Part shown: positions 1-64,000 of the stretch, in pieces
Numbering within the stretch: position 1 is the first letter of the stretch
Layout: each line of letters starts with the position of its first letter
Assembly (NCBI GenBank): GCA_041749335.1
Contig: JBGTBM010000010.1
Span: 4,533-68,532, forward strand
Length of the DNA: 64,000 bases
Reading direction: 5' to 3'
DNA from: Patescibacteria group bacterium
Lineage (GTDB): Bacteria; Patescibacteriota; JABMPQ01
The notes under the pieces: model-generated
The model's database searches: none
What the model saw: the letters and a program-made list of their open reading frames with translations, nothing else
What the model was told of the DNA's origin: nothing
Position numbers and translations under genes: made by a program

Positions 1-270
1 AGAATTAGGCAGCAGAATTATATTATCAAAATGCGCGGCAATCGGCTGATAATCCTTGATTGCTGACGATAAAATATCGCTTACTTTGGCTATATTTTCT
101 TTGCTTTGTAAACCAAGAAAGATTAAAGTGGCATGTAAATTGGCGCTTGTGGTAAAATTTAAGCAAGTGCTAATGCTTTTTAACTTTGATTGAAGTATTT
201 GAGCTTTTTTTATGGCAGTTTGCGGCAGGGCAATTTCAATAAAAATTCTTTCTTGGTGATCTTTTATCAT
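1..270 (-). CDS. thpR: RNA 2',3'-cyclic phosphodiesterase / 2H phosphoesterase (ThpR/LigT-like), N-terminal part; C-terminus lies beyond window start
   Basis: Minus-strand translation MIKDHQERIFIEIALPQ...NLHATLIFLGLQ contains the first H-x-T-x motif of 2H phosphoesterases. ATG at 268-270. Confidence 0.5.
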   Translation of the reverse strand, partial: MIKDHQERIFIEIALPQTAIKKAQILQSKLKSISTCLNFTTSANLHATLIFLGLQSKENIAKVSDILSSAIKDYQPIAAHFDNIILLPNS

Positions 271-351
271 ATTTTAATTATATATAAATAATTATATCTT
301 ACCAAGGAATAAAAATCGACATTTTAAGTATTTTGAGCTAAAATTAATCAA

Positions 352-2385
352 ATGCATAAAACTATGTCAAAAGAGTATAAAATAGTAAATATCGCTCCGC
401 TAACCAAAATCCCGCTTGATTGCAATCAGGTATTTTCTTATAAAATAGATCAAAGCATTTCAACCTACTCTGGACAGATAGCCCTTATCCCCTTTTCCGG
501 AAGAAAAATACAAGGAGTGATTCTTAATGATCAATATTTAAAATCTAAACCTGCACAGATTAATTCCAAAAAATTAAAAGAAATCATAAAAATTGAAGGT
601 AAGGACTTGGATATAACTACCCGGCAGCTTGAATTGGCTTTCTGGATGACTGAACAAAATATTAGTCCATTGGGACTGTGTTTAAAACAAATGGCGGTTA
701 AAAAAGTAAAGATCAGCCAAAATAATGTTTTAAAAATCAAGGCCATAAAGAAATTTTCCAAAGCACCTGTTTTAAATGATGAGCAGAAAAAAGCGGCCAA
801 AAAAATAGATAGTGCGATCGAAAATATCGGCAAGAAAAGAAATAAATCAGAGCGGATATTTTTATTGCATGGTATCACCGGATCGGGAAAGACTGAGGTT
901 TATATGCATGCGATTCGGCGCGTTATGGCCTTAGGTAAACAAACCATTATGCTGGTGCCGGAGATAACCCTGACGCCTCAAGCGATCAATCGTTTTACGC
1001 AAAGATTCGGATCGAATTGCGTAGCGGTGCTGCATAGCCGGTTAAGCTCAGGAGAGAAATATCAGTATTGGCAAAATATCAGAAAGAACCAAGCAAAAAT
1101 TATTATTGGTCCGCGCTCGGCCATATTTGCGCCGGCGGAAAATCTCGGGCTAATAATTTTAGACGAAGAGCATGATCAAAGCTATAAACAGTATGATCAA
1201 AATCCCCGCTATCACTCTCGTGATGTGGCCTTAAAACTGTCAGAAATAGCTAAAATTCCTGTTATTTTGGGAAGCGCCACTCCCAGCATTGAAAGCTATT
1301 ATTATGCCTGTAAAAAACAATATACCTTATTGGTTTTGAGAAACAGATTTAAATACGGCTTGAATCTACCGCCGGTGAAAATAATAGACATGCGGGAGGA
1401 GTTTAAAAAACGAAATTTTAGCCTTTTTAGTGAAGATTTGGTTAAAGAATTAAATAAAACCTTTAATAACAATAAACAAGCGTTAATCTTCGTAAATAGA
1501 AGAGGTGTATCTACTTTTGTGATGTGCCGTGACTGCGGCTATGTTATTGAATGCCCCAATTGCAGTGTCTCCCTCACCTATCACACGGGTTATAATCGGC
1601 ACATTATGATCTGCCATCATTGCGGATATCAAGAAAATGTCAAAGCGGCCTGCCCCAAATGCGACAGCAAGTATATAAAATATTTTGGCACTGGCACCCA
1701 GCGCGTGGAGCAGGAATTAATCAAGATTTTACCGCGGTCAAAAATATTAAGGATGGACAGCGATACAATGAACAAAAAAGGTGATCACTATAAAGCGTTC
1801 CAAGACTTTTCTCAAAAAAGATATGATATTCTCATCGGGACCCAGATGATTACCAAAGGAATAGACTTGTCAAATATAGAATTAGTCGGTATAATAGCAA
1901 CTGACGCATTATTTAACTTTCCTGACTTTAGAACCAATGAAAGAGCATTCCAGGCGATTACTCAAGTATCAGGCCGTACTTCTCGATCCCAAAATACTGG
2001 CAGTGTAATATTGCAAACTTATAATCCGGAAAATTTTGTAATAAAATATGCCGCTAATCATGATTATGAAAAATTTTATCAGTCAGAGATAAACTTAAGA
2101 AAAGAACTAAGGTATCCCCCTTTTAAAAAATTAATCAAAATAATCATTGAAGGTTCGGATTACAATAAATTAGGACAAGTTTCTTCAAAGATTGCCGAAA
2201 ATATTCGGAAAAATATCAAAAATATTGAAATGATCGGACCCTCTCCTGCTTTTATTGTGAAAAAGCGCAATAAATACATTTGGAACATAATTGTGAAATA
2301 CCAAGATAAGCAAACGACTAAGGACTTAATAAAATTTATACCCCAAGATTGTAAAATAGACATCAATCCGGAAGATTTACTTTAG
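352..2385 (+). CDS. priA: primosomal protein N' (replication restart helicase PriA)
   Basis: Walker A GITGSGKTEVY, DEEH box ILDEEHD, Cys4-Cys4 zinc cluster CRDCGYVIECPNCSVSLTYH...CHHCGYQ...CPKCDS, C-terminal helicase motifs. Confidence 0.9.
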   Translation: MHKTMSKEYKIVNIAPLTKIPLDCNQVFSYKIDQSISTYSGQIALIPFSGRKIQGVILNDQYLKSKPAQINSKKLKEIIKIEGKDLDITTRQLELAFWMTEQNISPLGLCLKQMAVKKVKISQNNVLKIKAIKKFSKAPVLNDEQKKAAKKIDSAIENIGKKRNKSERIFLLHGITGSGKTEVYMHAIRRVMALGKQTIMLVPEITLTPQAINRFTQRFGSNCVAVLHSRLSSGEKYQYWQNIRKNQAKIIIGPRSAIFAPAENLGLIILDEEHDQSYKQYDQNPRYHSRDVALKLSEIAKIPVILGSATPSIESYYYACKKQYTLLVLRNRFKYGLNLPPVKIIDMREEFKKRNFSLFSEDLVKELNKTFNNNKQALIFVNRRGVSTFVMCRDCGYVIECPNCSVSLTYHTGYNRHIMICHHCGYQENVKAACPKCDSKYIKYFGTGTQRVEQELIKILPRSKILRMDSDTMNKKGDHYKAFQDFSQKRYDILIGTQMITKGIDLSNIELVGIIATDALFNFPDFRTNERAFQAITQVSGRTSRSQNTGSVILQTYNPENFVIKYAANHDYEKFYQSEINLRKELRYPPFKKLIKIIIEGSDYNKLGQVSSKIAENIRKNIKNIEMIGPSPAFIVKKRNKYIWNIIVKYQDKQTTKDLIKFIPQDCKIDINPEDLL

Positions 2386-2396
2386 ATATTAAAGAG

Positions 2397-2837
2397 ATGA
2401 AAATAATTACTGAAGAAAATCCAATTTTACGCAAAAAATCTCAAGCAGTTGAAGATGTTTTTGATAAAAAAATAAAAAAATTAATTGATGAAATGCTTTT
2501 GGCTATGAAAAAAAATAAGGGTATTGGACTGGCAGCTCCCCAGCTGGGAATTTTAAAAAGAATTATTGCGATTGAAATGAAAGACGGTCCCTTGGTTCTG
2601 ATTAATCCCAGTATAAGCGAATATTCTCAAGAAATGGAAAAGGCGGAAGAGGGCTGTCTTTCACTCCCCGGAAAATATAAGCAGGTGGAAAGATCTAAAT
2701 CAGTTAAATATTCAGGAATATTGCCTAGCGGAGAAAAGGTTGAAGATGAGGCCAAGGGATTGTTCGCGCGAGTTATCCAGCACGAAATAGATCATTTGGA
2801 CGGAATCTTATTTATTGATCGAGTTAAAAATAAATGA
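2397..2837 (+). CDS. def: peptide deformylase
   Basis: Motifs GIGLAAPQLG, EGCLSLPG, HEIDHLDG. Confidence 0.9.
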   Translation: MKIITEENPILRKKSQAVEDVFDKKIKKLIDEMLLAMKKNKGIGLAAPQLGILKRIIAIEMKDGPLVLINPSISEYSQEMEKAEEGCLSLPGKYKQVERSKSVKYSGILPSGEKVEDEAKGLFARVIQHEIDHLDGILFIDRVKNK

Positions 2838-3796
2838 AAATAAAGAGAAGGTATAGATTATTATTTATGGGAACTCCGGAATTTGCGGTTCCGGCGTTAT
2901 TAAAGATCATCCAATCGGAAAACTTTGAAATTGTGGGAGTAGTGACGCAAATTGATAAAAAATCCGGTCGTGGATATCGGGAGATGCACTCCCCGATTAA
3001 GGAAATTGCGCTAAAATATAAAATCAAGTTCTATCAGCCCGCTAATTTAAAGGATAATAGCTTTATTGATGCGATTAAAAAAATTAATTTAGATATTATA
3101 TTGGTAGTTGCCTATGGTAAGATTATTCCAACGAGTATTCTGGAATTGCCTAAGTATGGCTGCATTAATATCCATCCCTCTCTGCTTCCCAAATATCGCG
3201 GACCGGCGCCTATGCAGGGAGCGTTACTGAATGGAGATGAAATGACCGGTACCACTATTATACTGATGAACGACAAGATGGATGAAGGAGATATTTTATT
3301 TCAGCAAAAAGTAAAAATTAAAGAAAACTGCAACATTGCCGATTTACATGATATTTTAGCTATTATCTCCGCAGATAAAATTGAACAGGTCTTATTGGAT
3401 TGGATTAGTAAAAAAATTAAGCCCCGCAAACAAAATCTGCAAGAAGCTACTTACACCAAGATCATAAAAAGAAGCGATGGATTGATCAACTGGGATAATC
3501 ATTCTTCCGATATTATCAATAAATATCGGGCTTATCATCCATGGCCGGGAGCCTATACATATCTACGGCAGAAAAATAAGAAAATAATGCTGAAGCTGAT
3601 ATCCATTGAAACCGGAGAAAGCTCTCAAGGACATAAAGCGGGAGAAATCTATGAAGCAGATGGAAAATTGTTGGTTGCTACAAATGATAAAAATAGTATA
3701 ATTTTAAGAAGAGTTCAGCTGGAGGGGAAAAAACCGATCTCGGGGAAAGAATTTATTTCCGGCTATAATAAATATTTAGGCAACAGATTAAAATAA
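2834..3796 (+). CDS. fmt: methionyl-tRNA formyltransferase
   Basis: LLFMGTPEFAVP N-terminus, HPSLLPKYRGPAP active-site motif. 4-bp overlap with def (classic def-fmt operon). Confidence 0.9.
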   Translation: MKIKRRYRLLFMGTPEFAVPALLKIIQSENFEIVGVVTQIDKKSGRGYREMHSPIKEIALKYKIKFYQPANLKDNSFIDAIKKINLDIILVVAYGKIIPTSILELPKYGCINIHPSLLPKYRGPAPMQGALLNGDEMTGTTIILMNDKMDEGDILFQQKVKIKENCNIADLHDILAIISADKIEQVLLDWISKKIKPRKQNLQEATYTKIIKRSDGLINWDNHSSDIINKYRAYHPWPGAYTYLRQKNKKIMLKLISIETGESSQGHKAGEIYEADGKLLVATNDKNSIILRRVQLEGKKPISGKEFISGYNKYLGNRLK

Positions 3797-3801
3797 AAAC
3801 T

Positions 3802-4617
3802 ATGGATCAAAATCGGTCAGCCAAAGATTCAATGGCGTTAATATTTCTTTCAGTAATAGCATTATTGGGAGTAGGTTTTTTTACGATCAGATTATGGTTT
3901 CCTGATTTACTCAACTCCAAGGAAGAAAAAATTAATACAATTGTTGATGAAGAGATAGATGATGATGAAGATATTCCCAAAATATCCGTGGATGAACTGA
4001 AAACAAAATTTGATAATAACGAAAGTTTTATTTTAATAGACGTACAAAACACTGAAGATTATATTCAGGCTACTATCCCCACCGCTATCTCTGTACCTTT
4101 GACGGAAATTGATCAGAGATACGAAGAATTGCCTAAAAACAAACAAATAATCGCGACAGACGCGGGCGGCAGTTGCCAGGAATGCTCTCGGGCGGTTGAA
4201 ATTTTGCGGGATTATGGTTTTGCGGATATCAAAAAATTAAACGGCGGAGTTATTGCTTGGTCCAACGCTGGTTATCCGGTAATAAATGGAAGCGAAATAA
4301 CTTTTAAAAATATTAATAGCGATATTCTACTGGATTTTGTAGATGCCGGCGAGGAGGTCGTAATAATTGATGTTCGCGACAAAGAAAAATATGATGCCGG
4401 CCATATTGTTGGCGCTATCTACATGCCGTTCGAAGGATTGGCGCAAAATATTGATACTATGCCAAAAAATAAGAAAATTATTATTTATGACGAATCGGGC
4501 AATAGAAGCAAAATAGCCATTAAACAGTTTATTTATAAAGGTTATATGGAGGTTGCTAATTTGTTAAGGGGCTATAATGATTGGCAAGCCAATAATTATC
4601 CCACAGAAAAGAACTAA
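3802..4617 (+). CDS. membrane-anchored tandem rhodanese-homology-domain protein (catalytic Cys apparently absent)
   Basis: N-terminal TM helix. Two rhodanese-like domains (…LIDVQNTEDY…, …IIDVRDKEKYDAGHIVGA…). Active-site loop reads YDESGNRS rather than CxxGxR. Confidence 0.55.
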   Translation: MDQNRSAKDSMALIFLSVIALLGVGFFTIRLWFPDLLNSKEEKINTIVDEEIDDDEDIPKISVDELKTKFDNNESFILIDVQNTEDYIQATIPTAISVPLTEIDQRYEELPKNKQIIATDAGGSCQECSRAVEILRDYGFADIKKLNGGVIAWSNAGYPVINGSEITFKNINSDILLDFVDAGEEVVIIDVRDKEKYDAGHIVGAIYMPFEGLAQNIDTMPKNKKIIIYDESGNRSKIAIKQFIYKGYMEVANLLRGYNDWQANNYPTEKN

Positions 4618-4683
4618 ATAAATATCTATTCAAAATTAAAAATGCGCCCGAGAGAGCGCATTTTATATTAATTAAATTATTAT

Positions 4684-5949
<1,266 letters not shown>

Positions 5950-5958
5950 TTATTTATT

Positions 5959-6924
5959 TTATATTTTTAAATCTGTATTGAAATTTTGCCGATATCTTTT
6001 TTTAAACTGATTAATGGAAAATTTATGAGTTTGGGTGCCATATTTTTCAACCGTATAAATGCTGCAAAGCCCCGCCGCTCTTCCCATGCTATCTATATCC
6101 CAACCATTAAGCATGCCGGTAATCACTCCGGCTCGATAGGCATCACCGGCTCCGGTGGGGTCTAGATTGGATTTGGGCCGGGCCGGAGGGATAATAAACT
6201 TTTTGCCTTGATAATAAATCAGCGAACCGCTAGAGCCTAAAGTTATAATTAAATACTCAATCATTTTTCTTGCCTTGTCAACTTCTATTTTAGTTTTTTC
6301 TGTGAATAATTGCATTTCATAATCATTAAAAATGGCCGCTTTGGCATGAGAAAACATACTGACTAACTCATTTTTATTAAAAGCAATAATCATTTGTCCG
6401 GGATCAAAAATATAATCAATATTATTTTTTGCCAATTCTAAATGGTGGTTGACCATTCCCTTTTTGCAATTAGGCGCCAAGATGGCTAATTTAGGCTTTG
6501 TAGTTTTGATGATAGCTGCGATTGATTTGTCATTGCCCATCATGGCTCCTCCGTAAAAAGAAGTAATTTGGTTATCATCCAGATCAGTAATAATGTGAGC
6601 CGAAGCGGTGTAATTATTTTTTAAAATCTTAATATATTTATTTGATATTTGATTGGCTTTAAGCCATTGAGCATATTCGGTAAAATCATCGCCTGTTGTA
6701 GCGACAATAACCGGATTATTGCCTAATAATTTTAAATTATAAGCGATATTTCCAGCTGTTCCTCCAAATTCTTTGCTTAATTTTTGAGCAGTGAAGCTGA
6801 CATTAATAATATGAACTTTGTCAGGCATGATATGTTCCTTAAAGCGTCCATCGAAATTCATAATATAATCATAGGCCAATGATCCTATTACCAATATGTT
6901 TTTATTGTTAGCGCCTATTGACAT
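5959..6924 (-). CDS. PfkB-family carbohydrate/nucleoside kinase (ribokinase-like)
   Basis: C-terminal DPTGAGDAYRAG anion-hole motif, N-terminal GG dipeptide region. Confidence 0.75.
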   Translation of the reverse strand: MSIGANNKNILVIGSLAYDYIMNFDGRFKEHIMPDKVHIINVSFTAQKLSKEFGGTAGNIAYNLKLLGNNPVIVATTGDDFTEYAQWLKANQISNKYIKILKNNYTASAHIITDLDDNQITSFYGGAMMGNDKSIAAIIKTTKPKLAILAPNCKKGMVNHHLELAKNNIDYIFDPGQMIIAFNKNELVSMFSHAKAAIFNDYEMQLFTEKTKIEVDKARKMIEYLIITLGSSGSLIYYQGKKFIIPPARPKSNLDPTGAGDAYRAGVITGMLNGWDIDSMGRAAGLCSIYTVEKYGTQTHKFSINQFKKRYRQNFNTDLKI

Positions 6925-6960
6925 AATTAAAACTAAGTATTAAAATAATTTAAATTTGGC

Positions 6961-7266
6961 ATGGGAGGAATGTGTCAAGTGAAAAAGACCATAATCGAAT
7001 TTGTTCCTTATCATGAAAAAAACAAGATGCCTGTATTTAATATTAATTATTCTGATCTTTTTTCCCGCGCTTTCCCGGAAATAACAAGAATTTCCAGCTT
7101 GCTTAGCGACGGGGAGGTTGTTCGGATGCAGGCTGATGAAAAATCAATCAAGCAAATTGCTTCCTTAGTAGCAATTGGAACCACCGGTCTGGTCGTTTTG
7201 GGCGGTGCGGTTAAAATTGCCGTGCAATGTATGAATGATCAGCCTCTGTGCGTAAAACAAATCTAA
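6961..7266 (+). CDS. hypothetical small protein
   Basis: ORF only; followed by terminator hairpin. Confidence 0.25.
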   Translation: MGGMCQVKKTIIEFVPYHEKNKMPVFNINYSDLFSRAFPEITRISSLLSDGEVVRMQADEKSIKQIASLVAIGTTGLVVLGGAVKIAVQCMNDQPLCVKQI

Positions 7267-7291
7267 AAACCATAAACCATGGTTTTTTTAT
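7266..7291. terminator. bidirectional rho-independent terminator
   Basis: Palindrome aaaccatggttt flanked by A-run and T-run between convergent genes. Confidence 0.6.
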
Positions 7292-8238
7292 TATAACGTA
7301 GTTATTGGCCTTGCCTGAACAATATAAAACTCCCCTTTTTTATATGCCCATTCAACATCTTGAGGAGAGGCATAGTGTTTTTCAATATTTTTAACAATTT
7401 TTGCAAGTTTTATAATTTCTTCTTCGCTAAGTTTTTGCTTATTTTTTATTTCCTCCGGTACATCAATTTCTTTAACTCCTCCGCTATCATCCAGCTTAAC
7501 AATCATCTTATCTTGCTCGGAAATATTAATATCAATAATATTATTATCCTTTTTACTTACTACATACGAGTCGGGCGTAATTTTCCCCAAAACAATAGCT
7601 TCTCCTAGTCCCCATCCGGCCTCTATAATCATTTGGTTATAGTCTTTAGTGATGGGATGTACAGAAAAAGCCACTCCGGAAATTTCAGATTCCACCATTT
7701 TTTGCACCACTACCGCCACACTGACATTGCTTTTATATAAATCTCTTTCAAAACGATAAAAAATGGCGCGGGGAGTAAATAAAGAAGCCCAGCATTTTTT
7801 TATATTTTCCAATAATGTTTCCTTGGTAGTATATAAATAACTTTCCAACTCCCCTGCCCAACTGTCTATTTTGCTATCCTCGGCGGTAGCAGATGAGCGG
7901 ACAGCTATATATTTGGCATCCAATTTTATAAAATTAGCATAAATTTCTTTTTTTAGTTCTCCATCAATTTCACAATTTTTAATAAGCGATTGAATAATTT
8001 GCGCAGTCGAATCAACCGATTCGACATCTTTGGGATTTACCTTGCTTAATGCGGAATTAATTTCGATATTGATATCAGAATCAGCTAAAAACTTTTCAAA
8101 CGCGGCAGCAAGAATAACAAAACCGGGAGGAATGGGAAAATTATTATTGGCCATTTCTCCCAGCGAAGCTCCCTTTCCGCCGGCGATATCGATAGAATCT
8201 TTGGATAATTCCTTGAAGGGCAATATATTTATCGGCAT
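7291..8238 (-). CDS. stand-alone PEP/pyruvate-binding (PPDK_N-type ATP-grasp) domain protein, PEP synthase/pyruvate phosphate dikinase N-terminal homolog
   Basis: N-terminal DIAGGKGASLGEM motif typical of PPDK_N. Only 315 aa, so no phosphohistidine or PEP-utilising domains. Confidence 0.65.
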   Translation of the reverse strand: MPINILPFKELSKDSIDIAGGKGASLGEMANNNFPIPPGFVILAAAFEKFLADSDINIEINSALSKVNPKDVESVDSTAQIIQSLIKNCEIDGELKKEIYANFIKLDAKYIAVRSSATAEDSKIDSWAGELESYLYTTKETLLENIKKCWASLFTPRAIFYRFERDLYKSNVSVAVVVQKMVESEISGVAFSVHPITKDYNQMIIEAGWGLGEAIVLGKITPDSYVVSKKDNNIIDINISEQDKMIVKLDDSGGVKEIDVPEEIKNKQKLSEEEIIKLAKIVKNIEKHYASPQDVEWAYKKGEFYIVQARPITTL

Positions 8239-8289
8239 AGTTCTTATTAATTTTATTAAATTGTGTTAATATTATAGAATAAAAATATT

Positions 8290-9006
8290 ATGATATCCAT
8301 TATTTTACCAACATTTAATGAAAAAGAAAATATCACAAAGCTAATAGAAGAGATAGCGACAGTTTTAGCAGATAATAGTTTATCGGCTAATATAATTGTA
8401 GTAGATGATAATTCTCCTGACGGCACTGCCGGTGAAGTGGAAAAAATCAAAAATATAGTTAATTATAGAATATTTCTTATCAGAAGAAAAAATAAATTAG
8501 GGCTGGGGTCTGCCTATATCGCCGGTTTTAAAAAGGCGTTGGATCTGGGAGCTGATTATATATTTGAAATGGATGCGGACTTATCCCATAATCCCGAGGA
8601 TCTGCCTCGTTTTATTAAAGCTTCATGTGATCACGATTTGGTTTTAGGTTCCAGATATATTAAGGGGGGCGGTATTGATAATTGGAGTTTGATGCGTAAA
8701 TCTATTAGCCGAGGCGGTACAATTTATGCCAAAAATATATTAAATTTGCCGTTTCATGATTTAACCTCCGGCTATAAATGTTTTAAACGAAGCGTTTTGG
8801 AAAATATCAATATTGATGAAATCGCCTCAGATGGTTATTCTTTTCAAATTGAAATGACATATCGAGCGTTTAAAAAAGGTTTTCAAATAAAAGAAATTCC
8901 GATCATGTTTAGAGATCGGAATAAGGGTAAATCCAAGTTTTCCAAAAAAATATTATGGGAGGCGGTGTGGCTAGTGTGGAAATTGCGATTTTCTAAATTT
9001 ACTTAA
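8290..9006 (+). CDS. GT2 glycosyltransferase (dolichyl/polyprenyl-phosphate mannosyltransferase-like)
   Basis: IILPTFNE, VVDDNSPDGT, EMDADLSHNPEDL motifs. Confidence 0.85.
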   Translation: MISIILPTFNEKENITKLIEEIATVLADNSLSANIIVVDDNSPDGTAGEVEKIKNIVNYRIFLIRRKNKLGLGSAYIAGFKKALDLGADYIFEMDADLSHNPEDLPRFIKASCDHDLVLGSRYIKGGGIDNWSLMRKSISRGGTIYAKNILNLPFHDLTSGYKCFKRSVLENINIDEIASDGYSFQIEMTYRAFKKGFQIKEIPIMFRDRNKGKSKFSKKILWEAVWLVWKLRFSKFT

Positions 9007-9536
9007 TTATTATAAATTTTTAATAAATTTTCACATCTTTTGCAATAAGATAAATTTTTATAATCAGTATCCGCCAAAGTATTTGAAAAAAACATTACGC
9101 AATTTCTATCCGGGCAATGAGACAAATTGTAATTATGACCAATTTCATGCAAAACCTCTTTCAATGTTCGATCAAAAAAAACATCCTGGTTAAATTTTTG
9201 TCCATAATATTCCGGGTTTAATCTTTTTGTAGAAATAATTGATAAATTTCCCGGGGCCTCCGCTTGTCCAAAAATATATTTATAATCTCGGCTAAAAATA
9301 TCTTTATCAATCAGTGTGATTATTTTACTGGCGTGATCAAAAGATAATACCCTTATTTCTTTTAATAAAATTTCAGCATCATATTGATTTCTCAGGCGAT
9401 TAAAGGAATAGCTGGGAATTTCAATATTATCTAATATTCTATATGGTATATTAAATAATTCCATAATATTTTTACCGATAAAAACCGGTAAATTATTATT
9501 AATCTTGCCAATCGGCAAAATATAATTGAACATCAT
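9003..9536 (-). CDS. amzA: archaemetzincin-like zinc metallopeptidase
   Basis: HEIGHNYNLSHCPDRNCVM...CKRC = HExxHxxGxxxCxxxxCxM...CxxC signature. Confidence 0.75.
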   Translation of the reverse strand: MMFNYILPIGKINNNLPVFIGKNIMELFNIPYRILDNIEIPSYSFNRLRNQYDAEILLKEIRVLSFDHASKIITLIDKDIFSRDYKYIFGQAEAPGNLSIISTKRLNPEYYGQKFNQDVFFDRTLKEVLHEIGHNYNLSHCPDRNCVMFFSNTLADTDYKNLSYCKRCENLLKIYNN

Positions 9537-9545
9537 AATGTATAT

Positions 9546-12059
9546 TTAATTAGCTTCAATATCTTCCCTGGATATCGTCATTTTATCGCCTTTTGATAAC
9601 TCAGCGCCAAGAATTTTTTTGGCAATCAAATTCTCGATTTTATCTTGAATAGTTCTTTTAATTGGACGCGCTCCTAAGGTCGGATCATATCCGATCTCCG
9701 AAAGATAGTTTATGGCATCCGGAGCGATTTCAATTTGAATGTCTTTTTCTTCACTGATATCTTTTATAAGGGAGTTGATTAATAGCTTGGTAATTTCAAG
9801 AACTTCATCTTGGGTTAGAGGTTTAAAGCTTATAACTCCGGTAAAGCGATTCAAAAATTCCGGTTTAAATAAATTATTTTCCTGCAAATAATTCAGCAAC
9901 TCATTTTTTAATTGGGCGGTACTGGTATTGGTTTTAATTTTATTCCTAATAAATTCTGCGCCGGCATTGCTGGTTGCAATAATAATCGCCTGGGAAAATT
10001 TTACTTTTCTGCCCAAGGAATCTGTAATCCAACCTTCATCTAAAAGTTGTAGAAATAAATTTAATATATTGGGATGAGCTTTTTCAATCTCATCAAAAAG
10101 TATTAGGGAAAAAGGGTTATCTTTAACCGCATTAGTTAGTTCACCGCCGGCTTCCGCTCCACTCGATCCGGCAGGAGCGCCAATAAACCTGTTAATACTG
10201 CTTAATTCTTGATATTCGCTCATATCAAATCGAATAATTTTATTTTCATCTCCAAAATACGTTGCAGCTAATGCTTTGGCGGTTTCCGTCTTGCCTACTC
10301 CGGTTGGACCCAAGAATAAAAAACTGCCTATCGGCTTATTGTCAGATTTTATGCCGGCTCGGGAGCGGCGCATCGCATTGGATATTTCCTTTATAGCTTC
10401 ATCTTGGCCGATAACTCTTTGATGTAAAATATCCTCTAAATTTAAAAGTTTTTGTTTTTCTTGAATCTTTAATTCCCCTACCGGCACTCCGGTTTTTTTG
10501 GATATAATATTTTCTATGTAGCTTTTAGTGATCAAAGATTTATTGGGAGCTGAAGAACAGGCTTCTTCCAGCAGTAAAATTGCTTTTTCCGGGTAGGCTC
10601 TATCATAGATGTATTGATCGGATAAATTTATTACCGCCTCAAGCGCTTTAAATGTTACTAATACTTTATGGTGATATTCAAGATATGGAACATTTTCCTG
10701 CAGAATAATCAGTGATTTGGTTTTATCCGGCTCGTTTATATTTATTGTTTCAATTTTTTCCGCAACAGCTTTTTTGGATTCAATTAGTTGATGATATTTA
10801 GCTAAATCAGTGGTTGATATAATAAATAAATTAGGATTTTCAAAAAAAGGAAGTAATATTTCCGAAGCATCAATTGCACCCACTTTTTGTTCAGCGCCTC
10901 CAAAAAGTTTGTGAATGCCGTTGATAAAAATTATTATATTGCCGGCATATACAGCATCCTGCAAAACCGATGTTAGGCGATGCAATATTTCACCGGAATT
11001 TCTAGCGCCGGCCAGTAAATAATCAATATTTAATCGCATTAATTTTTTATTTTTTAAAACGTCTTTGGTGTTGCCTTCGTAAATCTTTTTTGCTAGAAAA
11101 AGCATGGCAGCCTCTTTCCCTACTCCCGGTTCTCCAACCAGTAAAACATTATGGTGAGTTGAACGTGAAAGTATATTTTCAATATCGTTAATTTCTTTTA
11201 CGTGGGCATTGTATTGATATGGAAAGCCTCGAGATATAGATTTTGTTACATCGGAAGCGTAACGAGAAAGCGATAAAGTATATCCGGCTGCCCAGTCGCG
11301 GCCAATCCCGCCTGTAAGCTTTAATTTATTGGGATTATATTTTTTTTGATCAATATAACTTCTGATCATTGTTTCCCACTTCACAATAAAAGCAAGATCT
11401 TCGGGTTTAATATCTAAATTAAAAATTAAACTTTTTAAAAATTCGCTTTTTCTGGATAATATTATAAAAATATCTCCTACTTCTATTTGGGTATGCTCTT
11501 CAGCTATTGCGGCTTCGAGCGAATCTTGAAGTAATTCCTCAAGCGCAATATTCTCATTATTTGACTGATCATAATTTTCTAATTCCTTGATAAAATTATT
11601 GGGTGAAATCCCCATCCGGCTAATTATGAATTTAATTTTGTCTATTTGGGCTAAAGCCTTGATGAGCTCATGGCTCTCAATTTTGTTATTAATAAATGAA
11701 ATTTTTAGAGCTAAATATGAATTTATCGATAAATAATTTATTAAATTTATGTTTTTTCCTTGTTTAACATCGGCATATACATCAATCAGCGGTCTAAGGG
11801 GCATATGCTTCAAAATATCATTCTTAAAATAAATATAAACCGAGACCGCTAAAAACATCAAAGAGAACGATATATATGATATTCCTAAAAGCATTATATT
11901 TTGACTAAACAGATTAAAATAATAATTAATAATATATAATAAACTCAAGAAGCCTAAAAATAAAATGATTTTATAAAAAAATTTAAATACAAAACTCTGG
12001 CAAGTTTTATAACATCTGCTTTTATATTTAAGATTTGATTTGCTAAATATCGCGTTCAT
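9546..12059 (-). CDS. ClpC/ClpB-like double AAA+ ATPase with N-terminal transmembrane anchor; D1 Walker motifs degenerate
   Basis: Two predicted TM helices at aa ~25-80. Clp_N-like repeat follows. D1 Walker A is GEPGVGKEA (Thr->Glu) and Walker B region is IIIFINGIHKL (DE->NG). D2 Walker A GPTGVGKTE and Walker B ILFDEIEKAH are intact. Confidence 0.8.
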   Translation of the reverse strand: MNAIFSKSNLKYKSRCYKTCQSFVFKFFYKIILFLGFLSLLYIINYYFNLFSQNIMLLGISYISFSLMFLAVSVYIYFKNDILKHMPLRPLIDVYADVKQGKNINLINYLSINSYLALKISFINNKIESHELIKALAQIDKIKFIISRMGISPNNFIKELENYDQSNNENIALEELLQDSLEAAIAEEHTQIEVGDIFIILSRKSEFLKSLIFNLDIKPEDLAFIVKWETMIRSYIDQKKYNPNKLKLTGGIGRDWAAGYTLSLSRYASDVTKSISRGFPYQYNAHVKEINDIENILSRSTHHNVLLVGEPGVGKEAAMLFLAKKIYEGNTKDVLKNKKLMRLNIDYLLAGARNSGEILHRLTSVLQDAVYAGNIIIFINGIHKLFGGAEQKVGAIDASEILLPFFENPNLFIISTTDLAKYHQLIESKKAVAEKIETININEPDKTKSLIILQENVPYLEYHHKVLVTFKALEAVINLSDQYIYDRAYPEKAILLLEEACSSAPNKSLITKSYIENIISKKTGVPVGELKIQEKQKLLNLEDILHQRVIGQDEAIKEISNAMRRSRAGIKSDNKPIGSFLFLGPTGVGKTETAKALAATYFGDENKIIRFDMSEYQELSSINRFIGAPAGSSGAEAGGELTNAVKDNPFSLILFDEIEKAHPNILNLFLQLLDEGWITDSLGRKVKFSQAIIIATSNAGAEFIRNKIKTNTSTAQLKNELLNYLQENNLFKPEFLNRFTGVISFKPLTQDEVLEITKLLINSLIKDISEEKDIQIEIAPDAINYLSEIGYDPTLGARPIKRTIQDKIENLIAKKILGAELSKGDKMTISREDIEAN

Positions 12060-12062
12060 AAT

Positions 12063-12440
12063 TTATCTAATTAAATACATAATTCCCAAAACAAAGAACT
12101 CAATTATTAATATAGGCGCAATAAGCCATAAAATAAATAAGATAATATTAATCGCAATTAATATTATTAGTAAGATTATATAAGTTAAAAAAACGGATGA
12201 TTTTATCACCATGCCAAAACCGATGGAGATCAAGTTAAATATTATTATTCTAAGTTTCTGGTCAATTGATAATCCGCCGGTGGGAGTGGCATCCTTTTTC
12301 CAAGGTTTAAAAAAGGTAAACAGAACTATTCGTATTGAAAAAGTATCAGTTAGCATTATTAAAAAAGACTTTAAATATTTAAGTAATATGATTAGGCCTT
12401 GCGAATACCACCAAATAAGATAATTTGCCGCAATTATCAT
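12063..12440 (-). CDS. small multi-pass membrane protein, hypothetical
   Basis: Hydrophobic segments; 3-bp spacing from upstream Clp gene. Confidence 0.4.
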   Translation of the reverse strand: MIIAANYLIWWYSQGLIILLKYLKSFLIMLTDTFSIRIVLFTFFKPWKKDATPTGGLSIDQKLRIIIFNLISIGFGMVIKSSVFLTYIILLIILIAINIILFILWLIAPILIIEFFVLGIMYLIR

Positions 12441-12449
12441 TAAAATTAT

Positions 12450-12686
12450 TTATATTTTTTCAATATTGAGATTATTGACGACCATTACCACTCCATTAAC
12501 ATTATTAACCATATCTTCAATTTCTTGTTTTTCTTCCAACGTACTAACGGTTCCGGTAATAACGACTTTGCCATTATTAACATCAATATCAACATTGTCA
12601 GTGGAAATTTCTTCATTAATTAATAATTCTCTTTCAATATCTTGAATTATGTCTTTGTCGTGCCTGGCGCTTAAATTATTATTCAT
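12450..12686 (-). CDS. BON-domain protein
   Basis: VVITGTVSTLEEKQEIEDMVNNVNGVVMVVNNL is a typical BON segment. Confidence 0.5.
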   Translation of the reverse strand: MNNNLSARHDKDIIQDIERELLINEEISTDNVDIDVNNGKVVITGTVSTLEEKQEIEDMVNNVNGVVMVVNNLNIEKI

Positions 12687-12743
12687 GTTTTTAAAAAATA
12701 AATTATTATGCTATTATTATATCAAAATTAAATACTTTAATAA

Positions 12744-13370
12744 ATGAAATTATCGATAACACAAAAACAAATTAATTTCGCTTATAATAGTTTATTAGAT
12801 AAATCCAGACTTGATTTTGGTTTTGTGTTAATGGCAGTAATATCTATGTCTATTTGTGTTTTTGGATTTGCTATCAATAGCCCCTCGGTAATTATTGGCT
12901 CAATGTTGGTATCTCCCCTACTTTATCCATTATTATCAATACCAGCTACATTATTTTGGAAGGATTACAAAATTTTTAAAATAAAAACTGCTTGGATAAT
13001 AATATCAATCATGGTGTTAATTATCTATGCTATGCTAATATCTTCAATCCTTGAAATATTTTCTTTGAATAATTACGGTTCAGAATTATTTGTTAGGCTC
13101 GAAGGCCATCTTATAATATATTTTTTAGTTGCAATCGCATCGGGTGCGGGTGGAGCTGTCTCGTTATTTTGGCCTCATGTTTTTGAGGCTATTCCAGGCG
13201 TTGCAATATCGGTTGCATTATTGCCGCCAATTGTTATTCTAGGCTATTCACTAACGATCATGAATTTTGATAATTTATATATTTCCAGTTTGATTCTATT
13301 ACTAAATTTTGTAGGAATCATTTTGGGATCAGCTTTAATTATTTATATATTTAGGAAATATAAGAAATAA
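12744..13370 (+). CDS. membrane protein (DUF389-like)
   Basis: Multiple TM helices; Gly-rich loop GAGGAVS. Confidence 0.35.
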   Translation: MKLSITQKQINFAYNSLLDKSRLDFGFVLMAVISMSICVFGFAINSPSVIIGSMLVSPLLYPLLSIPATLFWKDYKIFKIKTAWIIISIMVLIIYAMLISSILEIFSLNNYGSELFVRLEGHLIIYFLVAIASGAGGAVSLFWPHVFEAIPGVAISVALLPPIVILGYSLTIMNFDNLYISSLILLLNFVGIILGSALIIYIFRKYKK

Positions 13371-14573
13371 TTATTGATAAATATAAACGTTATCGTTTTT
13401 TCTTACTCTTTTATCTACTTTAATTGCCGCTTCCTCTCCTTTTTTACCGACCTTGAATGGTTTATTTTCTATTTCTAGCGATTTAATTATTTGGTCAAAA
13501 TAGGTTTTATTCCCGTCAAAAGTGATTTTATCTCCTATTTTTATACCGCGATGGCTTAGCCTAATGGTGGCAACTTTTGCTTTTGTAAAATAATGTAATG
13601 CCTTGCCGATATATAGCTTTTTTATCAGTGAAACATTGTCAGTATGATCAAAAGTAATACCTTCTTTTTTAGGATCTCCAAAATAAAAACCGGTAGTAAA
13701 CCCCCTATTATAAACATTAATTAAATTATTTTTCCAATTTAAAATTTTTGATTGAGAATATTCATTATTATAATATGCGTCTACGGCCTCTCGATAACAT
13801 TTACTGGTAATTTCTATGTATTTTGGATCTCTGCGCCTTCCCTCTATTTTAAAAGCAGATATTCCAGCTTTAATTAATTTATCAATATGTTCAATCATAC
13901 ATAAGTCCTTGGAGCTAAAAAAATATTTACCATAAATATCCAAGATCTTTCCATTTTCACTTTTTATAATCCACTTTTCACGGCAAGGTTGGGCGCATGA
14001 CCCGCAGTTGGCTGATTTATTATATAGGCTGGCAGAAAGGATACATCGGCCGGAAATGGCCATACACATTGCTCCGTGAACGAATGTTTCAATTTTAATA
14101 TCAACTTTGCTGATTATTTCTTTGATTTGCTTTAGAGTAATTTCTCGAGCTAAAATCAACCTACTTGCTCCCAAGTCTTGGTAAAATTTGGCTGACTTCC
14201 AATTGGAAATATTGGCCTGAGTAGAAATATGGAACTCCATTTTATGTTTTTTTGCTAAGCCGATTACTGCCGGATCCCAGACTATTAGTGCGTCCACTTG
14301 AGCTTTTTTTGCTGCCTTAATAATCTTTTCTACTTTTTCTATATCGCCATTATAAATAACGGAATTTAATGCTAGATAAGCCCTAATATTATACCGATGA
14401 CATTTTTTAACAAATCTATTTAGTTCCGAAAGTTTAATGTTGTTTGATCTGGCGCGCATACTTAAATCAGCACAGCCAAAATAGACTGCATTAGCATAAT
14501 TTTTACAAGCTTCTAAGCTTGCCCAGTTCCTAATTGGAGCCAGTATTTCTGGTTTTTTAATAATATTTGACAT
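13371..14573 (-). CDS. peptidase U32 family protein
   Basis: ANAVYFGCADLSMRAR..., E-x-F-x-H-G-A-M-C..., KIEGRRRDPKY motifs of U32 collagenase-like proteins. Confidence 0.8.
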   Translation of the reverse strand: MSNIIKKPEILAPIRNWASLEACKNYANAVYFGCADLSMRARSNNIKLSELNRFVKKCHRYNIRAYLALNSVIYNGDIEKVEKIIKAAKKAQVDALIVWDPAVIGLAKKHKMEFHISTQANISNWKSAKFYQDLGASRLILAREITLKQIKEIISKVDIKIETFVHGAMCMAISGRCILSASLYNKSANCGSCAQPCREKWIIKSENGKILDIYGKYFFSSKDLCMIEHIDKLIKAGISAFKIEGRRRDPKYIEITSKCYREAVDAYYNNEYSQSKILNWKNNLINVYNRGFTTGFYFGDPKKEGITFDHTDNVSLIKKLYIGKALHYFTKAKVATIRLSHRGIKIGDKITFDGNKTYFDQIIKSLEIENKPFKVGKKGEEAAIKVDKRVRKNDNVYIYQ

Positions 14574-14699
14574 CTAAATTTATATATTATCTAAAAAATA
14601 AAAAAATCAATTAATTATGAGATTTATTAATATTAAATATGAATAAATTATTTAAATTATATTTAAAAATAAAAATAATTAATCTAAATTAATACAATA

Positions 14700-14873
14700 T
14701 TATTTAAATAGATCATATATTATTTCTGGTGTGTCGCCAGCTTTTAATAGACCCTCTTGACGTAGCATTTCAATTAATTCTCCGACGGTCCAGCCATTTA
14801 CTCCGGGAAGATCTTTAATCCAATATTCCGACTCCTTCATTTTTTCAATTGGATTCAAATCTTTTTCTTGCAT
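14700..14873 (-). CDS. unannotated small ORF (57 aa) MQEKDLNPIEKMKESEYWIKDLPGVNGWTVGELIEMLRQEGLLKAGDTPEIIYDLFK
   Basis: Clean ATG..TAA ORF below the 60-aa track cutoff, in otherwise AT-rich intergenic DNA next to tRNA. Higher local GC than flanks. Confidence 0.3.
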   Translation of the reverse strand: MQEKDLNPIEKMKESEYWIKDLPGVNGWTVGELIEMLRQEGLLKAGDTPEIIYDLFK

Positions 14874-14949
14874 CGGATGTTCGCCATTTATATTTTTTAA
14901 TTAATTAAATTAATTATTTTGTTCAAATTAAATTTTAGCAATAAATAAA

Positions 14950-15020
14950 CTCCGGGGCTTGGATTCGAACCAAGATTAACAGGGCCAGAACCTGCCGTCC
15001 TACCATTAGACGACCCCGGA
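14950..15020 (-). tRNA. tRNA-Gln (anticodon CTG)
   Basis: Cloverleaf: acceptor TCCGGGG/CCCCGGA, anticodon stem GCAGG/CCTGT with loop TTCTGGC, T-arm CTTGG-TTCGAAT-CCAAG. No encoded CCA. Confidence 0.85.
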
Positions 15021-15024
15021 TTAA

Positions 15025-15939
15025 TTAAACGCTTCTAAGATATCGCCGAACTGCAAGATAGCTGCTGATTATACCCAAAATAATACCAACAGATATCTCA
15101 AAAATAATTATGAAAATAATGTTCTCAATAAAGTAAGATGTAATATCTATTCCCTGATTTTCTAGAAATTCATTTATAAACGGAGAGGAATAGCTAACTA
15201 TAGGATAAAGAATAAAAAAAGCAATAATACCGCCGATAAAACCGTATAATATTCCTTCTACAATAAAAGGCATGCGGATAAAATTATTGGTTGCTCCAAC
15301 CAAGCGCATTATCTTAATTTCTTCTTTTTGAGTATAAATAGTGAGTCTAACGGTATTAAAAACAACCAAAATTACCACAAAACCAAAAACTATACTTAAT
15401 CCAATGCCCACTTTTCTTAAATTCTCTGAAATTGATGTCAGCTTATTGATTATATCGCGGTTATCTTCATAATTAACCTTTTCCACAATATTATCAAACT
15501 GTTCAATTTGAAGATGGTCGGCAATGGCAGAATAATCTTCCGGATAGCGTGCTTTTACCACCAAGGTTGGCTGTAGTGGATTATCGTCAAGCTCCATAAT
15601 TGAAGATAACATTAAAGAATTCTCTTGATGTTTTTTTTGAAAATTTCTAAGAGCTTCTTCTTTTGAAACAAATGTAATAGTTTTGACTTCTGATAACGAA
15701 AGCAATTTATTTCTTACTTGATTAATTTCGCTTTCTGATACGTCGGATCTAAGAAAGATACTAATGTCTACTTTATCTTTGACAATATTTAGGGTCATAT
15801 CGCCGACCCAGTTCAGTAGAAATAAAATACTAATGGTAAGAATGGTAATAACCATAATGCCGGAAGCCGCTATTGATAGCCAAATATTCCGAAAATAATT
15901 TTTAAAACCAAATCTTAAAATCCTTAATAATGTTGTCAT
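15025..15939 (-). CDS. ftsX: cell division permease FtsX
   Basis: FtsX-like topology (TM1, large periplasmic loop, 3 C-terminal TMs); directly downstream of ftsE. Confidence 0.8.
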   Translation of the reverse strand: MTTLLRILRFGFKNYFRNIWLSIAASGIMVITILTISILFLLNWVGDMTLNIVKDKVDISIFLRSDVSESEINQVRNKLLSLSEVKTITFVSKEEALRNFQKKHQENSLMLSSIMELDDNPLQPTLVVKARYPEDYSAIADHLQIEQFDNIVEKVNYEDNRDIINKLTSISENLRKVGIGLSIVFGFVVILVVFNTVRLTIYTQKEEIKIMRLVGATNNFIRMPFIVEGILYGFIGGIIAFFILYPIVSYSSPFINEFLENQGIDITSYFIENIIFIIIFEISVGIILGIISSYLAVRRYLRSV

Positions 15940-15940
15940 T

Positions 15941-16630
15941 TTATAATAAATAATCTCCTCTTTTATGATCTCTAATTATTTTACCATCTTCTAGAGTAAT
16001 TACTCTTTTATTGATACGGTTCACAATATCGCGGTCATGCGTCGCCATAATTATAGTAGTGCCCAAACTGTTTATTTTAAGTAATATTTCCATAATTTCC
16101 CAAGAATAAAGCGCATCCAGTTCTCCCGTCATCTCATCTGCAATAAAAAGTTTTGGTTTATGCACAAAGGCCCTGGCAATCGCAGTTCTTTGTTGTTCAC
16201 CGCCGGATAATTCTTTTGGAAATCTTTTGGCCTTATTACTTAATCCCACTAAGTCTAATATTTGTGGAACATTTTTTTTAATTTCAGATCTTGTTTTGCC
16301 GCTAACCATCATAGCGAAAGCGACATTCTCATATACGGTTTTTCTTGAAAGCAGCTTAAAATCCTGGAATACGACGCCAATCTGGCGGCGAAATTTTGGT
16401 ATTTCTCTTTTTTTAATCTTATTTAAGTCCCAATCAAAAATTCTAATATTACCACAGGTTGGTATTTCTTCGGCGATCATTAATTTAACCAAAGTGGTTT
16501 TTCCGGTTCCGCTGCGTCCAACAATCGAGACAAATTCTCCTTGTTTTATTGATAATGTTGCTCGATCAAGCGCGATAATATCTTTATTATATTTTTTAGT
16601 TACATTTTTGAATAAAACAATTGAATTCAT
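15941..16630 (-). CDS. ftsE: cell division ATP-binding protein FtsE
   Basis: Walker A GRSGTGKTT, ABC signature LSGGEQQR, Walker B LFIADE. Confidence 0.9.
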   Translation of the reverse strand: MNSIVLFKNVTKKYNKDIIALDRATLSIKQGEFVSIVGRSGTGKTTLVKLMIAEEIPTCGNIRIFDWDLNKIKKREIPKFRRQIGVVFQDFKLLSRKTVYENVAFAMMVSGKTRSEIKKNVPQILDLVGLSNKAKRFPKELSGGEQQRTAIARAFVHKPKLFIADEMTGELDALYSWEIMEILLKINSLGTTIIMATHDRDIVNRINKRVITLEDGKIIRDHKRGDYLL

Positions 16631-17697
16631 GATTTATTTTTAAGCTTTGTTTTTAAGTATATATCGATAAATTCATTAATATTTCCATTTAGCACATCAT
16701 GGGCATTTTTAACCACATGATTAGTGCGATGATCCTTAACTAGCTGATAAGGATGTAATACATAGGACCTGATTTGGTTACTCCATTTAGCTTCCTTGTA
16801 ATCACCTTTTTCTTTTTTACGCTCTTGCTCAGATTCATTCATTTTTATTTCAAGCAGTTTGGATTTTAATATTTTTAATGCTGATTCTTTATTTTGCTGT
16901 TGAGATCTTTCGTTTTGGCAGGATACTACAATATTGGTGGGAAGGTGGGTTATTCTAACGGCAGAATCCGTAACATTAACATGCTGTCCGCCGGCACCCG
17001 ATGATCTAAAGGTATCAATTCTAATCTCATTTGAATTTATTATAATCTCATCGTCGCTTTCAATTTCCGGGATTGCTTCCACTAAAGCAAATGAAGTGTG
17101 CCGGGCATGATCTGCATCAAACGGGGAGATTCTTACTAACCTATGCGTACCCGACTCAGCGCTTAAATAACCATATGAATATTCTCCGGATACGCTAATG
17201 GTAACGCTCTTGATTCCGGCTTCTGATCCTGAAATTTTATTTAAAATCTTTGCATTCCAATCCATTTTTTCAATATATCTTAAATACATTCTCATTAGCA
17301 TTTCAGCCCAATCTTGCGCTTCCGTTCCTCCGGTACCTGCGTGTATCGTTAAAATTGTATCATTAAAATCGTATTTATTTGATAATAATATTTCTAATTC
17401 TTTCTGAATAAACAATTTGTGCAATTTTTCATATTTTCTTTTAATATCTTTAATAAGATCAATATCCTTTTCTTTATTTGCCAAAACATATAATTCAGAA
17501 ATTTCTTTAACTTCATTATTCATACTTTCCCAAAACTGAATCTGATTTCTCAATAATTCCAAATTTTTTAAAACTATTTTAGCTTTTTTAGGATCTTTCC
17601 ACAAATCTTCTGTATTGGCATCAGCTTCAAGTTTATCAAGAATATTTTTTTTACTGCTTAAATCAAAGATAGTCCAGAGTTTTCTTAACTCTGGCAT
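16627..17697 (-). CDS. prfB: peptide chain release factor 2
   Basis: GGQ motif SGAGGQHVN, SPF tripeptide (RISPFD) diagnostic for RF2. Single uninterrupted ORF with no +1 frameshift site. Confidence 0.9.
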   Translation of the reverse strand: MPELRKLWTIFDLSSKKNILDKLEADANTEDLWKDPKKAKIVLKNLELLRNQIQFWESMNNEVKEISELYVLANKEKDIDLIKDIKRKYEKLHKLFIQKELEILLSNKYDFNDTILTIHAGTGGTEAQDWAEMLMRMYLRYIEKMDWNAKILNKISGSEAGIKSVTISVSGEYSYGYLSAESGTHRLVRISPFDADHARHTSFALVEAIPEIESDDEIIINSNEIRIDTFRSSGAGGQHVNVTDSAVRITHLPTNIVVSCQNERSQQQNKESALKILKSKLLEIKMNESEQERKKEKGDYKEAKWSNQIRSYVLHPYQLVKDHRTNHVVKNAHDVLNGNINEFIDIYLKTKLKNKS

Positions 17698-17769
17698 CTA
17701 AATTTTTAATATTATTCTTTAAATCAATCATATTATTTATAAATTATCATAATTACAATAATTCAACAA

Positions 17770-17794
17770 TAAAAAAAAGAGGCTAAGGCCTCTT
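17770..17794 (-). terminator. rho-independent terminator of purF
   Basis: agaggc-taag-gcctct hairpin followed on minus strand by a T-run. Confidence 0.5.
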
Positions 17795-19205
17795 ATAGAC
17801 GATTATCAGGAATTGAAATGGGATAATTCCCGTTGAAACATGCAGTGCAAAAACTGTCTAAGCGGCAATTTGTAGATTTTATCAAACCTTCCAGGGATAG
17901 AAAGCACAGGCTATCTGGATCCCCAATCCTCTTTCTAACTAAATCAATATCTCCTTCTCGAGCTGCCAACAATCTTTTTTCCTTAGTGGCAATTCCATAA
18001 AAACAAGAATAAGATATTGGCGGACATGGAATGCGCCAATGTACTTCTTTTGCTCCGACCATGCGTAAATTGCGAGTTAATCTATAGGCAGTGGTTCCGC
18101 GAACAATGGAATCATCGATTAATATTACCTTTTTTCCTGCAACTCTATCCGCAATAATGTTATATTTATCATCCGCTTCCGCATTAATCTGTTGGATAGT
18201 TGCTCCAATAAAAGTCCGATCAATATCTTGTCCACTTTCTAATGTAATTAGAGAGCTGGGATTTTCAATTACAGCGATTCCATAGGGAATGTTTGATTCT
18301 CTGGAATAGCCCACTGCTCCGGGTATTCCGCTTTTGGGTATAGCTACGACTAAATCTGCTTCAACATAATGTTCTTGGGCCAACATTTGTCCCATTGATT
18401 CGCGATAATATTCACAAGAAGAATTCTGCCAAATAGAGTCAGGCCTTGCAAAATATACTAATTCAAATATGCAAAAGGCTCGAATCTTATTGTCTGCAAC
18501 TAGATATGAACTAATCCCATTCTGGTGCGCTACTATTAATTCGCCTGGCATAACATCTCTAATATATATTGCACCGATGGCATCCAGTGCGCATGTTTCT
18601 GATGCAAATACTGGAGAACCGTCCTTTTCTCCCATAACGAGCGGTCTTATACCCATTGGGTCTCTTAAAGCATACATATTATCATCAAAATCAGTAAAAA
18701 AGACTGCTGAGTAGCTTCCCTTAACGTGGCGGGTAACCTTTTGAGCGGCTTCAATAATATTTCTGCCTTTAATGGAAACCTGCCAGCTAAATGATGCTGC
18801 GATCATTTCCGCGTCATTATCTGAATATATTCTAATATTTTCTCGCTCTAGAAATGATTTTTGCTCTGAAAAATTAACCACATCTCCATTACTGGCTAAA
18901 AATATTTTACCCTTAATGGAAGATGACTCATGAGGCTGAACATTTTCTAGTGAATCTTTGCCGGCTGTTGGATATCTGACATGTCCAATGAAACTATCGC
19001 CTTTAATTCTCCTTAATCCTTCATTGCTTGGGCCTAGAATAGATTGGACCGGCCCCAGGTCTCTAAAACGATCAATTACCATACGTAGAGAATCCTTGCC
19101 TGCAATGCCGGCGCCATTCTTACCACGATGTTTTAAATTAAACAAGCCGATAGATATAAGCCTTTTGGCATCAGAATGTTTATAAATTCCGAATACACCG
19201 CACAA
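17793..19205 (-). CDS. purF: amidophosphoribosyltransferase
   Basis: MCGVFGI N-terminal nucleophile Cys, PRPP loop VILIDDSIVRGTT, C-terminal Cys ligands of an Fe-S cluster. Confidence 0.9.
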   Translation of the reverse strand: MCGVFGIYKHSDAKRLISIGLFNLKHRGKNGAGIAGKDSLRMVIDRFRDLGPVQSILGPSNEGLRRIKGDSFIGHVRYPTAGKDSLENVQPHESSSIKGKIFLASNGDVVNFSEQKSFLERENIRIYSDNDAEMIAASFSWQVSIKGRNIIEAAQKVTRHVKGSYSAVFFTDFDDNMYALRDPMGIRPLVMGEKDGSPVFASETCALDAIGAIYIRDVMPGELIVAHQNGISSYLVADNKIRAFCIFELVYFARPDSIWQNSSCEYYRESMGQMLAQEHYVEADLVVAIPKSGIPGAVGYSRESNIPYGIAVIENPSSLITLESGQDIDRTFIGATIQQINAEADDKYNIIADRVAGKKVILIDDSIVRGTTAYRLTRNLRMVGAKEVHWRIPCPPISYSCFYGIATKEKRLLAAREGDIDLVRKRIGDPDSLCFLSLEGLIKSTNCRLDSFCTACFNGNYPISIPDNRL

Positions 19206-19234
19206 GTTTCACCTCCTCTGATTGTTTAAAGAGC

Positions 19235-20290
19235 TTAATATTTTTTAACAAATAAAGTTTGTGTCGGATATGCCATTTTAATCTCCTCTTTTTCAAATAC
19301 TTCTCTAATCTGATAATTTATTTCCTGATTAATGTCCAAATATTTAGTATATTTTCCTGATAAAATCAAATATGCAACATTAAAAACCAACGAATAATCA
19401 TCAAATTTTACAAAATGAATTCTTTCAAAATTTACATCTTCTATATTAGATATTATATCTTCAATCAATTTAGGTATTTTCTTTAATTTATTGCTTGGTG
19501 TTTCGTAAGATATTCTTAACTTAAAAAAAATCCTTCTTTTTTCCATTTTACGAAAATTATACACCCTCGATTCAACAATTTCTTTATTGGAAATTATTAA
19601 TGTAACTCCCTTAAAGGTTTTTAGCCTGGTTGATCTAAGTCCTATTTTAGTAATTGTTCCGCTATCCTTGCCAACTGAAATATAATCACCTAATTCAAAC
19701 GGTTTATCAAAAAATATTGATAAGGAAGCAAATAAATCTTTTAAAACATTTTGTAGGGCAAAAGCGATAGCGATTCCACCTACCCCCAAACCAGCCATTA
19801 GCGCCGTAACATCATAGCCCAGATTTTGAACTATAATCAAAATTGCTATCACCCAAACCAAAATTTTTATTACTCTGGCAATAAAATCAATCAGGGTTTT
19901 ATCTACCTTGACACCACCTTTTTCCTTAATTGTTTTTTGAGTTACAATGTCAATTATTATTTGGATAAATTTAATTATATAGTAAATCCCCAAAGCGATA
20001 ACAATATAACTAATGACAGTAGAAAATATTTTGGGAGTTGTAATAAATTTAAAGGCGACATAAAGAGCGATTAGTATATAAATATGCCAATTAAATACTT
20101 TTGTAATATAGTCAATTAAATCATCAAATAATATTTTAGTTTTGTCTGCGATCTTAATAATTCTATTAATTGATAATGTTTTAATTATCACTAAAATACA
20201 AATAGTGATTATAAAAGATGTAAATGAATAAAAATAGTTAATAGCGCTATTTCCGTAATATATTCGATTGCTAATTTCAATAAAATCCAT
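19235..20290 (-). CDS. mechanosensitive ion channel (MscS family)
   Basis: N-terminal TM helices plus conserved MscS beta-domain (…GDYISVGKDSGTITKIGLRSTRLKTF…). Confidence 0.8.
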   Translation of the reverse strand: MDFIEISNRIYYGNSAINYFYSFTSFIITICILVIIKTLSINRIIKIADKTKILFDDLIDYITKVFNWHIYILIALYVAFKFITTPKIFSTVISYIVIALGIYYIIKFIQIIIDIVTQKTIKEKGGVKVDKTLIDFIARVIKILVWVIAILIIVQNLGYDVTALMAGLGVGGIAIAFALQNVLKDLFASLSIFFDKPFELGDYISVGKDSGTITKIGLRSTRLKTFKGVTLIISNKEIVESRVYNFRKMEKRRIFFKLRISYETPSNKLKKIPKLIEDIISNIEDVNFERIHFVKFDDYSLVFNVAYLILSGKYTKYLDINQEINYQIREVFEKEEIKMAYPTQTLFVKKY

Positions 20291-20298
20291 ATTAAATT

Positions 20299-20751
20299 TT
20301 ATTTATTTTCCAGCGCACTCTTGAAAGACTGGGGATAAATATCCTTCCTTGAAACAATACCGGCCAAAGATCCATTATCTAAAATAATAACCCGATTAAT
20401 TTTTTTGATTGTCATTATGGCGGCAATTTTGATAGATGAATCAGTCACCTTCGCGGTTATAACATCTTTTGTCATAATTTCTTTGACTTTAATATTTTCT
20501 GCTTCCTTTATCTGAGGTTTTATATCTAGATCATTTTTTTTATCTGCTCCTAACAAGTAATATTCCTGATAATTAGGATATATTTTTTTAAAGATATCTT
20601 TTTCTGAAATGACACCGACTAAATTATTTTTATTATCTACAACTGGCGCTCCGGTAATATTATTTTTCATTAAAATCATAGAAGCAGCAACGATCGATTG
20701 ATCCTGTTTTATAGTTACCACATTTTTTTGCATAAATGATTTAACGCGCAT
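20299..20751 (-). CDS. CBS-domain pair protein
   Basis: Two CBS motifs (…GAPVVDNKNNLVGVISEKDI…, …INRVIILDNGSLAGIVSRKDI…). Confidence 0.8.
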   Translation of the reverse strand: MRVKSFMQKNVVTIKQDQSIVAASMILMKNNITGAPVVDNKNNLVGVISEKDIFKKIYPNYQEYYLLGADKKNDLDIKPQIKEAENIKVKEIMTKDVITAKVTDSSIKIAAIMTIKKINRVIILDNGSLAGIVSRKDIYPQSFKSALENK

Positions 20752-20763
20752 AAATTTTATTAA

Positions 20764-21969
20764 TTATTTTAATATTTTACCATAATTAATAAAATTATCC
20801 AAATTAGTAATTTTATCTAATTCAGTAATTTCAATTTTATTAGTTTGCCCATTGCCCCGTAAAACAAATATTTGATTATCAACTATTTTGACAATTATTA
20901 AAATACTAGTAATATTTTCCCCTTCTCCTAAAAATATTAAATCTCCCGCCTTTAAATCCGATTTATTATCGACAATATAATTATTATTATGAAAAAATGT
21001 ATAAATGTTATTATAATTTAAATAAAAATATTCATCTTTGGGATCATTTTGATAAAGTTCTTCTTTTTTTTCACGATCGAATTTCATTTCATTGCCTAAA
21101 AATATTCCAGCGGCATCATAGCTTTTTAAAACTAAATCCGAGCTTGAAAGTAAGCCAAACCTGGAAATAATATTAAAATATCTATCCTCGGAAATATCGT
21201 ACCAAATCCCATCCATTTTATTCAATTCCGCCAACACATCTTCTCTATTTCCAAGACCATCATTATCAGCGTCTTCATCTTCGATATTTAATACAAAATC
21301 TCCGTCCATGTTATTATCTCTCATATTAATAATATTATCATTGTCTATATCACCATAATAGTGTAGTGAATTTTTTGGATAAAGATTGACGTTTAAACAA
21401 GTCATAAAAATAACAAATACTGAAAACAGTAAAACGCTTAGGATAATGCCTGTTGATCTAATTAATTTTTTATTAATAAATTGAAAAAACAAGAGATTTA
21501 TAAAAAACAAAATTATTAGTAATTCCACCCCATATAAAAATACATAGATATAGCTGCCATAAATGCCATTATTTAAAGCGGAAATCATTAATAATCCATA
21601 TAATTTATGGGAAAATGGATACATTAAAGGAATGCCGGCAGTAGTGGCGTCTAATAATAAATGAACACTGGGAGAAAGAAAAAACAAGAATGAAAAAGAT
21701 TTAATGAAATTATTTCGAGTAGTTAAACCGATAATATATAATAAAATTGCACCTACTAAATATAATATTGGAGAATGAGTAATTAATTCTCTGTGAGATA
21801 ATTCAGCACTAAAAAGATAAATATATAAAAAATCAATATCCGGCAGTAGTCCCAATAAGGATCCTAAAACGAGCAGCATAATATACTGTTTTTTGCTTAA
21901 TTTTTTAAACCAGACTTTTTTAGAAAAATAAGTATTAATATATCCGGCCGGGAAATGTGATATTATCAT
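20764..21969 (-). CDS. membrane-bound metal-dependent hydrolase (YdjM/DUF457-like) with dockerin/EF-hand-like Asp-rich repeats
   Basis: N-terminal HFPAGY...LPDIDF...HRELITHSP resembles DUF457. Asp-rich DIDNDNIINMRDNNMDGDF...DADNDGLGNREDV repeats follow. Confidence 0.4.
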   Translation of the reverse strand: MIISHFPAGYINTYFSKKVWFKKLSKKQYIMLLVLGSLLGLLPDIDFLYIYLFSAELSHRELITHSPILYLVGAILLYIIGLTTRNNFIKSFSFLFFLSPSVHLLLDATTAGIPLMYPFSHKLYGLLMISALNNGIYGSYIYVFLYGVELLIILFFINLLFFQFINKKLIRSTGIILSVLLFSVFVIFMTCLNVNLYPKNSLHYYGDIDNDNIINMRDNNMDGDFVLNIEDEDADNDGLGNREDVLAELNKMDGIWYDISEDRYFNIISRFGLLSSSDLVLKSYDAAGIFLGNEMKFDREKKEELYQNDPKDEYFYLNYNNIYTFFHNNNYIVDNKSDLKAGDLIFLGEGENITSILIIVKIVDNQIFVLRGNGQTNKIEITELDKITNLDNFINYGKILK

Positions 21970-22035
21970 AATAAAAAATAGTGAATAATAATTACACTAT
22001 TAGTTATTTTACACTATTAATATTTTTAATACAGG

Positions 22036-22596
22036 CTAATCCTTAAGTATTACATCAATATTTTTATGAAGATCACTTATCTCCCCGGTATTGATAATTG
22101 TATAATCTGCCATAGCGATTGGTGCGCCCGTAGCTAAATTTTCCAATTGTGCATAGTCGCGCTTCTTAACGCTATCTTCGTTAAATTTACGCTCCTTGCC
22201 TTGTTTAATCTCTGTTCTTCCCATCACTCTTCCATATCTAATTTTTGGAGGCGCAAATACGGCAATAACCTTAAAACTATCTCCATACTTCTCTTTTATC
22301 AGTTTATATTCCTCCCAGCTATATAAGCTTTCAATAACCACATTCCCCTTTGCAAATCCCTTTTCAATTTTAGGCATGCTGATTATAGCGAAAGCTGCCA
22401 TTCCATATTTTTTCCGTAAATTTTCCCTTACTCTTTTTTCATTCTCTTCATTGGTTTCCAATCCCTGCCTTTTTATTTCATCAAAAGTAGCATCGCCAAA
22501 ATATACCTTAAAATATCCTTTGTTTTCGATATGGCGTGTTGCCTCTGTTTTACCGGCGAAAGGCATTCCAACAACGGCGATAATTTTTTTATTCAT
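22036..22596 (-). CDS. P-loop nucleoside/nucleotide kinase (dephospho-CoA-kinase-like / UPF0200-like)
   Basis: Walker A VGMPFAGKT; small alpha/beta kinase size. Adjacent to dCMP deaminase. Confidence 0.4.
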   Translation of the reverse strand: MNKKIIAVVGMPFAGKTEATRHIENKGYFKVYFGDATFDEIKRQGLETNEENEKRVRENLRKKYGMAAFAIISMPKIEKGFAKGNVVIESLYSWEEYKLIKEKYGDSFKVIAVFAPPKIRYGRVMGRTEIKQGKERKFNEDSVKKRDYAQLENLATGAPIAMADYTIINTGEISDLHKNIDVILKD

Positions 22597-22599
22597 ATA

Positions 22600-23139
22600 T
22601 TATTCATTAGATAGCTTAACGCTTCCCTCTGTGGCAATCCTCTCTTCGATTTCCTCTTCGAATAATGATTTTACCATATTGTTCCATACCTTATTGTTTT
22701 TGTATAATTCAACCTTAATTCCAGCCTCTTTTAAATATTCGAGTGCTTTTTCTCCCCGATATATTTTTCCGATTACGACTCTCTTTATTCCGCACGCAAT
22801 AACATATTTCGCGCAATGAATGCAGGGATTATAAAGAGTATATAGGGTAGAACCTTGAGTGCTCATTGATCCCAATATTGCAGCTTGAAGCAATGCATTA
22901 TGTTCGGCATGGATTGTTCTAACACAATGCCCATCTTCTAATAAATGCCCCGCTTCACTATCACAATGCGGCAATCCGGGAGGAGAACCATTATATCCGG
23001 TTGAAATAGTTCTATTGTCTTTTACTAAAACGGCGCCTGCTCTTAGTCGATCGCAAGTTGATCGAGTGGCAATTATTCTCGCAATGGCCATAAAATAATC
23101 ATCCCAGTTGGGACGAAAATATTTTTCGCTTTTGCTCAT
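22600..23139 (-). CDS. comEB: deoxycytidylate (dCMP) deaminase
   Basis: Zinc ligand motifs HAEHNAL and PCIHCA. Confidence 0.85.
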   Translation of the reverse strand: MSKSEKYFRPNWDDYFMAIARIIATRSTCDRLRAGAVLVKDNRTISTGYNGSPPGLPHCDSEAGHLLEDGHCVRTIHAEHNALLQAAILGSMSTQGSTLYTLYNPCIHCAKYVIACGIKRVVIGKIYRGEKALEYLKEAGIKVELYKNNKVWNNMVKSLFEEEIEERIATEGSVKLSNE

Positions 23140-23662
23140 AATATTTTGTTTTAATTAATTTTGATATTGCAACGTAAGTAAATGATACTACCGGAATGAT
23201 AATTAGATTTCCCAATAAATTCATTTTTAAAAATGGCAGTGCCATCACATAACATTGAATTAATCCTGACCAAGTATGTGGATACATATTCCACATTGCC
23301 CAGACGCCGAAATTTGTCCAGATAAAAAAGATTAGCGATGCGCCTATTCCCAACCACGTCATTTTAAAACTAAACCGAAAATTTTTGGTGCTCCTTTTTA
23401 GCAATAACCCCAATAATCCGATTATCGCCCATGCCGACCAGGTAAAAATCATAATTGGATCATTGCCGATTAATGCATCTGAAATAGCTACTGATGACAG
23501 CGGTATTGCAATTGCGTAAAAACCTCCTAATAATGAACCGCCCAATAGCGCTGCGATTGTCAATGTTTCTATATTTGGAATATCAATCAATAACATTCTG
23601 CCAATTACTGCGAATGCTACCAATGAAGATCCGGCTATAAATTTATAAATTTTGTTTTTCAT
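23099..23662 (-). CDS. integral membrane protein, possible ECF-type substrate (S) component (CbrT-like, given B12 context)
   Basis: 5-6 TM helices and ~185 aa fit ECF S-component architecture. Sits downstream of DUF4430 genes and the candidate cobalamin riboswitch. Function is context-based. Confidence 0.3.
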   Translation of the reverse strand: MKNKIYKFIAGSSLVAFAVIGRMLLIDIPNIETLTIAALLGGSLLGGFYAIAIPLSSVAISDALIGNDPIMIFTWSAWAIIGLLGLLLKRSTKNFRFSFKMTWLGIGASLIFFIWTNFGVWAMWNMYPHTWSGLIQCYVMALPFLKMNLLGNLIIIPVVSFTYVAISKLIKTKYYEQKRKIFSSQLG

Positions 23663-23749
23663 AAAGATAATAATTTAACACACAATATAATATACCAAAT
23701 AACTAAGACTTTCATCAAGTTAAAATAAAATGGCTTAATTATTTTTCTA

Positions 23750-24217
23750 CTAAAAGGTGCTTTCTTCAAATTTAAATTCTATCCTGTCACTGCTTTTAAC
23801 TTCTTGTTTATCTGCTGACTGTATTGCCATTTCTCCATTAATATAATATAGCCAATATTTATTATCAGTTCCGGCTAAGTCGTCTCCAATGCCATCAATG
23901 GATTTTCCAAAATCATAATCTTTAGTCACCAGTCCTAATCTATTAATATCAGATGATTTTTTTAAAACATCATATGCTGTATCTCCCAGATTAATTTGAA
24001 TGGAATCCTCATACTTTTTTTCACTTCCTTTAATAACTAAAACAACCTCTTCTACTAAATTTAATTTCAAATCATCCACATTTTCAATAATATTTCCTGA
24101 TAGATCGGCTTGTTCAGTATTTTTATTTACTTCGGACTCGCTATTAGTGGTACAGGCGGTTATTGTCAGAGTAAAAGCAAAAAGTACGGCCAACATAGAT
24201 AATTTATTCTTATTCAT
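23750..24217 (-). CDS. DUF4430 (transcobalamin-like) lipoprotein
   Basis: Signal peptide plus lipobox (LTITAC). C-terminal …KYWLYYINGEMAIQSADKQEVKSSDRIEFKF matches DUF4430. Confidence 0.5.
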   Translation of the reverse strand: MNKNKLSMLAVLFAFTLTITACTTNSESEVNKNTEQADLSGNIIENVDDLKLNLVEEVVLVIKGSEKKYEDSIQINLGDTAYDVLKKSSDINRLGLVTKDYDFGKSIDGIGDDLAGTDNKYWLYYINGEMAIQSADKQEVKSSDRIEFKFEESTF

Positions 24218-24301
24218 TTTTTATAATTAATTTAATAAATATCGCATAAGCGAAAATAATTTTTTTTAAAGAAAGGCAAAATGCCTTAATTTTTAGTTGG
24301 A

Positions 24302-24673
24302 TTATCGGAGAAAAATGCCTTTCCAAACAATACGGTCGCCGGCGATTACTTGAAAATCTGATACATTTGCATAAATACGATTACCATTAACTTCGAACAC
24401 CCAATCACCCCACATGTTTTTAATCGAGTATACATAATTTGCTTTTTCTTCGCGGCCATTCAAATCAAATTTATTCCAATCATATTGGACTCCGGATAAT
24501 TCATTTAATGTAGCATTTAGGACTGTTCCGAATTGGCTTACACAGAAGCCAATTTCAACATCATAATGTTCCGTAGCGCATCCCGACGTCTTAAATAAAA
24601 GCGAAAATGGCAGTAAAAGAGCTGATATTCCAGATACTTTTAATAAAGCTCTTCGCTCTTGATCCAACTTCAT
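24302..24673 (-). CDS. DUF4430 lipoprotein; start corrected to ATG preceded by AAGGAGGTG RBS (track start at 24703 is TTG inside the riboswitch expression platform)
   Basis: …WGDWVFEVNGNRIYANVSDFQVIAGDRIVW DUF4430 motif. Lipobox FKTSGC. RBS caaggaggtgtttgATG. Confidence 0.5.
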   Translation of the reverse strand: MKLDQERRALLKVSGISALLLPFSLLFKTSGCATEHYDVEIGFCVSQFGTVLNATLNELSGVQYDWNKFDLNGREEKANYVYSIKNMWGDWVFEVNGNRIYANVSDFQVIAGDRIVWKGIFLR

Positions 24674-24698
24674 CAAACACCTCCTTGTTATTAAAAAG

Positions 24699-24905
24699 AA
24701 CAAAAAACCTTCCCTGAGGAAGGCATATTTAAATTAAATAATATCAAATTTATTTTCCCTGCTCGAGGTTATTTAACATGAGATCAGTGCTCTGACTTAT
24801 TCCAAATGGAAATTACAGTAGCGGCACTGTGGAGGATTCTTCCGCTTGGCGGAACCACCTCGCTTCCCTGATCGTCCCAATATTCATTGGGTCATGGTTT
24901 ATTTT
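24699..24905 (-). promoter_or_regulatory. candidate cobalamin (AdoCbl) riboswitch with intrinsic-terminator expression platform
   Basis: Minus-strand RNA has AGGGAA, GGTGgttCC, CCACAGTGCC and an AGTCAG..CACTG B12-box-like element. Hairpin ccttcctcagggaagg plus a T6 run lies immediately 5' of the RBS of the DUF4430 gene. Confidence 0.55.
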
Positions 24906-24966
24906 TCAAATATCATGTATAAAATATAACAACATAAAATATCTCTGTCAAATTTTTATCCCCAGC

Positions 24967-25500
24967 TTAATATTCAATTCCTTCTCTGGCGTCAATTCCC
25001 TGATCATAATAATGCTTAATTTTTTTCATATCAGTTACAATATCAGCTGCATCAATAACTTTTTTTCTGGCATTGCGGCCGGTTAAAATAATTTCTACGC
25101 CTTGATTCCGATAATTTTCAATAAACTCTAATAAAGTTTGTTCTTTGATTAAATTAAAATCTACCGCAACATTTATTTCATCTAAAATTAAAATATCGCA
25201 GTTTTTTTCTTGCATGGTTTTTTTTGCAAAATTGAAACCCTTTTTAGCTTTTTCAATGTCACTCTTTTTTAATTTTTTATTAATAATAAAGTCTTTGTTG
25301 CCAAATTGATATAGATTAAAATTTGACTTAAGCTTTTTTTGAATCATAAATTCACCCACATTTTCCCTGCCTTTCATAAATTGAATCATACATATTTTAT
25401 ATCCATGGCCAATTGCACGCATGGCTATACCGAGTGCAGAAGTTGTTTTGCCATGGCCATCTCCCGTGTTGACATGTATTTTGCCAAAATGTCTTTTCAT
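24967..25500 (-). CDS. cobO: cob(I)yrinic acid a,c-diamide / cob(I)alamin adenosyltransferase (CobO/BtuR type)
   Basis: N-terminal P-loop HVNTGDGHGKTTSALG; typical ~175 aa length. Confidence 0.8.
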   Translation of the reverse strand: MKRHFGKIHVNTGDGHGKTTSALGIAMRAIGHGYKICMIQFMKGRENVGEFMIQKKLKSNFNLYQFGNKDFIINKKLKKSDIEKAKKGFNFAKKTMQEKNCDILILDEINVAVDFNLIKEQTLLEFIENYRNQGVEIILTGRNARKKVIDAADIVTDMKKIKHYYDQGIDAREGIEY

Positions 25501-25503
25501 TGG

Positions 25504-26364
25504 TTATAATTTATTATTGCTGTCGAATAATTTAATTTTTTCTCTGATAACTTTTTTTGTAGCTTCAATTGTTGACGCCAAAATATTATATGGCTTAATT
25601 TGTCCGGGGTTATTCTTGAGATAATATTTTAATGCATTACTAAAGGCTATTCTTAATTCCGTATTAATATTAATTTTAATTATTCCGGCCTTTATTGCTT
25701 TTTCAATATCATTAATGGGAGTGCCAGATCCCCCATGCAATACAAATTTACCTGTGGGAACAGCAGATTTTATTTCAGATAATTTCTCAATATTTAAATT
25801 AGGATTTTTATTATCAGGTTCAACTCCATGGATGTTTCCAATAACTATAGCCAAATTATTTATGCCGGTTTTTTTATAAAATTCTTTTGCTTCTTCTGGT
25901 TTGGTTAAATCTGATGGCATAATCACAATTTTTTGAGAATGTATCTCTGACCCACCTCGCAGATATCCTAATTCACCTTCAATAATAATATTTTTATCTT
26001 TTCTTCTGGCGTATTTAACAACTTTTTTGGTTATTTTAATGTTTTCATTAAAATTAAGCATTGAACCATCAAAATGTATAGCGTTAAATCCAGCGTCAAC
26101 CGCCCTTTTAACGCTTTCATATGTATGGCAATGATCTGCATTTAAAATAATTGGCTGGCTGGTTTCTTTTTGCCAAGATTCTACCAAAGATGCAATTTGA
26201 TTATCTCCCAAATGATTTCTTTCGCTTTCTGAAGCGCCAATTATTATCGGAGCAGATAATTCCACCGCTACTTCAATTGCAGCGCGAAGCTGTTCGTTAG
26301 TTGATACATTAAATTGTCCGATCGCGTATTGTCCCTTTAGGGCTTTATCAAATAGTTCATTCAT
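25504..26364 (-). CDS. fba: fructose-bisphosphate aldolase class II
   Basis: VLHGGSGTP, KININTE and NADHCHTYE motifs of class II (metal-dependent) aldolases. Confidence 0.85.
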   Translation of the reverse strand: MNELFDKALKGQYAIGQFNVSTNEQLRAAIEVAVELSAPIIIGASESERNHLGDNQIASLVESWQKETSQPIILNADHCHTYESVKRAVDAGFNAIHFDGSMLNFNENIKITKKVVKYARRKDKNIIIEGELGYLRGGSEIHSQKIVIMPSDLTKPEEAKEFYKKTGINNLAIVIGNIHGVEPDNKNPNLNIEKLSEIKSAVPTGKFVLHGGSGTPINDIEKAIKAGIIKININTELRIAFSNALKYYLKNNPGQIKPYNILASTIEATKKVIREKIKLFDSNNKL

Positions 26365-26373
26365 TGGATAAAA

Positions 26374-27135
26374 TTATTTATAAGAATTATTTATTAATTT
26401 TACAAAACCTGAGGAGCTAATACTTTCTCCTCCCACCAATACTCCATCAATTTCTTCAATCTCGGTGAAACTTCTTATATTTTGCGCATTTACACTTCCG
26501 CCATATAACACTTTAATAAAATCATTTTTTAACGCTTTATACTTTTTAAGCACTGTATTTTTAATATAGATTGCTGCCTTTTTAGCATCTCGAGGACTGG
26601 CCGGTCGATTAGAACCTATCGCCCAAATAGGTTCATATGCCAAATATATGTTTTTAAACTTATTGGGACTGATATTTTTAAAAGCGGATAGGATTTGATT
26701 TTTTAAAACTTTAAGAGTCTGATTATATTTTCGCTGTTTGATAGTTTCTCCAATACAGACAATCGGCGTGATCTGATTATTAAAACAGGCAATTATTTTT
26801 TTATTAATCATATTATCGGATTCATTCAGATTCATTCTTCGTTCCGAATGCCCGATGATGGCATATTTACATCCGGCATCTTTTACCATTGGCGCAGATA
26901 TCTCTCCGGTATAGGCTCCATCATTTTCCCAAAATAAGTCTTGGCATCCTAGTTTTATTTTTATATTTAATTCGGACTTAACTGGCAGTAAATGGATAAA
27001 GCTGGGGCAAACTATAATATTAGCATGGTGATAATCATTGTTATTTAACTTAGTTTGAATTTGATTAATTAAATTATTCGATGAACTGTTTCTGAGATTC
27101 ATTTTCCAATTTCCGATTATAGTAATTTTATTCAT
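26374..27135 (-). CDS. tpiA: triosephosphate isomerase
   Basis: AYEPIWAIGSN signature, catalytic HSERR, C-terminal YGGSV. Confidence 0.85.
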   Translation of the reverse strand: MNKITIIGNWKMNLRNSSSNNLINQIQTKLNNNDYHHANIIVCPSFIHLLPVKSELNIKIKLGCQDLFWENDGAYTGEISAPMVKDAGCKYAIIGHSERRMNLNESDNMINKKIIACFNNQITPIVCIGETIKQRKYNQTLKVLKNQILSAFKNISPNKFKNIYLAYEPIWAIGSNRPASPRDAKKAAIYIKNTVLKKYKALKNDFIKVLYGGSVNAQNIRSFTEIEEIDGVLVGGESISSSGFVKLINNSYK

Positions 27136-27139
27136 ATAT

Positions 27140-27631
27140 TTATATTATTTTATATATTCCAGTAGTCAATAAAGTCACGATTATTCCGGCTATAATAATG
27201 CCCAGCAATATTAAAGGTAGCGCTTTCCTAAATGGTATTCCGAACAAATATGCCGCTAATGCTCCAGTATATCCTCCTGTTAATGGCAATGGAATAGCTA
27301 CTAAAGTTATTAATGTGATAGCGCCCCATCTTTCAAAATTTTTAGTATGCCTTTTTCTGGTTTTTTCAAATAACCAAGAAAAAAAACGATCGATTGTTTT
27401 AAATTTAATTCTTAAATATTTTGAAATTGGATCGAAAAAAATCAAAATAATAATTACAGGAATAATATTTCCAATAACGGAATATATAAGTGATTCCAGT
27501 ATTGACAATTTATAAATACCCAAAGCAATAGGAATAGATCCTCTTAATTCTACAACCGGAAGCATCGCCATTAGCAAGGTGGAAATTTGTGATGGTATAT
27601 TTTCAAATAAACCAATCAGAAATGCTGTCAT
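27140..27631 (-). CDS. small membrane protein (COG2426 small multidrug export-like)
   Basis: 4 TM helices, ~160 aa. Confidence 0.35.
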   Translation of the reverse strand: MTAFLIGLFENIPSQISTLLMAMLPVVELRGSIPIALGIYKLSILESLIYSVIGNIIPVIIILIFFDPISKYLRIKFKTIDRFFSWLFEKTRKRHTKNFERWGAITLITLVAIPLPLTGGYTGALAAYLFGIPFRKALPLILLGIIIAGIIVTLLTTGIYKII

Positions 27632-27662
27632 TTTGTTTTTTAGAAATATTTATTTTCTATAT

Positions 27663-28499
27663 TTAAAAATACCACCTTGTAGTTCCGAGTACTAACGCTA
27701 GTACAATAATGGTAACATAAATATATTTTTGAATACTGGTGCGATTAAAACGATTATTTAAATGCAATTTTATTAAACCAATTACAAAGTAGAATATTAC
27801 AAACAGCACAATACCCCTAGAAGCAAATCCAGTCGGCCAAAAAGATAATGCCCAAGTTATTTCACAAAAAACCAAAGACAATATTGGAATGTAAATAACA
27901 TTTTTACGGCTTAATATCCCCTCATTCCAAAAAAATTGGAATATTAGCAATGAGATTGATAATAAACAAGATAAAATTAAAACCCACATGGGTAGATATA
28001 AAAATATATAGATACCAAAAATACCGCTGCAAACTAGGAAGGCCGTAATTAATAAATAAATATCATTCATATTGAAAAGCTCTTTATTTTCCGAATATCT
28101 TTTTATGTTCTTGATATCTTTAATAATAAAGAAAAATATAAAGCTAGATATTAATATATAAACATGAGCGAATATTTTAGACGGAATTAAAATATAAAAA
28201 GATAACGAGCCTAGAAAATAAAGCATGGGAATTATTAACTTATTATATGTTTCAATGCTTTTAATTTTAAAATTCAGAATCCATAAAATAAAAATAAATA
28301 AAACAAGGAACTGCGTGATTGCAATCCAAAATATTAGATCTTCTAAATAAAGCATAAATTCAAGGCCAACAAGCATTATTGCAAAAGCAATTATTCTTTT
28401 AAATAATCCAACTTTTATATCATTTTTGTTTTTTATTGTTTCGTTCATAATTTTAATCTTATGTTTTAAAATTATAAAATAATATTTAAATATACGCAA
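27663..28499 (-). CDS. polytopic membrane protein, hypothetical
   Basis: Strongly hydrophobic with ~8 TM segments. Confidence 0.3.
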   Translation of the reverse strand: MRIFKYYFIILKHKIKIMNETIKNKNDIKVGLFKRIIAFAIMLVGLEFMLYLEDLIFWIAITQFLVLFIFILWILNFKIKSIETYNKLIIPMLYFLGSLSFYILIPSKIFAHVYILISSFIFFFIIKDIKNIKRYSENKELFNMNDIYLLITAFLVCSGIFGIYIFLYLPMWVLILSCLLSISLLIFQFFWNEGILSRKNVIYIPILSLVFCEITWALSFWPTGFASRGIVLFVIFYFVIGLIKLHLNNRFNRTSIQKYIYVTIIVLALVLGTTRWYF

Positions 28500-28501
28500 T
28501 T

Positions 28502-28530
28502 AAAAAACTCCCTAGCTAGGGAGTTTTTTA
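28502..28530. terminator. bidirectional rho-independent terminator
   Basis: Perfect hairpin actccctag/ctagggagt flanked by A6 and T6. Confidence 0.7.
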
Positions 28531-28537
28531 TAATTAT

Positions 28538-28681
28538 TTACTTACTTTTCCCGATTCTGAACATTTTAGTTCCGCAATCCGGGCAAATACCCTTGGTGGC
28601 CGGTCTGCCGTTTTTAAGCTTCACTTCTTCTGGATTCTTCATTTCCTTTTTTGCTTTACACTTAACACAATAAGCTTCCAT
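28538..28681 (-). CDS. unannotated 47-aa zinc-ribbon protein, DUF5679-like (MEAYCVKCKAKKEMKNPEEVKLKNGRPATKGICPDCGTKMFRIGKSK)
   Basis: ATG..TAA ORF below track cutoff. CxxC-x21-CxxC. Resembles a DUF5679 zinc-ribbon mini-protein family that I recall as common in CPR (not database-checked). Confidence 0.55.
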   Translation of the reverse strand: MEAYCVKCKAKKEMKNPEEVKLKNGRPATKGICPDCGTKMFRIGKSK

Positions 28682-28716
28682 TTTTTTGTCCTCTCTATAT
28701 TTATTTATTATATTAA

Positions 28717-30147
28717 TTAATTATGAATTATTACTGGCGTTCCAACCTCAGTCCAATTATACAATATTTCAGAATCTTTAATAGACAAATTAACACATCC
28801 ATGGCTCATAGGATGTCCAAAGTTATTATGCCAATATGCTCCGTGGATAGTATAAGGGCCAAGAAATTTTAATATATAGGGAACTCCCGGCAAGTAATAA
28901 TTTAATCTACTCCCGGAACCATAATAACCGGCCATGGTAGCCGATCTGACTTTTGAGTAAACGTTAAATGTTCCTACGGGTGTCGGAAAAGACAAACCGG
29001 TTGAAGTCAATATTTCTCCTACCTTTCGACCATTTTCAAAATATTTTAATTTTTGTTCTGAAAGAATTACTTCAATATATTTTGGATAAGGATATTTGGC
29101 AGCTTCTCCCGATATCCTTTGTGGTATAGTAATAAGTTCTTTCGAATACCCTCCGTCAATATCTGCGATGGCTATATCAAGACCACCTTTAAAATCCTCT
29201 TCATAAGCCATAAGATTTAAACCTACCGGTTCCCCCCAATATTTAAAAGATTTGACATGAGGGCCACCTCTTTCACTGGTACTAACTATAATGTCATCTT
29301 GGAAATCATTATTAATATCTGCAGATGTAACATTAACTCCTCCCTCAAAACTAGGATCAAACGCGAGAAATTCACCCCTTACGGTTTTTTCATTATTGGC
29401 TTCGTATATTTTTACCCAAGCTTGACCAAATGAATTTTGTGAAGTGATTATTTCATCGACACCGTCTCCATCTATATCTCCGGCGGCAACATCAACCCCT
29501 CCTTTAAAATTCTCATGAAAAGGAAAAAAATTAAATCTTTCCGTGCCATCCAATGAAAATATTCTAACGTGGGGGCCTCCTCCGGCCCCAGCCCCGGCTA
29601 TTATTTCATCCACGCCATCGCCATCAATATCTCCGGCAGCTACCCTGACTCCCCCTTCAAATCCAGCATTAAATGCTAAAAATTCACTCAAAATTGTTTT
29701 ATTTGAATCTACGTTATATACCTTAATCCATGCCTGTCCGTATCTAAATTGTCCAACTATTAATTCATCGATACTGTCGCCATCAACATCTCCGGCCGCT
29801 ACATCTACTCCGCCTTTAAAGTCAGTATGAAAAGGAAATACGTCCCAATTGACATAATAACCCGCTTGATTAAAAATTCTCACATGTGGGCCGCCCCCCG
29901 GACCGGCGCCAACAACAATATCACTACGTCCATCATTATTAAAATCTCCAACTGCTACCCTTCCGCCACCTAGAAATTTTTCATTAAACGCAAAAAAACT
30001 TAAATTTTGCTGGTTAGTGTTAACATTAAATATTTTTGCTTCCGGACTGCGTTCATCGCTTGCCGCGACAATGCCCGTAGATAAAAAGAAAAACAAAAAT
30101 AATATTAATATAAATAATCCTGATTTATTTTTTATTTTCGTCAACAT
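28717..30147 (-). CDS. secreted FG-GAP/VCBS-repeat protein with C-terminal L,D-transpeptidase (YkuD) domain
   Basis: Signal peptide; repeated …AAGD(I/V)DGDG(V/S)DE(L/I)I… FG-GAP repeats. C-terminal HGCVNLSIKDSEILY contains the catalytic Cys motif of YkuD. Confidence 0.7.
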   Translation of the reverse strand: MLTKIKNKSGLFILILFLFFFLSTGIVAASDERSPEAKIFNVNTNQQNLSFFAFNEKFLGGGRVAVGDFNNDGRSDIVVGAGPGGGPHVRIFNQAGYYVNWDVFPFHTDFKGGVDVAAGDVDGDSIDELIVGQFRYGQAWIKVYNVDSNKTILSEFLAFNAGFEGGVRVAAGDIDGDGVDEIIAGAGAGGGPHVRIFSLDGTERFNFFPFHENFKGGVDVAAGDIDGDGVDEIITSQNSFGQAWVKIYEANNEKTVRGEFLAFDPSFEGGVNVTSADINNDFQDDIIVSTSERGGPHVKSFKYWGEPVGLNLMAYEEDFKGGLDIAIADIDGGYSKELITIPQRISGEAAKYPYPKYIEVILSEQKLKYFENGRKVGEILTSTGLSFPTPVGTFNVYSKVRSATMAGYYGSGSRLNYYLPGVPYILKFLGPYTIHGAYWHNNFGHPMSHGCVNLSIKDSEILYNWTEVGTPVIIHN

Positions 30148-30175
30148 ATATTTATTTTGTCATTAAAATCTTCAA

Positions 30176-30607
30176 TTGTCAAAATATTTATCAACATCAA
30201 TATCTTTTTATGGTATATTGTTTATAAATATAACATTTATGAATAAAATTGAAAAGAATAAGTCCGAAAATATTAAACCTGGCAAAACCCCTCAATGGAT
30301 TAGAGATATCGCTGCGGGCAGTAAATTAAATAAAAACGATATAGCTTCCAAAAATTCATCAAAGCCGCTTATTGCCGCAGGAAATTTTAATATTAAAAAA
30401 CCTTTCAATTCTGCAAAAAAACATTTTCTAGATAATCCGAAAGAACAGATGAAATATACTGATCACATTAAAAAAGCGCGCGAACGATTATTAAAAATAG
30501 ATGAGCTTAAACGAGAAGCGGATAATCGAAATATTAAAATTGAAAAATCTATCGAACAGGAAGAGAAAAATATCGAACAAAAAATTATTAAACGCTTTAA
30601 AACATAA
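30176..30607 (+). CDS. hypothetical Lys-rich protein
   Basis: ORF only; alternative start MNKIEKN at ~30240. Confidence 0.25.
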   Translation: MSKYLSTSISFYGILFINITFMNKIEKNKSENIKPGKTPQWIRDIAAGSKLNKNDIASKNSSKPLIAAGNFNIKKPFNSAKKHFLDNPKEQMKYTDHIKKARERLLKIDELKREADNRNIKIEKSIEQEEKNIEQKIIKRFKT

Positions 30608-30608
30608 A

Positions 30609-32207
30609 TTATTTAACGACTTCTCCACCCATAATATCCAGAGCCGCATTTACTAAATCATGTGATGGCACTGCTGGCTTTTCATTTATATTGCTACGAT
30701 CTTCTGTTTTTAGATTTTTACTTTTATCTCCCAAAACGCATTTTATACCAATCGGGATTCCAATTTTTTTGTTAATTATGCCTTCAATTACATCTCTATT
30801 TTTAGAATTTTGAATACAATCTCGATGAAAGCTATAATCGCATTCAATAATTAAATCACCGCCACTGACTTTTAGGGGCCGACTGGAACGCATCGTTAAA
30901 CCCAAAGAATAATTTGTTTCAGTAATATTCTCTAAAATTTCTGCCCATTTAGAATTAATAGCGCTAAAATCTATTTTAGTATTATCAATAATTTTATCAG
31001 CCGGCTTCGATTTTATATTTACTTCGGTAACCGCTTTAGAGTTAACATTTTTTAATGAATTATCTTTTATTTTAATACTGTTATTTTCATCATTGCACGC
31101 AACATTTTTAACTTCTTCGGGTTGAATATATTTTATAATCGCCATTTCAAGCGGAAGTTGAACTATAGATGTATATTTCTGGATATTTTTTGATTCAATT
31201 AAATAATTAATAAAAGCAATGATATTTTTATTTTCTGTCTGTGATATCATTTCTTCTATTTTTGTCTTTTGGTCCTGATATATAAAAAATATTTCATCAT
31301 TGCCGGTATTCTTATAAAGCATTAAATTTCTTAAAAATTCGATCAGGCTATCCAGTAATAGCATCGGATTATATCCGCGCATAATTAAATCGTTGACGTT
31401 GTTCAAAGATTCCTTAATTTTATGGCCGAAAATCAAATAAGCTAATTCAATAATCAAATTTCCGCTAGCTAATCCCAAAAGATCAATTATATCTTTCTCT
31501 TCAATCTTATTTTTATCAAATGCAGATTGAACTTGTCCCAATAAACTTAAAGCGTCCCTGCTAGAGCCGTCTGAATTAATCGCAATCATTTTAATTGCTC
31601 CTTGGCTAATTTTAATTTTTTCAGTGTTGGCAATTTTGGCAAGATGTTCCGACAGTTCAGTAACATTAATTTTTTTAAAATCAAATCTTTGGCAGCGAGA
31701 TAAAATCGTCGCCGGAATCTTTTGCGGCTCTGTTGTCGCTAAAATAAATATTATGTGTTTTGGAGGCTCCTCTAGCGTTTTCAATAAAGCATTAAATGCT
31801 TCAATCGTAAGCATATGGACTTCATCTATGATAAAAACCCTATATTTGAGCTTACTGGGCATATATTTTATTTTTTCACGAAGCTCTCTAATCTCATCAA
31901 TACCTCTATTAGATGCGGCGTCTATTTCATTTATATCCACTGATCTTTCGGAAGCAATTTCCTGACAATTATCACACTTGCCGCATGATTCACCAGTTTT
32001 TTTATTTAAGTTAGTACAGTTAACCGCTTTGGCTAATAAACGGCCAATCGTTGTTTTCCCCACCCCCCTTGGTCCAGAAAATAAATAAGCGTGGGCAATT
32101 TTATTAAGTGCCAACGCATTTATTAATGTTTTTTTGACGTGTTCTTGATTAATTACATCAGAAAATTTTTGTGGCCGATATTTTCTATATAATGCTGCAT
32201 GTGACAT
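30609..32207 (-). CDS. dnaX: DNA polymerase III subunit gamma/tau
   Basis: Walker A GPRGVGKTT, zinc module CGKCDNC, Walker B IIDEVHM, sensor SRCQ. Confidence 0.85.
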   Translation of the reverse strand: MSHAALYRKYRPQKFSDVINQEHVKKTLINALALNKIAHAYLFSGPRGVGKTTIGRLLAKAVNCTNLNKKTGESCGKCDNCQEIASERSVDINEIDAASNRGIDEIRELREKIKYMPSKLKYRVFIIDEVHMLTIEAFNALLKTLEEPPKHIIFILATTEPQKIPATILSRCQRFDFKKINVTELSEHLAKIANTEKIKISQGAIKMIAINSDGSSRDALSLLGQVQSAFDKNKIEEKDIIDLLGLASGNLIIELAYLIFGHKIKESLNNVNDLIMRGYNPMLLLDSLIEFLRNLMLYKNTGNDEIFFIYQDQKTKIEEMISQTENKNIIAFINYLIESKNIQKYTSIVQLPLEMAIIKYIQPEEVKNVACNDENNSIKIKDNSLKNVNSKAVTEVNIKSKPADKIIDNTKIDFSAINSKWAEILENITETNYSLGLTMRSSRPLKVSGGDLIIECDYSFHRDCIQNSKNRDVIEGIINKKIGIPIGIKCVLGDKSKNLKTEDRSNINEKPAVPSHDLVNAALDIMGGEVVK

Positions 32208-32686
32208 TACTTTTTATTTAAGTCATATATATCTTGCTTAACATTATCATTATTTTCTTTAAAAGCCCAAAATTTATATCCGATAAAATTCCACACAAGC
32301 GCTACGCCAGTAGCTAATATTTTGGCTAAATTGACCCAAATGCCGGCTGAAAGATTAAATAATGGTTCTATATATGTAGATATGCCATAGACAATACTAC
32401 TATTTATAATTGCCCCGATAACACTAATAAACAAAAATTTTGAAAATTCTGAAGCGGCTTCTTTTTTATCTTTAGATTGAAAAGTCCAATATTTATTCCA
32501 AAAATAGCTATTAACGACTGCCATGGTAAAGGAAGCAATATTAAATAAAATCAGCCAATTACCGCTATATATTTTTGTTGTCCAAATCAATAAATTCAAC
32601 ACCGCAAAATCAACTATGGTATTCGATATTCCCACTAAGCCGAATTTAGCAATTTGCAATATTGTTTGAAATTTTTGTTTTAACAT
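32207..32686 (-). CDS. GtrA-family membrane protein
   Basis: 4 TM helices, …GLVGISNTIVDFAVLNLL… GtrA-like N-terminus. Confidence 0.55.
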   Translation of the reverse strand: MLKQKFQTILQIAKFGLVGISNTIVDFAVLNLLIWTTKIYSGNWLILFNIASFTMAVVNSYFWNKYWTFQSKDKKEAASEFSKFLFISVIGAIINSSIVYGISTYIEPLFNLSAGIWVNLAKILATGVALVWNFIGYKFWAFKENNDNVKQDIYDLNKK

Positions 32687-32688
32687 TT

Positions 32689-33336
32689 TTATATTTCTTC
32701 TAAACCATCACTGATGTTAATAATTTTATCATCGCTGGATTTTTTGTCCTCTTCAATATTACTAAGTTTTTTTATCACATTTTCAATAGCCGCCCAAGTA
32801 CTTTCCTTATCTTGAGGAATAATTATGGTAACTTCATCGCCCGGTTCAGCTTTAAAATAAGTTATACTGGCAAAAAGCACTTTATATTTTTTGTTTTCAG
32901 CCAAAATATAATATTCACCTTCCTCTTCCACCACTGTACCAATTATTTTTTTACGTTCAATCGGCCCAATTTGCTTAAAAACAAAAGAGCCATCCGGCTG
33001 AATTGTAAGTTTTAATATATCGCCCTCAACTAATTTTGACTTGCTGGCATAATTAGCAGGTACCGGATACATTCTATCATCGGGCCCTATCATGTTTTGG
33101 CCGTTGAAGACACCTTCAATAATCTTTCCATCTTCCATTACATTTAAACTCTTGGCAATTTTTTCAAAATCTCCACTTGAATTTCCAACTTTTATACTAG
33201 ATATTGGCTTTTCTCCGGTTATTTCAGCGACTAAATTCAAAGAATCCTCTAAATTCTTTTTAGTCATTTCGAGAGTCTTTTTAATAAGAGTTAATTTTTG
33301 TTTATCAATTGTACCTATTTCTTTTTTATCCTTCAT
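32689..33336 (-). CDS. hypothetical protein
   Basis: ORF only. Confidence 0.3.
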   Translation of the reverse strand: MKDKKEIGTIDKQKLTLIKKTLEMTKKNLEDSLNLVAEITGEKPISSIKVGNSSGDFEKIAKSLNVMEDGKIIEGVFNGQNMIGPDDRMYPVPANYASKSKLVEGDILKLTIQPDGSFVFKQIGPIERKKIIGTVVEEEGEYYILAENKKYKVLFASITYFKAEPGDEVTIIIPQDKESTWAAIENVIKKLSNIEEDKKSSDDKIINISDGLEEI

Positions 33337-33434
33337 TTATTTATTTCCTTTTTTATTTTGATTTATTTTTGTTTTTAATAATTTATTTATTATACTCGTT
33401 TTTTAGTTTTAGTCAATAAATTATGCAATTAAAC

Positions 33435-35909
33435 TTATTTGATGCTTTCTCCAACCGGATTTAAATCGGCCTGGCTTGATCCCAATTGAGATCTTTCCAT
33501 AATATCTATTTCAACAGTTTTTCGATCCTTGCCGTACTTTAAGCGCGATAATTGTTTAACAGCGTTGGCGATTTCCTGGCTGCCGCCTTCATAAGGAGGA
33601 TAAGTAGCCATTGTAAACGGAGCTGATTTCTGTGAATTTGCCATTAATCTTAAATATGCGTGAAATCTTTCAATATTAATTACATCCGTTTCAGAAAATA
33701 CCGGATCAAATTCTTTAGCTATTATTTCTGCATCTTCAACGCCAATGCGGAATGTGACGAATGATCCCACATTCCCAAAAACGGCATCGCGTATTTCTTC
33801 TTCTAATTGTGAAACATATTGGTGAGCAACTATTAGGTTCAATCGATATTTTCTAGCTTCCGCCAAAATAGACGCAAAACTATCGGTCGCAAAATTTTGA
33901 AACTCGTCTACATATAAATAAAAATCTTTTCTTTGCTCTTCGGGCATATCAGCTCTAGCCATGGCTGCCATTTGAATTTTAGAAACAATTATTAATCCTA
34001 ATAAGGAACTGTTAACTTCTCCAACTTTACCCTTAGATAAATTTACCAATAAAACCTTTTCATTATCCATTACGTCCCGCATATCAAAAGCTGACCGGCT
34101 TTGTCCCATAATATTGCGCATCATTTCATTTTCAACAAACCGACCGACTTTTGATATTAAATATCCCAGCATTTCCGACTTATGAAAATCAGAAGTTTTC
34201 GCCATTTCATTTTCCCAGAATGATCTTACGACCGGATCCTTTAATTTGTCTACCCAGCTTTTTTGATATTCTTGGTCAGTAAACATTCGCGGGATTTCTA
34301 TGATTGTTCCCGGATTTTCTTTGTCAGCCATCAAAGTCAGCATAACATTGCGCATATTATGTTCGAACATCGGTCCAATCATTTCCGGTGGAAATAATTT
34401 ATAGAATATATTGATCATTTCCTGTACCGCAAAGTCTTTTTGATCTTCAGATTTGAATTCCAGCATATTTAAACCCATTGGCCTTTCCATATCAAATGGT
34501 TCAAAAAGAATAACATCTTCAGCTCTTTCTTTTGGAATATGCGGTAAAACGCCGTCAATTAAATCTCCATGCGGATCTACGACGCAAACACCTTTGCCGG
34601 CCTGAATATCCTGAATAATCATATTTTGTAAAAATACGGACTTACCGGTACCAGTCTGTCCAATAATATACATATGCCTTCTTCTATCGTTATCTTGAAT
34701 ATTAATTTTTGTTTCTATTCCGCGATAATTATTCTTTCCCAAAAGCAAACCCTCCTTGGGCATGTTGGGTGGAGGCGGCGCATCTTTAGATAATAACCAT
34801 TTTATGTTTGGAGTTTCAGTAAATTTAGTCGGCAGATGGGAAATACTAGCCAGTTCTTCAGTATTTAAAATTGTTTTATTAGTAATACCAATTTTAATAC
34901 TAACAAAATTTCTAAATATAAAATCATGAATAAAATTTCTTTTTCTATGCGGTAACCGAACTATAATTTTATTCAAGTTGGGATCGGTATATTGAGTAAA
35001 GGTATCTTTAATGTTATTAAAATAACTATCGGCTAATTCTTGGGTTTGAGCGGATGCAATTACTCTAATACATACTTCATATCCTAATTTTGATGACTTT
35101 TCCTCAATTTTTTTCATTACTTCTTCTTCTACCGGTGTTAGCATAGCTTGTTGTTGTTGAGATTGCCCTTTTTGCTCTTTTGATACTCCAATATTTCCAA
35201 TAATTTGAGATGGTTGATTCGAAATTATTGATGTTGCAGACTTAAGAGATTTACCGCTTCTCATTTTTTTTGCAATTTGTTTTCCCCTTCTGGACCATTT
35301 AACTGCGGGTCTAAATAATATTTGAATTACAGCTCCTTCATCCTCTTTCAACTTACTTAGCGCATTAGTCAATGAATTCAATGGATCCGCTTCCAAATTT
35401 TGATATGTTTTTATCGGCAAATAATACGATTTTGCCAATGTCATATAACCGCCCTTTACTTTATACCCCGGCTTAAAAATATTATAATCTCCCGATTCTT
35501 CAATAACTGATTTGGGATACTGAGATTGAATAGTCTTTTCTACGTACTCACGATATTTTCTAGGCGTAATTACATAAAACCTTATTTCTCCGTTTACAGC
35601 TGCTATTTCAATGCCCAAATAATCACTGCCAAATATTGATGAAAATAAACCTTTTTTCTTAATAGCATGCAAATTGGCATAAACCTGCTCAGCAATTGAT
35701 ATTATTTCTTTTTCCTCTTTTTTAGCTTCTTCAGTGATCGGCTTTATTTCCTTAGGCACTGTCACCAACAAAGCAACCATATTAAGAGATCGGGGCAATA
35801 AATTTCGATTTTTTAACCATCTTAGCGTTAATATTACCGCAACAAAAAAAACTAGCGCCATAACTGCAATAAAAATATATAACTGAGTATTTGTATAATA
35901 TATAATCAT
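33435..35909 (-). CDS. type IV secretion/conjugation-type ATPase (TraG/VirD4/TraD or VirB4-like coupling ATPase) with N-terminal TM
   Basis: N-terminal TM helix. Walker A IIGQTGTGKS, Walker B YLYVDEFQNF, …VAHQY… motif. Confidence 0.6.
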   Translation of the reverse strand: MIIYYTNTQLYIFIAVMALVFFVAVILTLRWLKNRNLLPRSLNMVALLVTVPKEIKPITEEAKKEEKEIISIAEQVYANLHAIKKKGLFSSIFGSDYLGIEIAAVNGEIRFYVITPRKYREYVEKTIQSQYPKSVIEESGDYNIFKPGYKVKGGYMTLAKSYYLPIKTYQNLEADPLNSLTNALSKLKEDEGAVIQILFRPAVKWSRRGKQIAKKMRSGKSLKSATSIISNQPSQIIGNIGVSKEQKGQSQQQQAMLTPVEEEVMKKIEEKSSKLGYEVCIRVIASAQTQELADSYFNNIKDTFTQYTDPNLNKIIVRLPHRKRNFIHDFIFRNFVSIKIGITNKTILNTEELASISHLPTKFTETPNIKWLLSKDAPPPPNMPKEGLLLGKNNYRGIETKINIQDNDRRRHMYIIGQTGTGKSVFLQNMIIQDIQAGKGVCVVDPHGDLIDGVLPHIPKERAEDVILFEPFDMERPMGLNMLEFKSEDQKDFAVQEMINIFYKLFPPEMIGPMFEHNMRNVMLTLMADKENPGTIIEIPRMFTDQEYQKSWVDKLKDPVVRSFWENEMAKTSDFHKSEMLGYLISKVGRFVENEMMRNIMGQSRSAFDMRDVMDNEKVLLVNLSKGKVGEVNSSLLGLIIVSKIQMAAMARADMPEEQRKDFYLYVDEFQNFATDSFASILAEARKYRLNLIVAHQYVSQLEEEIRDAVFGNVGSFVTFRIGVEDAEIIAKEFDPVFSETDVINIERFHAYLRLMANSQKSAPFTMATYPPYEGGSQEIANAVKQLSRLKYGKDRKTVEIDIMERSQLGSSQADLNPVGESIK

Positions 35910-35922
35910 TTAATGTTTCTGC

Positions 35923-36387
35923 TTATTTTTGTTTTATTTTTCTATTTTTTAAAAGCAGTAAATATAATTCATTGACCAACGTATCATGAAATTCATCCAA
36001 TAAATAGGGATCTTTTAATTTTTTTGCGATATCGGCAGCGTAATGTATACCCTTTTTAAAAGCCAAATAGACCAAAACTTTAATTTGTTTAGGTTTGTCC
36101 ATATTCATAATATCCTTTAATTCTTCCAATATTTCGTCATCTTTCATAATCGGAGAAACACGAGGCGGTTTTGAAGGAGTTGCATCTTCTTTAGCTTCCG
36201 CCACTTGCTCTTTAGCTTGCTCAATTTGCTGCTCCGGCTGTTCAGGTGCTGATTCCGGCGCCATACCCTCATTTTTAGGTAGCTGTTCCGGTGCTTTTTC
36301 TGGCGCATCTTCACGCACGATGGGTTCCTCGGGATGAATAGAAGGAATATCTTGGCGTTCTTCTTCTTTTTTTATTATATCTACCAT
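35923..36387 (-). CDS. hypothetical acidic Pro/Glu-rich protein
   Basis: ORF only; low-complexity PEx repeats. Confidence 0.3.
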   Translation of the reverse strand: MVDIIKKEEERQDIPSIHPEEPIVREDAPEKAPEQLPKNEGMAPESAPEQPEQQIEQAKEQVAEAKEDATPSKPPRVSPIMKDDEILEELKDIMNMDKPKQIKVLVYLAFKKGIHYAADIAKKLKDPYLLDEFHDTLVNELYLLLLKNRKIKQK

Positions 36388-36440
36388 AATTATTTATTAT
36401 ATATATTATATCATAAATTTAACCAATAATAAAGCATAAA

Positions 36441-36941
36441 TTATTTACTTCCATTGCAGCTATTTTCATTCCATAACCCTCTTTTTTCAGCGAAAGACCG
36501 TTTCTCGGCTTTTTCAAATTGACGCGAATAGCTAACATTAGGCAAAACATGCAAATCACGGGCGTATCCTTCTTCTACTAACTTTAAATTAACGAAGATG
36601 TCATCGATATAAACATACCTCAATATTCTACCGAACTTATCTTTATTTTTGATATCGCGTTTTAAAACTATTTCTTTTCCTTCTAATAATTTTCTGTTGT
36701 ATTCGGTTGCTTCCGGACCAAAACATTCAATGGCAGTAAGCGGTGGTGACGTTTCCGGGGTATCAATGCCGATATATCTTACTGTTTCACCGCTTTCAAG
36801 TTCAATAGTATCGCCATCTACTACTTTGGCCACTACTCCACGTTCTTGGCTATAAGTTTTTTGCCAAAACAAAAATAACATAATCATAACTATGCTAAAA
36901 AATATTCTCAAGATATTTTTCGTGGTTAGCCTTATCCGCAA
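36441..36941 (-). CDS. thermonuclease (staphylococcal nuclease/SNase-like), membrane-anchored or secreted
   Basis: N-terminal hydrophobic segment. VVDGDTIELESGETVRYIGIDTPE and …RYVYIDD…NLKLVEEGYA SNase motifs. Confidence 0.75.
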   Translation of the reverse strand: MRIRLTTKNILRIFFSIVMIMLFLFWQKTYSQERGVVAKVVDGDTIELESGETVRYIGIDTPETSPPLTAIECFGPEATEYNRKLLEGKEIVLKRDIKNKDKFGRILRYVYIDDIFVNLKLVEEGYARDLHVLPNVSYSRQFEKAEKRSFAEKRGLWNENSCNGSK

Positions 36942-37025
36942 ATATATTTATTATTTATCTAAATTTATGTTACAGTATATTTAATCTATATCAACTAATT
37001 TTTATTAAAAAAATAAAAAATAAAT

Positions 37026-37940
37026 ATGAAAATTAAAGAGATAAAAACAAAAAATCTGATCTGGACTGATATTGAAAAACCCAGCCGTAAAAAACTCACT
37101 GAACTGAAGCATAAATATGGTTTTCATTCTTTGGACATAGAGGACGTATTAACTTATACCCAGAGGCCAAAGATTGAAAAATACGATAATTATTATTTTC
37201 TAATCCTGCGTTTTCCGGTTTTTGATAAAAAGAGCAAGAAATTCAAGATAATAGAATTTGATATTTTTAGCGGTAAGAACTTTTTTATCAGCATTCACCA
37301 AGACAATATTGATCCAATTATAAAATTCATTAAATCGTGCTCTATCAATAATGATATAAAAAATAATAGCTGCCAAGACCCCGGTATGATTTTATATCAT
37401 ATTTTAAAAGATCTTTTTTTATACTGCTTCCCTATTATCGACCATATCAATGACGATATTGATAACATTGATGAAAATATCTTCCAACATAAAGAAAAAG
37501 AAATGCTTGAAGAAATATTATTGGTCAAAAGAAATATTATCACATTGCGCCGCGTAATTGGACCGCATAGAAAAATAATTGCATTACTAAATAAAAAAGG
37601 AGTGAGCCCTTTTTCTAAAAATTTAAATATTTATTATGATGATCTTACTGATTACATCGAAAGAATATGGGATATTCTGGAAAATCAGCGAGAAACTATT
37701 TTTTCATTAGAGCATACTAATGAAACGATAATTTCACATAAATCATCAGAAATTATTAAAATTTTAACGATTTTTTCAGCATTATTGCTTCCCTTGGCCC
37801 TAATCGCGAATATTTATGGAATGAATGTTGCCGGAATTCCATTTCTTGATCATCCCGACTCATTTTTAATAATTGTAAGCATAATGGCTATTTCATCTTT
37901 GGTTTTTATTTTATATTTCATTAGAAATAAATGGCTTTAA
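37026..37940 (+). CDS. corA: magnesium/cobalt transporter CorA
   Basis: C-terminal two TM helices with YGMN (GMN) motif. Confidence 0.85.
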   Translation: MKIKEIKTKNLIWTDIEKPSRKKLTELKHKYGFHSLDIEDVLTYTQRPKIEKYDNYYFLILRFPVFDKKSKKFKIIEFDIFSGKNFFISIHQDNIDPIIKFIKSCSINNDIKNNSCQDPGMILYHILKDLFLYCFPIIDHINDDIDNIDENIFQHKEKEMLEEILLVKRNIITLRRVIGPHRKIIALLNKKGVSPFSKNLNIYYDDLTDYIERIWDILENQRETIFSLEHTNETIISHKSSEIIKILTIFSALLLPLALIANIYGMNVAGIPFLDHPDSFLIIVSIMAISSLVFILYFIRNKWL

Positions 37941-37960
37941 CATACTAATCACAATTTATG

Positions 37961-37989
37961 CCCCTGTAATATCATCCAGGGGTTTTTTA
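37961..37989 (+). terminator. rho-independent terminator after corA
   Basis: cccctg-taatatcat-ccagggg hairpin plus T6. Confidence 0.6.
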
Positions 37990-38032
37990 TTTTATTAGAA
38001 ATGATAATATTAATTAAGTTAACTAAATTAAT

Positions 38033-39409
38033 ATGAATTTAAAACTTTACAATACCGCAAAAAAAGAAGTGGTTAAATTTAAGCCAATGCAAAATAATCA
38101 GGTAAAGCTTTATACCTGCGGACCAACGGTTTATGATTACGCGCATATTGGAAATCTAAGATCATATATATTTGAAGATGTTCTTAAAAGAACTTTGATA
38201 TTTAACGGTTTTAAAGTTAAACATGTAATGAACATTACCGATGTTGGCCATCTAACATCGGATGCAGATCTGGGTGAAGATAAAATGGAAATAAGGGCCG
38301 CCAAAGAAAATAAAACCGTTACAGAAATTGCAAAAAAATATACCAATCAATTTTTAAAAGATACTAAGAGGCTTAATATCATTGAACCGGATATATTAAC
38401 TAAGGCTACCAGCAACATCAAAGAACAGATAGAATTTATTAAAAAATTAGAGACTAAGGGCTTTATTTATCAAACTAAGGATGGAGTTTATTTTAACACC
38501 GCAAAATTTCCCCGCTATGGTAATTTTGCCCGGCTTGACATTAAGGGACTTAAGGCGGGAGCTAGAATTAAAAATGGCATCAAAAAGAAAAACATTACTG
38601 ATTTTGCTTTATGGAAATTTTCACCTCAAAATAAAAGCAGATTACAAGAATGGAAATCGCCCTGGGGGGTTGGATTCCCGGGTTGGCACATAGAGTGTTC
38701 AGCTATGGCAATGAAGTATTTAGGAGAACAAATAGATATTCACTGCGGCGGAATCGAGCATATACCCGTCCATCATACTAATGAAATAGCCCAAACGGAA
38801 AGCTTAACTGGTAAAAAATTTGCGAACTTTTGGCTGCATAACGAGCACCTGCTTTTTGAAGGAAAAAAGATGAGCAAGTCAAAAGGCAATTACGCTATTT
38901 TACAAGATTTGGTAAATAAAAATTATTGCCCGCTCGCCTACCGCCATTTAATATTAACCGCCCATTATCGCTCAAAAATTAATTTTACTTGGGAAAGCCT
39001 ACAGTCCTCACAACATTATTTGAATAATTTATACCGGAAATTAAAAGACCTGGAAGCCCCAACAAATATTGATTCGGTTTATTTAGAGAAATTCACTTTA
39101 GCCATAAATAACGACCTTGATACTCCTCAAGCTTTAGCAATAATGCAGGAATTGTTAAAGGCTGAAATTAATTCCGATATCAAAGCGGCAACTTTGATAA
39201 AATTTGATGAAATATTAGCTTTAAATATAAAAAATTATATTTCCAAAACTGAGCCAATTCCACAAAATATCAAAGACTTACTTGCACAAAGAGAACAAGC
39301 GAGATTGAAAAAGGATTTTAAAAATTCCGATTTTATAAGAAGTCAAATACTTGAATTGGGATATGAAATTAAAGACTCGCCTTCCGGGCCTAAAATCGTT
39401 AAAATATAG
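38033..39409 (+). CDS. cysS: cysteinyl-tRNA synthetase
   Basis: HIGN (HIGNLRSY) and KMSKS motifs; Cys/His zinc ligands. Confidence 0.9.
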
Positions 39410-39466
39410 TATTGTCCCGAGATGTTGATTATGATATTCTAATCTAACCTATTTTTTCTACCAACA

Positions 39467-40825
39467 ATGGAAAAAGAAAATACAATCGAAAAATTGCCAC
39501 CGCAAAATATTGAGGCAGAAGAGTCCGTGCTCGGAGCTTTGTTAATAGATAAAGACTCTCTAATTAAGATCTCTGACTTTTTAAAGCCCGAAGATTTTTA
39601 TAAGGATATTAATGGAATCATATTTCGGGCGATGCTTGATCTATTCGAAAAAAGACAACCCATAGATATCGTAAGTTTAACTAATATTTTAGAAGAATTA
39701 AATAAACTTGATCTGATTGGAGGCAGAAGTTATCTTGCTTCGCTTGCCAATAAAGTTCCCACCTCCGGACACATTGTCCATTACGCTAAAATTATCCAGA
39801 AAAAAGCCACCTTAAGAAATCTTATTCGAGCTTCAGCAGAAATTGCTGAATTGGGCCATAAAGAATCTGAAGATGTCGATAAAATTTTAGACGAATCAGA
39901 ACAAAAGATATTTAAAGTTTCACAAAATCAGCTGCAACAAAATTTCGTTGGCATTAAAGACGTTTTGACGGATACTTTTGACCGCATTGATGAATTGCAT
40001 AAGGACGGTGGAAAGCTTCGCGGTATGCCGACCGGATTTATTGATATGGATAATTTATTAGCCGGTTTGCAAAAATCTGACCTGGTAATCCTGGCGGCCC
40101 GGCCTTCAATGGGTAAAACTACATTTGCACTGGATATCGCTCGCCATATCGGCTTGCGTGAAAATGCCTCAACCGGAATATTTAGCTTGGAAATGTCCCG
40201 CGAACAATTAGTTGATAGGCTATTATGCGCCGAAGCCAATGTTGAATTGTGGAAAATGCGTACCGGCAGATTATCAGATAGCGGTGAAAATGATGATTTT
40301 TCCCGCATTGGACAAGCTATGGGCGTCTTATCAGAGGCTAAAATATTTATTGATGATACTCCCCTGTTAACTATTATGGAAATGCGCACAAAGGCCCGCC
40401 GCCTTCAAGCGGAGCACGGACTGGATTTTTTAGTGGTTGATTATCTTCAGTTGATGGATGGAAGATCAAGGCATGGAGACAACAGAGTACAGGAAGTATC
40501 AGAAATATCGCGCGGACTTAAAGCAATTGCCAGAGAGTTAAATATACCGATATTAGCTTTATCACAGTTATCCCGCGCAGTTGAAAGCCGCAGCCCGCAA
40601 ATCCCGCAGCTAGCGGATTTACGCGAGTCCGGATCAATCGAACAGGATGCTGATGTGGTAATGTTTATTTACCGTGAAGAAATGTATAAACCCGATACTG
40701 ATCGGCAAAATATTGCCGAAGTGCTAATCAAAAAGCACAGAAACGGACCAACTGGCAAAGTAGAATTATTTTTTGACCATGAAAAAGTATCATTTAAAAA
40801 TTTAGAAAAAAAACACGAAGTATAA
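39467..40825 (+). CDS. dnaB: replicative DNA helicase DnaB
   Basis: N-terminal PQNIEAEESVLGALL, Walker A ARPSMGKT, Walker B LVVDYLQLM. Confidence 0.9.
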   Translation: MEKENTIEKLPPQNIEAEESVLGALLIDKDSLIKISDFLKPEDFYKDINGIIFRAMLDLFEKRQPIDIVSLTNILEELNKLDLIGGRSYLASLANKVPTSGHIVHYAKIIQKKATLRNLIRASAEIAELGHKESEDVDKILDESEQKIFKVSQNQLQQNFVGIKDVLTDTFDRIDELHKDGGKLRGMPTGFIDMDNLLAGLQKSDLVILAARPSMGKTTFALDIARHIGLRENASTGIFSLEMSREQLVDRLLCAEANVELWKMRTGRLSDSGENDDFSRIGQAMGVLSEAKIFIDDTPLLTIMEMRTKARRLQAEHGLDFLVVDYLQLMDGRSRHGDNRVQEVSEISRGLKAIARELNIPILALSQLSRAVESRSPQIPQLADLRESGSIEQDADVVMFIYREEMYKPDTDRQNIAEVLIKKHRNGPTGKVELFFDHEKVSFKNLEKKHEV

Positions 40826-40863
40826 TATAATAAATTTCTTCAACTATTAATTAATATAAAAAA

Positions 40864-41157
40864 ATGTTCAATAAACTCAAACAATTTCAAGATCTTAGAA
40901 AAAAGGCTAAGGATTTAAAAAATAGCATGGCTCAAGAAGCTATTGTCGGCGAAGCTCTTGACGGTGAAATTAAAATCACCATGGATGGCAACCAAGAAAT
41001 AAAGAATGTGGAAATCAGCGAAGCGCTTTTATCCCCGGACAATAAAGGACAATTGGAACAAGGCGTCAAAGATGCATTTTCAAGTGCAGTGAAGGAATTA
41101 CAATCATTAATGATGAAAAAAATGCAATCAGGCGATATTCAATTGCCTAATCTGTAA
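40864..41157 (+). CDS. YbaB/EbfC family nucleoid-associated protein
   Basis: ~97 aa; conserved position between dnaX/dnaB-type genes and recR. Confidence 0.7.
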   Translation: MFNKLKQFQDLRKKAKDLKNSMAQEAIVGEALDGEIKITMDGNQEIKNVEISEALLSPDNKGQLEQGVKDAFSSAVKELQSLMMKKMQSGDIQLPNL

Positions 41158-41163
41158 TTATTT

Positions 41164-41769
41164 ATGTCAATTCTACCCCAAACTATTGAAAATTTAATTG
41201 ATGAATTCGCCAAACTGCCAGGCGTAGGACCTAAATCCGCTCAGCGGCTGGTTTTTTATTTAGTTAAATCGCCTAAAAAAGATTTGGCAATTTTCTCACA
41301 AGCCTTAAGTAAATTACTGGATGGAGTTAAATTTTGCTCGCTCTGCCAGAATCTTTCTGAAAATGAAAAATGCCCGATTTGTGCTAATAGCAAAAGAGAG
41401 CAAAATAAGATCTGCGTAGTTGAAAAACCTCTGGATGTGGTAGCGATAGAAGAAACACACAATTATAATGGACTCTATCATATATTACATGGGGCTATTT
41501 CCCCCATCAACGGCATTGGTCCAGATGAGCTTAAAATTAGAGAGCTGTTACAGCGATTAAACAATGCCGGCAATGAAGTTAAAGAAATAATTATTGCCAC
41601 CAATCCTAATCTGGAAGGAGAGGCGACCGCCATGTATTTATCCAAACTTATAAAGCCCTTAGATATCAAAGTATCTCGCATAGCTCGCGGCCTTCCCACT
41701 GGCAGCGACTTGGATTATGCCGATCAAGAAACATTATCCAACGCCCTCAAGGGCCGCAAGGAATTATAA
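41164..41769 (+). CDS. recR: recombination protein RecR
   Basis: HhH (LPGVGPKSAQR), C4 zinc finger CSLCQN...CPIC, Toprim domain. Confidence 0.9.
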   Translation: MSILPQTIENLIDEFAKLPGVGPKSAQRLVFYLVKSPKKDLAIFSQALSKLLDGVKFCSLCQNLSENEKCPICANSKREQNKICVVEKPLDVVAIEETHNYNGLYHILHGAISPINGIGPDELKIRELLQRLNNAGNEVKEIIIATNPNLEGEATAMYLSKLIKPLDIKVSRIARGLPTGSDLDYADQETLSNALKGRKEL

Positions 41770-41826
41770 TTTTAATATAATAAAAAAGCCCCCGATTTAT
41801 TGTGCGAGGGCTTTTTAAAAATAGTT

Positions 41827-42144
41827 TTATATTTTGGTAATTTTAACTTTTGTCAACCTCTGCCTATGTCCCACTGTCCTTTTATACCTTTTCTTAGCTT
41901 TATATTTAGTAGTACGCACTTTCTTATCTTTCATCTCCGGATCAATAATTTCCGCTTCAACTTTAGCTCCTTTAATTACCGGCTCTCCGATTTTAACTTC
42001 TTTGTCGTCCGAAATTAATAACACCTCTTCAAAAGTAAATTTTTTTGCTTCCTTTTTAAGCTGCAATTTTTCCACTTCTAAAACATCGCCTGCTTTTACT
42101 TTATATTGTTTACCGCCAGTTTTTATTACTGCAAATTTTGCCAT
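41827..42144 (-). CDS. rplU: 50S ribosomal protein L21
   Basis: MAKFAVIKTGGKQYKV N-terminus. Confidence 0.85.
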   Translation of the reverse strand: MAKFAVIKTGGKQYKVKAGDVLEVEKLQLKKEAKKFTFEEVLLISDDKEVKIGEPVIKGAKVEAEIIDPEMKDKKVRTTKYKAKKRYKRTVGHRQRLTKVKITKI

Positions 42145-42215
42145 ATTATTTCATAATTAATAAATGTAATAACACCCGTGATGCTATTACATTTTTATAT
42201 ATTATACTACATGAT

Positions 42216-42809
42216 TTATTTTACAAGTCTTTTTTCAACGACTGTCCAATCAATAATTTTCCAAAACTCATCGATATATTTTCCCCTTTCGTTTTGATAA
42301 TCAAGGTAATAAGCATGTTCCCAGACATCAATTACCAATAAATACGCTGCGTCCGGATACATATTCTGATTATGTTTTTCTATTTGGCTAATGATTAAAT
42401 CCCCGCTTATACGATCTTGCACCAAAGCAGTCCAGCCGCTTCCTTCGACAGATTCGGCTGCCTTTTTAAATTCCGACTGAAATCTTTTAAATGAATTAAA
42501 GTTTTGATTGATTAATCTCAATAATTTTTCCGATGGCACATTTCCATCAACCGGAGCTTTTAAATTTTCCCAGAACCAGCTATGCAGCATATGCCCGGAT
42601 AAATTAAAAGACAAGTTCTTCAAGGCTGATTTTTGGTCAACTTCATTATTATTTATTCTGGCTTGATCCAGTATTTCCAGAATTACATTAGCGTTATTCA
42701 CATAGCCCTGGTGGTGTTTTTGATGATGAATTATCAATTGTTCTTCTGAAATTACAGGAGCAAGCTCTCCATATCCATATTTTAATTCCGGTAATTCATA
42801 TTTTATCAT
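42216..42809 (-). CDS. sodA: Fe/Mn superoxide dismutase
   Basis: HHQKHH and DVWEHAYY motifs. Confidence 0.9.
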   Translation of the reverse strand: MIKYELPELKYGYGELAPVISEEQLIIHHQKHHQGYVNNANVILEILDQARINNNEVDQKSALKNLSFNLSGHMLHSWFWENLKAPVDGNVPSEKLLRLINQNFNSFKRFQSEFKKAAESVEGSGWTALVQDRISGDLIISQIEKHNQNMYPDAAYLLVIDVWEHAYYLDYQNERGKYIDEFWKIIDWTVVEKRLVK

Positions 42810-42836
42810 AAATTTATGTTTAGTAACTAAATTGTT

Positions 42837-43121
42837 TTATTCGTTTAATTCTTCTTTAACTTCTTTTTTCCCTTCTTCAAGTTCAGCAACCTGTTCCTCA
42901 TCGCGCCGCAAAAGCATAGCCTGAAATTCACCGACGTGAGTTTTTTCTTCCTTGGCTACATCTAATAATATTTTTTTCATATCTTCATCTTCCGTCAATG
43001 ATGCGAATTGTTCGTATAGATTTACCGCGTCCAGTTCGGCAATGATAGCCGCTCTCAATATTTCTTTATCAATATCTTCTTTGTTAACTTTTTCAAGATT
43101 GATTGGCAATTGTGACAACAT
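42837..43121 (-). CDS. small ferritin-like (rubrerythrin/EncFtn-like) protein
   Basis: Helix pair with ELDAVNLYE and EEKTHVGEF (ExxH) di-iron-type motifs. Confidence 0.4.
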   Translation of the reverse strand: MLSQLPINLEKVNKEDIDKEILRAAIIAELDAVNLYEQFASLTEDEDMKKILLDVAKEEKTHVGEFQAMLLRRDEEQVAELEEGKKEVKEELNE

Positions 43122-43138
43122 ATTTTTTTATTAATTAT

Positions 43139-43357
43139 TTATAAATATAAGATAATAACCAAAAAAGCATGAATTGTCGCGAATATTAACGAAATAATAG
43201 CCATCCTGGGATGCCACTTAAAATTTACAAATTTTATTCCTCGAGCACTGGAAATGGAAATTAGGGCCGTAATTACAAATAAAGCGTATGTTATAATACC
43301 TAAAATTCGGATAATTGAGATCCCCAAAATACTATAATTAACAATTTCATTTATCAT
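43139..43357 (-). CDS. small membrane protein, hypothetical
   Basis: Two TM helices. Confidence 0.3.
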   Translation of the reverse strand: MINEIVNYSILGISIIRILGIITYALFVITALISISSARGIKFVNFKWHPRMAIISLIFATIHAFLVIILYL

Positions 43358-43359
43358 TT

Positions 43360-43644
43360 TTAGTTTTTATGAAATAAACCGCACCAACACTCCCCTTTTT
43401 CTTTCCAGGTGTTTTGGATAAAAAAGTTGCAGGGGCAAATTAATTCTAAATCTATTTGTTTTTTTCCGGATGTTAGCCGACATGGACAGTATTTTAAGCC
43501 GTATCTTCTTTCATTTTCCAAAACGCCAATCGCCACCTTTTCTACCCATTTCCGATCCGGATTTAGTATAAATTTATTATTTTTACGGACAAATTCTTCC
43601 CAGATGGCAATCAAATTTTTTGTTTTTTCATCCATTTCAATCAA
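43360..43644 (-). CDS. ferredoxin-thioredoxin reductase catalytic subunit-like (FtrC family)
   Basis: CPCR...CPC...CWC Cys pattern (CPCRLTSGKK..ICPCNFF..GECWCGLF) of the FTR 4Fe-4S/disulfide site. Confidence 0.65.
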   Translation of the reverse strand: MIEMDEKTKNLIAIWEEFVRKNNKFILNPDRKWVEKVAIGVLENERRYGLKYCPCRLTSGKKQIDLELICPCNFFIQNTWKEKGECWCGLFHKN

Positions 43645-43939
43645 TTATTTTTTCAAATTCCGCTTTATCTATTTCAACATATACATTTTCGTTTTTACAA
43701 GTAGGACAAAAAATCGAAAACATTTTACCGATATGCAAATCATTGCAAACTGTACATCTTCCCAGTTTTTTATTAATCAATTTATTTAGAAGAATATCGA
43801 CATCTTCCTTTTCAGTCTTGATATAAGATTTTTTACTTTGGCAAGTGGGACATTCTTCGGGCGCTGATGAACCAAAATGGATATCGCCGCAAATAGTGCA
43901 TTTAAAAAGATATTTCATTAATTTTATAATGGTGATCAA
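43637..43939 (-). CDS. tandem rubredoxin-like zinc-ribbon protein
   Basis: Two CxxC-x~15-CPxC modules (CTICGD..CPTC; CTVCND..CPTC). 8-bp overlap with FtrC-like gene. Confidence 0.5.
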   Translation of the reverse strand: MITIIKLMKYLFKCTICGDIHFGSSAPEECPTCQSKKSYIKTEKEDVDILLNKLINKKLGRCTVCNDLHIGKMFSIFCPTCKNENVYVEIDKAEFEKIID

Positions 43940-44145
43940 TCAAAAATTCCTGCTTTGATGCGCATTTCGATCTCCTTTTTAAGCATATCAACATGTTTTT
44001 TTTCATCCTCTAATATTTTCCCCCACGCAGGTACGCTATGACATTTTGCCTTGTTGGCATCTTCCAGATAGTACTTTTCAATTCTCCACATGTTGTCTAA
44101 TTTGCTGTGCAAAGTTTTAATCAGGTCGTAATTAATGTTTTTCAT
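43936..44145 (-). CDS. hypothetical small helical protein
   Basis: ORF only; overlaps upstream gene by 4 bp. Confidence 0.3.
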   Translation of the reverse strand: MKNINYDLIKTLHSKLDNMWRIEKYYLEDANKAKCHSVPAWGKILEDEKKHVDMLKKEIEMRIKAGIFD

Positions 44146-44223
44146 ATTTTTTATATTATTTTTTATATTATAACATTTAAATAATAAAAAAGCAGAGTTT
44201 TCGCACTCTGCGTTGTTGATAAA

Positions 44224-44631
44224 TTAATCTGCCTCCACAAACTTTCCAATATGGTTCCAGCAGAAAGCGTCTTCATCTTCTTCGATGGCTGCCAGAATTT
44301 CTTGATGAGTATAAACTTTAACACGAAATGCAGTATGGTTTAGAAAATATCCAAATCCGGTATCTTGATTTACTAGGATTAACCTCTTGCCAACCTTAAT
44401 ATCATAGGAATATCCTGAATTGGATTTTACCCGCAGCACTCTCGCTAAAAATTCCATCGCTTCCATGCTCAAACAATAAAGCTTTGAGCTGTTGGATTTT
44501 ACCATCAAACTAGCAGCGTCTAATTTTACCCTGCCGTTAAATAATTCCGCTACCAAATAATAGCTATTCAAAAGAACATACCGCGACAAATCATGGCCGA
44601 TTAAATCGCTCAATAATACTTTATCATCCAT
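44224..44631 (-). CDS. hypothetical protein
   Basis: ORF only. Confidence 0.3.
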   Translation of the reverse strand: MDDKVLLSDLIGHDLSRYVLLNSYYLVAELFNGRVKLDAASLMVKSNSSKLYCLSMEAMEFLARVLRVKSNSGYSYDIKVGKRLILVNQDTGFGYFLNHTAFRVKVYTHQEILAAIEEDEDAFCWNHIGKFVEAD

Positions 44632-44744
44632 TATATTATCCTCCTCTAAAAAAACAAATTTTATTATAATGTAATATAAATAAATATTCAGTCAATAAAA
44701 AGAGGTTTTATTATCCTCTTTTTATAATGATTTTGCTCTAATAT

Positions 44745-45062
44745 TTAACCCAAAGCATCGCCGGCTTCTATTTCTACCCAAGCATCATTTTGAATGACAT
44801 ACGCGTTCAAATAACTTACGGTTTCATCTTCGGAAAAAACTTTTTCTATTTTTTGCGCCACGCCGCCTCTCTTGCTGGATCCGGAAGTTTTAATATCGAT
44901 CACTCTCGGCTTTGTAACCCATTCCAGCTTCATTCGTCCTAAGGGCCCTTGAAAAATCAAGCGCTCAATGTCTTTTTCCGCTTCCTTTACTCTTTCTTCT
45001 TTTTCCAGTTCAAATTTATTTTTTACCAAGCTTTTGATATCTTCCCATCTATTTTCATTCAT
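44745..45062 (-). CDS. hypothetical protein
   Basis: ORF only. Confidence 0.3.
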   Translation of the reverse strand: MNENRWEDIKSLVKNKFELEKEERVKEAEKDIERLIFQGPLGRMKLEWVTKPRVIDIKTSGSSKRGGVAQKIEKVFSEDETVSYLNAYVIQNDAWVEIEAGDALG

Positions 45063-45083
45063 ATTGTTTAAATATTTTATGTG

Positions 45084-45719
45084 CTAGAATATATCTTTAA
45101 TTCTCTGCCATAGGCTTTTCTTTTCTTTTTCCGTTTGAGCTAATTCCTGCAATCTTTCCTGCTCTTGATCCATTAATTGTATCTGTTCATTAAGATATGA
45201 CTTTAGGGATTGATCGCATTCACATTCATTTTTTATTTGATTCAATTGCTGCAATCTAAGCGTATTGGCATTAACTTGCTGTTCAATATCTTTGGCTGAC
45301 CGCTGATCTCCTCCAACAAAAAAAGTTTTTATTTTACTCCTGGCTCTGATTTTTTCTTCCGCCCTTAAGGTATTTTGAACAGAATTTTCTATTTGATTTA
45401 ACGCCTCTTCGGCATTTTTATCCGCTTTGATTAAATCAAGCATAGTACTAATAGTATAAGCTCCCAATTTTGTTCGATCTTGATTTTGAGTGAATTCTTG
45501 TTGTTTTTCTTCTAATTGTATTCTTTCTTGTTCTAATTCCCGTGCCCTAGTCTGGTTCATTTCTTCTACTTGATCCAAATTTTGAGCTTGCAGCCTATTT
45601 CTTTCAATATTTTGCAGCTGGTTATTATTTTGAGGAGCAATCAAATTCTGCGCAAAAGCGGTATTGATCCCCAGAAAAAGAAGGAGCATCGCTACACCGA
45701 ACAAAACAATTTTTTTCAT
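45084..45719 (-). CDS. secreted coiled-coil (Gln/Glu-rich) protein
   Basis: Signal peptide plus heptad-like QxxLEQ repeats. Confidence 0.35.
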   Translation of the reverse strand: MKKIVLFGVAMLLLFLGINTAFAQNLIAPQNNNQLQNIERNRLQAQNLDQVEEMNQTRARELEQERIQLEEKQQEFTQNQDRTKLGAYTISTMLDLIKADKNAEEALNQIENSVQNTLRAEEKIRARSKIKTFFVGGDQRSAKDIEQQVNANTLRLQQLNQIKNECECDQSLKSYLNEQIQLMDQEQERLQELAQTEKEKKSLWQRIKDIF

Positions 45720-45805
45720 AATTTTTTAATTATTTATAGAATAATTATACCATTTCATGATTTTGACAGCAATTTTATAAAAAAAACCGTAAACCGTCTT
45801 ATCGA

Positions 45806-46195
45806 CTACTCTCCATGTTCGGCTTTTTCCGCTTCCATGGCCTCTGACTTTGTTACATGTACAGTGCCATCGGGATGATTGGCGGGAGAATAAATCGTAT
45901 ATAGTTTTAAATCCTCACTTGTAGAAGTATTTATAATATTATGTTCCAAACCAGCTGGCACAATTGCCGCTGAACCGTCTTTGATCATGTTTTCATCACC
46001 ATCAATAATTATCTTTCCCTCTCCTTTTTCAAAACGAAAAAATTGATCAACGTCATGATGAACTTCCATGCCGATATCTTCGCCCGGCTTTAGACTCATT
46101 ACTACAAGCTGTGCATGTTTTCCGGTATAAAGCACCTGGCGGAAATTTGAGTTTTCCAAGGTCAATGATTCGATCTCACTTACGTATCCATTCAT
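45806..46195 (-). CDS. cupin-domain protein
   Basis: HHDVDQFFRFEKGEGKIIIDGDE...VPAGLEHNI two-motif cupin pattern. Confidence 0.6.
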   Translation of the reverse strand: MNGYVSEIESLTLENSNFRQVLYTGKHAQLVVMSLKPGEDIGMEVHHDVDQFFRFEKGEGKIIIDGDENMIKDGSAAIVPAGLEHNIINTSTSEDLKLYTIYSPANHPDGTVHVTKSEAMEAEKAEHGE

Positions 46196-46349
46196 AATTT
46201 TATTTTCCTAATATTATTTATTAATATAAATAATTATAACATATTTATTATTATTTTACCTGTTGACAATTATTAATAATTCTGTTTAGCTATAATAATC
46301 ATTATTGATTGAACTTTATCAGTATACCAAACAAACCAGGAGATATAAG

Positions 46350-46628
46350 ATGTCTGATTCAACGGATAAAAAAGCAAGGAAGATCCCTCTTATCCCCCAA
46401 GATTTAATGTATGAATTCTTGCACGCATTGCGCTTGAATATTGGTGGAATTCCCCACGAGGGTTACAACTTTCACCTAATCAAGAATTTGCGTATTGCGT
46501 GTCGCGAAGCTGGCCGCGACGCTGCCATGATGGAAAGAATAAAAAACCTCGATCTTTTTGGTGAAGAATATATCCGGGAATTGCTGGATAGTATTGTTGC
46601 TCTCGACAACTTCGTCAATCCCAAATAA
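46350..46628 (+). CDS. hypothetical protein (start moved to ATG with AGGAGA RBS)
   Basis: accAGGAGAtataagATG. Higher GC than surroundings. Confidence 0.35.
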   Translation: MSDSTDKKARKIPLIPQDLMYEFLHALRLNIGGIPHEGYNFHLIKNLRIACREAGRDAAMMERIKNLDLFGEEYIRELLDSIVALDNFVNPK

Positions 46629-46659
46629 AAAAGACCAAATAACCGGTCTTTCTTTTTTA

Positions 46660-46914
46660 TTATAATTTTTTTTCAACTACAATAGTACATTCAGTCAATA
46701 GAGCCGCCAGAGCGCCTAAAGCCGCTAGGGCTGGCGCCAAGGCCGTACCAATAACCCCCACTGTTACTGGCATCTCCATAATAGTTTTACCCTTTTCATT
46801 TTTTATAATAATGCGGGTAGCGTTGCCTTTCTTGATAATTTCTTTGACTTTTTTAACAATATCATCGCCCGAAACTTTAAATACTTCATCTTTATTTTCT
46901 GCTTTGTTTGGCAT
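46660..46914 (-). CDS. DUF4342-like protein
   Basis: …KGKTIMEMPVTVGVIGTALAPALAALGALAALL pattern. Confidence 0.4.
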   Translation of the reverse strand: MPNKAENKDEVFKVSGDDIVKKVKEIIKKGNATRIIIKNEKGKTIMEMPVTVGVIGTALAPALAALGALAALLTECTIVVEKKL

Positions 46915-46941
46915 AAAATTTTTTATTTTTTCTAAATAAGT

Positions 46942-47553
46942 TTAATTACATTTTTCAAATGATGGCAAGTGATTATTCTCTGAAGCTTTCATTAAATTAT
47001 TAAACACCGTAGTAATGTCTTCATAATCTTTTACTGCCGGTATCAACTTGTCTCGATATAAAGCAACATTGGCAATTTCTGCATCCACACCAACTTGGCA
47101 TGATTCTTTTAAATTGCCAGGAACTTCAATTTTATTTTCCCATTGATTTTCCGGAATAGTTATGCCGTATTTATCATATATAGCCTTAAGAGACGCTATA
47201 TGTTGTTCTTCCGCACGTACAATCATAATAAACGGCCTCACGCTGCCTAATTTATCAATCACTTTTTCGTAAACAGTATGGGCTTTATATTCGTCTTCAA
47301 TGGCTTGATCTAAAGCATCTTTAACTGCGTTTGATAAGTTACCAACGGGATATTTTAAATTTTCAATTTTTAAACATTCTTCACCTAAACAATTTTTTTC
47401 ATTGTTGGGTTTAGACAAATTTTGAATTGATTGGCCCGTTCTTTGTTGAATTTGATCTAATCTTTGACTATTCCATATTAAATACACTATCATCCCAATA
47501 ATTGCGATAGACATTAGAATCACTAACACAATCAATGTTTGATTTTTTTTCAT
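46942..47553 (-). CDS. DUF2202 ferritin-like protein, membrane-anchored/secreted
   Basis: N-terminal TM. …DEYKAHTVYEKVIDKLG…VRAEEQHIASLKAIYDKYGI… matches DUF2202 ferritin-like repeats. Confidence 0.55.
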   Translation of the reverse strand: MKKNQTLIVLVILMSIAIIGMIVYLIWNSQRLDQIQQRTGQSIQNLSKPNNEKNCLGEECLKIENLKYPVGNLSNAVKDALDQAIEDEYKAHTVYEKVIDKLGSVRPFIMIVRAEEQHIASLKAIYDKYGITIPENQWENKIEVPGNLKESCQVGVDAEIANVALYRDKLIPAVKDYEDITTVFNNLMKASENNHLPSFEKCN

Positions 47554-47557
47554 TTTT

Positions 47558-47842
47558 TTATTTATTTTGTTTAAATAATTTTGGCAAATTTTTTATCCAG
47601 CTCCAATGCAAGATTAGATGAATTAGCATCAAGATAACAAATATTAAACTTACATAATTGTGGATATTAACCCAATCATGCCTATCTAGCCCCAAAATAA
47701 TATTTGTATTATCCGTATTTCTGCCTCCTTGGTAAAGATTTCCCTTAGGAATTACAAACCACAATATAAAACCGGTTATAGCTAAAATTAACAGCGCAAT
47801 GAACGAAAGTATATTTGTATAAATATTTGTTTTTATTTTCAT
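47558..47842 (-). CDS. DUF4405-like small membrane protein
   Basis: Two TM helices with conserved His residues. Confidence 0.35.
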   Translation of the reverse strand: MKIKTNIYTNILSFIALLILAITGFILWFVIPKGNLYQGGRNTDNTNIILGLDRHDWVNIHNYVSLIFVILMLIHLILHWSWIKNLPKLFKQNK

Positions 47843-47977
47843 TAATATATTAATAATATTTATATTAATATATCATATTTTCTAAAATAAGAATAATAAT
47901 CAGTAGCGCTTGATATTTTTTATAAACTAAATTAATATCACTAGAACGATTAAGATACTGCTTAAGCGGAGGAAATC

Positions 47978-48217
47978 ATGAATGAGTATGTCAAATGTGT
48001 TAAATGTGAGGTGCTCTTTGTACAAATTAATACAATGTATTGCGGCATGGATTTTTGCAACAATTGCATCTATGAATCACAGCGCGCAGTGATTAATGCC
48101 AGAAATGAAACATATGATCATTATATTGAGATGGGATATAGCATCGATGAAGCCCATCGCGTAGCCCTAAAAGAAGCCCGCAAAGTCGAATGTGAGCGCA
48201 AAGAAATGAAAAAATAA
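47978..48217 (+). CDS. small zinc-ribbon protein, subtype b of a paralog family (see 54785-55800)
   Basis: CVKC-x13-YCG.DFC.NC followed by a helical tail. Similar to the ORFs at 55114 and 55560. Confidence 0.45.
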   Translation: MNEYVKCVKCEVLFVQINTMYCGMDFCNNCIYESQRAVINARNETYDHYIEMGYSIDEAHRVALKEARKVECERKEMKK

Positions 48218-48292
48218 TCATAAGGCTCATTGAGTTGTAAATAAACTAATAAATTCATAAATTTACGGCTCAAATTCCATTCGGCCAAATAT

Positions 48293-48319
48293 TAAACTCT
48301 TTAAACCAGATAACACTGG
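48293..48319. terminator. bidirectional terminator
   Basis: aaaccag-ataaca-ctggttt plus T8. Confidence 0.55.
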
Positions 48320-48325
48320 TTTTTT

Positions 48326-48604
48326 TTATTTATTTTCAATCCTAATGGCTTTACCCTCCACTAGCGCCAAGCTTACCTTTTGATATGCGGAAGATAAAAT
48401 GCGCTGAAAAGTGCTTTGCGAAGTATTCATAATTCTTGCACACTCATTTTGTTCAAGACCTTTTTTATTTTTTAGCCTGAGCGCCTCTATCTCCTCGCTG
48501 CTTAAATTAATTATTTTAAGCTCGCGCATCGGAACACCCTGCGGTTTAAAAAATCTTATCTTCGGGTTAAATCTAATAATTCTTCTTAATCTTGGCCTAG
48601 TCAT
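48326..48604 (-). CDS. DUF134 (UPF0251) predicted DNA-binding protein
   Basis: MTRPRLRRIIRFNPKIRFFKP…LSSEEIEALRLKNKKGLEQNECARIMNTSQSTFQRIL sigma-70 region-4-like HTH. Confidence 0.6.
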   Translation of the reverse strand: MTRPRLRRIIRFNPKIRFFKPQGVPMRELKIINLSSEEIEALRLKNKKGLEQNECARIMNTSQSTFQRILSSAYQKVSLALVEGKAIRIENK

Positions 48605-48633
48605 ATATTTAAATTTATATTAAAATACAAATG

Positions 48634-48687
48634 AAGAAGGATCTACCCCGCTCATTTATTTGAGCGGGGCTCACGCTATCCTTCTTC
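48634..48687. repeat. nested inverted repeat (terminator/attenuator-like) between DUF5320 and DUF134 genes
   Basis: Outer gaagaaggat/atccttcttc and inner ccccgctca/tgagcgggg stems. Confidence 0.5.
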
Positions 48688-48689
48688 TT

Positions 48690-48896
48690 TTATTTTTCCT
48701 CTGTCTTAACATCATTATCAACTTTGCAGCCTATTCCTGATCCCATACCTTTGCCACGACCTCTGCAACAACCCACCCCTCTACCTGTTCCCGCATTACT
48801 TTGATTCTGTGCTCCCTTTCCGCATGGGCCTAATCCGCGTCCATTTGGTCCGGTTCCTTGAGGACCTTTTCCATCCATATTTGGCATAATAATCAC
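48690..48896 (-). CDS. DUF5320-like Gly/Cys-rich small protein
   Basis: MPNMDGKGPQGTGPNGRGLGPCGKG…GCCRGRGKGMG. As far as I recall, DUF134-DUF5320 pairs occur in archaeal/clostridial genomes. Confidence 0.45.
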   Translation of the reverse strand: MIIMPNMDGKGPQGTGPNGRGLGPCGKGAQNQSNAGTGRGVGCCRGRGKGMGSGIGCKVDNDVKTEEK

Positions 48897-49003
48897 CTCC
48901 CTCTTTTCTTAATTTACTATATCTATTATGAATATATACCCATTAAATATTATTGTCAATACAAAAAGCGCCTAATTTGCATAAAGCGCTTTTAATAAAT
49001 ATT

Positions 49004-49396
49004 TTATCCTTTGCTTAAAACGTATAAAGTACTAACAATCCACTGATAAAATTCTCCTCCGCTCGTATAAATATCCACAGAATCAACATTAATATAATTT
49101 TCGCAGTCTTCTTTTTGACTGCAGACTTCGACATCGCATGTAATAGGAAGTTCATTTTTCAATGTATCGGCAACCTTTTCAATGCTATATTTGGCGCCTT
49201 CAATTAATACTATTACCGCCGCAATTCTCGCACTCTCCGGATCACTGAAGCTAACCAGATAATCTCCAATAATTTGGCAGTATCTATTATTTTTTGCTCG
49301 AATTTTTGCATCGTCCAAACAGATCTTGTCCGCTTCCATCACCCCGTTCCTTTCACCTCTGCCCGATATTGCGATTGGTTTTCTGGAATTATCCAT
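49004..49396 (-). CDS. hypothetical protein, paralog family A (copy 1)
   Basis: Shares …IIGDYLVSFSDPESARIAAVIVLIEGAKYSIEKVA… with the gene at 49782 (…IVGKFMIRYGDPHDDVFVAAVWLIKGCKYSVAEVA…). Confidence 0.3.
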   Translation of the reverse strand: MDNSRKPIAISGRGERNGVMEADKICLDDAKIRAKNNRYCQIIGDYLVSFSDPESARIAAVIVLIEGAKYSIEKVADTLKNELPITCDVEVCSQKEDCENYINVDSVDIYTSGGEFYQWIVSTLYVLSKG

Positions 49397-49432
49397 CCAA
49401 TTTACTGATTTTTTATATTTTATTTTAAAGAG

Positions 49433-49693
49433 CTAGCGGCGTCTAGAATCTCGGTCGCTGTTATTTCCTTCATCGTCATTATCGCCATCAAGTCGCCTAC
49501 CGGTGTTTTTATCAACATACCATCCCCGTTCACCATGACAAACACTACAAACGCCTCTTTCCCAGTTATCATACCCATCTCCTAAATATACTCTACAGGT
49601 ACCGCATCCGCATGTAGTATTGCCATTACAATGAGGACATTTTCTCCATTCTTTACTCATCTTTCCTGCTCCAACGGTTAACCTTAACCGCAA
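49433..49693 (-). CDS. Cys/Gly-rich small protein (DnaJ-type CxxCxG zinc-finger-like)
   Basis: CPHCNGNTTCGCGTC…CSVCHGERG. Acidic/Arg-rich tail. Confidence 0.3.
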   Translation of the reverse strand: MRLRLTVGAGKMSKEWRKCPHCNGNTTCGCGTCRVYLGDGYDNWERGVCSVCHGERGWYVDKNTGRRLDGDNDDEGNNSDRDSRRR

Positions 49694-49781
49694 ATCTTCA
49701 TATGATACTATTATATAATCCTTAAACTTGTCAAATCATTTTATAAAATAAAAAGTGCCACAGGGACACTCTTAAAATATT

Positions 49782-50252
49782 CTATGCCAAGCTCATTAGC
49801 TCTAATGTGCTAACCACGCGTTTTTGAAACTCAAAGTAGTGATCATTCCATTCGTATCGCATATCACTCCAATCCAAATCGATATGCATTACCTCAAACC
49901 ACGGTTCGTCCCTAACTTCTATACTGCTTGATCTGGGAAATTGTTCTTTCAAAATCCGGGCTACCTCGGCGACAGAATACTTGCAGCCTTTAATCAGCCA
50001 TACCGCAGCCACAAAAACGTCATCATGGGGATCTCCATATCGGATCATAAATTTTCCCACTATCTTATAGTATTCATTATCCCCTATTCTTTCCAGAGCA
50101 TCTGAAAGAACAATATAACTGTTCATCACCGTCTCCTCCTCTATATTGACTATGCAAAATATATCAATAATAAATTTCTTCGTCAATTCAATAATTGATA
50201 TCTTGACATTGTACTTAGATTTTATATTATTATTTTGCTCTTTGTTTACCAA
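49782..50252 (-). CDS. hypothetical protein, paralog family A (copy 2); true start may be internal Met (MNSYIVLSD)
   Basis: Aligns with the gene at 49004 over ~110 aa. Confidence 0.3.
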   Translation of the reverse strand: MVNKEQNNNIKSKYNVKISIIELTKKFIIDIFCIVNIEEETVMNSYIVLSDALERIGDNEYYKIVGKFMIRYGDPHDDVFVAAVWLIKGCKYSVAEVARILKEQFPRSSSIEVRDEPWFEVMHIDLDWSDMRYEWNDHYFEFQKRVVSTLELMSLA

Positions 50253-50264
50253 GGAGGATTTAAC

Positions 50265-50534
50265 TTGCAGCTAATTGATCAGCATGGAAATGAAATACTA
50301 ATATCAGCCGGTTTTAGAATCTTTTACCAGCCGGATACTAAATGTATTATTTTCAGCTCCCCCAATAGCCGTAAGCTATATTTTCGCTCTCATGAAGATA
50401 AATATTTTATTGAATTAAATAATCAAAATCAATTCGTCAGACTGGCTCATCTACTTGCAGAACTTAATCACTTAAAGATCAAACCCTGTTTTTCTCCTTC
50501 CGGCATGTACGCTTGCGAATTTGAGAATATTTAA
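50265..50534 (+). CDS. hypothetical protein, probable TTG start
   Basis: AAGGAGG 7 nt upstream of in-frame TTG at 50265. The track's ATG at 50235 lacks an RBS. Confidence 0.3.
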   Translation: MQLIDQHGNEILISAGFRIFYQPDTKCIIFSSPNSRKLYFRSHEDKYFIELNNQNQFVRLAHLLAELNHLKIKPCFSPSGMYACEFENI

Positions 50535-50682
50535 TCTTTATGTTAAGCGCTATAGACACCTTACAAGTGTCTATTTTTTAATATATGTGATGATCAAAAT
50601 AATAATATTGACATAATTAACCAGCAAAGTAATAATAATTTTATCTTTCGCGCACCTTATTTTCAACCCGGGAGAAAAGAAG

Positions 50683-51171
50683 ATGTATGATCTTGAAAAG
50701 ATCAGAGAATTAACGGCCTTGTGGGTAAAGGAGCGTCTCCACCGCCATCGTGATGCTTATACCGCAGCAATCTATTTTTTACTAAGCGATCAGTACTCTG
50801 TCGTAAATGAAGGATTGGATCTGCTTAATTGGTCACTAAATCAAGCAATCGCTTTAAACGAATGCGGCCGGCACGCCATGCCACTCGAAGAAGAGGCTCG
50901 TAAGCAAATTTCCGCGCTTGCCAAACATCAACCGAATTTACCCAAGATTTTGAAAAATTTTGGATCGATGCTGATTCACAATAATATTCCTGACCCAAAA
51001 ACCAAAGAGGTTTTATATCAGTTATTCTTGCATGAATTCACTACTCCCGAAATAGTGGGAAGCTCCGCCAAATTTACTGAACTTGATAAGGAATGCAGAG
51101 CTTTGTCGGAATATTTTCACCTGGGTATCAGCACCTTAAGAAGAGCATTGACTTTAATAATGAATAAATAA
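50683..51171 (+). CDS. hypothetical protein
   Basis: GGGAGA RBS; terminator-like hairpin downstream. Confidence 0.35.
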   Translation: MYDLEKIRELTALWVKERLHRHRDAYTAAIYFLLSDQYSVVNEGLDLLNWSLNQAIALNECGRHAMPLEEEARKQISALAKHQPNLPKILKNFGSMLIHNNIPDPKTKEVLYQLFLHEFTTPEIVGSSAKFTELDKECRALSEYFHLGISTLRRALTLIMNK

Positions 51172-51317
51172 AGACGCATAAGAAGCCTTCGGTCCACCCC
51201 GAGGGTTATTTTTTATTATAAAATATTAAACCAAATTTTCCCAATGGAATTTTATATTTAATATTCAAATCATGCTATTTTTGTTATATTAATAATATTA
51301 TCAATTATTAGTAAACT

Positions 51318-51818
51318 ATGAAAAAACGATCAACTCTAATTATGCCGCTACTTACTATGGCGCTTATGGCGCTGACATTGGCCGGATTTAGCTGCAGCCA
51401 AGAAAAAGATGATACTGCCGACAAATTACCTGATTCTACACAAACAAACGGAATTGAAGAACCGACAGATGTTGATAGCGAGAAGCCACAGCTTACAGAA
51501 AAACCTGCTTATGTCGGCACCTGGGAAAGAACCATTATTTACGAAAATGATGTGCCGGTAATTGAAGCTTATGCCGAGCTGGTTATGACTGAAACTAATA
51601 CTTTTACTTCAGAAAACGAATCTTGCGAAGTTGAAGGACAAGTAACCGACCATGGAAATAATCAATATACGCTTACCCCAACCAAAACTACCTGCCCCGA
51701 AGATGATCCGGTTAAATATGATTATAAAATTTATACTGAAAATAACATGAAAAAAATGCTGACTATCATCGTCGGACAGACGCCAAAAATCTCCGAAGAG
51801 TACAACTGGGTAGAATAA
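51318..51818 (+). CDS. lipoprotein, hypothetical
   Basis: Signal peptide plus lipobox LAGFSC. Confidence 0.4.
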   Translation: MKKRSTLIMPLLTMALMALTLAGFSCSQEKDDTADKLPDSTQTNGIEEPTDVDSEKPQLTEKPAYVGTWERTIIYENDVPVIEAYAELVMTETNTFTSENESCEVEGQVTDHGNNQYTLTPTKTTCPEDDPVKYDYKIYTENNMKKMLTIIVGQTPKISEEYNWVE

Positions 51819-51916
51819 ATATTTTTAAAACAGGTAAGATGATTTTACCTGTTTTTTATTAACAAAAAAGCGAGTTATTCCCGCTTTGTATAATGTACAA
51901 TTTGATAAATCAGCGA

Positions 51917-52621
51917 TTATCGCTTTTCACGATAGCCAGCTTTGATATCGACTGTTTTTACTAATGTTTCCAACATCGCTTCGCTGCGTTCCGACAAACA
52001 ATATCGAATATGCTCCCTTTCCATGAAATTCCAAATACTTTCGTCGTCGCCCGGTTTAATCGCAGTAAATAGATGTTCCTGCATAAACTTAATAAATTCT
52101 TGCTCCAGTTCATCCCGCACTGCCCGATCTCGCTCGGAAAGATTAGAAGGAACCCCGATGTATTGAATCTTATATTTTGAGCCCAGCACCCAGTCAAAAA
52201 TCAGTTTAGAGCGCTCTATATGATATTCCGAAGTAATTACCGCTACAGTAAATATCCTACGCGGAATCAAGCACTTGATTTTGGCAAACCAAGCGTTTCC
52301 GATGGTATCGTAAGAATTTTCTTCGCACAAAATGTCATTTTCGCCCACATCAAAACGGTCTATCAGATACTTTTTCCCGACCTGCGCCTCACTTTGCGCT
52401 CCCGAGATATTTGGATCGATGCCAATTCGCTTGGAGTATTTGCCAGTGGTTATAATATAATCGACCTCACGGGTGATATAGAGCTCATATGCTTTACTAA
52501 GCCTAACCTCTACTTGCAGTCCCGGTAAATATATCTTCAAATCATCTTTTTCTGCTACACGCAACCCCCCGCCCAAAACTATCGCCACCGATTTTAAAGA
52601 GCTATCATCACTTTCGGTCAT
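51917..52621 (-). CDS. DUF218/YdcF (ElyC/SanA-like) family protein
   Basis: VAIVLGGG…ITTGKY…SYDTIGNAWF…VITSEYHIERS pattern. Confidence 0.55.
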   Translation of the reverse strand: MTESDDSSLKSVAIVLGGGLRVAEKDDLKIYLPGLQVEVRLSKAYELYITREVDYIITTGKYSKRIGIDPNISGAQSEAQVGKKYLIDRFDVGENDILCEENSYDTIGNAWFAKIKCLIPRRIFTVAVITSEYHIERSKLIFDWVLGSKYKIQYIGVPSNLSERDRAVRDELEQEFIKFMQEHLFTAIKPGDDESIWNFMEREHIRYCLSERSEAMLETLVKTVDIKAGYREKR

Positions 52622-52833
52622 CCGTCCCTCCTAGACCTGGATATCAATTTTTAGCTGTGGCATTAAATATATCTTATTTTTAGATATTGGTCAATAATAT
52701 CTAGTGGCTAGCAGATAATTTATTAATTTTTCATAAAATAACTACTGATCTTCATTCTTAATAATTCTAACAATAAATATTTTATTAACTAAATTATTAA
52801 AAATACAGCTAACTTAATAGCTGTATAAATTTT

Positions 52834-53292
52834 TTATTCAAGCTCTAGATAATATAAACTGGTTTCTTTTTGTTTAAAACCAAGCGATTGATAAAGCTTA
52901 TTGGCTGCAATTCTTTGAGGATTGCTGGTAAGATTTATATATTTAATTCCTTTTTCACCGCAATAATCAATAAGATGCTGGATAATTTTTTTTCCAACCC
53001 CTAATCCACGATATTTTTCATTGACAACAAAATCTTCAATTAAAGCGCCAATACCGGAAGGAATTTTATAAATAACTAAAGTTGCTGTTCCTATTAACTG
53101 ATATCCATTGAAAGCGCAAAAAATGTGCGTTCCCATGCTATTAACTATGTCATCAAAATATGAATAAGGTTGAATTTCAATATTTTCCGATAATTGAGGG
53201 AGCAAGGCAACTATTTGGCGATAAATCCCTTGATTGAGCGCAAACAGCTTTTGTATGCGAACTTCCATTTTTACTCCTTTTATAATGTGCAA
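52834..53292 (-). CDS. GNAT family N-acetyltransferase
   Basis: Acetyl-CoA loop RGLGVGKKIIQHL. Confidence 0.7.
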   Translation of the reverse strand: MHIIKGVKMEVRIQKLFALNQGIYRQIVALLPQLSENIEIQPYSYFDDIVNSMGTHIFCAFNGYQLIGTATLVIYKIPSGIGALIEDFVVNEKYRGLGVGKKIIQHLIDYCGEKGIKYINLTSNPQRIAANKLYQSLGFKQKETSLYYLELE

Positions 53293-53593
53293 ACTTCTCT
53301 TTGTTCGTGTTATTTTATGTTAATTTATATATTTAGTCAATTATTATAATTGTTTAGTCGGGTTCGGATAATTGGCTTTTTAGAATAAAACAGTAGTCGC
53401 CTTTGACTTAAATACCGCCCTTATTTAGACGATAATCTCGATAAAGCCGAAATTTTATTTTATTATTTTAAATAAGATCTAAAATTTTCAATCTTTTAAT
53501 TTACCGCCGTTTTTTCTTTTTAACTACCCCCACACTACGCAAACTTGCTTTTTACGCCGTATTTGCTTAAATATTAAACATGGGAGGTGGCCA

Positions 53594-53833
53594 ATGAAAC
53601 CGCAATTAATGCTGATATTTCTTATTGGCGGAGCATTGTTTTTTATGTGGCTTCTCCAAACCATAAAAAATTATTGGCATCGCCGCCACTGCCAGCAATG
53701 CGGGAGCAGGGCGCCCAGAATCATAAAATTAGTAAATAAAAATGTTGCGGCCGGAGCGGGATATTTCGGCAATGAATATAAGTCTATTTGTCCAAACTGC
53801 GGCGATTCCTACACCTACATCACTGGTCTGTAG
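53594..53833 (+). CDS. TM-anchored small zinc-ribbon protein
   Basis: N-terminal TM. CQQCGS…CPNCGD. GGGAGGTG RBS. Confidence 0.35.
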   Translation: MKPQLMLIFLIGGALFFMWLLQTIKNYWHRRHCQQCGSRAPRIIKLVNKNVAAGAGYFGNEYKSICPNCGDSYTYITGL

Positions 53834-54022
53834 CTATACGGAAATTGAATATCATGAAAATCGTTCATTGTGCAAATTATCTATTCTTTCCTCGGCTCTT
53901 ACCCCATCCAGCGCAAAATCTCACATGAGAAAGTAGCGCTGGCTTTTTTTAAAAAAAATTAGCTTACTTATACCATATGCTATTCTTAATACGTCATAAT
54001 TTATTTCTTGTGTCCATCAGCT

Positions 54023-54586
54023 TTAATCCATACTTTCCGTCTTCACGCTCTGCGCGATGATTACCGCATCAGCAATCACCGTCCGGGGAATATCCTCCGG
54101 CGTAGCTACCCCGATATCCTGCAAATCGGCAAAAAATGCATAAGTATCATTGCGGCCAATCTCATCTAATATTTTGGTGCCTATGGTTATTTTAGCCACA
54201 TCCCACACCGTAATAGTAAAGATGGAATAATATCCCGCAACATCGCTGACATTTTCCTCGTTCGTTGGATAATAAAAATTAAAATATTCAAGCGGAACTA
54301 GCCGGTCGCGATCAATATTTTCCGGAATATTTTGGATAATGCGATAACCCTGCCATCTCTTGGGCATCGTAAAACTTATACCATATTTCGCACTATGATA
54401 ATTTATTCCGTCGGTGGTCATAAGCTCATTATCGCTTATTAAACCCGCCTCATTTTTAATTACTGTTTCGCTCTCATTTATGGTTCCTGCCTGATCGTTT
54501 CTAATTTCCCCGCAACCCGCCATTATAAATCCCACTGATAGCAATAAAACACTGATTACTATTTTTGTTTTTCTTTTATTATTCAT
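54023..54586 (-). CDS. lipoprotein, hypothetical
   Basis: Signal peptide plus lipobox MAGCGE. Confidence 0.4.
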   Translation of the reverse strand: MNNKRKTKIVISVLLLSVGFIMAGCGEIRNDQAGTINESETVIKNEAGLISDNELMTTDGINYHSAKYGISFTMPKRWQGYRIIQNIPENIDRDRLVPLEYFNFYYPTNEENVSDVAGYYSIFTITVWDVAKITIGTKILDEIGRNDTYAFFADLQDIGVATPEDIPRTVIADAVIIAQSVKTESMD

Positions 54587-54784
54587 TATAATTATTTTGG
54601 ATATTTAATATATAATTTAGATATTTCACGCCTCCAACTAAGCTTAATCATTTTATTTTAAATTTTTGAAAAATTATCATTTTTATAAACATAACACAAA
54701 TAAGACAAAAACTGAACTTTAATAATAATTGACTTTTGCTTGACTACTTATTAATATATAGGTAATCATCGCAAAGGAGATGTC

Positions 54785-55000
54785 ATGACAACTACCAGAA
54801 ACATTAAAGTAAATTGTGCAAAATGCGGCGAATATTTGTATGATTCTGACAAAAATGAATTTACAATGTGTCACTCATGCCGAAATGAAGAGATTGAACA
54901 AGCTAAATTAGAAAGAGAGAATAGACTTCAAAAAATTAGAGAAGTGGAAAATAATAGCTGGAATGTTCGTAAGGAGCACCCCGATAGCGAAATGTACTAA
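54785..55000 (+). CDS. small zinc-ribbon protein, subtype a
   Basis: CAKCGEYLYDSD…CHSCRNE. AAAGGAGA RBS; terminator at 55012-55037. Confidence 0.5.
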   Translation: MTTTRNIKVNCAKCGEYLYDSDKNEFTMCHSCRNEEIEQAKLERENRLQKIREVENNSWNVRKEHPDSEMY

Positions 55001-55113
55001 TTGTTCATTTTATCCGACCATAAAGTCGGATTTTTATTTAATATTGACATTTTACTATCATAAGCTATTTTGTATACAAATAATGTTCATTGCCAAACAT
55101 CTAGGAGATTCCA

Positions 55114-55350
55114 ATGGGCCAAGCAAGATGTTGTAAATGCGGAAATGTATTTGAATCCGATAGACTAGCTTATTGCGGAAATGATTTTTGTCCCGATTGC
55201 CGCGGAGATCCTCAAGATGACGTAATAGCGGCTCGGAAGGAAGCTTATCAGACATACTTAAATGATGGACTTGGCGAAGATGAAGCTGATCGCAAAGCCC
55301 GTGATTTTGTGAGAGAAGTCGAGCGCGAACGGGCTCGAAGGGGAAAATAA
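55114..55350 (+). CDS. small zinc-ribbon protein, subtype b
   Basis: CKCGN-x13-YCGNDFCPDCRG followed by a helical …VREVERERARRGK tail. GGAGA RBS. Confidence 0.5.
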   Translation: MGQARCCKCGNVFESDRLAYCGNDFCPDCRGDPQDDVIAARKEAYQTYLNDGLGEDEADRKARDFVREVERERARRGK

Positions 55351-55548
55351 ATGCCGATTCATGTTATTCGCTGCTACAAATGTAAAACCTATTTGTATGA
55401 TTCTGATCGGGAAGAAAGAGTTTATTGCGCCGACTGCCAGCAAGTTTTCAACGAAAGCAGAGAGCGCCAGGCGGAACTGCGAGAAGAAGGCCAGAAAGAG
55501 CGCGATCTTATCTGGAAAAAATATGTTGAAGACCCCACTCGGCGTTAA
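55351..55548 (+). CDS. small zinc-ribbon protein, subtype a
   Basis: CYKCKTYLYDSD…CADCQQ. Contiguous with the previous gene (TAA ATG). Confidence 0.5.
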   Translation: MPIHVIRCYKCKTYLYDSDREERVYCADCQQVFNESRERQAELREEGQKERDLIWKKYVEDPTRR

Positions 55549-55559
55549 AAGGAGTAATT

Positions 55560-55799
55560 ATGGAAGAATATCGGTGTAAGAAATGTGGAAATACCTACGA
55601 ATGTGTGAATAATATCTATTATCTAAGTAAAGATTTTTGCCCGGACTGTCGTGAGCCGATTATCCAAGACGTTAGTAATGCTGAAAAAGAAGCCTATTAT
55701 ACCTATCGTGATGAAGGCGATTCTCATTGGAAAGCCGCTGAAAAAGCTCACGAATTCGCTTTGAATGTGGGCCGCGAAAGGGTTAAGCGCGGATTATAA
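55560..55799 (+). CDS. small zinc-ribbon protein, subtype b
   Basis: CKKCGN-x14-LSKDFCPDCRE followed by a …VGRERVKRGL tail. AAAGGAG RBS; terminator at 55807-55831. Confidence 0.5.
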   Translation: MEEYRCKKCGNTYECVNNIYYLSKDFCPDCREPIIQDVSNAEKEAYYTYRDEGDSHWKAAEKAHEFALNVGRERVKRGL

Positions 55800-55894
55800 A
55801 AAAATAAACCGGCCATCAAGTCGGTTTTTTATTTAGATATGGTTTAATATCATAATATTTTTTGCCATTATTGCTTAGTTTAAAATTTTGCGTC

Positions 55895-56446
55895 TTAAAA
55901 ACTAATCAGCGGCTTTGTGTGTTTTGTTTTATCAATTCCCTTTACAGCCGTAATATAATTATAAATTAATTTTATATATGTGCTAAGCGCTAATACGCCA
56001 AAAATTGCCAAGGTCCACAGTGATCCATTTTTAATCTTCATGATCCAAATAATTAACGCGACTAATCCATACGTTAATAAAAGTGCTGCCGGTACCGCCA
56101 AAAATAAATAAATCAAAAAGTCCTTGCGTAATCGACCAATCTGCCAGGATTGATTTTTTTTGCAGGCAGAACATTTCTCCGGCAGAATCCTGGTAAATTT
56201 GCCCCGCTCGGCATCAGCTTTAATCTTATTAACCTTACTCTCTAGGTTTTGTAGCGCTTTCGCTTGAATAATTGTAGCTTCGGTATCGGTAAATTGATGA
56301 AATTCCTTATTGCTAACATAGCTCGTTTTGCTCTTGCCCTTCAACTCCTGCGAAAAAGAATTATGCGCCCCACAATTTTCGCAAGTGAAAGATATATTAA
56401 CTGATTTTTTTACATTTTGCGTGTAACTGGAAATGCGTTCTGTCAT
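55895..56446 (-). CDS. membrane protein with N-terminal zinc ribbon and two C-terminal TM helices
   Basis: CENCGA…CSACKK, then two hydrophobic helices. Last gene of the co-directional module starting at 59092. Confidence 0.35.
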   Translation of the reverse strand: MTERISSYTQNVKKSVNISFTCENCGAHNSFSQELKGKSKTSYVSNKEFHQFTDTEATIIQAKALQNLESKVNKIKADAERGKFTRILPEKCSACKKNQSWQIGRLRKDFLIYLFLAVPAALLLTYGLVALIIWIMKIKNGSLWTLAIFGVLALSTYIKLIYNYITAVKGIDKTKHTKPLISF

Positions 56447-56475
56447 AATATTTTCCTCCCGCTTTAATTAATTTT

Positions 56476-57993
56476 TTATTTTTCTGATCCCTTGCCAAAC
56501 ATCTTCCTCACTTCTTCCAAAATCCTCACCATCGCCATGGTATCCAGCGCGCAATATTGCAATAAATCTGCATAAATCTTTTTGCTTTCCTTTTCACTCG
56601 TTTTGGGATCAATCATCTCCCGCCATTTATTGGACGCGGTCTCGCCTTCCTGGATAGAAAGATCGGTATATTTAAGATCGGGGCACAGCACCGGCAGCAC
56701 TTGCTTAATACTGGCGCTCCCATGAAAGTCTTTATGCACATAGTAGCCTCTTTTAAATATCGCCATCAGATCAAACATGCGCTCATTCACATCCGCAAAA
56801 AATGAAGCGTACTCCGGGTACCGCTCGCCCATCTCTTTATTGCAGCCCTTTTCAAAACACATATTCCAGGCGATCACCGAGCCCTTGCCTCCGATTAATT
56901 TACTCAAGGCCTGCGCTAATCCCGGAGATGGATCCTGCCATCCTTTAGTCAAATACTCAAAATGCTGCAATTCCCCGCCTTTTATACCCTGAGTGGAGTC
57001 GAAGGGCTTCTCCTGAATGTGCAGAGAATATTGATAAGTCATGCGCTGATAAGGCCGATATTTATCAAAAAGCGGCACGCCGGGAGCGAAAGTTTCATAA
57101 TCTAAAAAATATAAGGGGTATTTAAGCTTCTGAAGTTCATCTTGGATATTATCTGGCTCAATATGGACTTCATTGTCTTTCTCGGCGCGGTAATGCCTAA
57201 GCCCTGCCTTGGAGGTCACCACTCCCTCGGGAATATCTTTAATCCTTATGATCCCTTCATCCAGCAGCATATTAAGCTTTTTCTCATTCAATCCGCCGGC
57301 AATGCTATAAATGGATTTATCGGGAATATCTTTCCAGCAATAATCCAAAAAAGTGCATTTATAAGGATTATTGCATTGCTTTAAGATCCGTACCTTAACC
57401 TCGGTCTTTTTCCGCATAATCTTCAAGGCGTTTTCAATCTGCAATTTTGTTTCGTCTTCCAAATATTTTACCTGATCGGTCACATCTTCTAGTTCCAGTA
57501 ATTTTTTCGGCTCAATCTTGCCAGATCGAACATATTGATTATTCACATGATAAATAAATAATTTACGCGTACGAATTCCCAATCCCTCCAGGCATAATTT
57601 CTGAAAAGCCAGATCGTAAATATTAATGTCTTTGACCGAGGTGGAGGATTTTACTTCATAAATATCAAAAGACTCTTTATCTTTACTCCTTTTAATAATA
57701 TCATTGCGGCTAAATAAATTATTGCCGCTGAAGGTCGGCTGAAAAATAATCGGCGCGCCATTTTTAATCAGTTCTTTGGTTTTAATAATTGACTTTTTAA
57801 TATCGTCCTTGACTTCGGCGTCCACGCCGCCGGAAAATAATTCATAGGCGTATTCCTCCACCCGATACCCTTCATCAAATATTTTTTGCTGATTTAAGTC
57901 CACCTCTTCCGGTAATAAATCCTTGCGGTTTTTATACAGCCATAAATATTTCTTGCATTGGATATATTTTAGAAAATCGGATTTAGTTAGCAT
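56476..57993 (-). CDS. DUF2779-family protein (predicted RecB/Cas4-like PD-(D/E)xK nuclease)
   Basis: N-terminal MLTKSDFLKYIQCKKYLWL is the hallmark start of DUF2779 proteins. ~500 aa. Asp/Glu/Lys-containing core motifs. Confidence 0.5.
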   Translation of the reverse strand: MLTKSDFLKYIQCKKYLWLYKNRKDLLPEEVDLNQQKIFDEGYRVEEYAYELFSGGVDAEVKDDIKKSIIKTKELIKNGAPIIFQPTFSGNNLFSRNDIIKRSKDKESFDIYEVKSSTSVKDINIYDLAFQKLCLEGLGIRTRKLFIYHVNNQYVRSGKIEPKKLLELEDVTDQVKYLEDETKLQIENALKIMRKKTEVKVRILKQCNNPYKCTFLDYCWKDIPDKSIYSIAGGLNEKKLNMLLDEGIIRIKDIPEGVVTSKAGLRHYRAEKDNEVHIEPDNIQDELQKLKYPLYFLDYETFAPGVPLFDKYRPYQRMTYQYSLHIQEKPFDSTQGIKGGELQHFEYLTKGWQDPSPGLAQALSKLIGGKGSVIAWNMCFEKGCNKEMGERYPEYASFFADVNERMFDLMAIFKRGYYVHKDFHGSASIKQVLPVLCPDLKYTDLSIQEGETASNKWREMIDPKTSEKESKKIYADLLQYCALDTMAMVRILEEVRKMFGKGSEK

Positions 57994-58062
57994 TTTAATT
58001 ATTTTAATACAAATATAGTTCTATATTTTAAGATCACGGTTTTTCCTGACCTACAATTATAA

Positions 58063-58353
58063 TTATTTAATTTTAAATTTATTTTGATAGATTTGCTCCA
58101 ACATATCTATAGTAGCTTGAACCGAAGGATTTTCAGTATTTTTTAATATTATCTTTTCCTTAAATTCATCATTTAAGGAGCCTAAAAACTCGTCTGCCCA
58201 AGACGGGGTAAAAGTAATAACGCCAGCAAAATCAACAATAATATTTTCATCTTTGTCTACATCTCTCAATGATGGCTTAAAGGCTGAATAGGATTCCTTG
58301 CCAAATTGGCGGCCATTTAAATTAGTACCGAATTTTTTTAAATAGATTATCAT
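58063..58353 (-). CDS. DUF4325 (STAS-like) small protein
   Basis: …IIVDFAGVITFTPSWADEFLGSL… matches the STAS-like DUF4325 core. Confidence 0.45.
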   Translation of the reverse strand: MIIYLKKFGTNLNGRQFGKESYSAFKPSLRDVDKDENIIVDFAGVITFTPSWADEFLGSLNDEFKEKIILKNTENPSVQATIDMLEQIYQNKFKIK

Positions 58354-58354
58354 A

Positions 58355-59092
58355 TTAAAATTTTATTAAGACTAAGCATCCTTGTATATATATTTTAGAT
58401 TTATTTATATCTAAATCATGATCATTTTTTTGAATAGTAAGTTGCGCGTCCCCCGTAGTGAATTTCAAATCTATCTCATTAGAAACAACAACATTTTTTA
58501 CAAACTTTAAACCATTCCCGCGATACTCTGGCGATCGTCCCGAAATAATTTCCGTGAAAGCGACACGAAGAGCGTCTTGATGATTAGATAATTCCGGCTT
58601 TACTTTTTTTAATGTATTTAAAATTCCCCTCCCGCGATCAGCCAAAATGACTTGACCTTTATTTAAATCATAAGCAAAAAATATTCCCGGTACATCCGGC
58701 CAATTTCCCAAATTATGATCAAATGAATTATTTCCAATCTCACCCGTAATAGCTGATATCAACGGATAAATTTTGTTTAATCGGTAAACCTTTCCCAAAT
58801 CATTCTGTAATCTGGTCAAACGCCCTTGGAAAACCGAAATATCTTTGCAATAATAATCTGCCGGTACTTCACTTGACTTTTCAGCAGCAGCCCATCTTTC
58901 TGCCAGTTTGTATAAATTTTTCACATAATTATTAAGAAATTTATCAATATCAATTTCTTTATAATATCTATGCGATGTGTCTTTTTTGCGGATAGAAATA
59001 AGTCTTCCGGATTCATCCCACCGACGTAAAGTTTGGATAGACACCCCTATCCTTTCAGCAGCCTGACTTATTGTTAAAAATTTATTATTCAT
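58355..59092 (-). CDS. MerR-type HTH fused to GHKL (histidine-kinase/anti-sigma-factor-like) ATPase
   Basis: HTH LTISQAAERIGVSIQTLRRWDESGRL. GHKL N-box EIGNNSFDH, G1 ADRGRGI, G2 GNGLKF. Confidence 0.55.
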   Translation of the reverse strand: MNNKFLTISQAAERIGVSIQTLRRWDESGRLISIRKKDTSHRYYKEIDIDKFLNNYVKNLYKLAERWAAAEKSSEVPADYYCKDISVFQGRLTRLQNDLGKVYRLNKIYPLISAITGEIGNNSFDHNLGNWPDVPGIFFAYDLNKGQVILADRGRGILNTLKKVKPELSNHQDALRVAFTEIISGRSPEYRGNGLKFVKNVVVSNEIDLKFTTGDAQLTIQKNDHDLDINKSKIYIQGCLVLIKF

Positions 59093-59133
59093 AATAATAT
59101 TATATCACAAATCTATACATTTTTACACTAAAT

Positions 59134-59904
59134 CTATACATTTTCCGGATTTTCCCGATCTAGGGCCCATTTCAACGGATTATATCTAATATAATAACGG
59201 ATTTCATCCAATGATTTCTCATTACGGATAATATGATCGTAAAATGATCGCTGCCAGGAGAAATTATTTAATCCCCGATTGCGAATTAATTTGGATGATG
59301 TTGTCTTAAACGCGCCAATCAATTCCGACAAAGATTTTATTTTCCCTGCCGGAACGGGTTGCGTTATGGGAACGTTAATGCTCGTTGTATGGACAGGTCG
59401 CGCGGTGCTGGTATTAATTTTTCCTTCAGAGACAATTTGCGTAACATTGCAATCAATATTCCTTGCCGAAACGGGCCGCTCTATGGAGACGTTAATGTTC
59501 GTTGTAGGGACAGGTCGCGTGGTGTTGGTATTAATATTTCCCGCAGGGATAATTTGCGTAATATTATAATCAATATTCCTTGCCGGAACGGGTCGCTCTA
59601 TGGAGACGTTAATGTTCGTTGTAGGGACAGGTCGCGACCTGTCCCTACGTTGAATTACCAAAATCCCATGGAAATGGTTTGGCATAACAATATATTCATC
59701 TAATCGGGCATATTGGTATTTTTTTGCCAGCCACAACCATTGATTTTCCACAATCTCCCCGTATTTATTCAAAATTATCCGATCATTAATAATCGAACCA
59801 AAATTATTTTTTCTATCTGCGGTGCATGGCGTAATATAATACAGGCCGTTTTTTGAATAATCGTAATTCAATAAACGATTATTTCTCCTCCTTGGTTTAA
59901 GCAT
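59134..59904 (-). mobile_element. tnpA: IS200/IS605-family (COG1943/RAYT-like Y1 HuH) transposase gene carrying an in-frame tandem-repeat insertion
   Basis: N-terminal …YIVMPNHFHGILVI (HuH). C-terminal SLSELIGAFKTTSSKLIR…FSWQRSFYDHIIRNEKSLDEIRYYIRYNP (catalytic Tyr helix). Between them are 2.5 copies of a 39-aa repeat. Confidence 0.6.
59347..59647. repeat. 2.5 x 117-bp direct tandem repeat ending in 26-bp perfect palindrome tagggacaggtcgcgacctgtcccta
   Basis: Units at 59347-59463, 59464-59580 and 59581-59637. Palindrome at 59622-59647. Confidence 0.85.
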
Positions 59905-59950
59905 AACAAGATCGGAATAATACTTATTTTTTTATTTTCGCGAAATTTGA

Positions 59951-60934
59951 TTATGGATTATTGGCGATCGCGCTTACCATCCATTCCCCGTTGGTATTTT
60001 TTTCCAAGGTGATCCAGCGATAATTAATTCCGTTTTGCCAGCCCATCTGTTCGCCTTCCGGCTTGACCTTAACCTCCAGCTCAAATTTGAATACTTGGCG
60101 ATCAGCGGTCCATTCTTCCTTATAAACTTCTTCCGTCTTTTTGACTTCCAGCTTTTCAAGAGTGTTAAAATTAACGCCCCAAGCTTGTTTTTCATTTTCT
60201 GAAACATCCATCATCGCCAAAGCGTTCGGGATATTTAAGGCGGCTAAATTGCTAATAAATTTATCGGCGATGTCCTGCTGGCTAGCGCCTAAATCTTTGG
60301 AATCTTCTTCCGGCAAATCAATCGGATTATTTTTTATTTCAAAAGATAAATTTCCCTGGATTTTTTCCGCGACCTTAGCGGCGAAATCAATCAGCTCATC
60401 ATCCTCCAAGCCTTTTCCGGCAAGATTGGTTTCAATCCTTACATACCGATTGGGATTGATAATCAAACGAATATCCCGCAATGTTTTGTCCTCGCGATAA
60501 GCTATCATGTTTTCCATTTTGATGCGCGGGTCGCTTCCATATGAGGCGTCCAATATTTCCAACCCCTTTTTCTGGTTTTCAACGTTTAAATTTTCCACCA
60601 TCATAAAAATCAACTGCCCACCGCCTCTTAACTTAGGATCGGTGTATTGCGCATTGTAATTCGGGTCATAAGTAAAATAATAACGGCAGGCCTGCAGCGG
60701 CACGATCCAATCAGGCTCCACTTTTACCACTTCCTTGCCGGTCGCGGAATACACAAAATCCGCGGTGATCGCCTTGCAGATATCCGTATCAATATCGCCT
60801 TTTATATCCTGAAGCTCATCTTGTTTGGCTTCATTTCCTTGGTTCGTCTCTCCCGCCGGACTGTCTTTTTTAGTACAGCCGATAAAGCTTAAACTCAAAA
60901 GAACGAGCAAGGCAATAAACCCGATTTTTTTCAT
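59951..60934 (-). CDS. lipoprotein, hypothetical
   Basis: Signal peptide plus lipobox FIGCTK. Confidence 0.4.
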   Translation of the reverse strand: MKKIGFIALLVLLSLSFIGCTKKDSPAGETNQGNEAKQDELQDIKGDIDTDICKAITADFVYSATGKEVVKVEPDWIVPLQACRYYFTYDPNYNAQYTDPKLRGGGQLIFMMVENLNVENQKKGLEILDASYGSDPRIKMENMIAYREDKTLRDIRLIINPNRYVRIETNLAGKGLEDDELIDFAAKVAEKIQGNLSFEIKNNPIDLPEEDSKDLGASQQDIADKFISNLAALNIPNALAMMDVSENEKQAWGVNFNTLEKLEVKKTEEVYKEEWTADRQVFKFELEVKVKPEGEQMGWQNGINYRWITLEKNTNGEWMVSAIANNP

Positions 60935-60993
60935 TTATTTATATTATTTATTATTAATCTTATTTTAATTTTACTAAATTGGTAATTCAAAAT

Positions 60994-61380
60994 CTAAATA
61001 TTTACTTCCCTCACTTCCAGCACGGTCTTTTTGACATCTTTGGAGGGAGAAGCAAAATTAATCAGCAAACCCTGCATGATTTTTAGAATTTTTAAATAAT
61101 TGCGCAGCTGTTGCTCTTCTTTTTCCCCGATCTTCCCGGCCGCCTTAAGCTCCAAGACATATTTATCTTTTCCCATCTTCATCACTACATCGGGATAGCC
61201 CTCGCCCACATAATGATTCTTATAAGTCAGCTCCACCACCTTTTGGCTTTCATAAGGAATTTTGGCGAGCCGCAGTCCCACCTTCATGGCGTTTTCATAA
61301 ACGTTTTCGCTGAAACCGGAGCCGAGAGAATTATAGACGCTATGCGCAATTGTAATGATTTTGTTAAGTTTTATTGTTGG
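60994..61380 (-). CDS. GxxExxY-family protein (PD-(D/E)xK-like); track ORF truncated, reading frame continues upstream through the GFSENVY motif without an ATG
   Basis: Upstream in-frame translation …LNKIITIAHSVYNSLGSGFSENVYENA precedes the MKVGLR… start. C-terminal GLLINFASP matches the family. Non-ATG start or 5' decay. Confidence 0.5.
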   Translation of the reverse strand, partial: PTIKLNKIITIAHSVYNSLGSGFSENVYENAMKVGLRLAKIPYESQKVVELTYKNHYVGEGYPDVVMKMGKDKYVLELKAAGKIGEKEEQQLRNYLKILKIMQGLLINFASPSKDVKKTVLEVREVNI

Positions 61381-61393
61381 TATAAGTTTTTTA

Positions 61394-62227
61394 TTAATTT
61401 TTACTAAGCTTGAAATGTGGCTTTTCTGCTAATATGTACAATATTATTGCAATAATTATAATTGGCAACAAAAATATAAGATAAATATTACAAATATTAT
61501 TCCAGTTAAATATTTCAATTAATAAAATTACAATAAAAAAGGTTGGAATAAAATATAAAATATAATTTATTAGTTTTGACAAAGAAAAACCAATTATATT
61601 TTTATTAAGTTTATAAAGTTCATCATTAATAATATGAAAGTATGTTTTAAGACCTTTGCTATATCTAGATCCAATCATTTCGTAATGAATAATATAATTA
61701 TATTTATAAATTTTATCGGCAAATATTTTTTCATTTTCATCTAAACTATTTATGAAATATTGATATTGTTTTGAGGCTACCGTTTCTTTATATTCTGATT
61801 CCTTTTTCTTGCTGTTTATTTTTAAAGATAAATTAATATCACTTGCAGTTATCTGCCTTCTAAAGTTTTCTATAGATTTCATACTTTCAATTATCTGATT
61901 CATTTCAGCAATGGCGCTAAGCATATTATCCGATAGATGCACAACGCTCTGATCTAACATAATTCCTTTAATTGAGTTGTTTTGTGTATCAAAAATAATT
62001 CTAAATGGATTACTAAATTCCAATATTTTCTTATCATCTGGAGAACCTATGTAACCTTCGTTATTGGCACTAGCCCATCTACCAATTATTTTCAATTGAT
62101 ATTTAATTGAGCTTATAACTTTTATTTTTTCTAATATATGCCTTCTTTGATATTCAAAAAATATAACTAGAAAGGCAAGAACTGCAAATATTTCAGGTAT
62201 TTTATCTAACAATCTCTCAATCATCAT
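61394..62227 (-). CDS. membrane protein, hypothetical
   Basis: N-terminal and C-terminal TM helices. AT-rich. Confidence 0.3.
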   Translation of the reverse strand: MMIERLLDKIPEIFAVLAFLVIFFEYQRRHILEKIKVISSIKYQLKIIGRWASANNEGYIGSPDDKKILEFSNPFRIIFDTQNNSIKGIMLDQSVVHLSDNMLSAIAEMNQIIESMKSIENFRRQITASDINLSLKINSKKKESEYKETVASKQYQYFINSLDENEKIFADKIYKYNYIIHYEMIGSRYSKGLKTYFHIINDELYKLNKNIIGFSLSKLINYILYFIPTFFIVILLIEIFNWNNICNIYLIFLLPIIIIAIILYILAEKPHFKLSKN

Positions 62228-62990
62228 TACTATATAATTTATTTGTTAACTTTTCTTGATTTATAATTTTAAATTTATCATTATAATTTTCATCATATTT
62301 AAATCTAACCTCGTATTCATTTTTTTCGATATCCTTATAATTAATAATGATATTTTCAATCTTATCCAAACTGGACTCAATAACAAATTTTTTTGTTGCA
62401 TTGTAATATCTTAAGCTCTCTAAAATTTCACTATCGGGAACCTCGTCTATGGAAACAGTACTATTAGATTTCGAAGGTAAAGCAGGTCTTTTTTTAATAT
62501 TAAATTTAATTTCAATTTCTCCAGGAACTTCAACTATCTTTATGGTTTTAAATTCAACATCAACTGCTATTCCACGACCCTCATTAGATAAATAAAATAA
62601 TTTGTCTTTATCTTCTGCTAGTTTTAGTTTTAAATATGGTTTCAATTCATAATCTCTTTGTTTTCTAACTTCTTGTAATTCTTTTTGCTGTACTTCCTTC
62701 AAATCTTTTGTTTCTCTTGAATACCAAAATACAATAATGCCAGTTAAAAATATAAATGTAATTTGGATTTTCTCACTCGGAGATAACCAATCAACACCCT
62801 TGTGTATCTGCTCAATAAATATTATATAGATCGATCCGATCAATCCCAATAACAATAAAAATATTCTATATTCCTTCCTCCAAACAAAATCAACAAATTT
62901 AATAAATCTGCCAAGCTTGTCATTTTTATGCCTTCCCCATTTATTTTTAATATTTTTTAAATAATATTTTAAACTCTTAAAACTACACAT
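62217..62990 (-). CDS. membrane protein, hypothetical
   Basis: TM helices; 11-bp overlap with downstream gene. Confidence 0.3.
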   Translation of the reverse strand: MCSFKSLKYYLKNIKNKWGRHKNDKLGRFIKFVDFVWRKEYRIFLLLLGLIGSIYIIFIEQIHKGVDWLSPSEKIQITFIFLTGIIVFWYSRETKDLKEVQQKELQEVRKQRDYELKPYLKLKLAEDKDKLFYLSNEGRGIAVDVEFKTIKIVEVPGEIEIKFNIKKRPALPSKSNSTVSIDEVPDSEILESLRYYNATKKFVIESSLDKIENIIINYKDIEKNEYEVRFKYDENYNDKFKIINQEKLTNKLYSNDD

Positions 62991-63000
62991 TCATGTTATG

Positions 63001-63651
63001 TTATTTGATAAATTCTAAGTCTTTGGGGTAAATATATCGTCTGTTTTTATTTTTTATTTTCCTCTGACTTTTTAAAATTGAATATTTAGTTAAATATTCT
63101 CTTTGAATTGTAATACTATTCATAAAGGTTTTACAATACTCATTTTTAATTAAAGTTTTCAATATATCTATTGAATTAACCAAATCCTCAAAAAATAAAT
63201 TTAAATTAATTATTAATATATCATTTCGAAAATATAAATGATCTTGATCATTCCCGCCATTATGAAAATTGAGTTCCCAACCTATTCGCCTCTTTTTATA
63301 CATAAATTGTTTTGGACTATGCTGATGCATCAACCCATTTCTGTGTATGAGCGCAATAAACCCTGCAAATTTACTATATCTATCATCTATCTTACTCATT
63401 ATCTTCTGTAAATAAGTTTTTATATTATATCCAGTCGTCATAGGGTTACCAGTTAAATAAGATCCAAGTCCATCAATTTCAGGAAAAAGCATTCTTAGTA
63501 CAGAAAAATATCCCATCATTTTATTATCCTTTTCATATTTATCCCAATATGCTTTTATTGCCACACCTACCTCATTCGAGATCATATCTTTTATATCATC
63601 TAAATACATAACAATATCTTTATCTTCAATTTTATTAAATTTTGGTTTCAT
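63001..63651 (-). CDS. hypothetical protein
   Basis: ORF only; first gene of an AT-rich 3-gene operon. Confidence 0.3.
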   Translation of the reverse strand: MKPKFNKIEDKDIVMYLDDIKDMISNEVGVAIKAYWDKYEKDNKMMGYFSVLRMLFPEIDGLGSYLTGNPMTTGYNIKTYLQKIMSKIDDRYSKFAGFIALIHRNGLMHQHSPKQFMYKKRRIGWELNFHNGGNDQDHLYFRNDILIINLNLFFEDLVNSIDILKTLIKNEYCKTFMNSITIQREYLTKYSILKSQRKIKNKNRRYIYPKDLEFIK

Positions 63652-63681
63652 TTGTATTCATTAACCTATAATATTAATATT

Positions 63682-63843
63682 TTACAGTTTAATCACCTTA
63701 TCAATCTCCCCCATTATCCTCTCTGTCTCGCTCAAAGCCACGATCATCTTTTGGTAATGGATTATATCATCGCTGGATAATTTTCTGCCTTTGCGATCCT
63801 TGAGCCATTTTTGCGCTGGCTGATAACCGTCGATATAAAATTT
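63682..63843 (-). pseudogene. C-terminal remnant of a Type ISP/IIG restriction-modification enzyme (DNA methyltransferase C-terminal domain)
   Basis: Minus-strand translation KFYIDGYQPAQKWLKDRKGRKLSSDDIIHYQKMIVALSETERIMGEIDKVIKL* preceded by in-frame TGA. Matches the conserved C-terminal tail of Type ISP/MmeI-like enzymes. Confidence 0.55.
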
Positions 63844-63878
63844 TCAAATTGATTACTATACATCAATATTTTTTAATT

Positions 63879-64000
63879 TTATTTTTTTAAAAATAACTCT
63901 ATTGTTTTATATGTTCTATAATAATTTTTTAATAGATCATGCTCCCACACTCTTAAAACCTGCCAACCCTTTCTTTTTAATTTTGCTCGATTTTTTCTAT
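63879..64000 (-). CDS. Vsr-like / DUF559 endonuclease, C-terminal part (N-terminus beyond window end)
   Basis: Minus-strand translation …KLKRKGWQVLRVWEHDLLKNYYRTYKTIELFLKK*. GW.VLR.WEH is the Vsr/DUF559 C-terminal signature. Confidence 0.45.
   Translation of the reverse strand, partial: RKNRAKLKRKGWQVLRVWEHDLLKNYYRTYKTIELFLKK

Follow-up and report, generated by a model that had tools for sequence, protein, structure and literature searches.

The corrinoid riboswitch of Priestia megaterium metE is a transcriptional, repressing switch whose platform model has been validated by mutation (PMC10327014), and the 'atypical' riboswitch of Bacillus subtilis yvrC binds AdoCbl, MeCbl and HOCbl (PMC7367189). 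On the protein side, DUF4430 is the C-terminal domain of the transcobalamins (PMC4350170). In the 64,000-nucleotide stretch analysed here (the window), a cobalamin riboswitch lies before three genes whose products most likely capture B12 and bring it into the cell. The observations comprise sequence elements, family matches, covariation, synteny and the presence of NrdJ, and it is rather probable that a B12 riboswitch with a transcriptional terminator controls a corrinoid-uptake operon feeding CobO and NrdJ. The core of this explanation, a B12 riboswitch that acts through a terminator-type platform on a corrinoid-salvage operon beside cobO, had been proposed in a sequence-only reading and survived every test that was run; the leader elements, hairpin, ribosome-binding site (RBS), ATG and cobO listed there are all present on the minus strand where they had been placed.

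All of the features described below lie on the minus strand. The upstream block tpiA-fba-cobO ends with cobO (24967-25500, 177 aa; PF02572, 206 bits), an ATP:corrinoid adenosyltransferase gene that scores slightly below the NCBIfam cutoffs of TIGR00708 (154.8 bits) and NF004637 (180.2 bits); it is outside riboswitch control, and its synteny is kept in the relatives L002, L084 and L085. Downstream of the leader, genes for lipoprotein 1 (24302-24673, 123 aa), lipoprotein 2 (23750-24217, 155 aa) and a DUF6580 membrane protein (23099-23662, 187 aa, six to seven helices; PF20221, 110 bits) follow one another with gaps of 84 and 87 nt, which could accommodate further signals. An unlikely alternative is that a genuine riboswitch gates lipoprotein 1 only, lipoprotein 2 and DUF6580 being expressed mainly from internal promoters, with the transporter outside B12 control. 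A palindromic hairpin, AAGGCAUUUUGCCUU (24287-24273), indeed lies between the two lipoprotein genes, and a promoter-like TTGATG with an 18-nt spacer and TATATT plus TG extension is found upstream of DUF6580 (23718-23689). However, the hairpin has no proper U-tract on the minus strand, the promoter scan gave 21 sites against 21.2 in shuffled sequence, and all five orthologs keep the three genes in the same order. Moreover, in L004, L086, L054 and L062 a riboswitch stands directly before DUF4430-DUF6580, with short gaps.

Both lipoproteins had been read as DUF4430 proteins, and for lipoprotein 2 (lipobox LTITAC) this is clear: PF14478 is matched at 54.9 bits, and the transcobalamin beta domain 5no0_A is matched weakly (E 1.2). 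Lipoprotein 1 is a divergent DUF4430-like protein, as its 18.5 bits lie under the 23.8-bit cutoff and hhalign aligns 28 C-terminal columns only. Its twin-arginine motif and G-C lipobox are both invariant in the ortholog alignment, and its profile retrieves small homologs at 17.9-22.2 bits and, at E 7.5e-6, a protein that contains five DUF4430 repeats. The third protein, which had been suggested to be a six-helix ECF S-component, belongs to DUF6580, which is not a recognised S-component family, and its match to PF12822 (ECF_trnsprt; 18.8 bits) fails the 30.7-bit cutoff. The remote relationship stood: the single PDB match of the DUF6580 family profile is CbrT (6fnp_A, E 3.5e-4), and the top Foldseek matches of the AlphaFold2 model (pLDDT 94.8) are all ECF S-components, although weak (E 0.3-1, TM 0.45-0.57). 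We regard the DUF6580 protein as a candidate corrinoid-translocating S-component-like subunit.

Less likely still is the alternative that DUF6580 and the lipoproteins handle another cargo (cobinamide, another corrinoid precursor or an unrelated cofactor), or that DUF6580 has a role other than transport. Neither experimental characterisation of DUF6580 nor literature on it was found, its likeness to CbrT is marginal, CbrT transports cobinamide too, and no ECF energising module was found among the window ORFs of at least 150 aa. In Actinomycetota, DUF6580 homologs occur without a B12 context, none of the 14 scanned loci having a riboswitch or a nearby cobO match. Against this, DUF6580 is found repeatedly beside cobO, DUF4430, NrdJ and Cbl riboswitches in Patescibacteria and other lineages, transcobalamins contact corrinoids through the domain family DUF4430, and only some corrinoid cargo explains all of the neighbours of DUF6580. 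Of 80 species-representative DUF6580 loci, 24 have cobO as a neighbour, 25 have DUF4430 and 42 have one or both. Cbl-clan riboswitches were found at 12 of the 53 scanned loci, and five other cobO-linked loci showed no riboswitch even at E <= 0.05. The B12-dependent enzyme that the sequence-only reading had proposed to look for turned up as an nrdR-nrdJ pair on a contig of 300,524 bp, which comes from the sequencing run that also yielded the window locus, the NrdJ scoring 1033 bits with NF006417 (cutoff 961) and 757 with TIGR02504 (cutoff 400). In L004, nrdJ-cobO is immediately upstream of the riboswitch operon, and in L086 it is a few genes upstream.

A sigma-70-type promoter (24951-24923) is recognized just past cobO, with TTGACA at 24951-24946, a 17-nt spacer and an extended -10 element, TGnTATATT, at 24931-24923. 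It matches 11 of the 12 consensus positions plus the TG extension, TTGAC(A/T) and TGnTAnnnT are kept in L002, L084 and L085, and transcription would start near 24916. At the other end of the leader lies an intrinsic terminator, GCCUUCC-UCAG-GGAAGGU followed by U6 (GCCTTCCTCAGGGAAGG plus T6; 24724-24702), with a folding energy of -10.8 kcal/mol. A terminator pattern alone is not significant (three found versus 2.6 expected in 4 kb), and this one is kept in all five orthologs. Between aptamer and terminator a P13 hairpin, CCU-CGAGCA-GGG (24768-24757; L13 at 24765-24760), was found, and the sequence GAGCAGGG (24764-24757), consisting of L13 and the P13 3' strand, is the proposed 5' strand of an antiterminator whose 3' strand is CCUUCCUC (24723-24716), that is, the terminator 5' arm and first loop bases. 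Both the terminator and the antiterminator that were to be looked for are predicted by folding, and the platform is richer than a bare terminator in also having a proposed P13/L13 kissing-loop hairpin. In all five orthologs the terminator is the most stable of the three structures (-6.6 to -10.8 kcal/mol), followed by the antiterminator (-5.1 to -7.4) and then P13 (-1.3 to -1.7); since the antiterminator is weaker than the terminator, switching, if any, would have to be kinetic. When the truncated platform is folded, the antiterminator is the structure of minimum energy; in the five orthologs it is 100% paired, with one-sided changes only. For P13, a comparison of 10 distinct riboswitches shows the three inner pairs 100% paired with 9 compensatory cells, a level reached by none of 500 shuffles.

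The proposed partner of L13 is the L5 loop UGCCG (24826-24822), invariant in the five orthologs. An L5 of UGCCG occurs together with an L13 of CGAGCA, 41-70 nt downstream of it, in 13 of 13 riboswitches, and UCCCG with CGGUCGA in three of three (background rates, 4e-4 and 1e-4 per nt); this co-occurrence across 16 riboswitches supports the kissing loop. An unbiased duplex search did not pick L13 as the best partner of L5, its result being no better than with shuffled L5.

The RBS, AAGGAGGTG / AAGGAGGUG (24686-24678), precedes the ATG of lipoprotein 1 at 24673. This start, favored earlier over 24703, is right, since the TTG at 24703 falls inside the terminator U-tract, and both the ATG and the GGAGG of the RBS are kept in orthologs; no correction is needed, because the public gene calls already give 123 aa. 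It is quite improbable that the riboswitch mainly governs ribosome access, in a translational or dual control. Many Cbl riboswitches are translational (e.g., btuB and env8), and CCUCC in the 3' strand of P4 is complementary to GGAGG, but the RBS is outside every conserved hairpin, a strong hairpin with a U6-U7 tract is placed 16-20 nt upstream of it in all five orthologs, and the arrangement of P13, antiterminator and terminator is that of a validated transcriptional switch.

The aptamer itself (24909-24765) matches the full RF00174 model (1-189) with 27.6 bits under permissive filters, below the gathering score of 31.5 bits, and the whole-window search gave nothing at or above that score. The search recommended earlier was nevertheless significant, the E-value being 3e-5 for 451 nt and about 4e-3 when scaled by search space to 64 kb. 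Four orthologous leaders are full-model matches without competing matches (27.6-30.6 bits; L002, 30.5; L084 and L085, 29.9 and 30.6), and every member of the window lineage scores below the gathering score. In L084 and L085 these matches are the sole ones with E <= 0.05 in a 64-kb search with 4227 families. These ortholog scores, the sole matches in L084 and L085, and the paired and covarying alignment place the match beyond chance. In the same slot (cobO, riboswitch, DUF4430, DUF6580), above-threshold Cbl riboswitches are found in L004 (46.5 bits), L041 (88.5) and L086 (94.1).

The aptamer, whose P1 is formed by CAUGA (24896-24892) and UCAUG (24781-24777), also contains AGGGAAG (24869-24863), GAGGTGGTTCC (24861-24851), the L5 context CCACAGTGCC (about 24832-24823) and a B12-box-like segment, AAGTCAGAGCACTGATC / AAGUCAGAGCACUGAUC (24798-24782), which supplies P6 and P3 with their 3' strands, aligns to the RF00174 consensus and is nearly invariant across orthologs. 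A P2 hairpin arm, CCCAAU-GAAU-AUUGGG (24891-24876), stands between P1 and P3; in L085 a C-G pair of this arm is replaced by U-A as a compensatory change, and L002 and L084 carry different stems. Loop L4 holds an extra hairpin, UUCCGC-CAA-GCGGAA (24854-24840), of which five pairs are 100% paired with one U-A to C-G compensatory change. Comparable L4 inserts occur in L004, L058 and L106. Instead of the long P7-P11 extension there is a short P6 hairpin, UUUCC-AUUU-GGAAU (24812-24799), this region having 7 nt where the RF00174 model has 62. In the five-leader alignment, compensatory changes are seen in four pairs of P6. Overall, the 47 modelled pairs are 98.2% paired, versus 42-52% with the partners slid, and compensatory changes in six pairs were matched by none of 500 shuffles. 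Within the lineage the core helices and kissing loop are invariant and thus show no covariation. RNAalifold independently finds P1, P2, P4, the L4 insert, P6, P13 and the terminator. The P1-P6 architecture, whose absence together with that of a significant RF00174 match would have refuted the earlier proposal, forms, with covariation. It is very improbable that the leader resembles a cobalamin riboswitch only by chance or decay and has no sensing function. Its score is subthreshold, and within the invariant core RNAalifold folds two local hairpins, ACAGUG/UACUGU and GUCAG/CUGAU, in preference to canonical P5/P6/P3, but the sequence of that core hardly varies although the flanking proteins share only 52-69% identity, peripheral stems carry compensatory changes, the L5/L13 signature is common to above-threshold riboswitches, and leader position and gene context are those expected for a B12 riboswitch.

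In the favored explanation, the transcript would initiate at its own promoter and open with the riboswitch. When a corrinoid is bound (ligand binding and the form sensed being predictions), L5 would kiss L13 (CG-A-GCA) and stabilise the otherwise weak P13; with P13 held, the terminator CCUUCC/GGAAGG plus U6 would fold, and transcription would end ahead of the operon. When no corrinoid is bound, P13 would be released, and its 3' strand with L13 would pair with the terminator 5' arm, so that the operon would be transcribed. The two lipoproteins, membrane-anchored and extracytoplasmic, would then capture the corrinoid, and DUF6580, as a distant relative of the B12-specific S-component CbrT, would move it across the membrane, both substrate and energy source being presumed. 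Finally, CobO would adenosylate the corrinoid that has entered the cell, for use by NrdJ, the AdoCbl-dependent class II ribonucleotide reductase, a DNA-precursor enzyme that requires B12 in this small-genome Patescibacteria bacterium. In short, the riboswitch finding is sound, yet largely expected, and the RNA is too atypical for the standard database threshold.

The gene cluster resembles nrdJ-cbrS-cbrT-pduO of Lactobacillus delbrueckii (ECF-CbrT, 6FNP; PMC5997447) in having a small six-helix membrane protein beside a corrinoid adenosyltransferase and a functional tie to AdoCbl-dependent NrdJ. However, CbrT belongs to PF12822 and has no DUF6580 match, the window adenosyltransferase is CobO-type rather than PduO-type, and the window has two lipoproteins and no EcfAA'T was seen in it. 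BtuM, a solitary S-component-like B12 transporter without a dedicated ECF module (PMC6072759), is a possible precedent for DUF6580, although a PDB search gave no sequence match between the two. As in the C-terminal (beta) domain of transcobalamin, intrinsic factor and haptocorrin, of which lipoprotein 2 is a clear member, lipoprotein 1 carries a C-terminal W-x-x-x-(V/I)NG...GD-x-I motif; in contrast to those proteins, both are single-domain lipoproteins without the alpha/alpha-toroid domain, and their corrinoid binding is putative.

As for the RNA, the P. megaterium metE platform (PMC10327014) shares with the one proposed for the window an L5-L13 kissing loop that stabilises P13, and a P13 that alone is weaker than the antiterminator. 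The window sequence differs in that L5 is UGCCG instead of the consensus UCCCG, L13 CGAGCA implies a bulged A, P13 would have only three pairs, and the antiterminator would use L13 bases too. The B. subtilis yvrC riboswitch likewise combines a P2 stem-loop arm, placed between P1 and P3, with only a small P6 hairpin, and governs a B12 uptake operon (PMC7367189), but the window RNA has the additional L4 hairpin. The Cbl-II class (RF01689, AdoCbl-II; RF01482, AdoCbl; clan CL00101) also has a short P6, and its matches in L012, L054, L062 and L044 share L5 UGCCG and L13 CGAGCA with the window, whereas the P2 arm is absent from Cbl-II and the best match of the window RNA is RF00174, not RF01689 or RF01482. 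Judged by its sequence, the aptamer is thus a canonical P3-P6 four-way junction core with a hybrid periphery, Cbl-I-like in P2 and Cbl-II-like in P6.

A new cobalamin riboswitch with a sub-threshold Rfam score, a hybrid periphery and a kissing-loop/antiterminator/terminator platform is real in our judgement, and heads a predicted corrinoid-uptake operon on the minus strand of the window. The core of the sequence-only reading, namely a B12 riboswitch with a terminator platform in front of a corrinoid-salvage operon, was essentially right, and all of the motifs quoted in it were found at their positions.

An Rfam scan of the whole window at gathering thresholds detected only one tRNA and no riboswitch. 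When 451 nt were searched with permissive filters, the full RF00174 model (positions 1-189) was matched at 24909-24765(-), with 27.6 bits and an E-value of 3e-5 (about 4e-3 when scaled to the search space of the window). The anticipated RF00174 match is thus present over the full model, but it lies below the curated gathering score of 31.5 bits. In the alignment, 7 nt stand in place of the 62-nt P6 extension of the model and 15 nt are inserted in L4, and the score is low because of these two features. Orthologous loci were found in four syntenic relatives (L002, L003, which is truncated, L084 and L085), whose proteins are 52-69% identical to those of the window. The leaders of L002, L084 and L085 match the full model with 30.5, 29.9 and 30.6 bits, respectively, and the E-values of the full-model matches, including that of the window, range from 3e-5 to 9e-4. 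In a 64-kb search with all 4227 families, the leaders of L084 and L085 were the sole matches at E ≤ 0.05.

The RF00174 alignment contains the conserved core blocks (J3/4 GGGAA, P4 GGUG...AAUCC, a GCCACUG-like strand and the B12 box), and a P3-P6 four-way junction with a conserved core is predicted. The modelled pairs of P1 and P3-P6 are 100% paired in the orthologs yet invariant, and are thus compatible with the structure rather than a proof of it by covariation. The core is near-invariant across the five leaders (the window and its four relatives), and the stems at the periphery differ between them, with compensatory changes. P1, P2, P4, a hairpin in the L4 insert, the P6 hairpin, another small hairpin after the aptamer and the terminator also emerged from RNAalifold as an independent prediction, with double changes at six pairs. 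An explicit model of the bound state (47 pairs) was 98.2% paired, against 42-52% with slid partners, and its six compensatory pairs were matched by none of 500 shuffles. Added support for the identity comes from positional orthology: in distant Patescibacteria, above-threshold Cbl riboswitches exist between cobO and DUF4430-DUF6580 (L004, 46.5 bits; L041, 88.5 bits; L086, 94.1 bits). We conclude that the predicted riboswitch is real, although it formally falls short of the curated score.

The RNA fits neither of the two main classes. A P2 arm, as in Cbl-I, is recognized at 24891-24876(-) between P1 and P3 and includes a compensatory change; the large P6 extension (P7-P11) of Cbl-I is absent, and P6 consists only of a 14-nt hairpin. 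Cbl-II is defined by a simple P6 stem-loop and the lack of a P2 arm (for both class definitions and the hybrid "atypical" architecture of yvrC, see PMC7367189), and the window RNA has the short P6 but also the P2 arm. Since both are present, the RNA is a hybrid like B. subtilis yvrC, which likewise combines the P2 arm of Cbl-I with the short P6 hairpin of Cbl-II; it differs from yvrC in an extra L4 hairpin. This L4-insert hairpin also exists in L004, L058 and L106. A pattern scan of metagenomes on the L4 insert (GGTGGTNCCGN{3,14}CGGNAGAATCC) gave 120 matches, nearly all of them chance occurrences in GC-rich coding DNA, and L106 was the sole real Cbl riboswitch among them.

An invariant element, CCUCGAGCA(A/G)GGAAA, lies 3' of P1, and after about 35 AU-rich nucleotides it is followed by GCCUUCC-UCAG-GGAAGGU plus U6 (24724-24702(-); seven-pair stem, UCAG loop, -10.8 kcal/mol). 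This GC-rich hairpin with its U-tract upstream of an ORF is a predicted intrinsic (Rho-independent) terminator, conserved in the five orthologs, and the RBS and ATG come next. Sixteen Cbl-clan (CL00101) riboswitches were compared at L5 (24826-24822(-) in the window). An L5 of UGCCG was followed 41-70 nt downstream by a hairpin with the loop CGAGCA in 13 of 13 cases, and an L5 of UCCCG, the published consensus, by a hairpin with the loop CGGUCGA in three of three; the background frequencies of these loops are 4e-4 and 1e-4 per nt, respectively. The stem around CGAGCA covaries over 10 distinct sequences (three inner pairs 100% paired; nine compensatory cells; 0/500 shuffles). From this covariation and the perfect co-occurrence, the CGAGCA hairpin (24768-24757(-)) is therefore taken as P13/L13, the kissing partner of L5. 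Five pairs are possible between UGCCG and CG(A)GCA, with one bulged A, and relative to the consensus UCCCG/CGGGA the shift from C to G in L5 is answered by one from G to C in L13. When L5 was run against each platform with RNAduplex, L13 did not stand out, and the real L5 did no better than shuffled L5. Because this duplex-energy test is uninformative, the support for the kissing loop consists of the co-occurrence and the literature model; an L5-L13 kiss is predicted, and its exact pairs are presumed.

In a fold without the 3' arm of the terminator, the MFE structure pairs GAGCAGGG (L13 and the 3' strand of P13) with CCUUCCUC (the 5' arm of the terminator). This antiterminator is 100% paired in the five orthologs, with one-sided changes only, and the alternative terminator and antiterminator folds suspected from the sequence are both predicted in all five. 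In every ortholog, the predicted stability rises from P13 alone (-1.3 to -1.7 kcal/mol) through the antiterminator (-5.1 to -7.4 kcal/mol) to the terminator (-6.6 to -10.8 kcal/mol). A long-range antiterminator, in which J3/4-P4 of the aptamer (GGGAAG and CGAGGU) would pair with ACCUCG and CUUCCU, was dropped on account of aptamer-side changes relative to the window (AGAGGU in L084 and L085, GGAAAG in L085) that are uncompensated on the partner side. [quoted passage not shown] Because of this analogy and the conservation, the element in the window is read as a putative OFF switch on termination, in which the corrinoid-bound state would allow the L5-L13 kiss, P13 would be held, and transcription would terminate.

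The leader (293 nt) lies between cobO (25500-24967(-)) and an ATG at 24673(-). By PF02572 (206 bits; cutoff 25.7), the product of cobO is predicted to be a CobA/CobO/BtuR ATP:corrinoid adenosyltransferase; on NCBIfam it is narrowly under both strict cutoffs (TIGR00708, 154.8 bits against 167.75; NF004637, 180.2 bits against 185). The ATG opens an ORF of 123 aa (lipoprotein 1), and ORFs of 155 aa (lipoprotein 2; 24217-23750(-)) and 187 aa (the DUF6580 membrane protein; 23662-23099(-)) follow, the last having a 41-nt overlap with a dCMP-deaminase gene on the same strand. A near-consensus promoter (TTGACA, 17 nt, TGnTATATT) at 24951-24923(-) lies just past the stop of cobO and is kept in three orthologous loci. 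Because of this position and conservation, the operon should have its own start, presumably near 24916, with cobO outside the control of the leader. Directly past the cobO stop and just 5' of the -35 box, a TGGGGATAAA block (24952-24966(-)), kept in L002, L084 and L085, may serve as an UP-element or operator. A start of lipoprotein 1 at 24673 instead of 24703 had been proposed as a correction; the position is right, but the correction is needless, the public gene calls already giving 123 aa. A GGAGG box precedes the ATG by 6 nt, both being conserved, and the TTG at 24703, which opens a mechanical ORF of 133 aa, falls within the U-tract of the terminator.

Two further features are found inside the operon. 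Between the two lipoprotein genes there is a perfect palindromic hairpin (AAGGCA-UUU-UGCCUU; 24273-24287, both strands), which was scored as a terminator on the plus strand, where there is no gene, and is followed by UCUUUAAAAAAAA on the minus strand; it may act as an attenuator within the operon or stabilise the mRNA. A promoter-like site (TTGATG, 18-nt spacer, TATATT, with a TG extension) at 23689-23718(-), 5' of the DUF6580 gene, could provide expression of that gene independent of the riboswitch; the promoter scan as a whole gave no more sites than shuffled sequence.

Transcobalamins carry DUF4430 as their C-terminal domain (PMC4350170). The sequence-only reading had counted two DUF4430 lipoproteins, of which lipoprotein 2 is a clear predicted member (PF14478, 54.9 bits, cutoff 23.8; nearly the full profile), but lipoprotein 1 (18.5 bits, over the C-terminal half only) is below the cutoff. 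The family of lipoprotein 1 is tiny: a search of 1.84 billion representatives gave five matches. On DUF4430, its small homologs reach 17.9 and 22.2 bits, and hhalign against the lipoprotein-2 family gave 36% probability, over a C-terminal motif of 28 columns only. The AlphaFold2 model of lipoprotein 1, built from three sequences, had a pLDDT of 33.6 and was unusable for fold comparison. The lipoprotein 1 profile also found P0248, a surface protein of 1553 aa (E = 7.5e-6). Lipoprotein 1 is DUF4430-like, a candidate member that probably works like a DUF4430 domain. P0248 itself carries five DUF4430 repeats, a prenyltransferase-like alpha/alpha-toroid domain and SLH domains, and thus has both transcobalamin domain types in one bacterial cell-surface protein. 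At the N-terminus of lipoprotein 1 (24673-24575(-)), a twin-arginine motif (S/E-R-R-x-L/F-L) and then an invariant G-C lipobox are present in all five orthologs, which suggests a lipoprotein exported via Tat, an unusual route if the protein captures a vitamin, as is supposed; no Tat-signal model of Pfam or NCBIfam matched lipoprotein 1.

The membrane protein belongs to DUF6580 (PF20221, 110.3 bits, cutoff 27), as do nearly all of its 215 homologs, and we found no papers on this family. A profile of 34 DUF6580 sequences had exactly one match in the PDB, chain A of 6FNP (residues 8-172 of 182; E = 3.5e-4). 6FNP is the vitamin B12 transporter ECF-CbrT, in which CbrT is the B12-binding S-component (PMC5997447). 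The ECF S-component proposed earlier is in line with this remote match, but the protein misses the cutoff of PF12822 (18.8 bits against 30.7), whereas CbrT scores 50.9 bits on PF12822 and has no DUF6580 match. In a Foldseek search, the six best matches of the confident AlphaFold2 model (pLDDT 94.8) were all ECF S-components, with weak statistics. The membrane component of the operon is a remote CbrT relative from an uncharacterised family, which probably works like a CbrT-type S-component and is at most a candidate member of the CbrT family. Among the window ORFs of at least 150 aa, no EcfA/EcfA'/EcfT module was found, and the only ABC pair was FtsE/FtsX.

At least 594 loci in species-representative genomes encode DUF6580. 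Of 80 species-representative loci, 24 have cobO and 25 a DUF4430 gene no more than 4 kb away, and 42 have one or both. At curated thresholds, 12 of 53 scanned loci gave a Cbl-clan riboswitch; none was found in the 14 scanned Actinomycetota loci. A scan at E ≤ 0.05 of five DUF6580 loci with a linked cobO showed no riboswitch, and riboswitch control is therefore lineage-specific. The Actinomycetota loci (L026, L029, L031, L032, L038, L040, L042, L045, L046, L049, L051, L052, L055 and L068; genera Promicromonospora, Cellulosimicrobium, Isoptericola, Luteimicrobium and Oerskovia) also have no cobO match, and a weak DUF4430-like match lies upstream in L045 and L049; the role of DUF6580 may be different there. 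L062 (DATBWR010000004.1, from a MAG labelled Nanoarchaeia archaeon) contains, at 578-4453, an RNR-like ORF of 874 aa, a TTGACA promoter-like site, an AdoCbl-II riboswitch (40.4 bits; L5 and L13 the same as in the window), an intrinsic terminator, DUF4430 and DUF6580; this is either a misbinned bacterial contig or a cobalamin riboswitch in a DPANN archaeon. In L019 (labelled Iainarchaeum), cobO-DUF4430-DUF6580 exists without a riboswitch.

Six Patescibacteria loci have a Cbl-clan riboswitch near DUF6580 upstream of a large ORF of 386-877 aa without a Pfam family (L044, 4600-6147; L058, 4768-5928; L036, 4004-5962; L048, 5253-6548; L023, 954-3440; L012, 874-3507). These ORFs are only patchily interrelated and have no homolog in the window, and a PDB sequence search with three of them gave no match; from their position, they are predicted members of a CPR B12 regulon.

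The search for a B12-dependent enzyme elsewhere in the genome, proposed in the sequence-only reading, was successful. P0162, encoded by an nrdR-nrdJ pair on a contig with the same length (300,524 bp), sources and sequencing run (SRR28170473) as that of the window locus, passes the equivalog cutoffs of NrdJ (NF006417, 1033.3 bits, cutoff 961; TIGR02504, 757 bits, cutoff 399.95), and is predicted to be the class II, AdoCbl-dependent enzyme that consumes B12 in this genome. Searches of the window ORFs of at least 150 aa gave no gene for corrinoid biosynthesis and no further enzyme that depends on B12. Directly 5' of cobO, L004 and L086 have a gene for a class II ribonucleotide reductase, and the riboswitch and DUF4430-DUF6580 lie downstream; in L086, two ORFs without a Pfam family (428 aa and 91 aa) exist at 2471-4022, between cobO and the 94-bit riboswitch. 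Straight after the uptake genes are a dCMP deaminase and an AAA_18 nucleotide-kinase-like protein in the window (22036-23139(-)), and a dCTP deaminase and a MazG protein in L085 (5637-7627); this run of uptake genes into deoxynucleotide genes fits a link to ribonucleotide reduction. Elsewhere in the window, a TrwB/VirD4-like type IV coupling-protein homolog of 824 aa (33435-35909(-)) and a weak IS200-like Y1 transposase match (59134-59904(-)), with several ORFs without a Pfam family nearby (59951-63651), may represent a mobile-element remnant.

The operon would explain the B12 supply of the sole detected B12-dependent enzyme, the AdoCbl-dependent ribonucleotide reductase, in a Patescibacteria organism with a reduced genome. 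DUF6580 gains a definite function that can be tested, that of a CbrT-like subunit for corrinoid transport, which matters because for most prokaryotes the membrane proteins that take up B12 have yet to be identified. At its curated threshold, Rfam overlooks an entire lineage of hybrid cobalamin riboswitches (27.6-30.6 against 31.5 bits), and B12 regulons are therefore under-annotated in candidate-phyla genomes. There is little here to surprise specialists; the use lies in this testable function of DUF6580/DUF4430 in candidate-phyla bacteria and in the documented blind spot of the threshold. As a tentative and rather doubtful extension, DUF6580 and the DUF4430 lipoproteins might form an uncharacterised, widespread corrinoid uptake system of small-genome bacteria (Patescibacteria), possibly also of DPANN archaea, in which extracytoplasmic proteins of the transcobalamin-beta type would pass B12 to a CbrT-like subunit that needs no ECF module of its own, the Tat pathway would export lipoprotein 1 in folded form, and the large proteins without a Pfam family behind Cbl riboswitches by DUF6580 would be further members of the B12 regulon hidden in the same lineages.

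The arrangement in the window, L004 and L086 is paralleled by the nrdJ-cbrS-cbrT-pduO cluster of L. delbrueckii (PMC5997447). In lactobacilli, a DUF4430 protein adjoins rtpR, a context akin to that of the window.

Follow-up and report, generated by a model that had tools for sequence, protein, structure and literature searches.

TnpA_REP of E. coli (RayT/YafM, PDB 4ER8) cleaves beside REP hairpins. Palindromes carried in frame by protein-coding genes are known from the Rickettsia palindromic elements. Intragenic REPs and repeat clusters encoding 43-82 amino acids were described by Di Nocera et al. (2013, PMC3733652). The closest described relatives of the gene studied here belong to TnpA_REP subclass 2.4, which corresponds to RAYT group 4 of Bertels et al. 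(2017). According to the sections of Quentin et al. (2018, BMC Genomics 19:475, PMC6006769) that deal with this subclass, its members are marked by the signatures NH[IFV]H, WQ, and YIxNNP and by an 8-amino-acid insertion at the end of αB; the authors assigned them through clustering and with HMM profiles. A further insertion between β3 and αC varies strongly in length and sequence, and short DNA repeats account for the length heterogeneity of this insertion domain. The associated REPs are double-foot, form GT[AG]G...C[TC]AC, and are inserted in frame between the HuH and Tyr motifs. In the same sections, E. coli TnpA_REP is placed in subclass 2.2 (DHLH, WE, YIHYNP), in which the β3-αC insertion is absent, and the E. 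coli REPs, which are single-foot with bulged stems, are located outside it.

The gene described here is a rayT-like gene from a Patescibacteria genome, located in a 64-kb stretch of DNA that was analysed as a whole and is called the window. We consider it likely that it encodes a RAYT with its cognate REP carried in frame in a tolerant loop, that the tandem array next to this REP is a secondary growth of the slippage type, and that the enzyme is probably active. Its NHFH and WQ motifs match the signatures of subclass 2.4, and YIRYNP shows one deviation from YIxNNP. A double-foot REP, in frame between HuH and Y, and a length-variable insertion between β3 and αC are shared as well. As this layout was published in 2018 for subclass 2.4, the window gene is, measured against the sections cited above, an extreme but ordinary example. 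It differs from the subclass as described there in that neither flanking nor other REPs were found within 64 kb; the hosts named there are Cyanobacteria, Bacteroidetes, and "various phyla", whereas the present one belongs to the Patescibacteria. The coordinates of all features are given in Table 1.

Table 1. Positions in the window of the rayT-like gene, its motifs, and its repeats
Feature	Position	Strand	Basis
tnpA_REP / rayT-like gene, 256 aa	59134..59904	-	Open reading frame list, Pfam PF01797, homologues, 4ER8 match
Tyr motif Y238-I-R-Y-N-P243	59176..59193	-	Y238 is the predicted catalytic tyrosine
W217-Q218 motif, start of strand β4	59251..59256	-	Alignment of 119 homologues
Insertion domain, residues 86-189, between β3 and αC	59338..59649	-	AF2 model, alignment
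Tandem array, 117 bp x 2.5	59342..59636	-	TRF; unit dissection
Extra REP half-arm GTATGGACAGGTCGCG	59387..59402		94% complementary to 59633-59648
Extra REP half-arm GTAGGGACAGGTCGCG	59504..59519		100% complementary to 59633-59648
28-bp perfect palindrome GTAGGGACAGGTCG / CGACCTGTCCCTAC, double-foot REP (5' GTAG ... CTAC 3')	59621..59648		Exact complementarity
HuH motif N76-H77-F78-H79 (AAC CAT TTC CAT), strand β3	59668..59679	-	Sequence reading

Enzyme family, fold, and conserved residues

The 771-nt reading frame is open throughout. As stated in the original prediction, its product is a Y1 HuH enzyme with two conserved halves parted by about 100 extra residues, which is borne out by a Pfam match, the fold, and the motifs. 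The Pfam family Y1_Tnp (PF01797) was matched above its gathering threshold (E=3.6e-5, 24.3 bits vs. a cut-off of 23), with the alignment restricted to the C-terminal half because the insert splits the domain. The best and only meaningful NCBIfam match was REP_Tyr_transpos (NF047646) with 61.5 bits, which missed the cut-off of 80. The insert is not the cause of this low score, since the protein with the loop deleted also remained below 80 bits (65.1 bits); a homologue (P0002) reached 68.8 bits.

A homologue search with the 256-aa protein yielded 930 homologues. Its sole sequence match in the PDB was 4ER8, which also headed the Foldseek ranking of PDB structures (TMt 0.62), followed by the TnpA proteins of IS608, ISDra2, and IS200. 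Sequence identity to E. coli TnpA_REP is about 13%; the two enzymes share the Y1 HuH fold, their HuH motifs and catalytic tyrosines align, and both are presumed to act on a GTAG-footed REP hairpin. In an alignment of 119 homologues, H77, W217, Y238, and N242 were invariant and H79 and Q218 were present in at least 90% of the sequences; the consensus around the tyrosine was YIxNNP. The catalytic tyrosine had originally been placed in the segment WQRSFYDHIIR. This assignment had to be abandoned: in the HMM alignment Y238 of YIRYNP falls on Y115 of 4ER8, which we take to be the catalytic residue of the E. coli enzyme. In the AF2 model the core has a pLDDT above 90, and the HuH motif lies on a strand formed by residues 77-84. 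Family and fold are evident from these comparisons, and the motifs are intact. The product is a REP-associated tyrosine transposase and, by its sequence signatures, probably belongs to TnpA_REP subclass 2.4/RAYT group 4.

The Y1 HuH core is also shared with the IS200/IS605 TnpA enzymes (IS608, ISDra2), which occupied ranks 2-30 of the Foldseek search, and both groups recognise hairpins in single-stranded DNA. Unlike in these insertion sequences, no subterminal left-end and right-end hairpins were found to flank the window gene, and a tnpB-like partner was not evident among the genes adjoining rayT. The gene is present in one copy in the 64-kb window, which holds no second RAYT gene, and its neighbours are syntenic with those of the closest syntenic relative (L081). 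Judged on the 64 kb and on this synteny, it would seem to be a resident gene and not an insertion sequence.

The palindrome within the gene

A perfect palindrome of 26 bp had been reported at 59622-59647. It is exact, and one more base at either end also pairs perfectly, so that the full palindrome is the 28-mer GTAGGGACAGGTCGCGACCTGTCCCTAC at 59621-59648, which is translated in frame as (R)RDRSRPVPT. The 28-mer is single in the 64-kb window and was matched in none of 100 shuffled sequences. The energy predicted for its hairpin is -21.1 kcal/mol for RNA and -12.2 for DNA. A search of the 64-kb window for further palindrome copies, by which the original prediction was to be checked, found none with up to three mismatches, and no flanking REP or other GTAG-footed hairpin was detected there. 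The palindrome, first described as REP-like, is a genuine REP as judged from its GTAG foot and from identical 28-mers dispersed elsewhere. The gene is thereby physically associated with a GTAG-footed REP hairpin. An intrinsic terminator was considered as well and was ruled out because a T-run is absent after the hairpin on either strand. A literature search with the 28-mer and with the peptides RDRSRPVPT and VGTGRDLSL gave no match.

Tandem array and insertion loop

An in-frame 117-bp repeat in 2.5 copies had been claimed and was recovered by TRF with zero indels and 87% matches. The reading frame is kept, as 117 bp equal 39 codons. On the coding strand, the units run from 59636 to 59520, from 59519 to 59403, and from 59402 to about 59339, the last one being partial (~64 nt). 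Identity between units 1 and 2 is 90%, and 11 of their 12 differing nucleotides fall in amino-acid-changing codons; across the array, divergence between copies is 10-18%. Each unit opens with the 3' REP arm CGCGACCTGTCC(C/A)TAC, encoding RPV(P/H)T. This arm recurs exactly at 59504-59517 and with one mismatch at 59387-59400, and four REP-arm matches were counted in the window vs. 0.04 expected. A complete REP and, behind it, two additional half-arms with spacers thus make up the array. Every unit starts with a REP arm, which ties the repeat to the hairpin, in agreement with the hairpin-nucleated duplication proposed at the outset.

In the AF2 model the insert lies between β3 (HuH) and αC (residues 192-209) and is devoid of secondary structure. 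Its pLDDT, averaged over blocks of ten residues, ranges from 37 to 74, and residues 111-160 lie below 50; the insert is therefore predicted to be a disordered surface loop. This loop is tolerant of sequence change, as indicated by the disorder, the pLDDT above 90 of the core, and the predominance of amino-acid-changing differences between the units. We infer that the repeat peptide is functionless and drifts neutrally.

Linkers were compared among 77 genes, comprising the window gene and 76 relatives from many phyla. Their length, counted from HuH to GAFK, ranges from 28 to 121 aa, and the alignment is hypervariable in length in this region. The window gene has both the longest linker (121 aa) and the largest repeat period (117 bp) of the set. 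This extreme length would suit a decayed gene, in which the expansion inactivated the enzyme or marks its degeneration, leaving a relic in a genome that lost its REPs; so would the lack of any other REP in the 64 kb and the 11 of 12 amino-acid-changing differences, which suggest that the repeat peptide is free of purifying selection. We regard decay as improbable all the same: besides the open frame, the residues H77, H79, W217/Q218, and Y238 have all been kept, nucleotide identity to L081 is 94% in the C-terminal half, other family members with linkers of 95-112 aa likewise look intact, and the insert is modelled as a disordered loop off a confidently folded core. For the same reasons of open frame, intact motifs, and modelled structure, the earlier suggestion that the repeat inactivates or regulates the enzyme is unsupported. 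From sequence and model, enzyme activity has probably been retained.

REPs and repeats in related genes

The original prediction had treated the palindrome and repeat as a peculiar event in this one gene. This view does not hold, as a REP occupies the same site in about 75 of the 77 genes and 20 of the 77 have tandem repeats of their own. The identical 28-mer was found in the linkers of 22 genes, and compensated variants in 20 more, in which both arms are altered together (ACAACCCTAGGGTTGT, AACGGTCGCGACCGTT, ACAAGTCGCGACTTGT). Altogether, the palindrome in about 75 linkers is either this one or a compensated form of it, within nine mismatches of the 28-mer, whereas control stretches almost always showed at least 12 mismatches. 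Natural occurrence of the repeat region in intact homologues had been named as evidence against a gene-specific origin; it was found for the palindrome and not for the 117-bp unit, which is absent from intact homologues.

The REP is read as RDRSRPVPT at 22 loci and as VGTGRDLSL at 20, while the third frame, which contains a TAG stop, is used at none of these loci. Because two reading frames are in use, the hairpin DNA is conserved and the peptide is not. RDRSRPVPT was accordingly rejected as a conserved protein motif, half of the relatives reading the same DNA as VGTGRDLSL. In annotation, both peptides should be treated as translated REPs. Taken together, the compensated stems and the two frames indicate that the target of selection or copying is the DNA hairpin rather than the peptide. 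The position of the REP within the linker and its reading frame vary among relatives; the frame agreed with that of the nearest neighbour in 31 of 42 cases. From these sequences, the frame appears partly clade-bound with several switches, a pattern that would fit repeated insertion and local frame changes alike. Neither the reading in two frames nor one identical 28-mer across phyla is mentioned in the sections of PMC6006769 on subclass 2.4.

Identical REP copies flank the gene at 13 of the 77 loci, and the in-gene copy usually equals the flanking copies at the same locus. This bears on a cis-regulatory explanation, in which the hairpin is not a passenger or seed REP and is kept because, for example, it affects mRNA stability, makes translation pause, or is bound by the RAYT for autoregulation. 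Its near-universal presence at one site across phyla and the strong RNA hairpin (-21 kcal/mol) would be expected in that case, and a role of REPs as RNA elements in 3'UTRs is known (e.g. Di Nocera 2013, PMC3733652). The identity of in-gene and flanking copies points instead to one process at the DNA level, common to both, and not to an RNA signal specific to the gene; in addition, the hairpin is not an intrinsic terminator, and its position in the linker and frame are not fixed. We therefore give cis-regulation only a slim chance. The window gene resembles the intragenic REPs of PMC3733652 and the Rickettsia elements in that a small palindrome is tolerated in frame at the protein surface. It differs from them in that the palindrome sits in the gene of its own presumed transposase, and in that one site is occupied in almost the whole family, whereas those other elements are inserted sporadically.

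The period of the tandem repeats in the 20 repeat-bearing linkers is a multiple of three in 17. Arrays are thus present in about a quarter of the family members, where they have grown independently, and a 5-nt motif screen detected the REP arm in 10 of the 20 units. By eye, most of the strongest arrays show REP-arm-derived sequence, while several weak, short-period ones (L013, L023, L045) among those unmatched in the screen show no visible REP sequence.

Comparison with the closest syntenic relative

Copy-number variation of the repeat, which had been suggested as a point to look for, was found in L081. This relative is ~90% identical, and its gene is shorter than the window gene by 234 bp, or exactly two units. 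Identity between the two loci jumps from 69% to 94-96% at ~50 nt 5' of the REP. The single unit of L081 is a chimera of copies 1 and 3, its junction lying inside the stretch in which these copies are homologous, and nothing in L081 corresponds to the distal 63 bp of the unit. For the last two reasons, a simple duplication from an L081-like ancestor was dismissed; judging from the alignment, the data are better explained by loss of sequence in L081 or by a more complicated course of events. The comparison indicates that repeat copy number is still labile.

An assembly artefact, in which the 117-bp array was mis-assembled or collapsed, had been raised as a possible objection. Hairpin-centred fold-backs do exist in metagenome contigs with this REP (L108, L154), and the exact protein was found in one assembly only. 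We nevertheless judge an artefact extremely unlikely, because the copies are 10-18% divergent and hence resolvable by reads one by one; moreover, the reading frame is preserved, and the independent assembly of L081 differs by an exact unit multiple.

Proposed origin of the array

From its homology with E. coli TnpA_REP, the enzyme would bind the REP hairpin in single-stranded DNA, recognising the GTAG foot, and would cut and rejoin the strand via an HuH-bound metal and Tyr238. In the proposed course of events, the loop-coding DNA would have held an in-frame cognate double-foot REP, as in nearly all family members, and a stretch opening with the 3' arm of this REP would have been duplicated in tandem to give the full REP and two half-REPs with spacers. 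To judge from the sequence, the route was most likely replication slippage or unequal recombination between direct repeats, and fork stalling at the hairpin may favour duplication. Because the enzyme must stay in frame, only stop-free variants of a length divisible by three would survive. L081 would have lost, or never gained, exactly two units. Against this reading weigh the NCBIfam score below the cut-off, the absence of any other REP or GTAG-footed hairpin from the 64 kb, and the linker length, the greatest of the 77 genes, which may have impaired function.

Alternatively, the RAYT itself might nick and rejoin DNA at its own intragenic REP, so that half-REP arrays and a hypervariable loop would arise by self-targeting and not by slippage. 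The arrays of the window gene and of L001, L007, L035, and L016 all abut a full REP and repeat one arm, cleavage beside REP hairpins is known for the E. coli enzyme, and the jump in identity to L081 near the REP is compatible with REP-associated recombination. On the other side, the duplication is head-to-tail and takes in whole units, spacers included, and the junction in L081 falls inside the homology of copies 1 and 3, which is the pattern expected of homology-driven slippage or unequal exchange, and half of the repeat-bearing linkers (10/20) gave no REP-arm match in the unit in the 5-nt motif screen. Self-targeting is thus considered unlikely, and slippage-type growth is preferred.

More speculatively, the intragenic REP may serve as a heritable seed or master copy that keeps enzyme and substrate linked during horizontal transfer, with self-nicking building the arrays. 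We hold this to be doubtful. If true, it would explain why one identical 28-mer accompanies a RAYT family across many phyla; in compact, REP-poor genomes the only substrate of the enzyme would be its own gene, and the hypervariable loop with its labile copy number would be self-inflicted.

Under the preferred reading of a cognate REP with a secondarily grown array, the window gene alone matters little, being a Patescibacteria-type example, and the most expanded among the genes compared, of a published peculiarity of one RAYT subclass. Of possible use for REP/RAYT studies are the in-gene REP with its two frames and compensated stems, the independently grown in-frame arrays together with the pair formed with L081 (~90% identical, two units apart), which offers a natural system for hairpin-associated repeat instability, and the exact 28-mer REP itself, which is common to distant phyla and abundant in metagenomes.

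Dispersed copies of the REP

In viral and metagenome contigs, 103 of 131 copies of the 28-mer had no RAYT nearby. At six loci, the flanks of dispersed copies extend the palindrome by 9-19 bp. Some longer REP-flank palindromes are fold-back artefacts of whole contigs, as L108 and L154 are palindromic over their full length.

Identification of the window transposase

The gene rayT (see the table of features) encodes a REP-associated tyrosine transposase (RAYT, TnpA_REP) with the family fold and intact catalytic motifs. Its Pfam Y1_Tnp match was barely over the threshold and aligned with the C-terminal half only, because the domain is split. The sole meaningful NCBIfam match, REP_Tyr_transpos, scored 61.5 bits, short of the 80-bit cut-off; the score was 65.1 bits after deletion of the insert and 68.8 bits for P0002, a compact homologue, both still below the cut-off. 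In the PDB, a profile of 25 homologues matched one sequence only, that of E. coli TnpA_REP (4ER8). In this alignment Y238 (motif YIRYNP, family-invariant) fell onto Y115 of 4ER8, the catalytic tyrosine of that enzyme; the predicted catalytic residue is therefore Y238, and not the tyrosine of WQRSFYDHIIR implied by the wording of the original prediction.

An AlphaFold2 model for which 119 homologues served as input showed a confident core (pLDDT >90) at roughly residues 11-85 and 190-250. Residues 86-189, the linker between the HuH strand (E77-84) and helix H192-209, were unstructured, with pLDDT means of 37-74 per 10-residue block. Foldseek ranked 4ER8 first among PDB structures, followed by the IS608, ISDra2, and IS200 transposases. 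By analogy with E. coli TnpA_REP, the substrate of the enzyme would be single-stranded DNA with GTAG-footed hairpins. The gene may alternatively be in functional decay; the catalytic motifs are intact, and the idea that the repeat expansion inactivates or regulates the enzyme found no support.

A homologue search returned 930 proteins, mostly of 165-226 aa, many labeled Patescibacteria and some "REP element-mobilizing transposase RayT". Their length differences all fall between the HuH motif and the GAFKTTSSK helix, a stretch where RDRSRPVPT is found in most close homologues.

TnpA_REP subclass 2.4 of Quentin et al. (2018; PMC6006769), the same group as RAYT group 4 (Bertels et al., 2017), has the signatures NH[IFV]H, WQ, and YIxNNP and "double foot" REPs (5' GT[AG]G ... 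C[TC]AC 3'). Its members have an insertion of highly variable length between beta3 and alphaC; REPs lie in frame between the HuH and Tyr motifs, and short DNA repeats add to the length variation. The assignment of the window protein to this subclass rests on its motifs (NHFH, WQ), the insert between beta3 and alphaC, and the double-foot REP carried in frame; the tyrosine motif, YIRYNP, differs at one position from the family consensus YIxNNP. A REP within the transposase's own gene is a published, family-wide property of one RAYT subclass, and the window gene is a new, extreme example of it. Intragenic REPs are also described in other genes, some as clusters encoding 43-82 aa (Di Nocera et al., 2013).

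Features in and around rayT (window coordinates)
Feature	Position	Strand	Description
rayT ORF	59134..59904	minus	256 aa
Perfect palindrome	59621-59648		28 bp, halves GTAGGGACAGGTCG and CGACCTGTCCCTAC; inside rayT ORF; complementarity analysis
Tandem array	59342-59636		period 117 bp x 2.5, 87% matches, 0 indels; Tandem Repeats Finder
Antisense ORFs	59279-59569; 59359-59703	plus	96 and 114 aa; open over the array
Neighbor pair, order kept in L081	58063-59092	minus	245-aa protein with N-terminal MerR/HTH_17 domain (58355-59092) and 96-aa DUF4325-like protein
15-bp perfect direct repeat	59109-59123; 59130-59144		AAATCTATACATTTT x2, spacing 21 bp
AT-rich stretch	61400-61700		GC 0.18-0.20 vs ~0.3-0.45 nearby

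The palindrome is a REP conserved as DNA

The palindrome had been placed at 59622-59647 with 26 bp; it is exact, but pairing extends by one base on each side. It occurs once in the 64-kb window and was matched in 0/100 shuffles. One of its arms is also present in every repeat unit (59504-59517 exactly, 59387-59400 with one mismatch), giving 4 arm matches versus 0.04 expected. Neither REPs flanking rayT nor other GTAG-footed hairpins of any sequence were found in the 64-kb window, in which the copy within rayT is the sole REP.

Eighty genomic loci were fetched from many phyla (Patescibacteria, Bacteroidota, Gammaproteobacteria including Francisella, Poribacteria, Nitrospinota, Omnitrophota, Planctomycetes). 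The linkers of these relatives encode RDRSRPVPT or VGTGRDLSL(Q/H), which are one 28-nt sequence in two reading frames (AGG GAC AGG TCG CGA CCT GTC CCT AC and GTA GGG ACA GGT CGC GAC CTG TCC CTA, respectively); the third frame includes TAG. A perfect double-foot palindrome lies within the linker in 42 of 77 genes (76 relatives and the window gene), 22 of them with the identical 28-mer; 20 are read in the VGTGRDLSL frame, 22 in the RDRSRPVPT frame, and none in the third. Variant palindromes are altered in both arms together (ACAACCCTAGGGTTGT, AACGGTCGCGACCGTT, ACAAGTCGCGACTTGT, GCAGGTCGCGACCTGC). When degenerate copies are allowed, 75/77 linkers match the 28-mer with no more than 9 mismatches, compared to 12 or more almost always for same-length control stretches from the same loci. 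The frame agrees between nearest neighbors in 31/42 cases and has therefore switched several times. The in-gene palindrome is a conserved DNA element rather than a conserved peptide.

At one locus, L061, three REPs (4937-4964, 5259-5286, and 5669-5696) lie around or within one rayT. They differ mutually by symmetric double substitutions (AATGGTCGCGACCATT, AACGGTCGCGACCGTT, AACAGTCGCGACTGTT) and each is a perfect palindrome, which implies strong selection or an arm-symmetrizing process.

The proposed REP-like nature of the hairpin is borne out by copies elsewhere, and the palindrome is a genuine REP. Palindromes of the in-gene type also flank rayT in 13/77 loci, typically at 16-90 bp on the upstream side or 26-220 bp on the downstream side, and are often identical to the in-gene copy of the locus. 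The exact 28-mer, unique within the window, is carried by relatives, by four IMG/VR viral contigs (L082-L085), and by at least 120 metagenome contigs (L086-L205). Among 131 occurrences listed in metagenome and IMG/VR contigs, 17 lie within a RAYT ORF, nine at most 300 bp from one, one at 315 bp, and one more than 1.5 kb away; for 103 the fetched locus has no RAYT ORF. The stop-free frame across each listed copy has a median of just 75 aa, and most listed copies are therefore extragenic. Sixteen lie in stop-free frames >250 aa, possible cases of in-frame insertion into unrelated genes.

Extended palindromes were seen in L108, L154, L148, L103, L113, L174, L192, L138, L107, and L133. L108 and L154 are perfect palindromes over the whole contig with the REP at the center, and in L148 and L103 a REP-centered palindrome reaches the contig edge. 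The contig-wide palindromes most probably arose as artefacts of assembly or amplification, through folding back at the hairpin. Six further loci have genuine 9-19-bp extensions into differing flanks, which could mean that the REP inserted into a hairpin already present or that the palindrome grew.

The tandem array is anchored on one REP arm

Tandem Repeats Finder (TRF) confirmed the 117-bp repeat of 2.5 copies. On the coding strand the full REP is followed by units starting at 59636, 59519, and 59402. As proposed, the hairpin nucleates the repeat: each unit opens with the 3' REP arm CGCGACCTGTCC(C/A)TAC, which encodes RPV(P/H)T. Over 117 nt, units 1 and 2 share 90% identity, and unit 3 is partial (~64 nt). 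Eleven of the 12 differences between units 1 and 2 fall in codons altering the amino acid; the repeat peptide is therefore not under purifying selection, and constraint is limited to length and frame. The divergence of 10-18% between copies argues against an assembly artefact. The antisense ORFs over the array are most likely a by-product of repeating a stop-free unit and not evidence of genes.

TRF detected repeats in 20/77 linkers, with a period divisible by 3 in 17 of the 20. Strong arrays (L001, L016, L021, L022, L035, L047, L053, L072) have periods of 21-54 bp; in the window gene both period and linker are longer than in any other of the 77. A 5-nt motif screen found the REP arm in 10/20 repeat units, and REP-arm-derived sequence is visible in most strong arrays.

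Comparison with a syntenic relative

Gene order in L081, the contig that encodes P0002, matches that of the window (RAYT, MerR-like, DUF4325, DUF2779). Most matched blocks show 81-94% nucleotide identity. The two rayT genes align end to end with one gap of exactly 234 bp, absent from L081, so that copy number differs between close relatives in whole units, here two. The single L081 unit is mixed: CCCTAC and ACGAAC at the 5' end are shared with copies 1 and 2, ATAACGC at the 3' end with copy 3, and the 63-bp distal part is missing. The most parsimonious history is therefore the loss of two units in the L081 lineage through exchange between direct repeats; a recent duplication in the window is disfavored by the same mixed ends and missing 63 bp.

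We infer that the peripheral and disordered nature of the loop lets it accept insertions derived from REPs, and that arrays would grow and shrink via slippage or unequal recombination between direct repeats. The hairpin may promote such change, as three left arms (59387, 59504, 59621) are each able to pair with the lone right arm (59633-59648). Alternatively, the origin of the array may be enzyme-catalyzed, and the hairpin may have a regulatory role.

Identity between window 58000-60640 and L081:1-2450 varies in a mosaic fashion: it is ~92% in the upstream lipoprotein-like gene, only 58-78% in the initial ~240 nt of rayT (window ~59920-59700), and 92-100% from ~50 nt 5' of the REP through the stop codon (contrast across rayT 69% vs 94%, Fisher p=6e-12). 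Such a pattern resembles the outcome of local allele replacement, the breakpoint being beside the REP. The MerR-like and DUF4325-like genes are far more diverged than their surroundings (47-80% per 60-nt segment, mostly 47-70%, then back to ~90%), and the pair is therefore evolving fast. Overlapping both the stop codon of rayT and the sequence upstream of the MerR-like gene, the 15-bp direct repeat is a possible operator or promoter element; in L081 one copy is conserved and the other in part.
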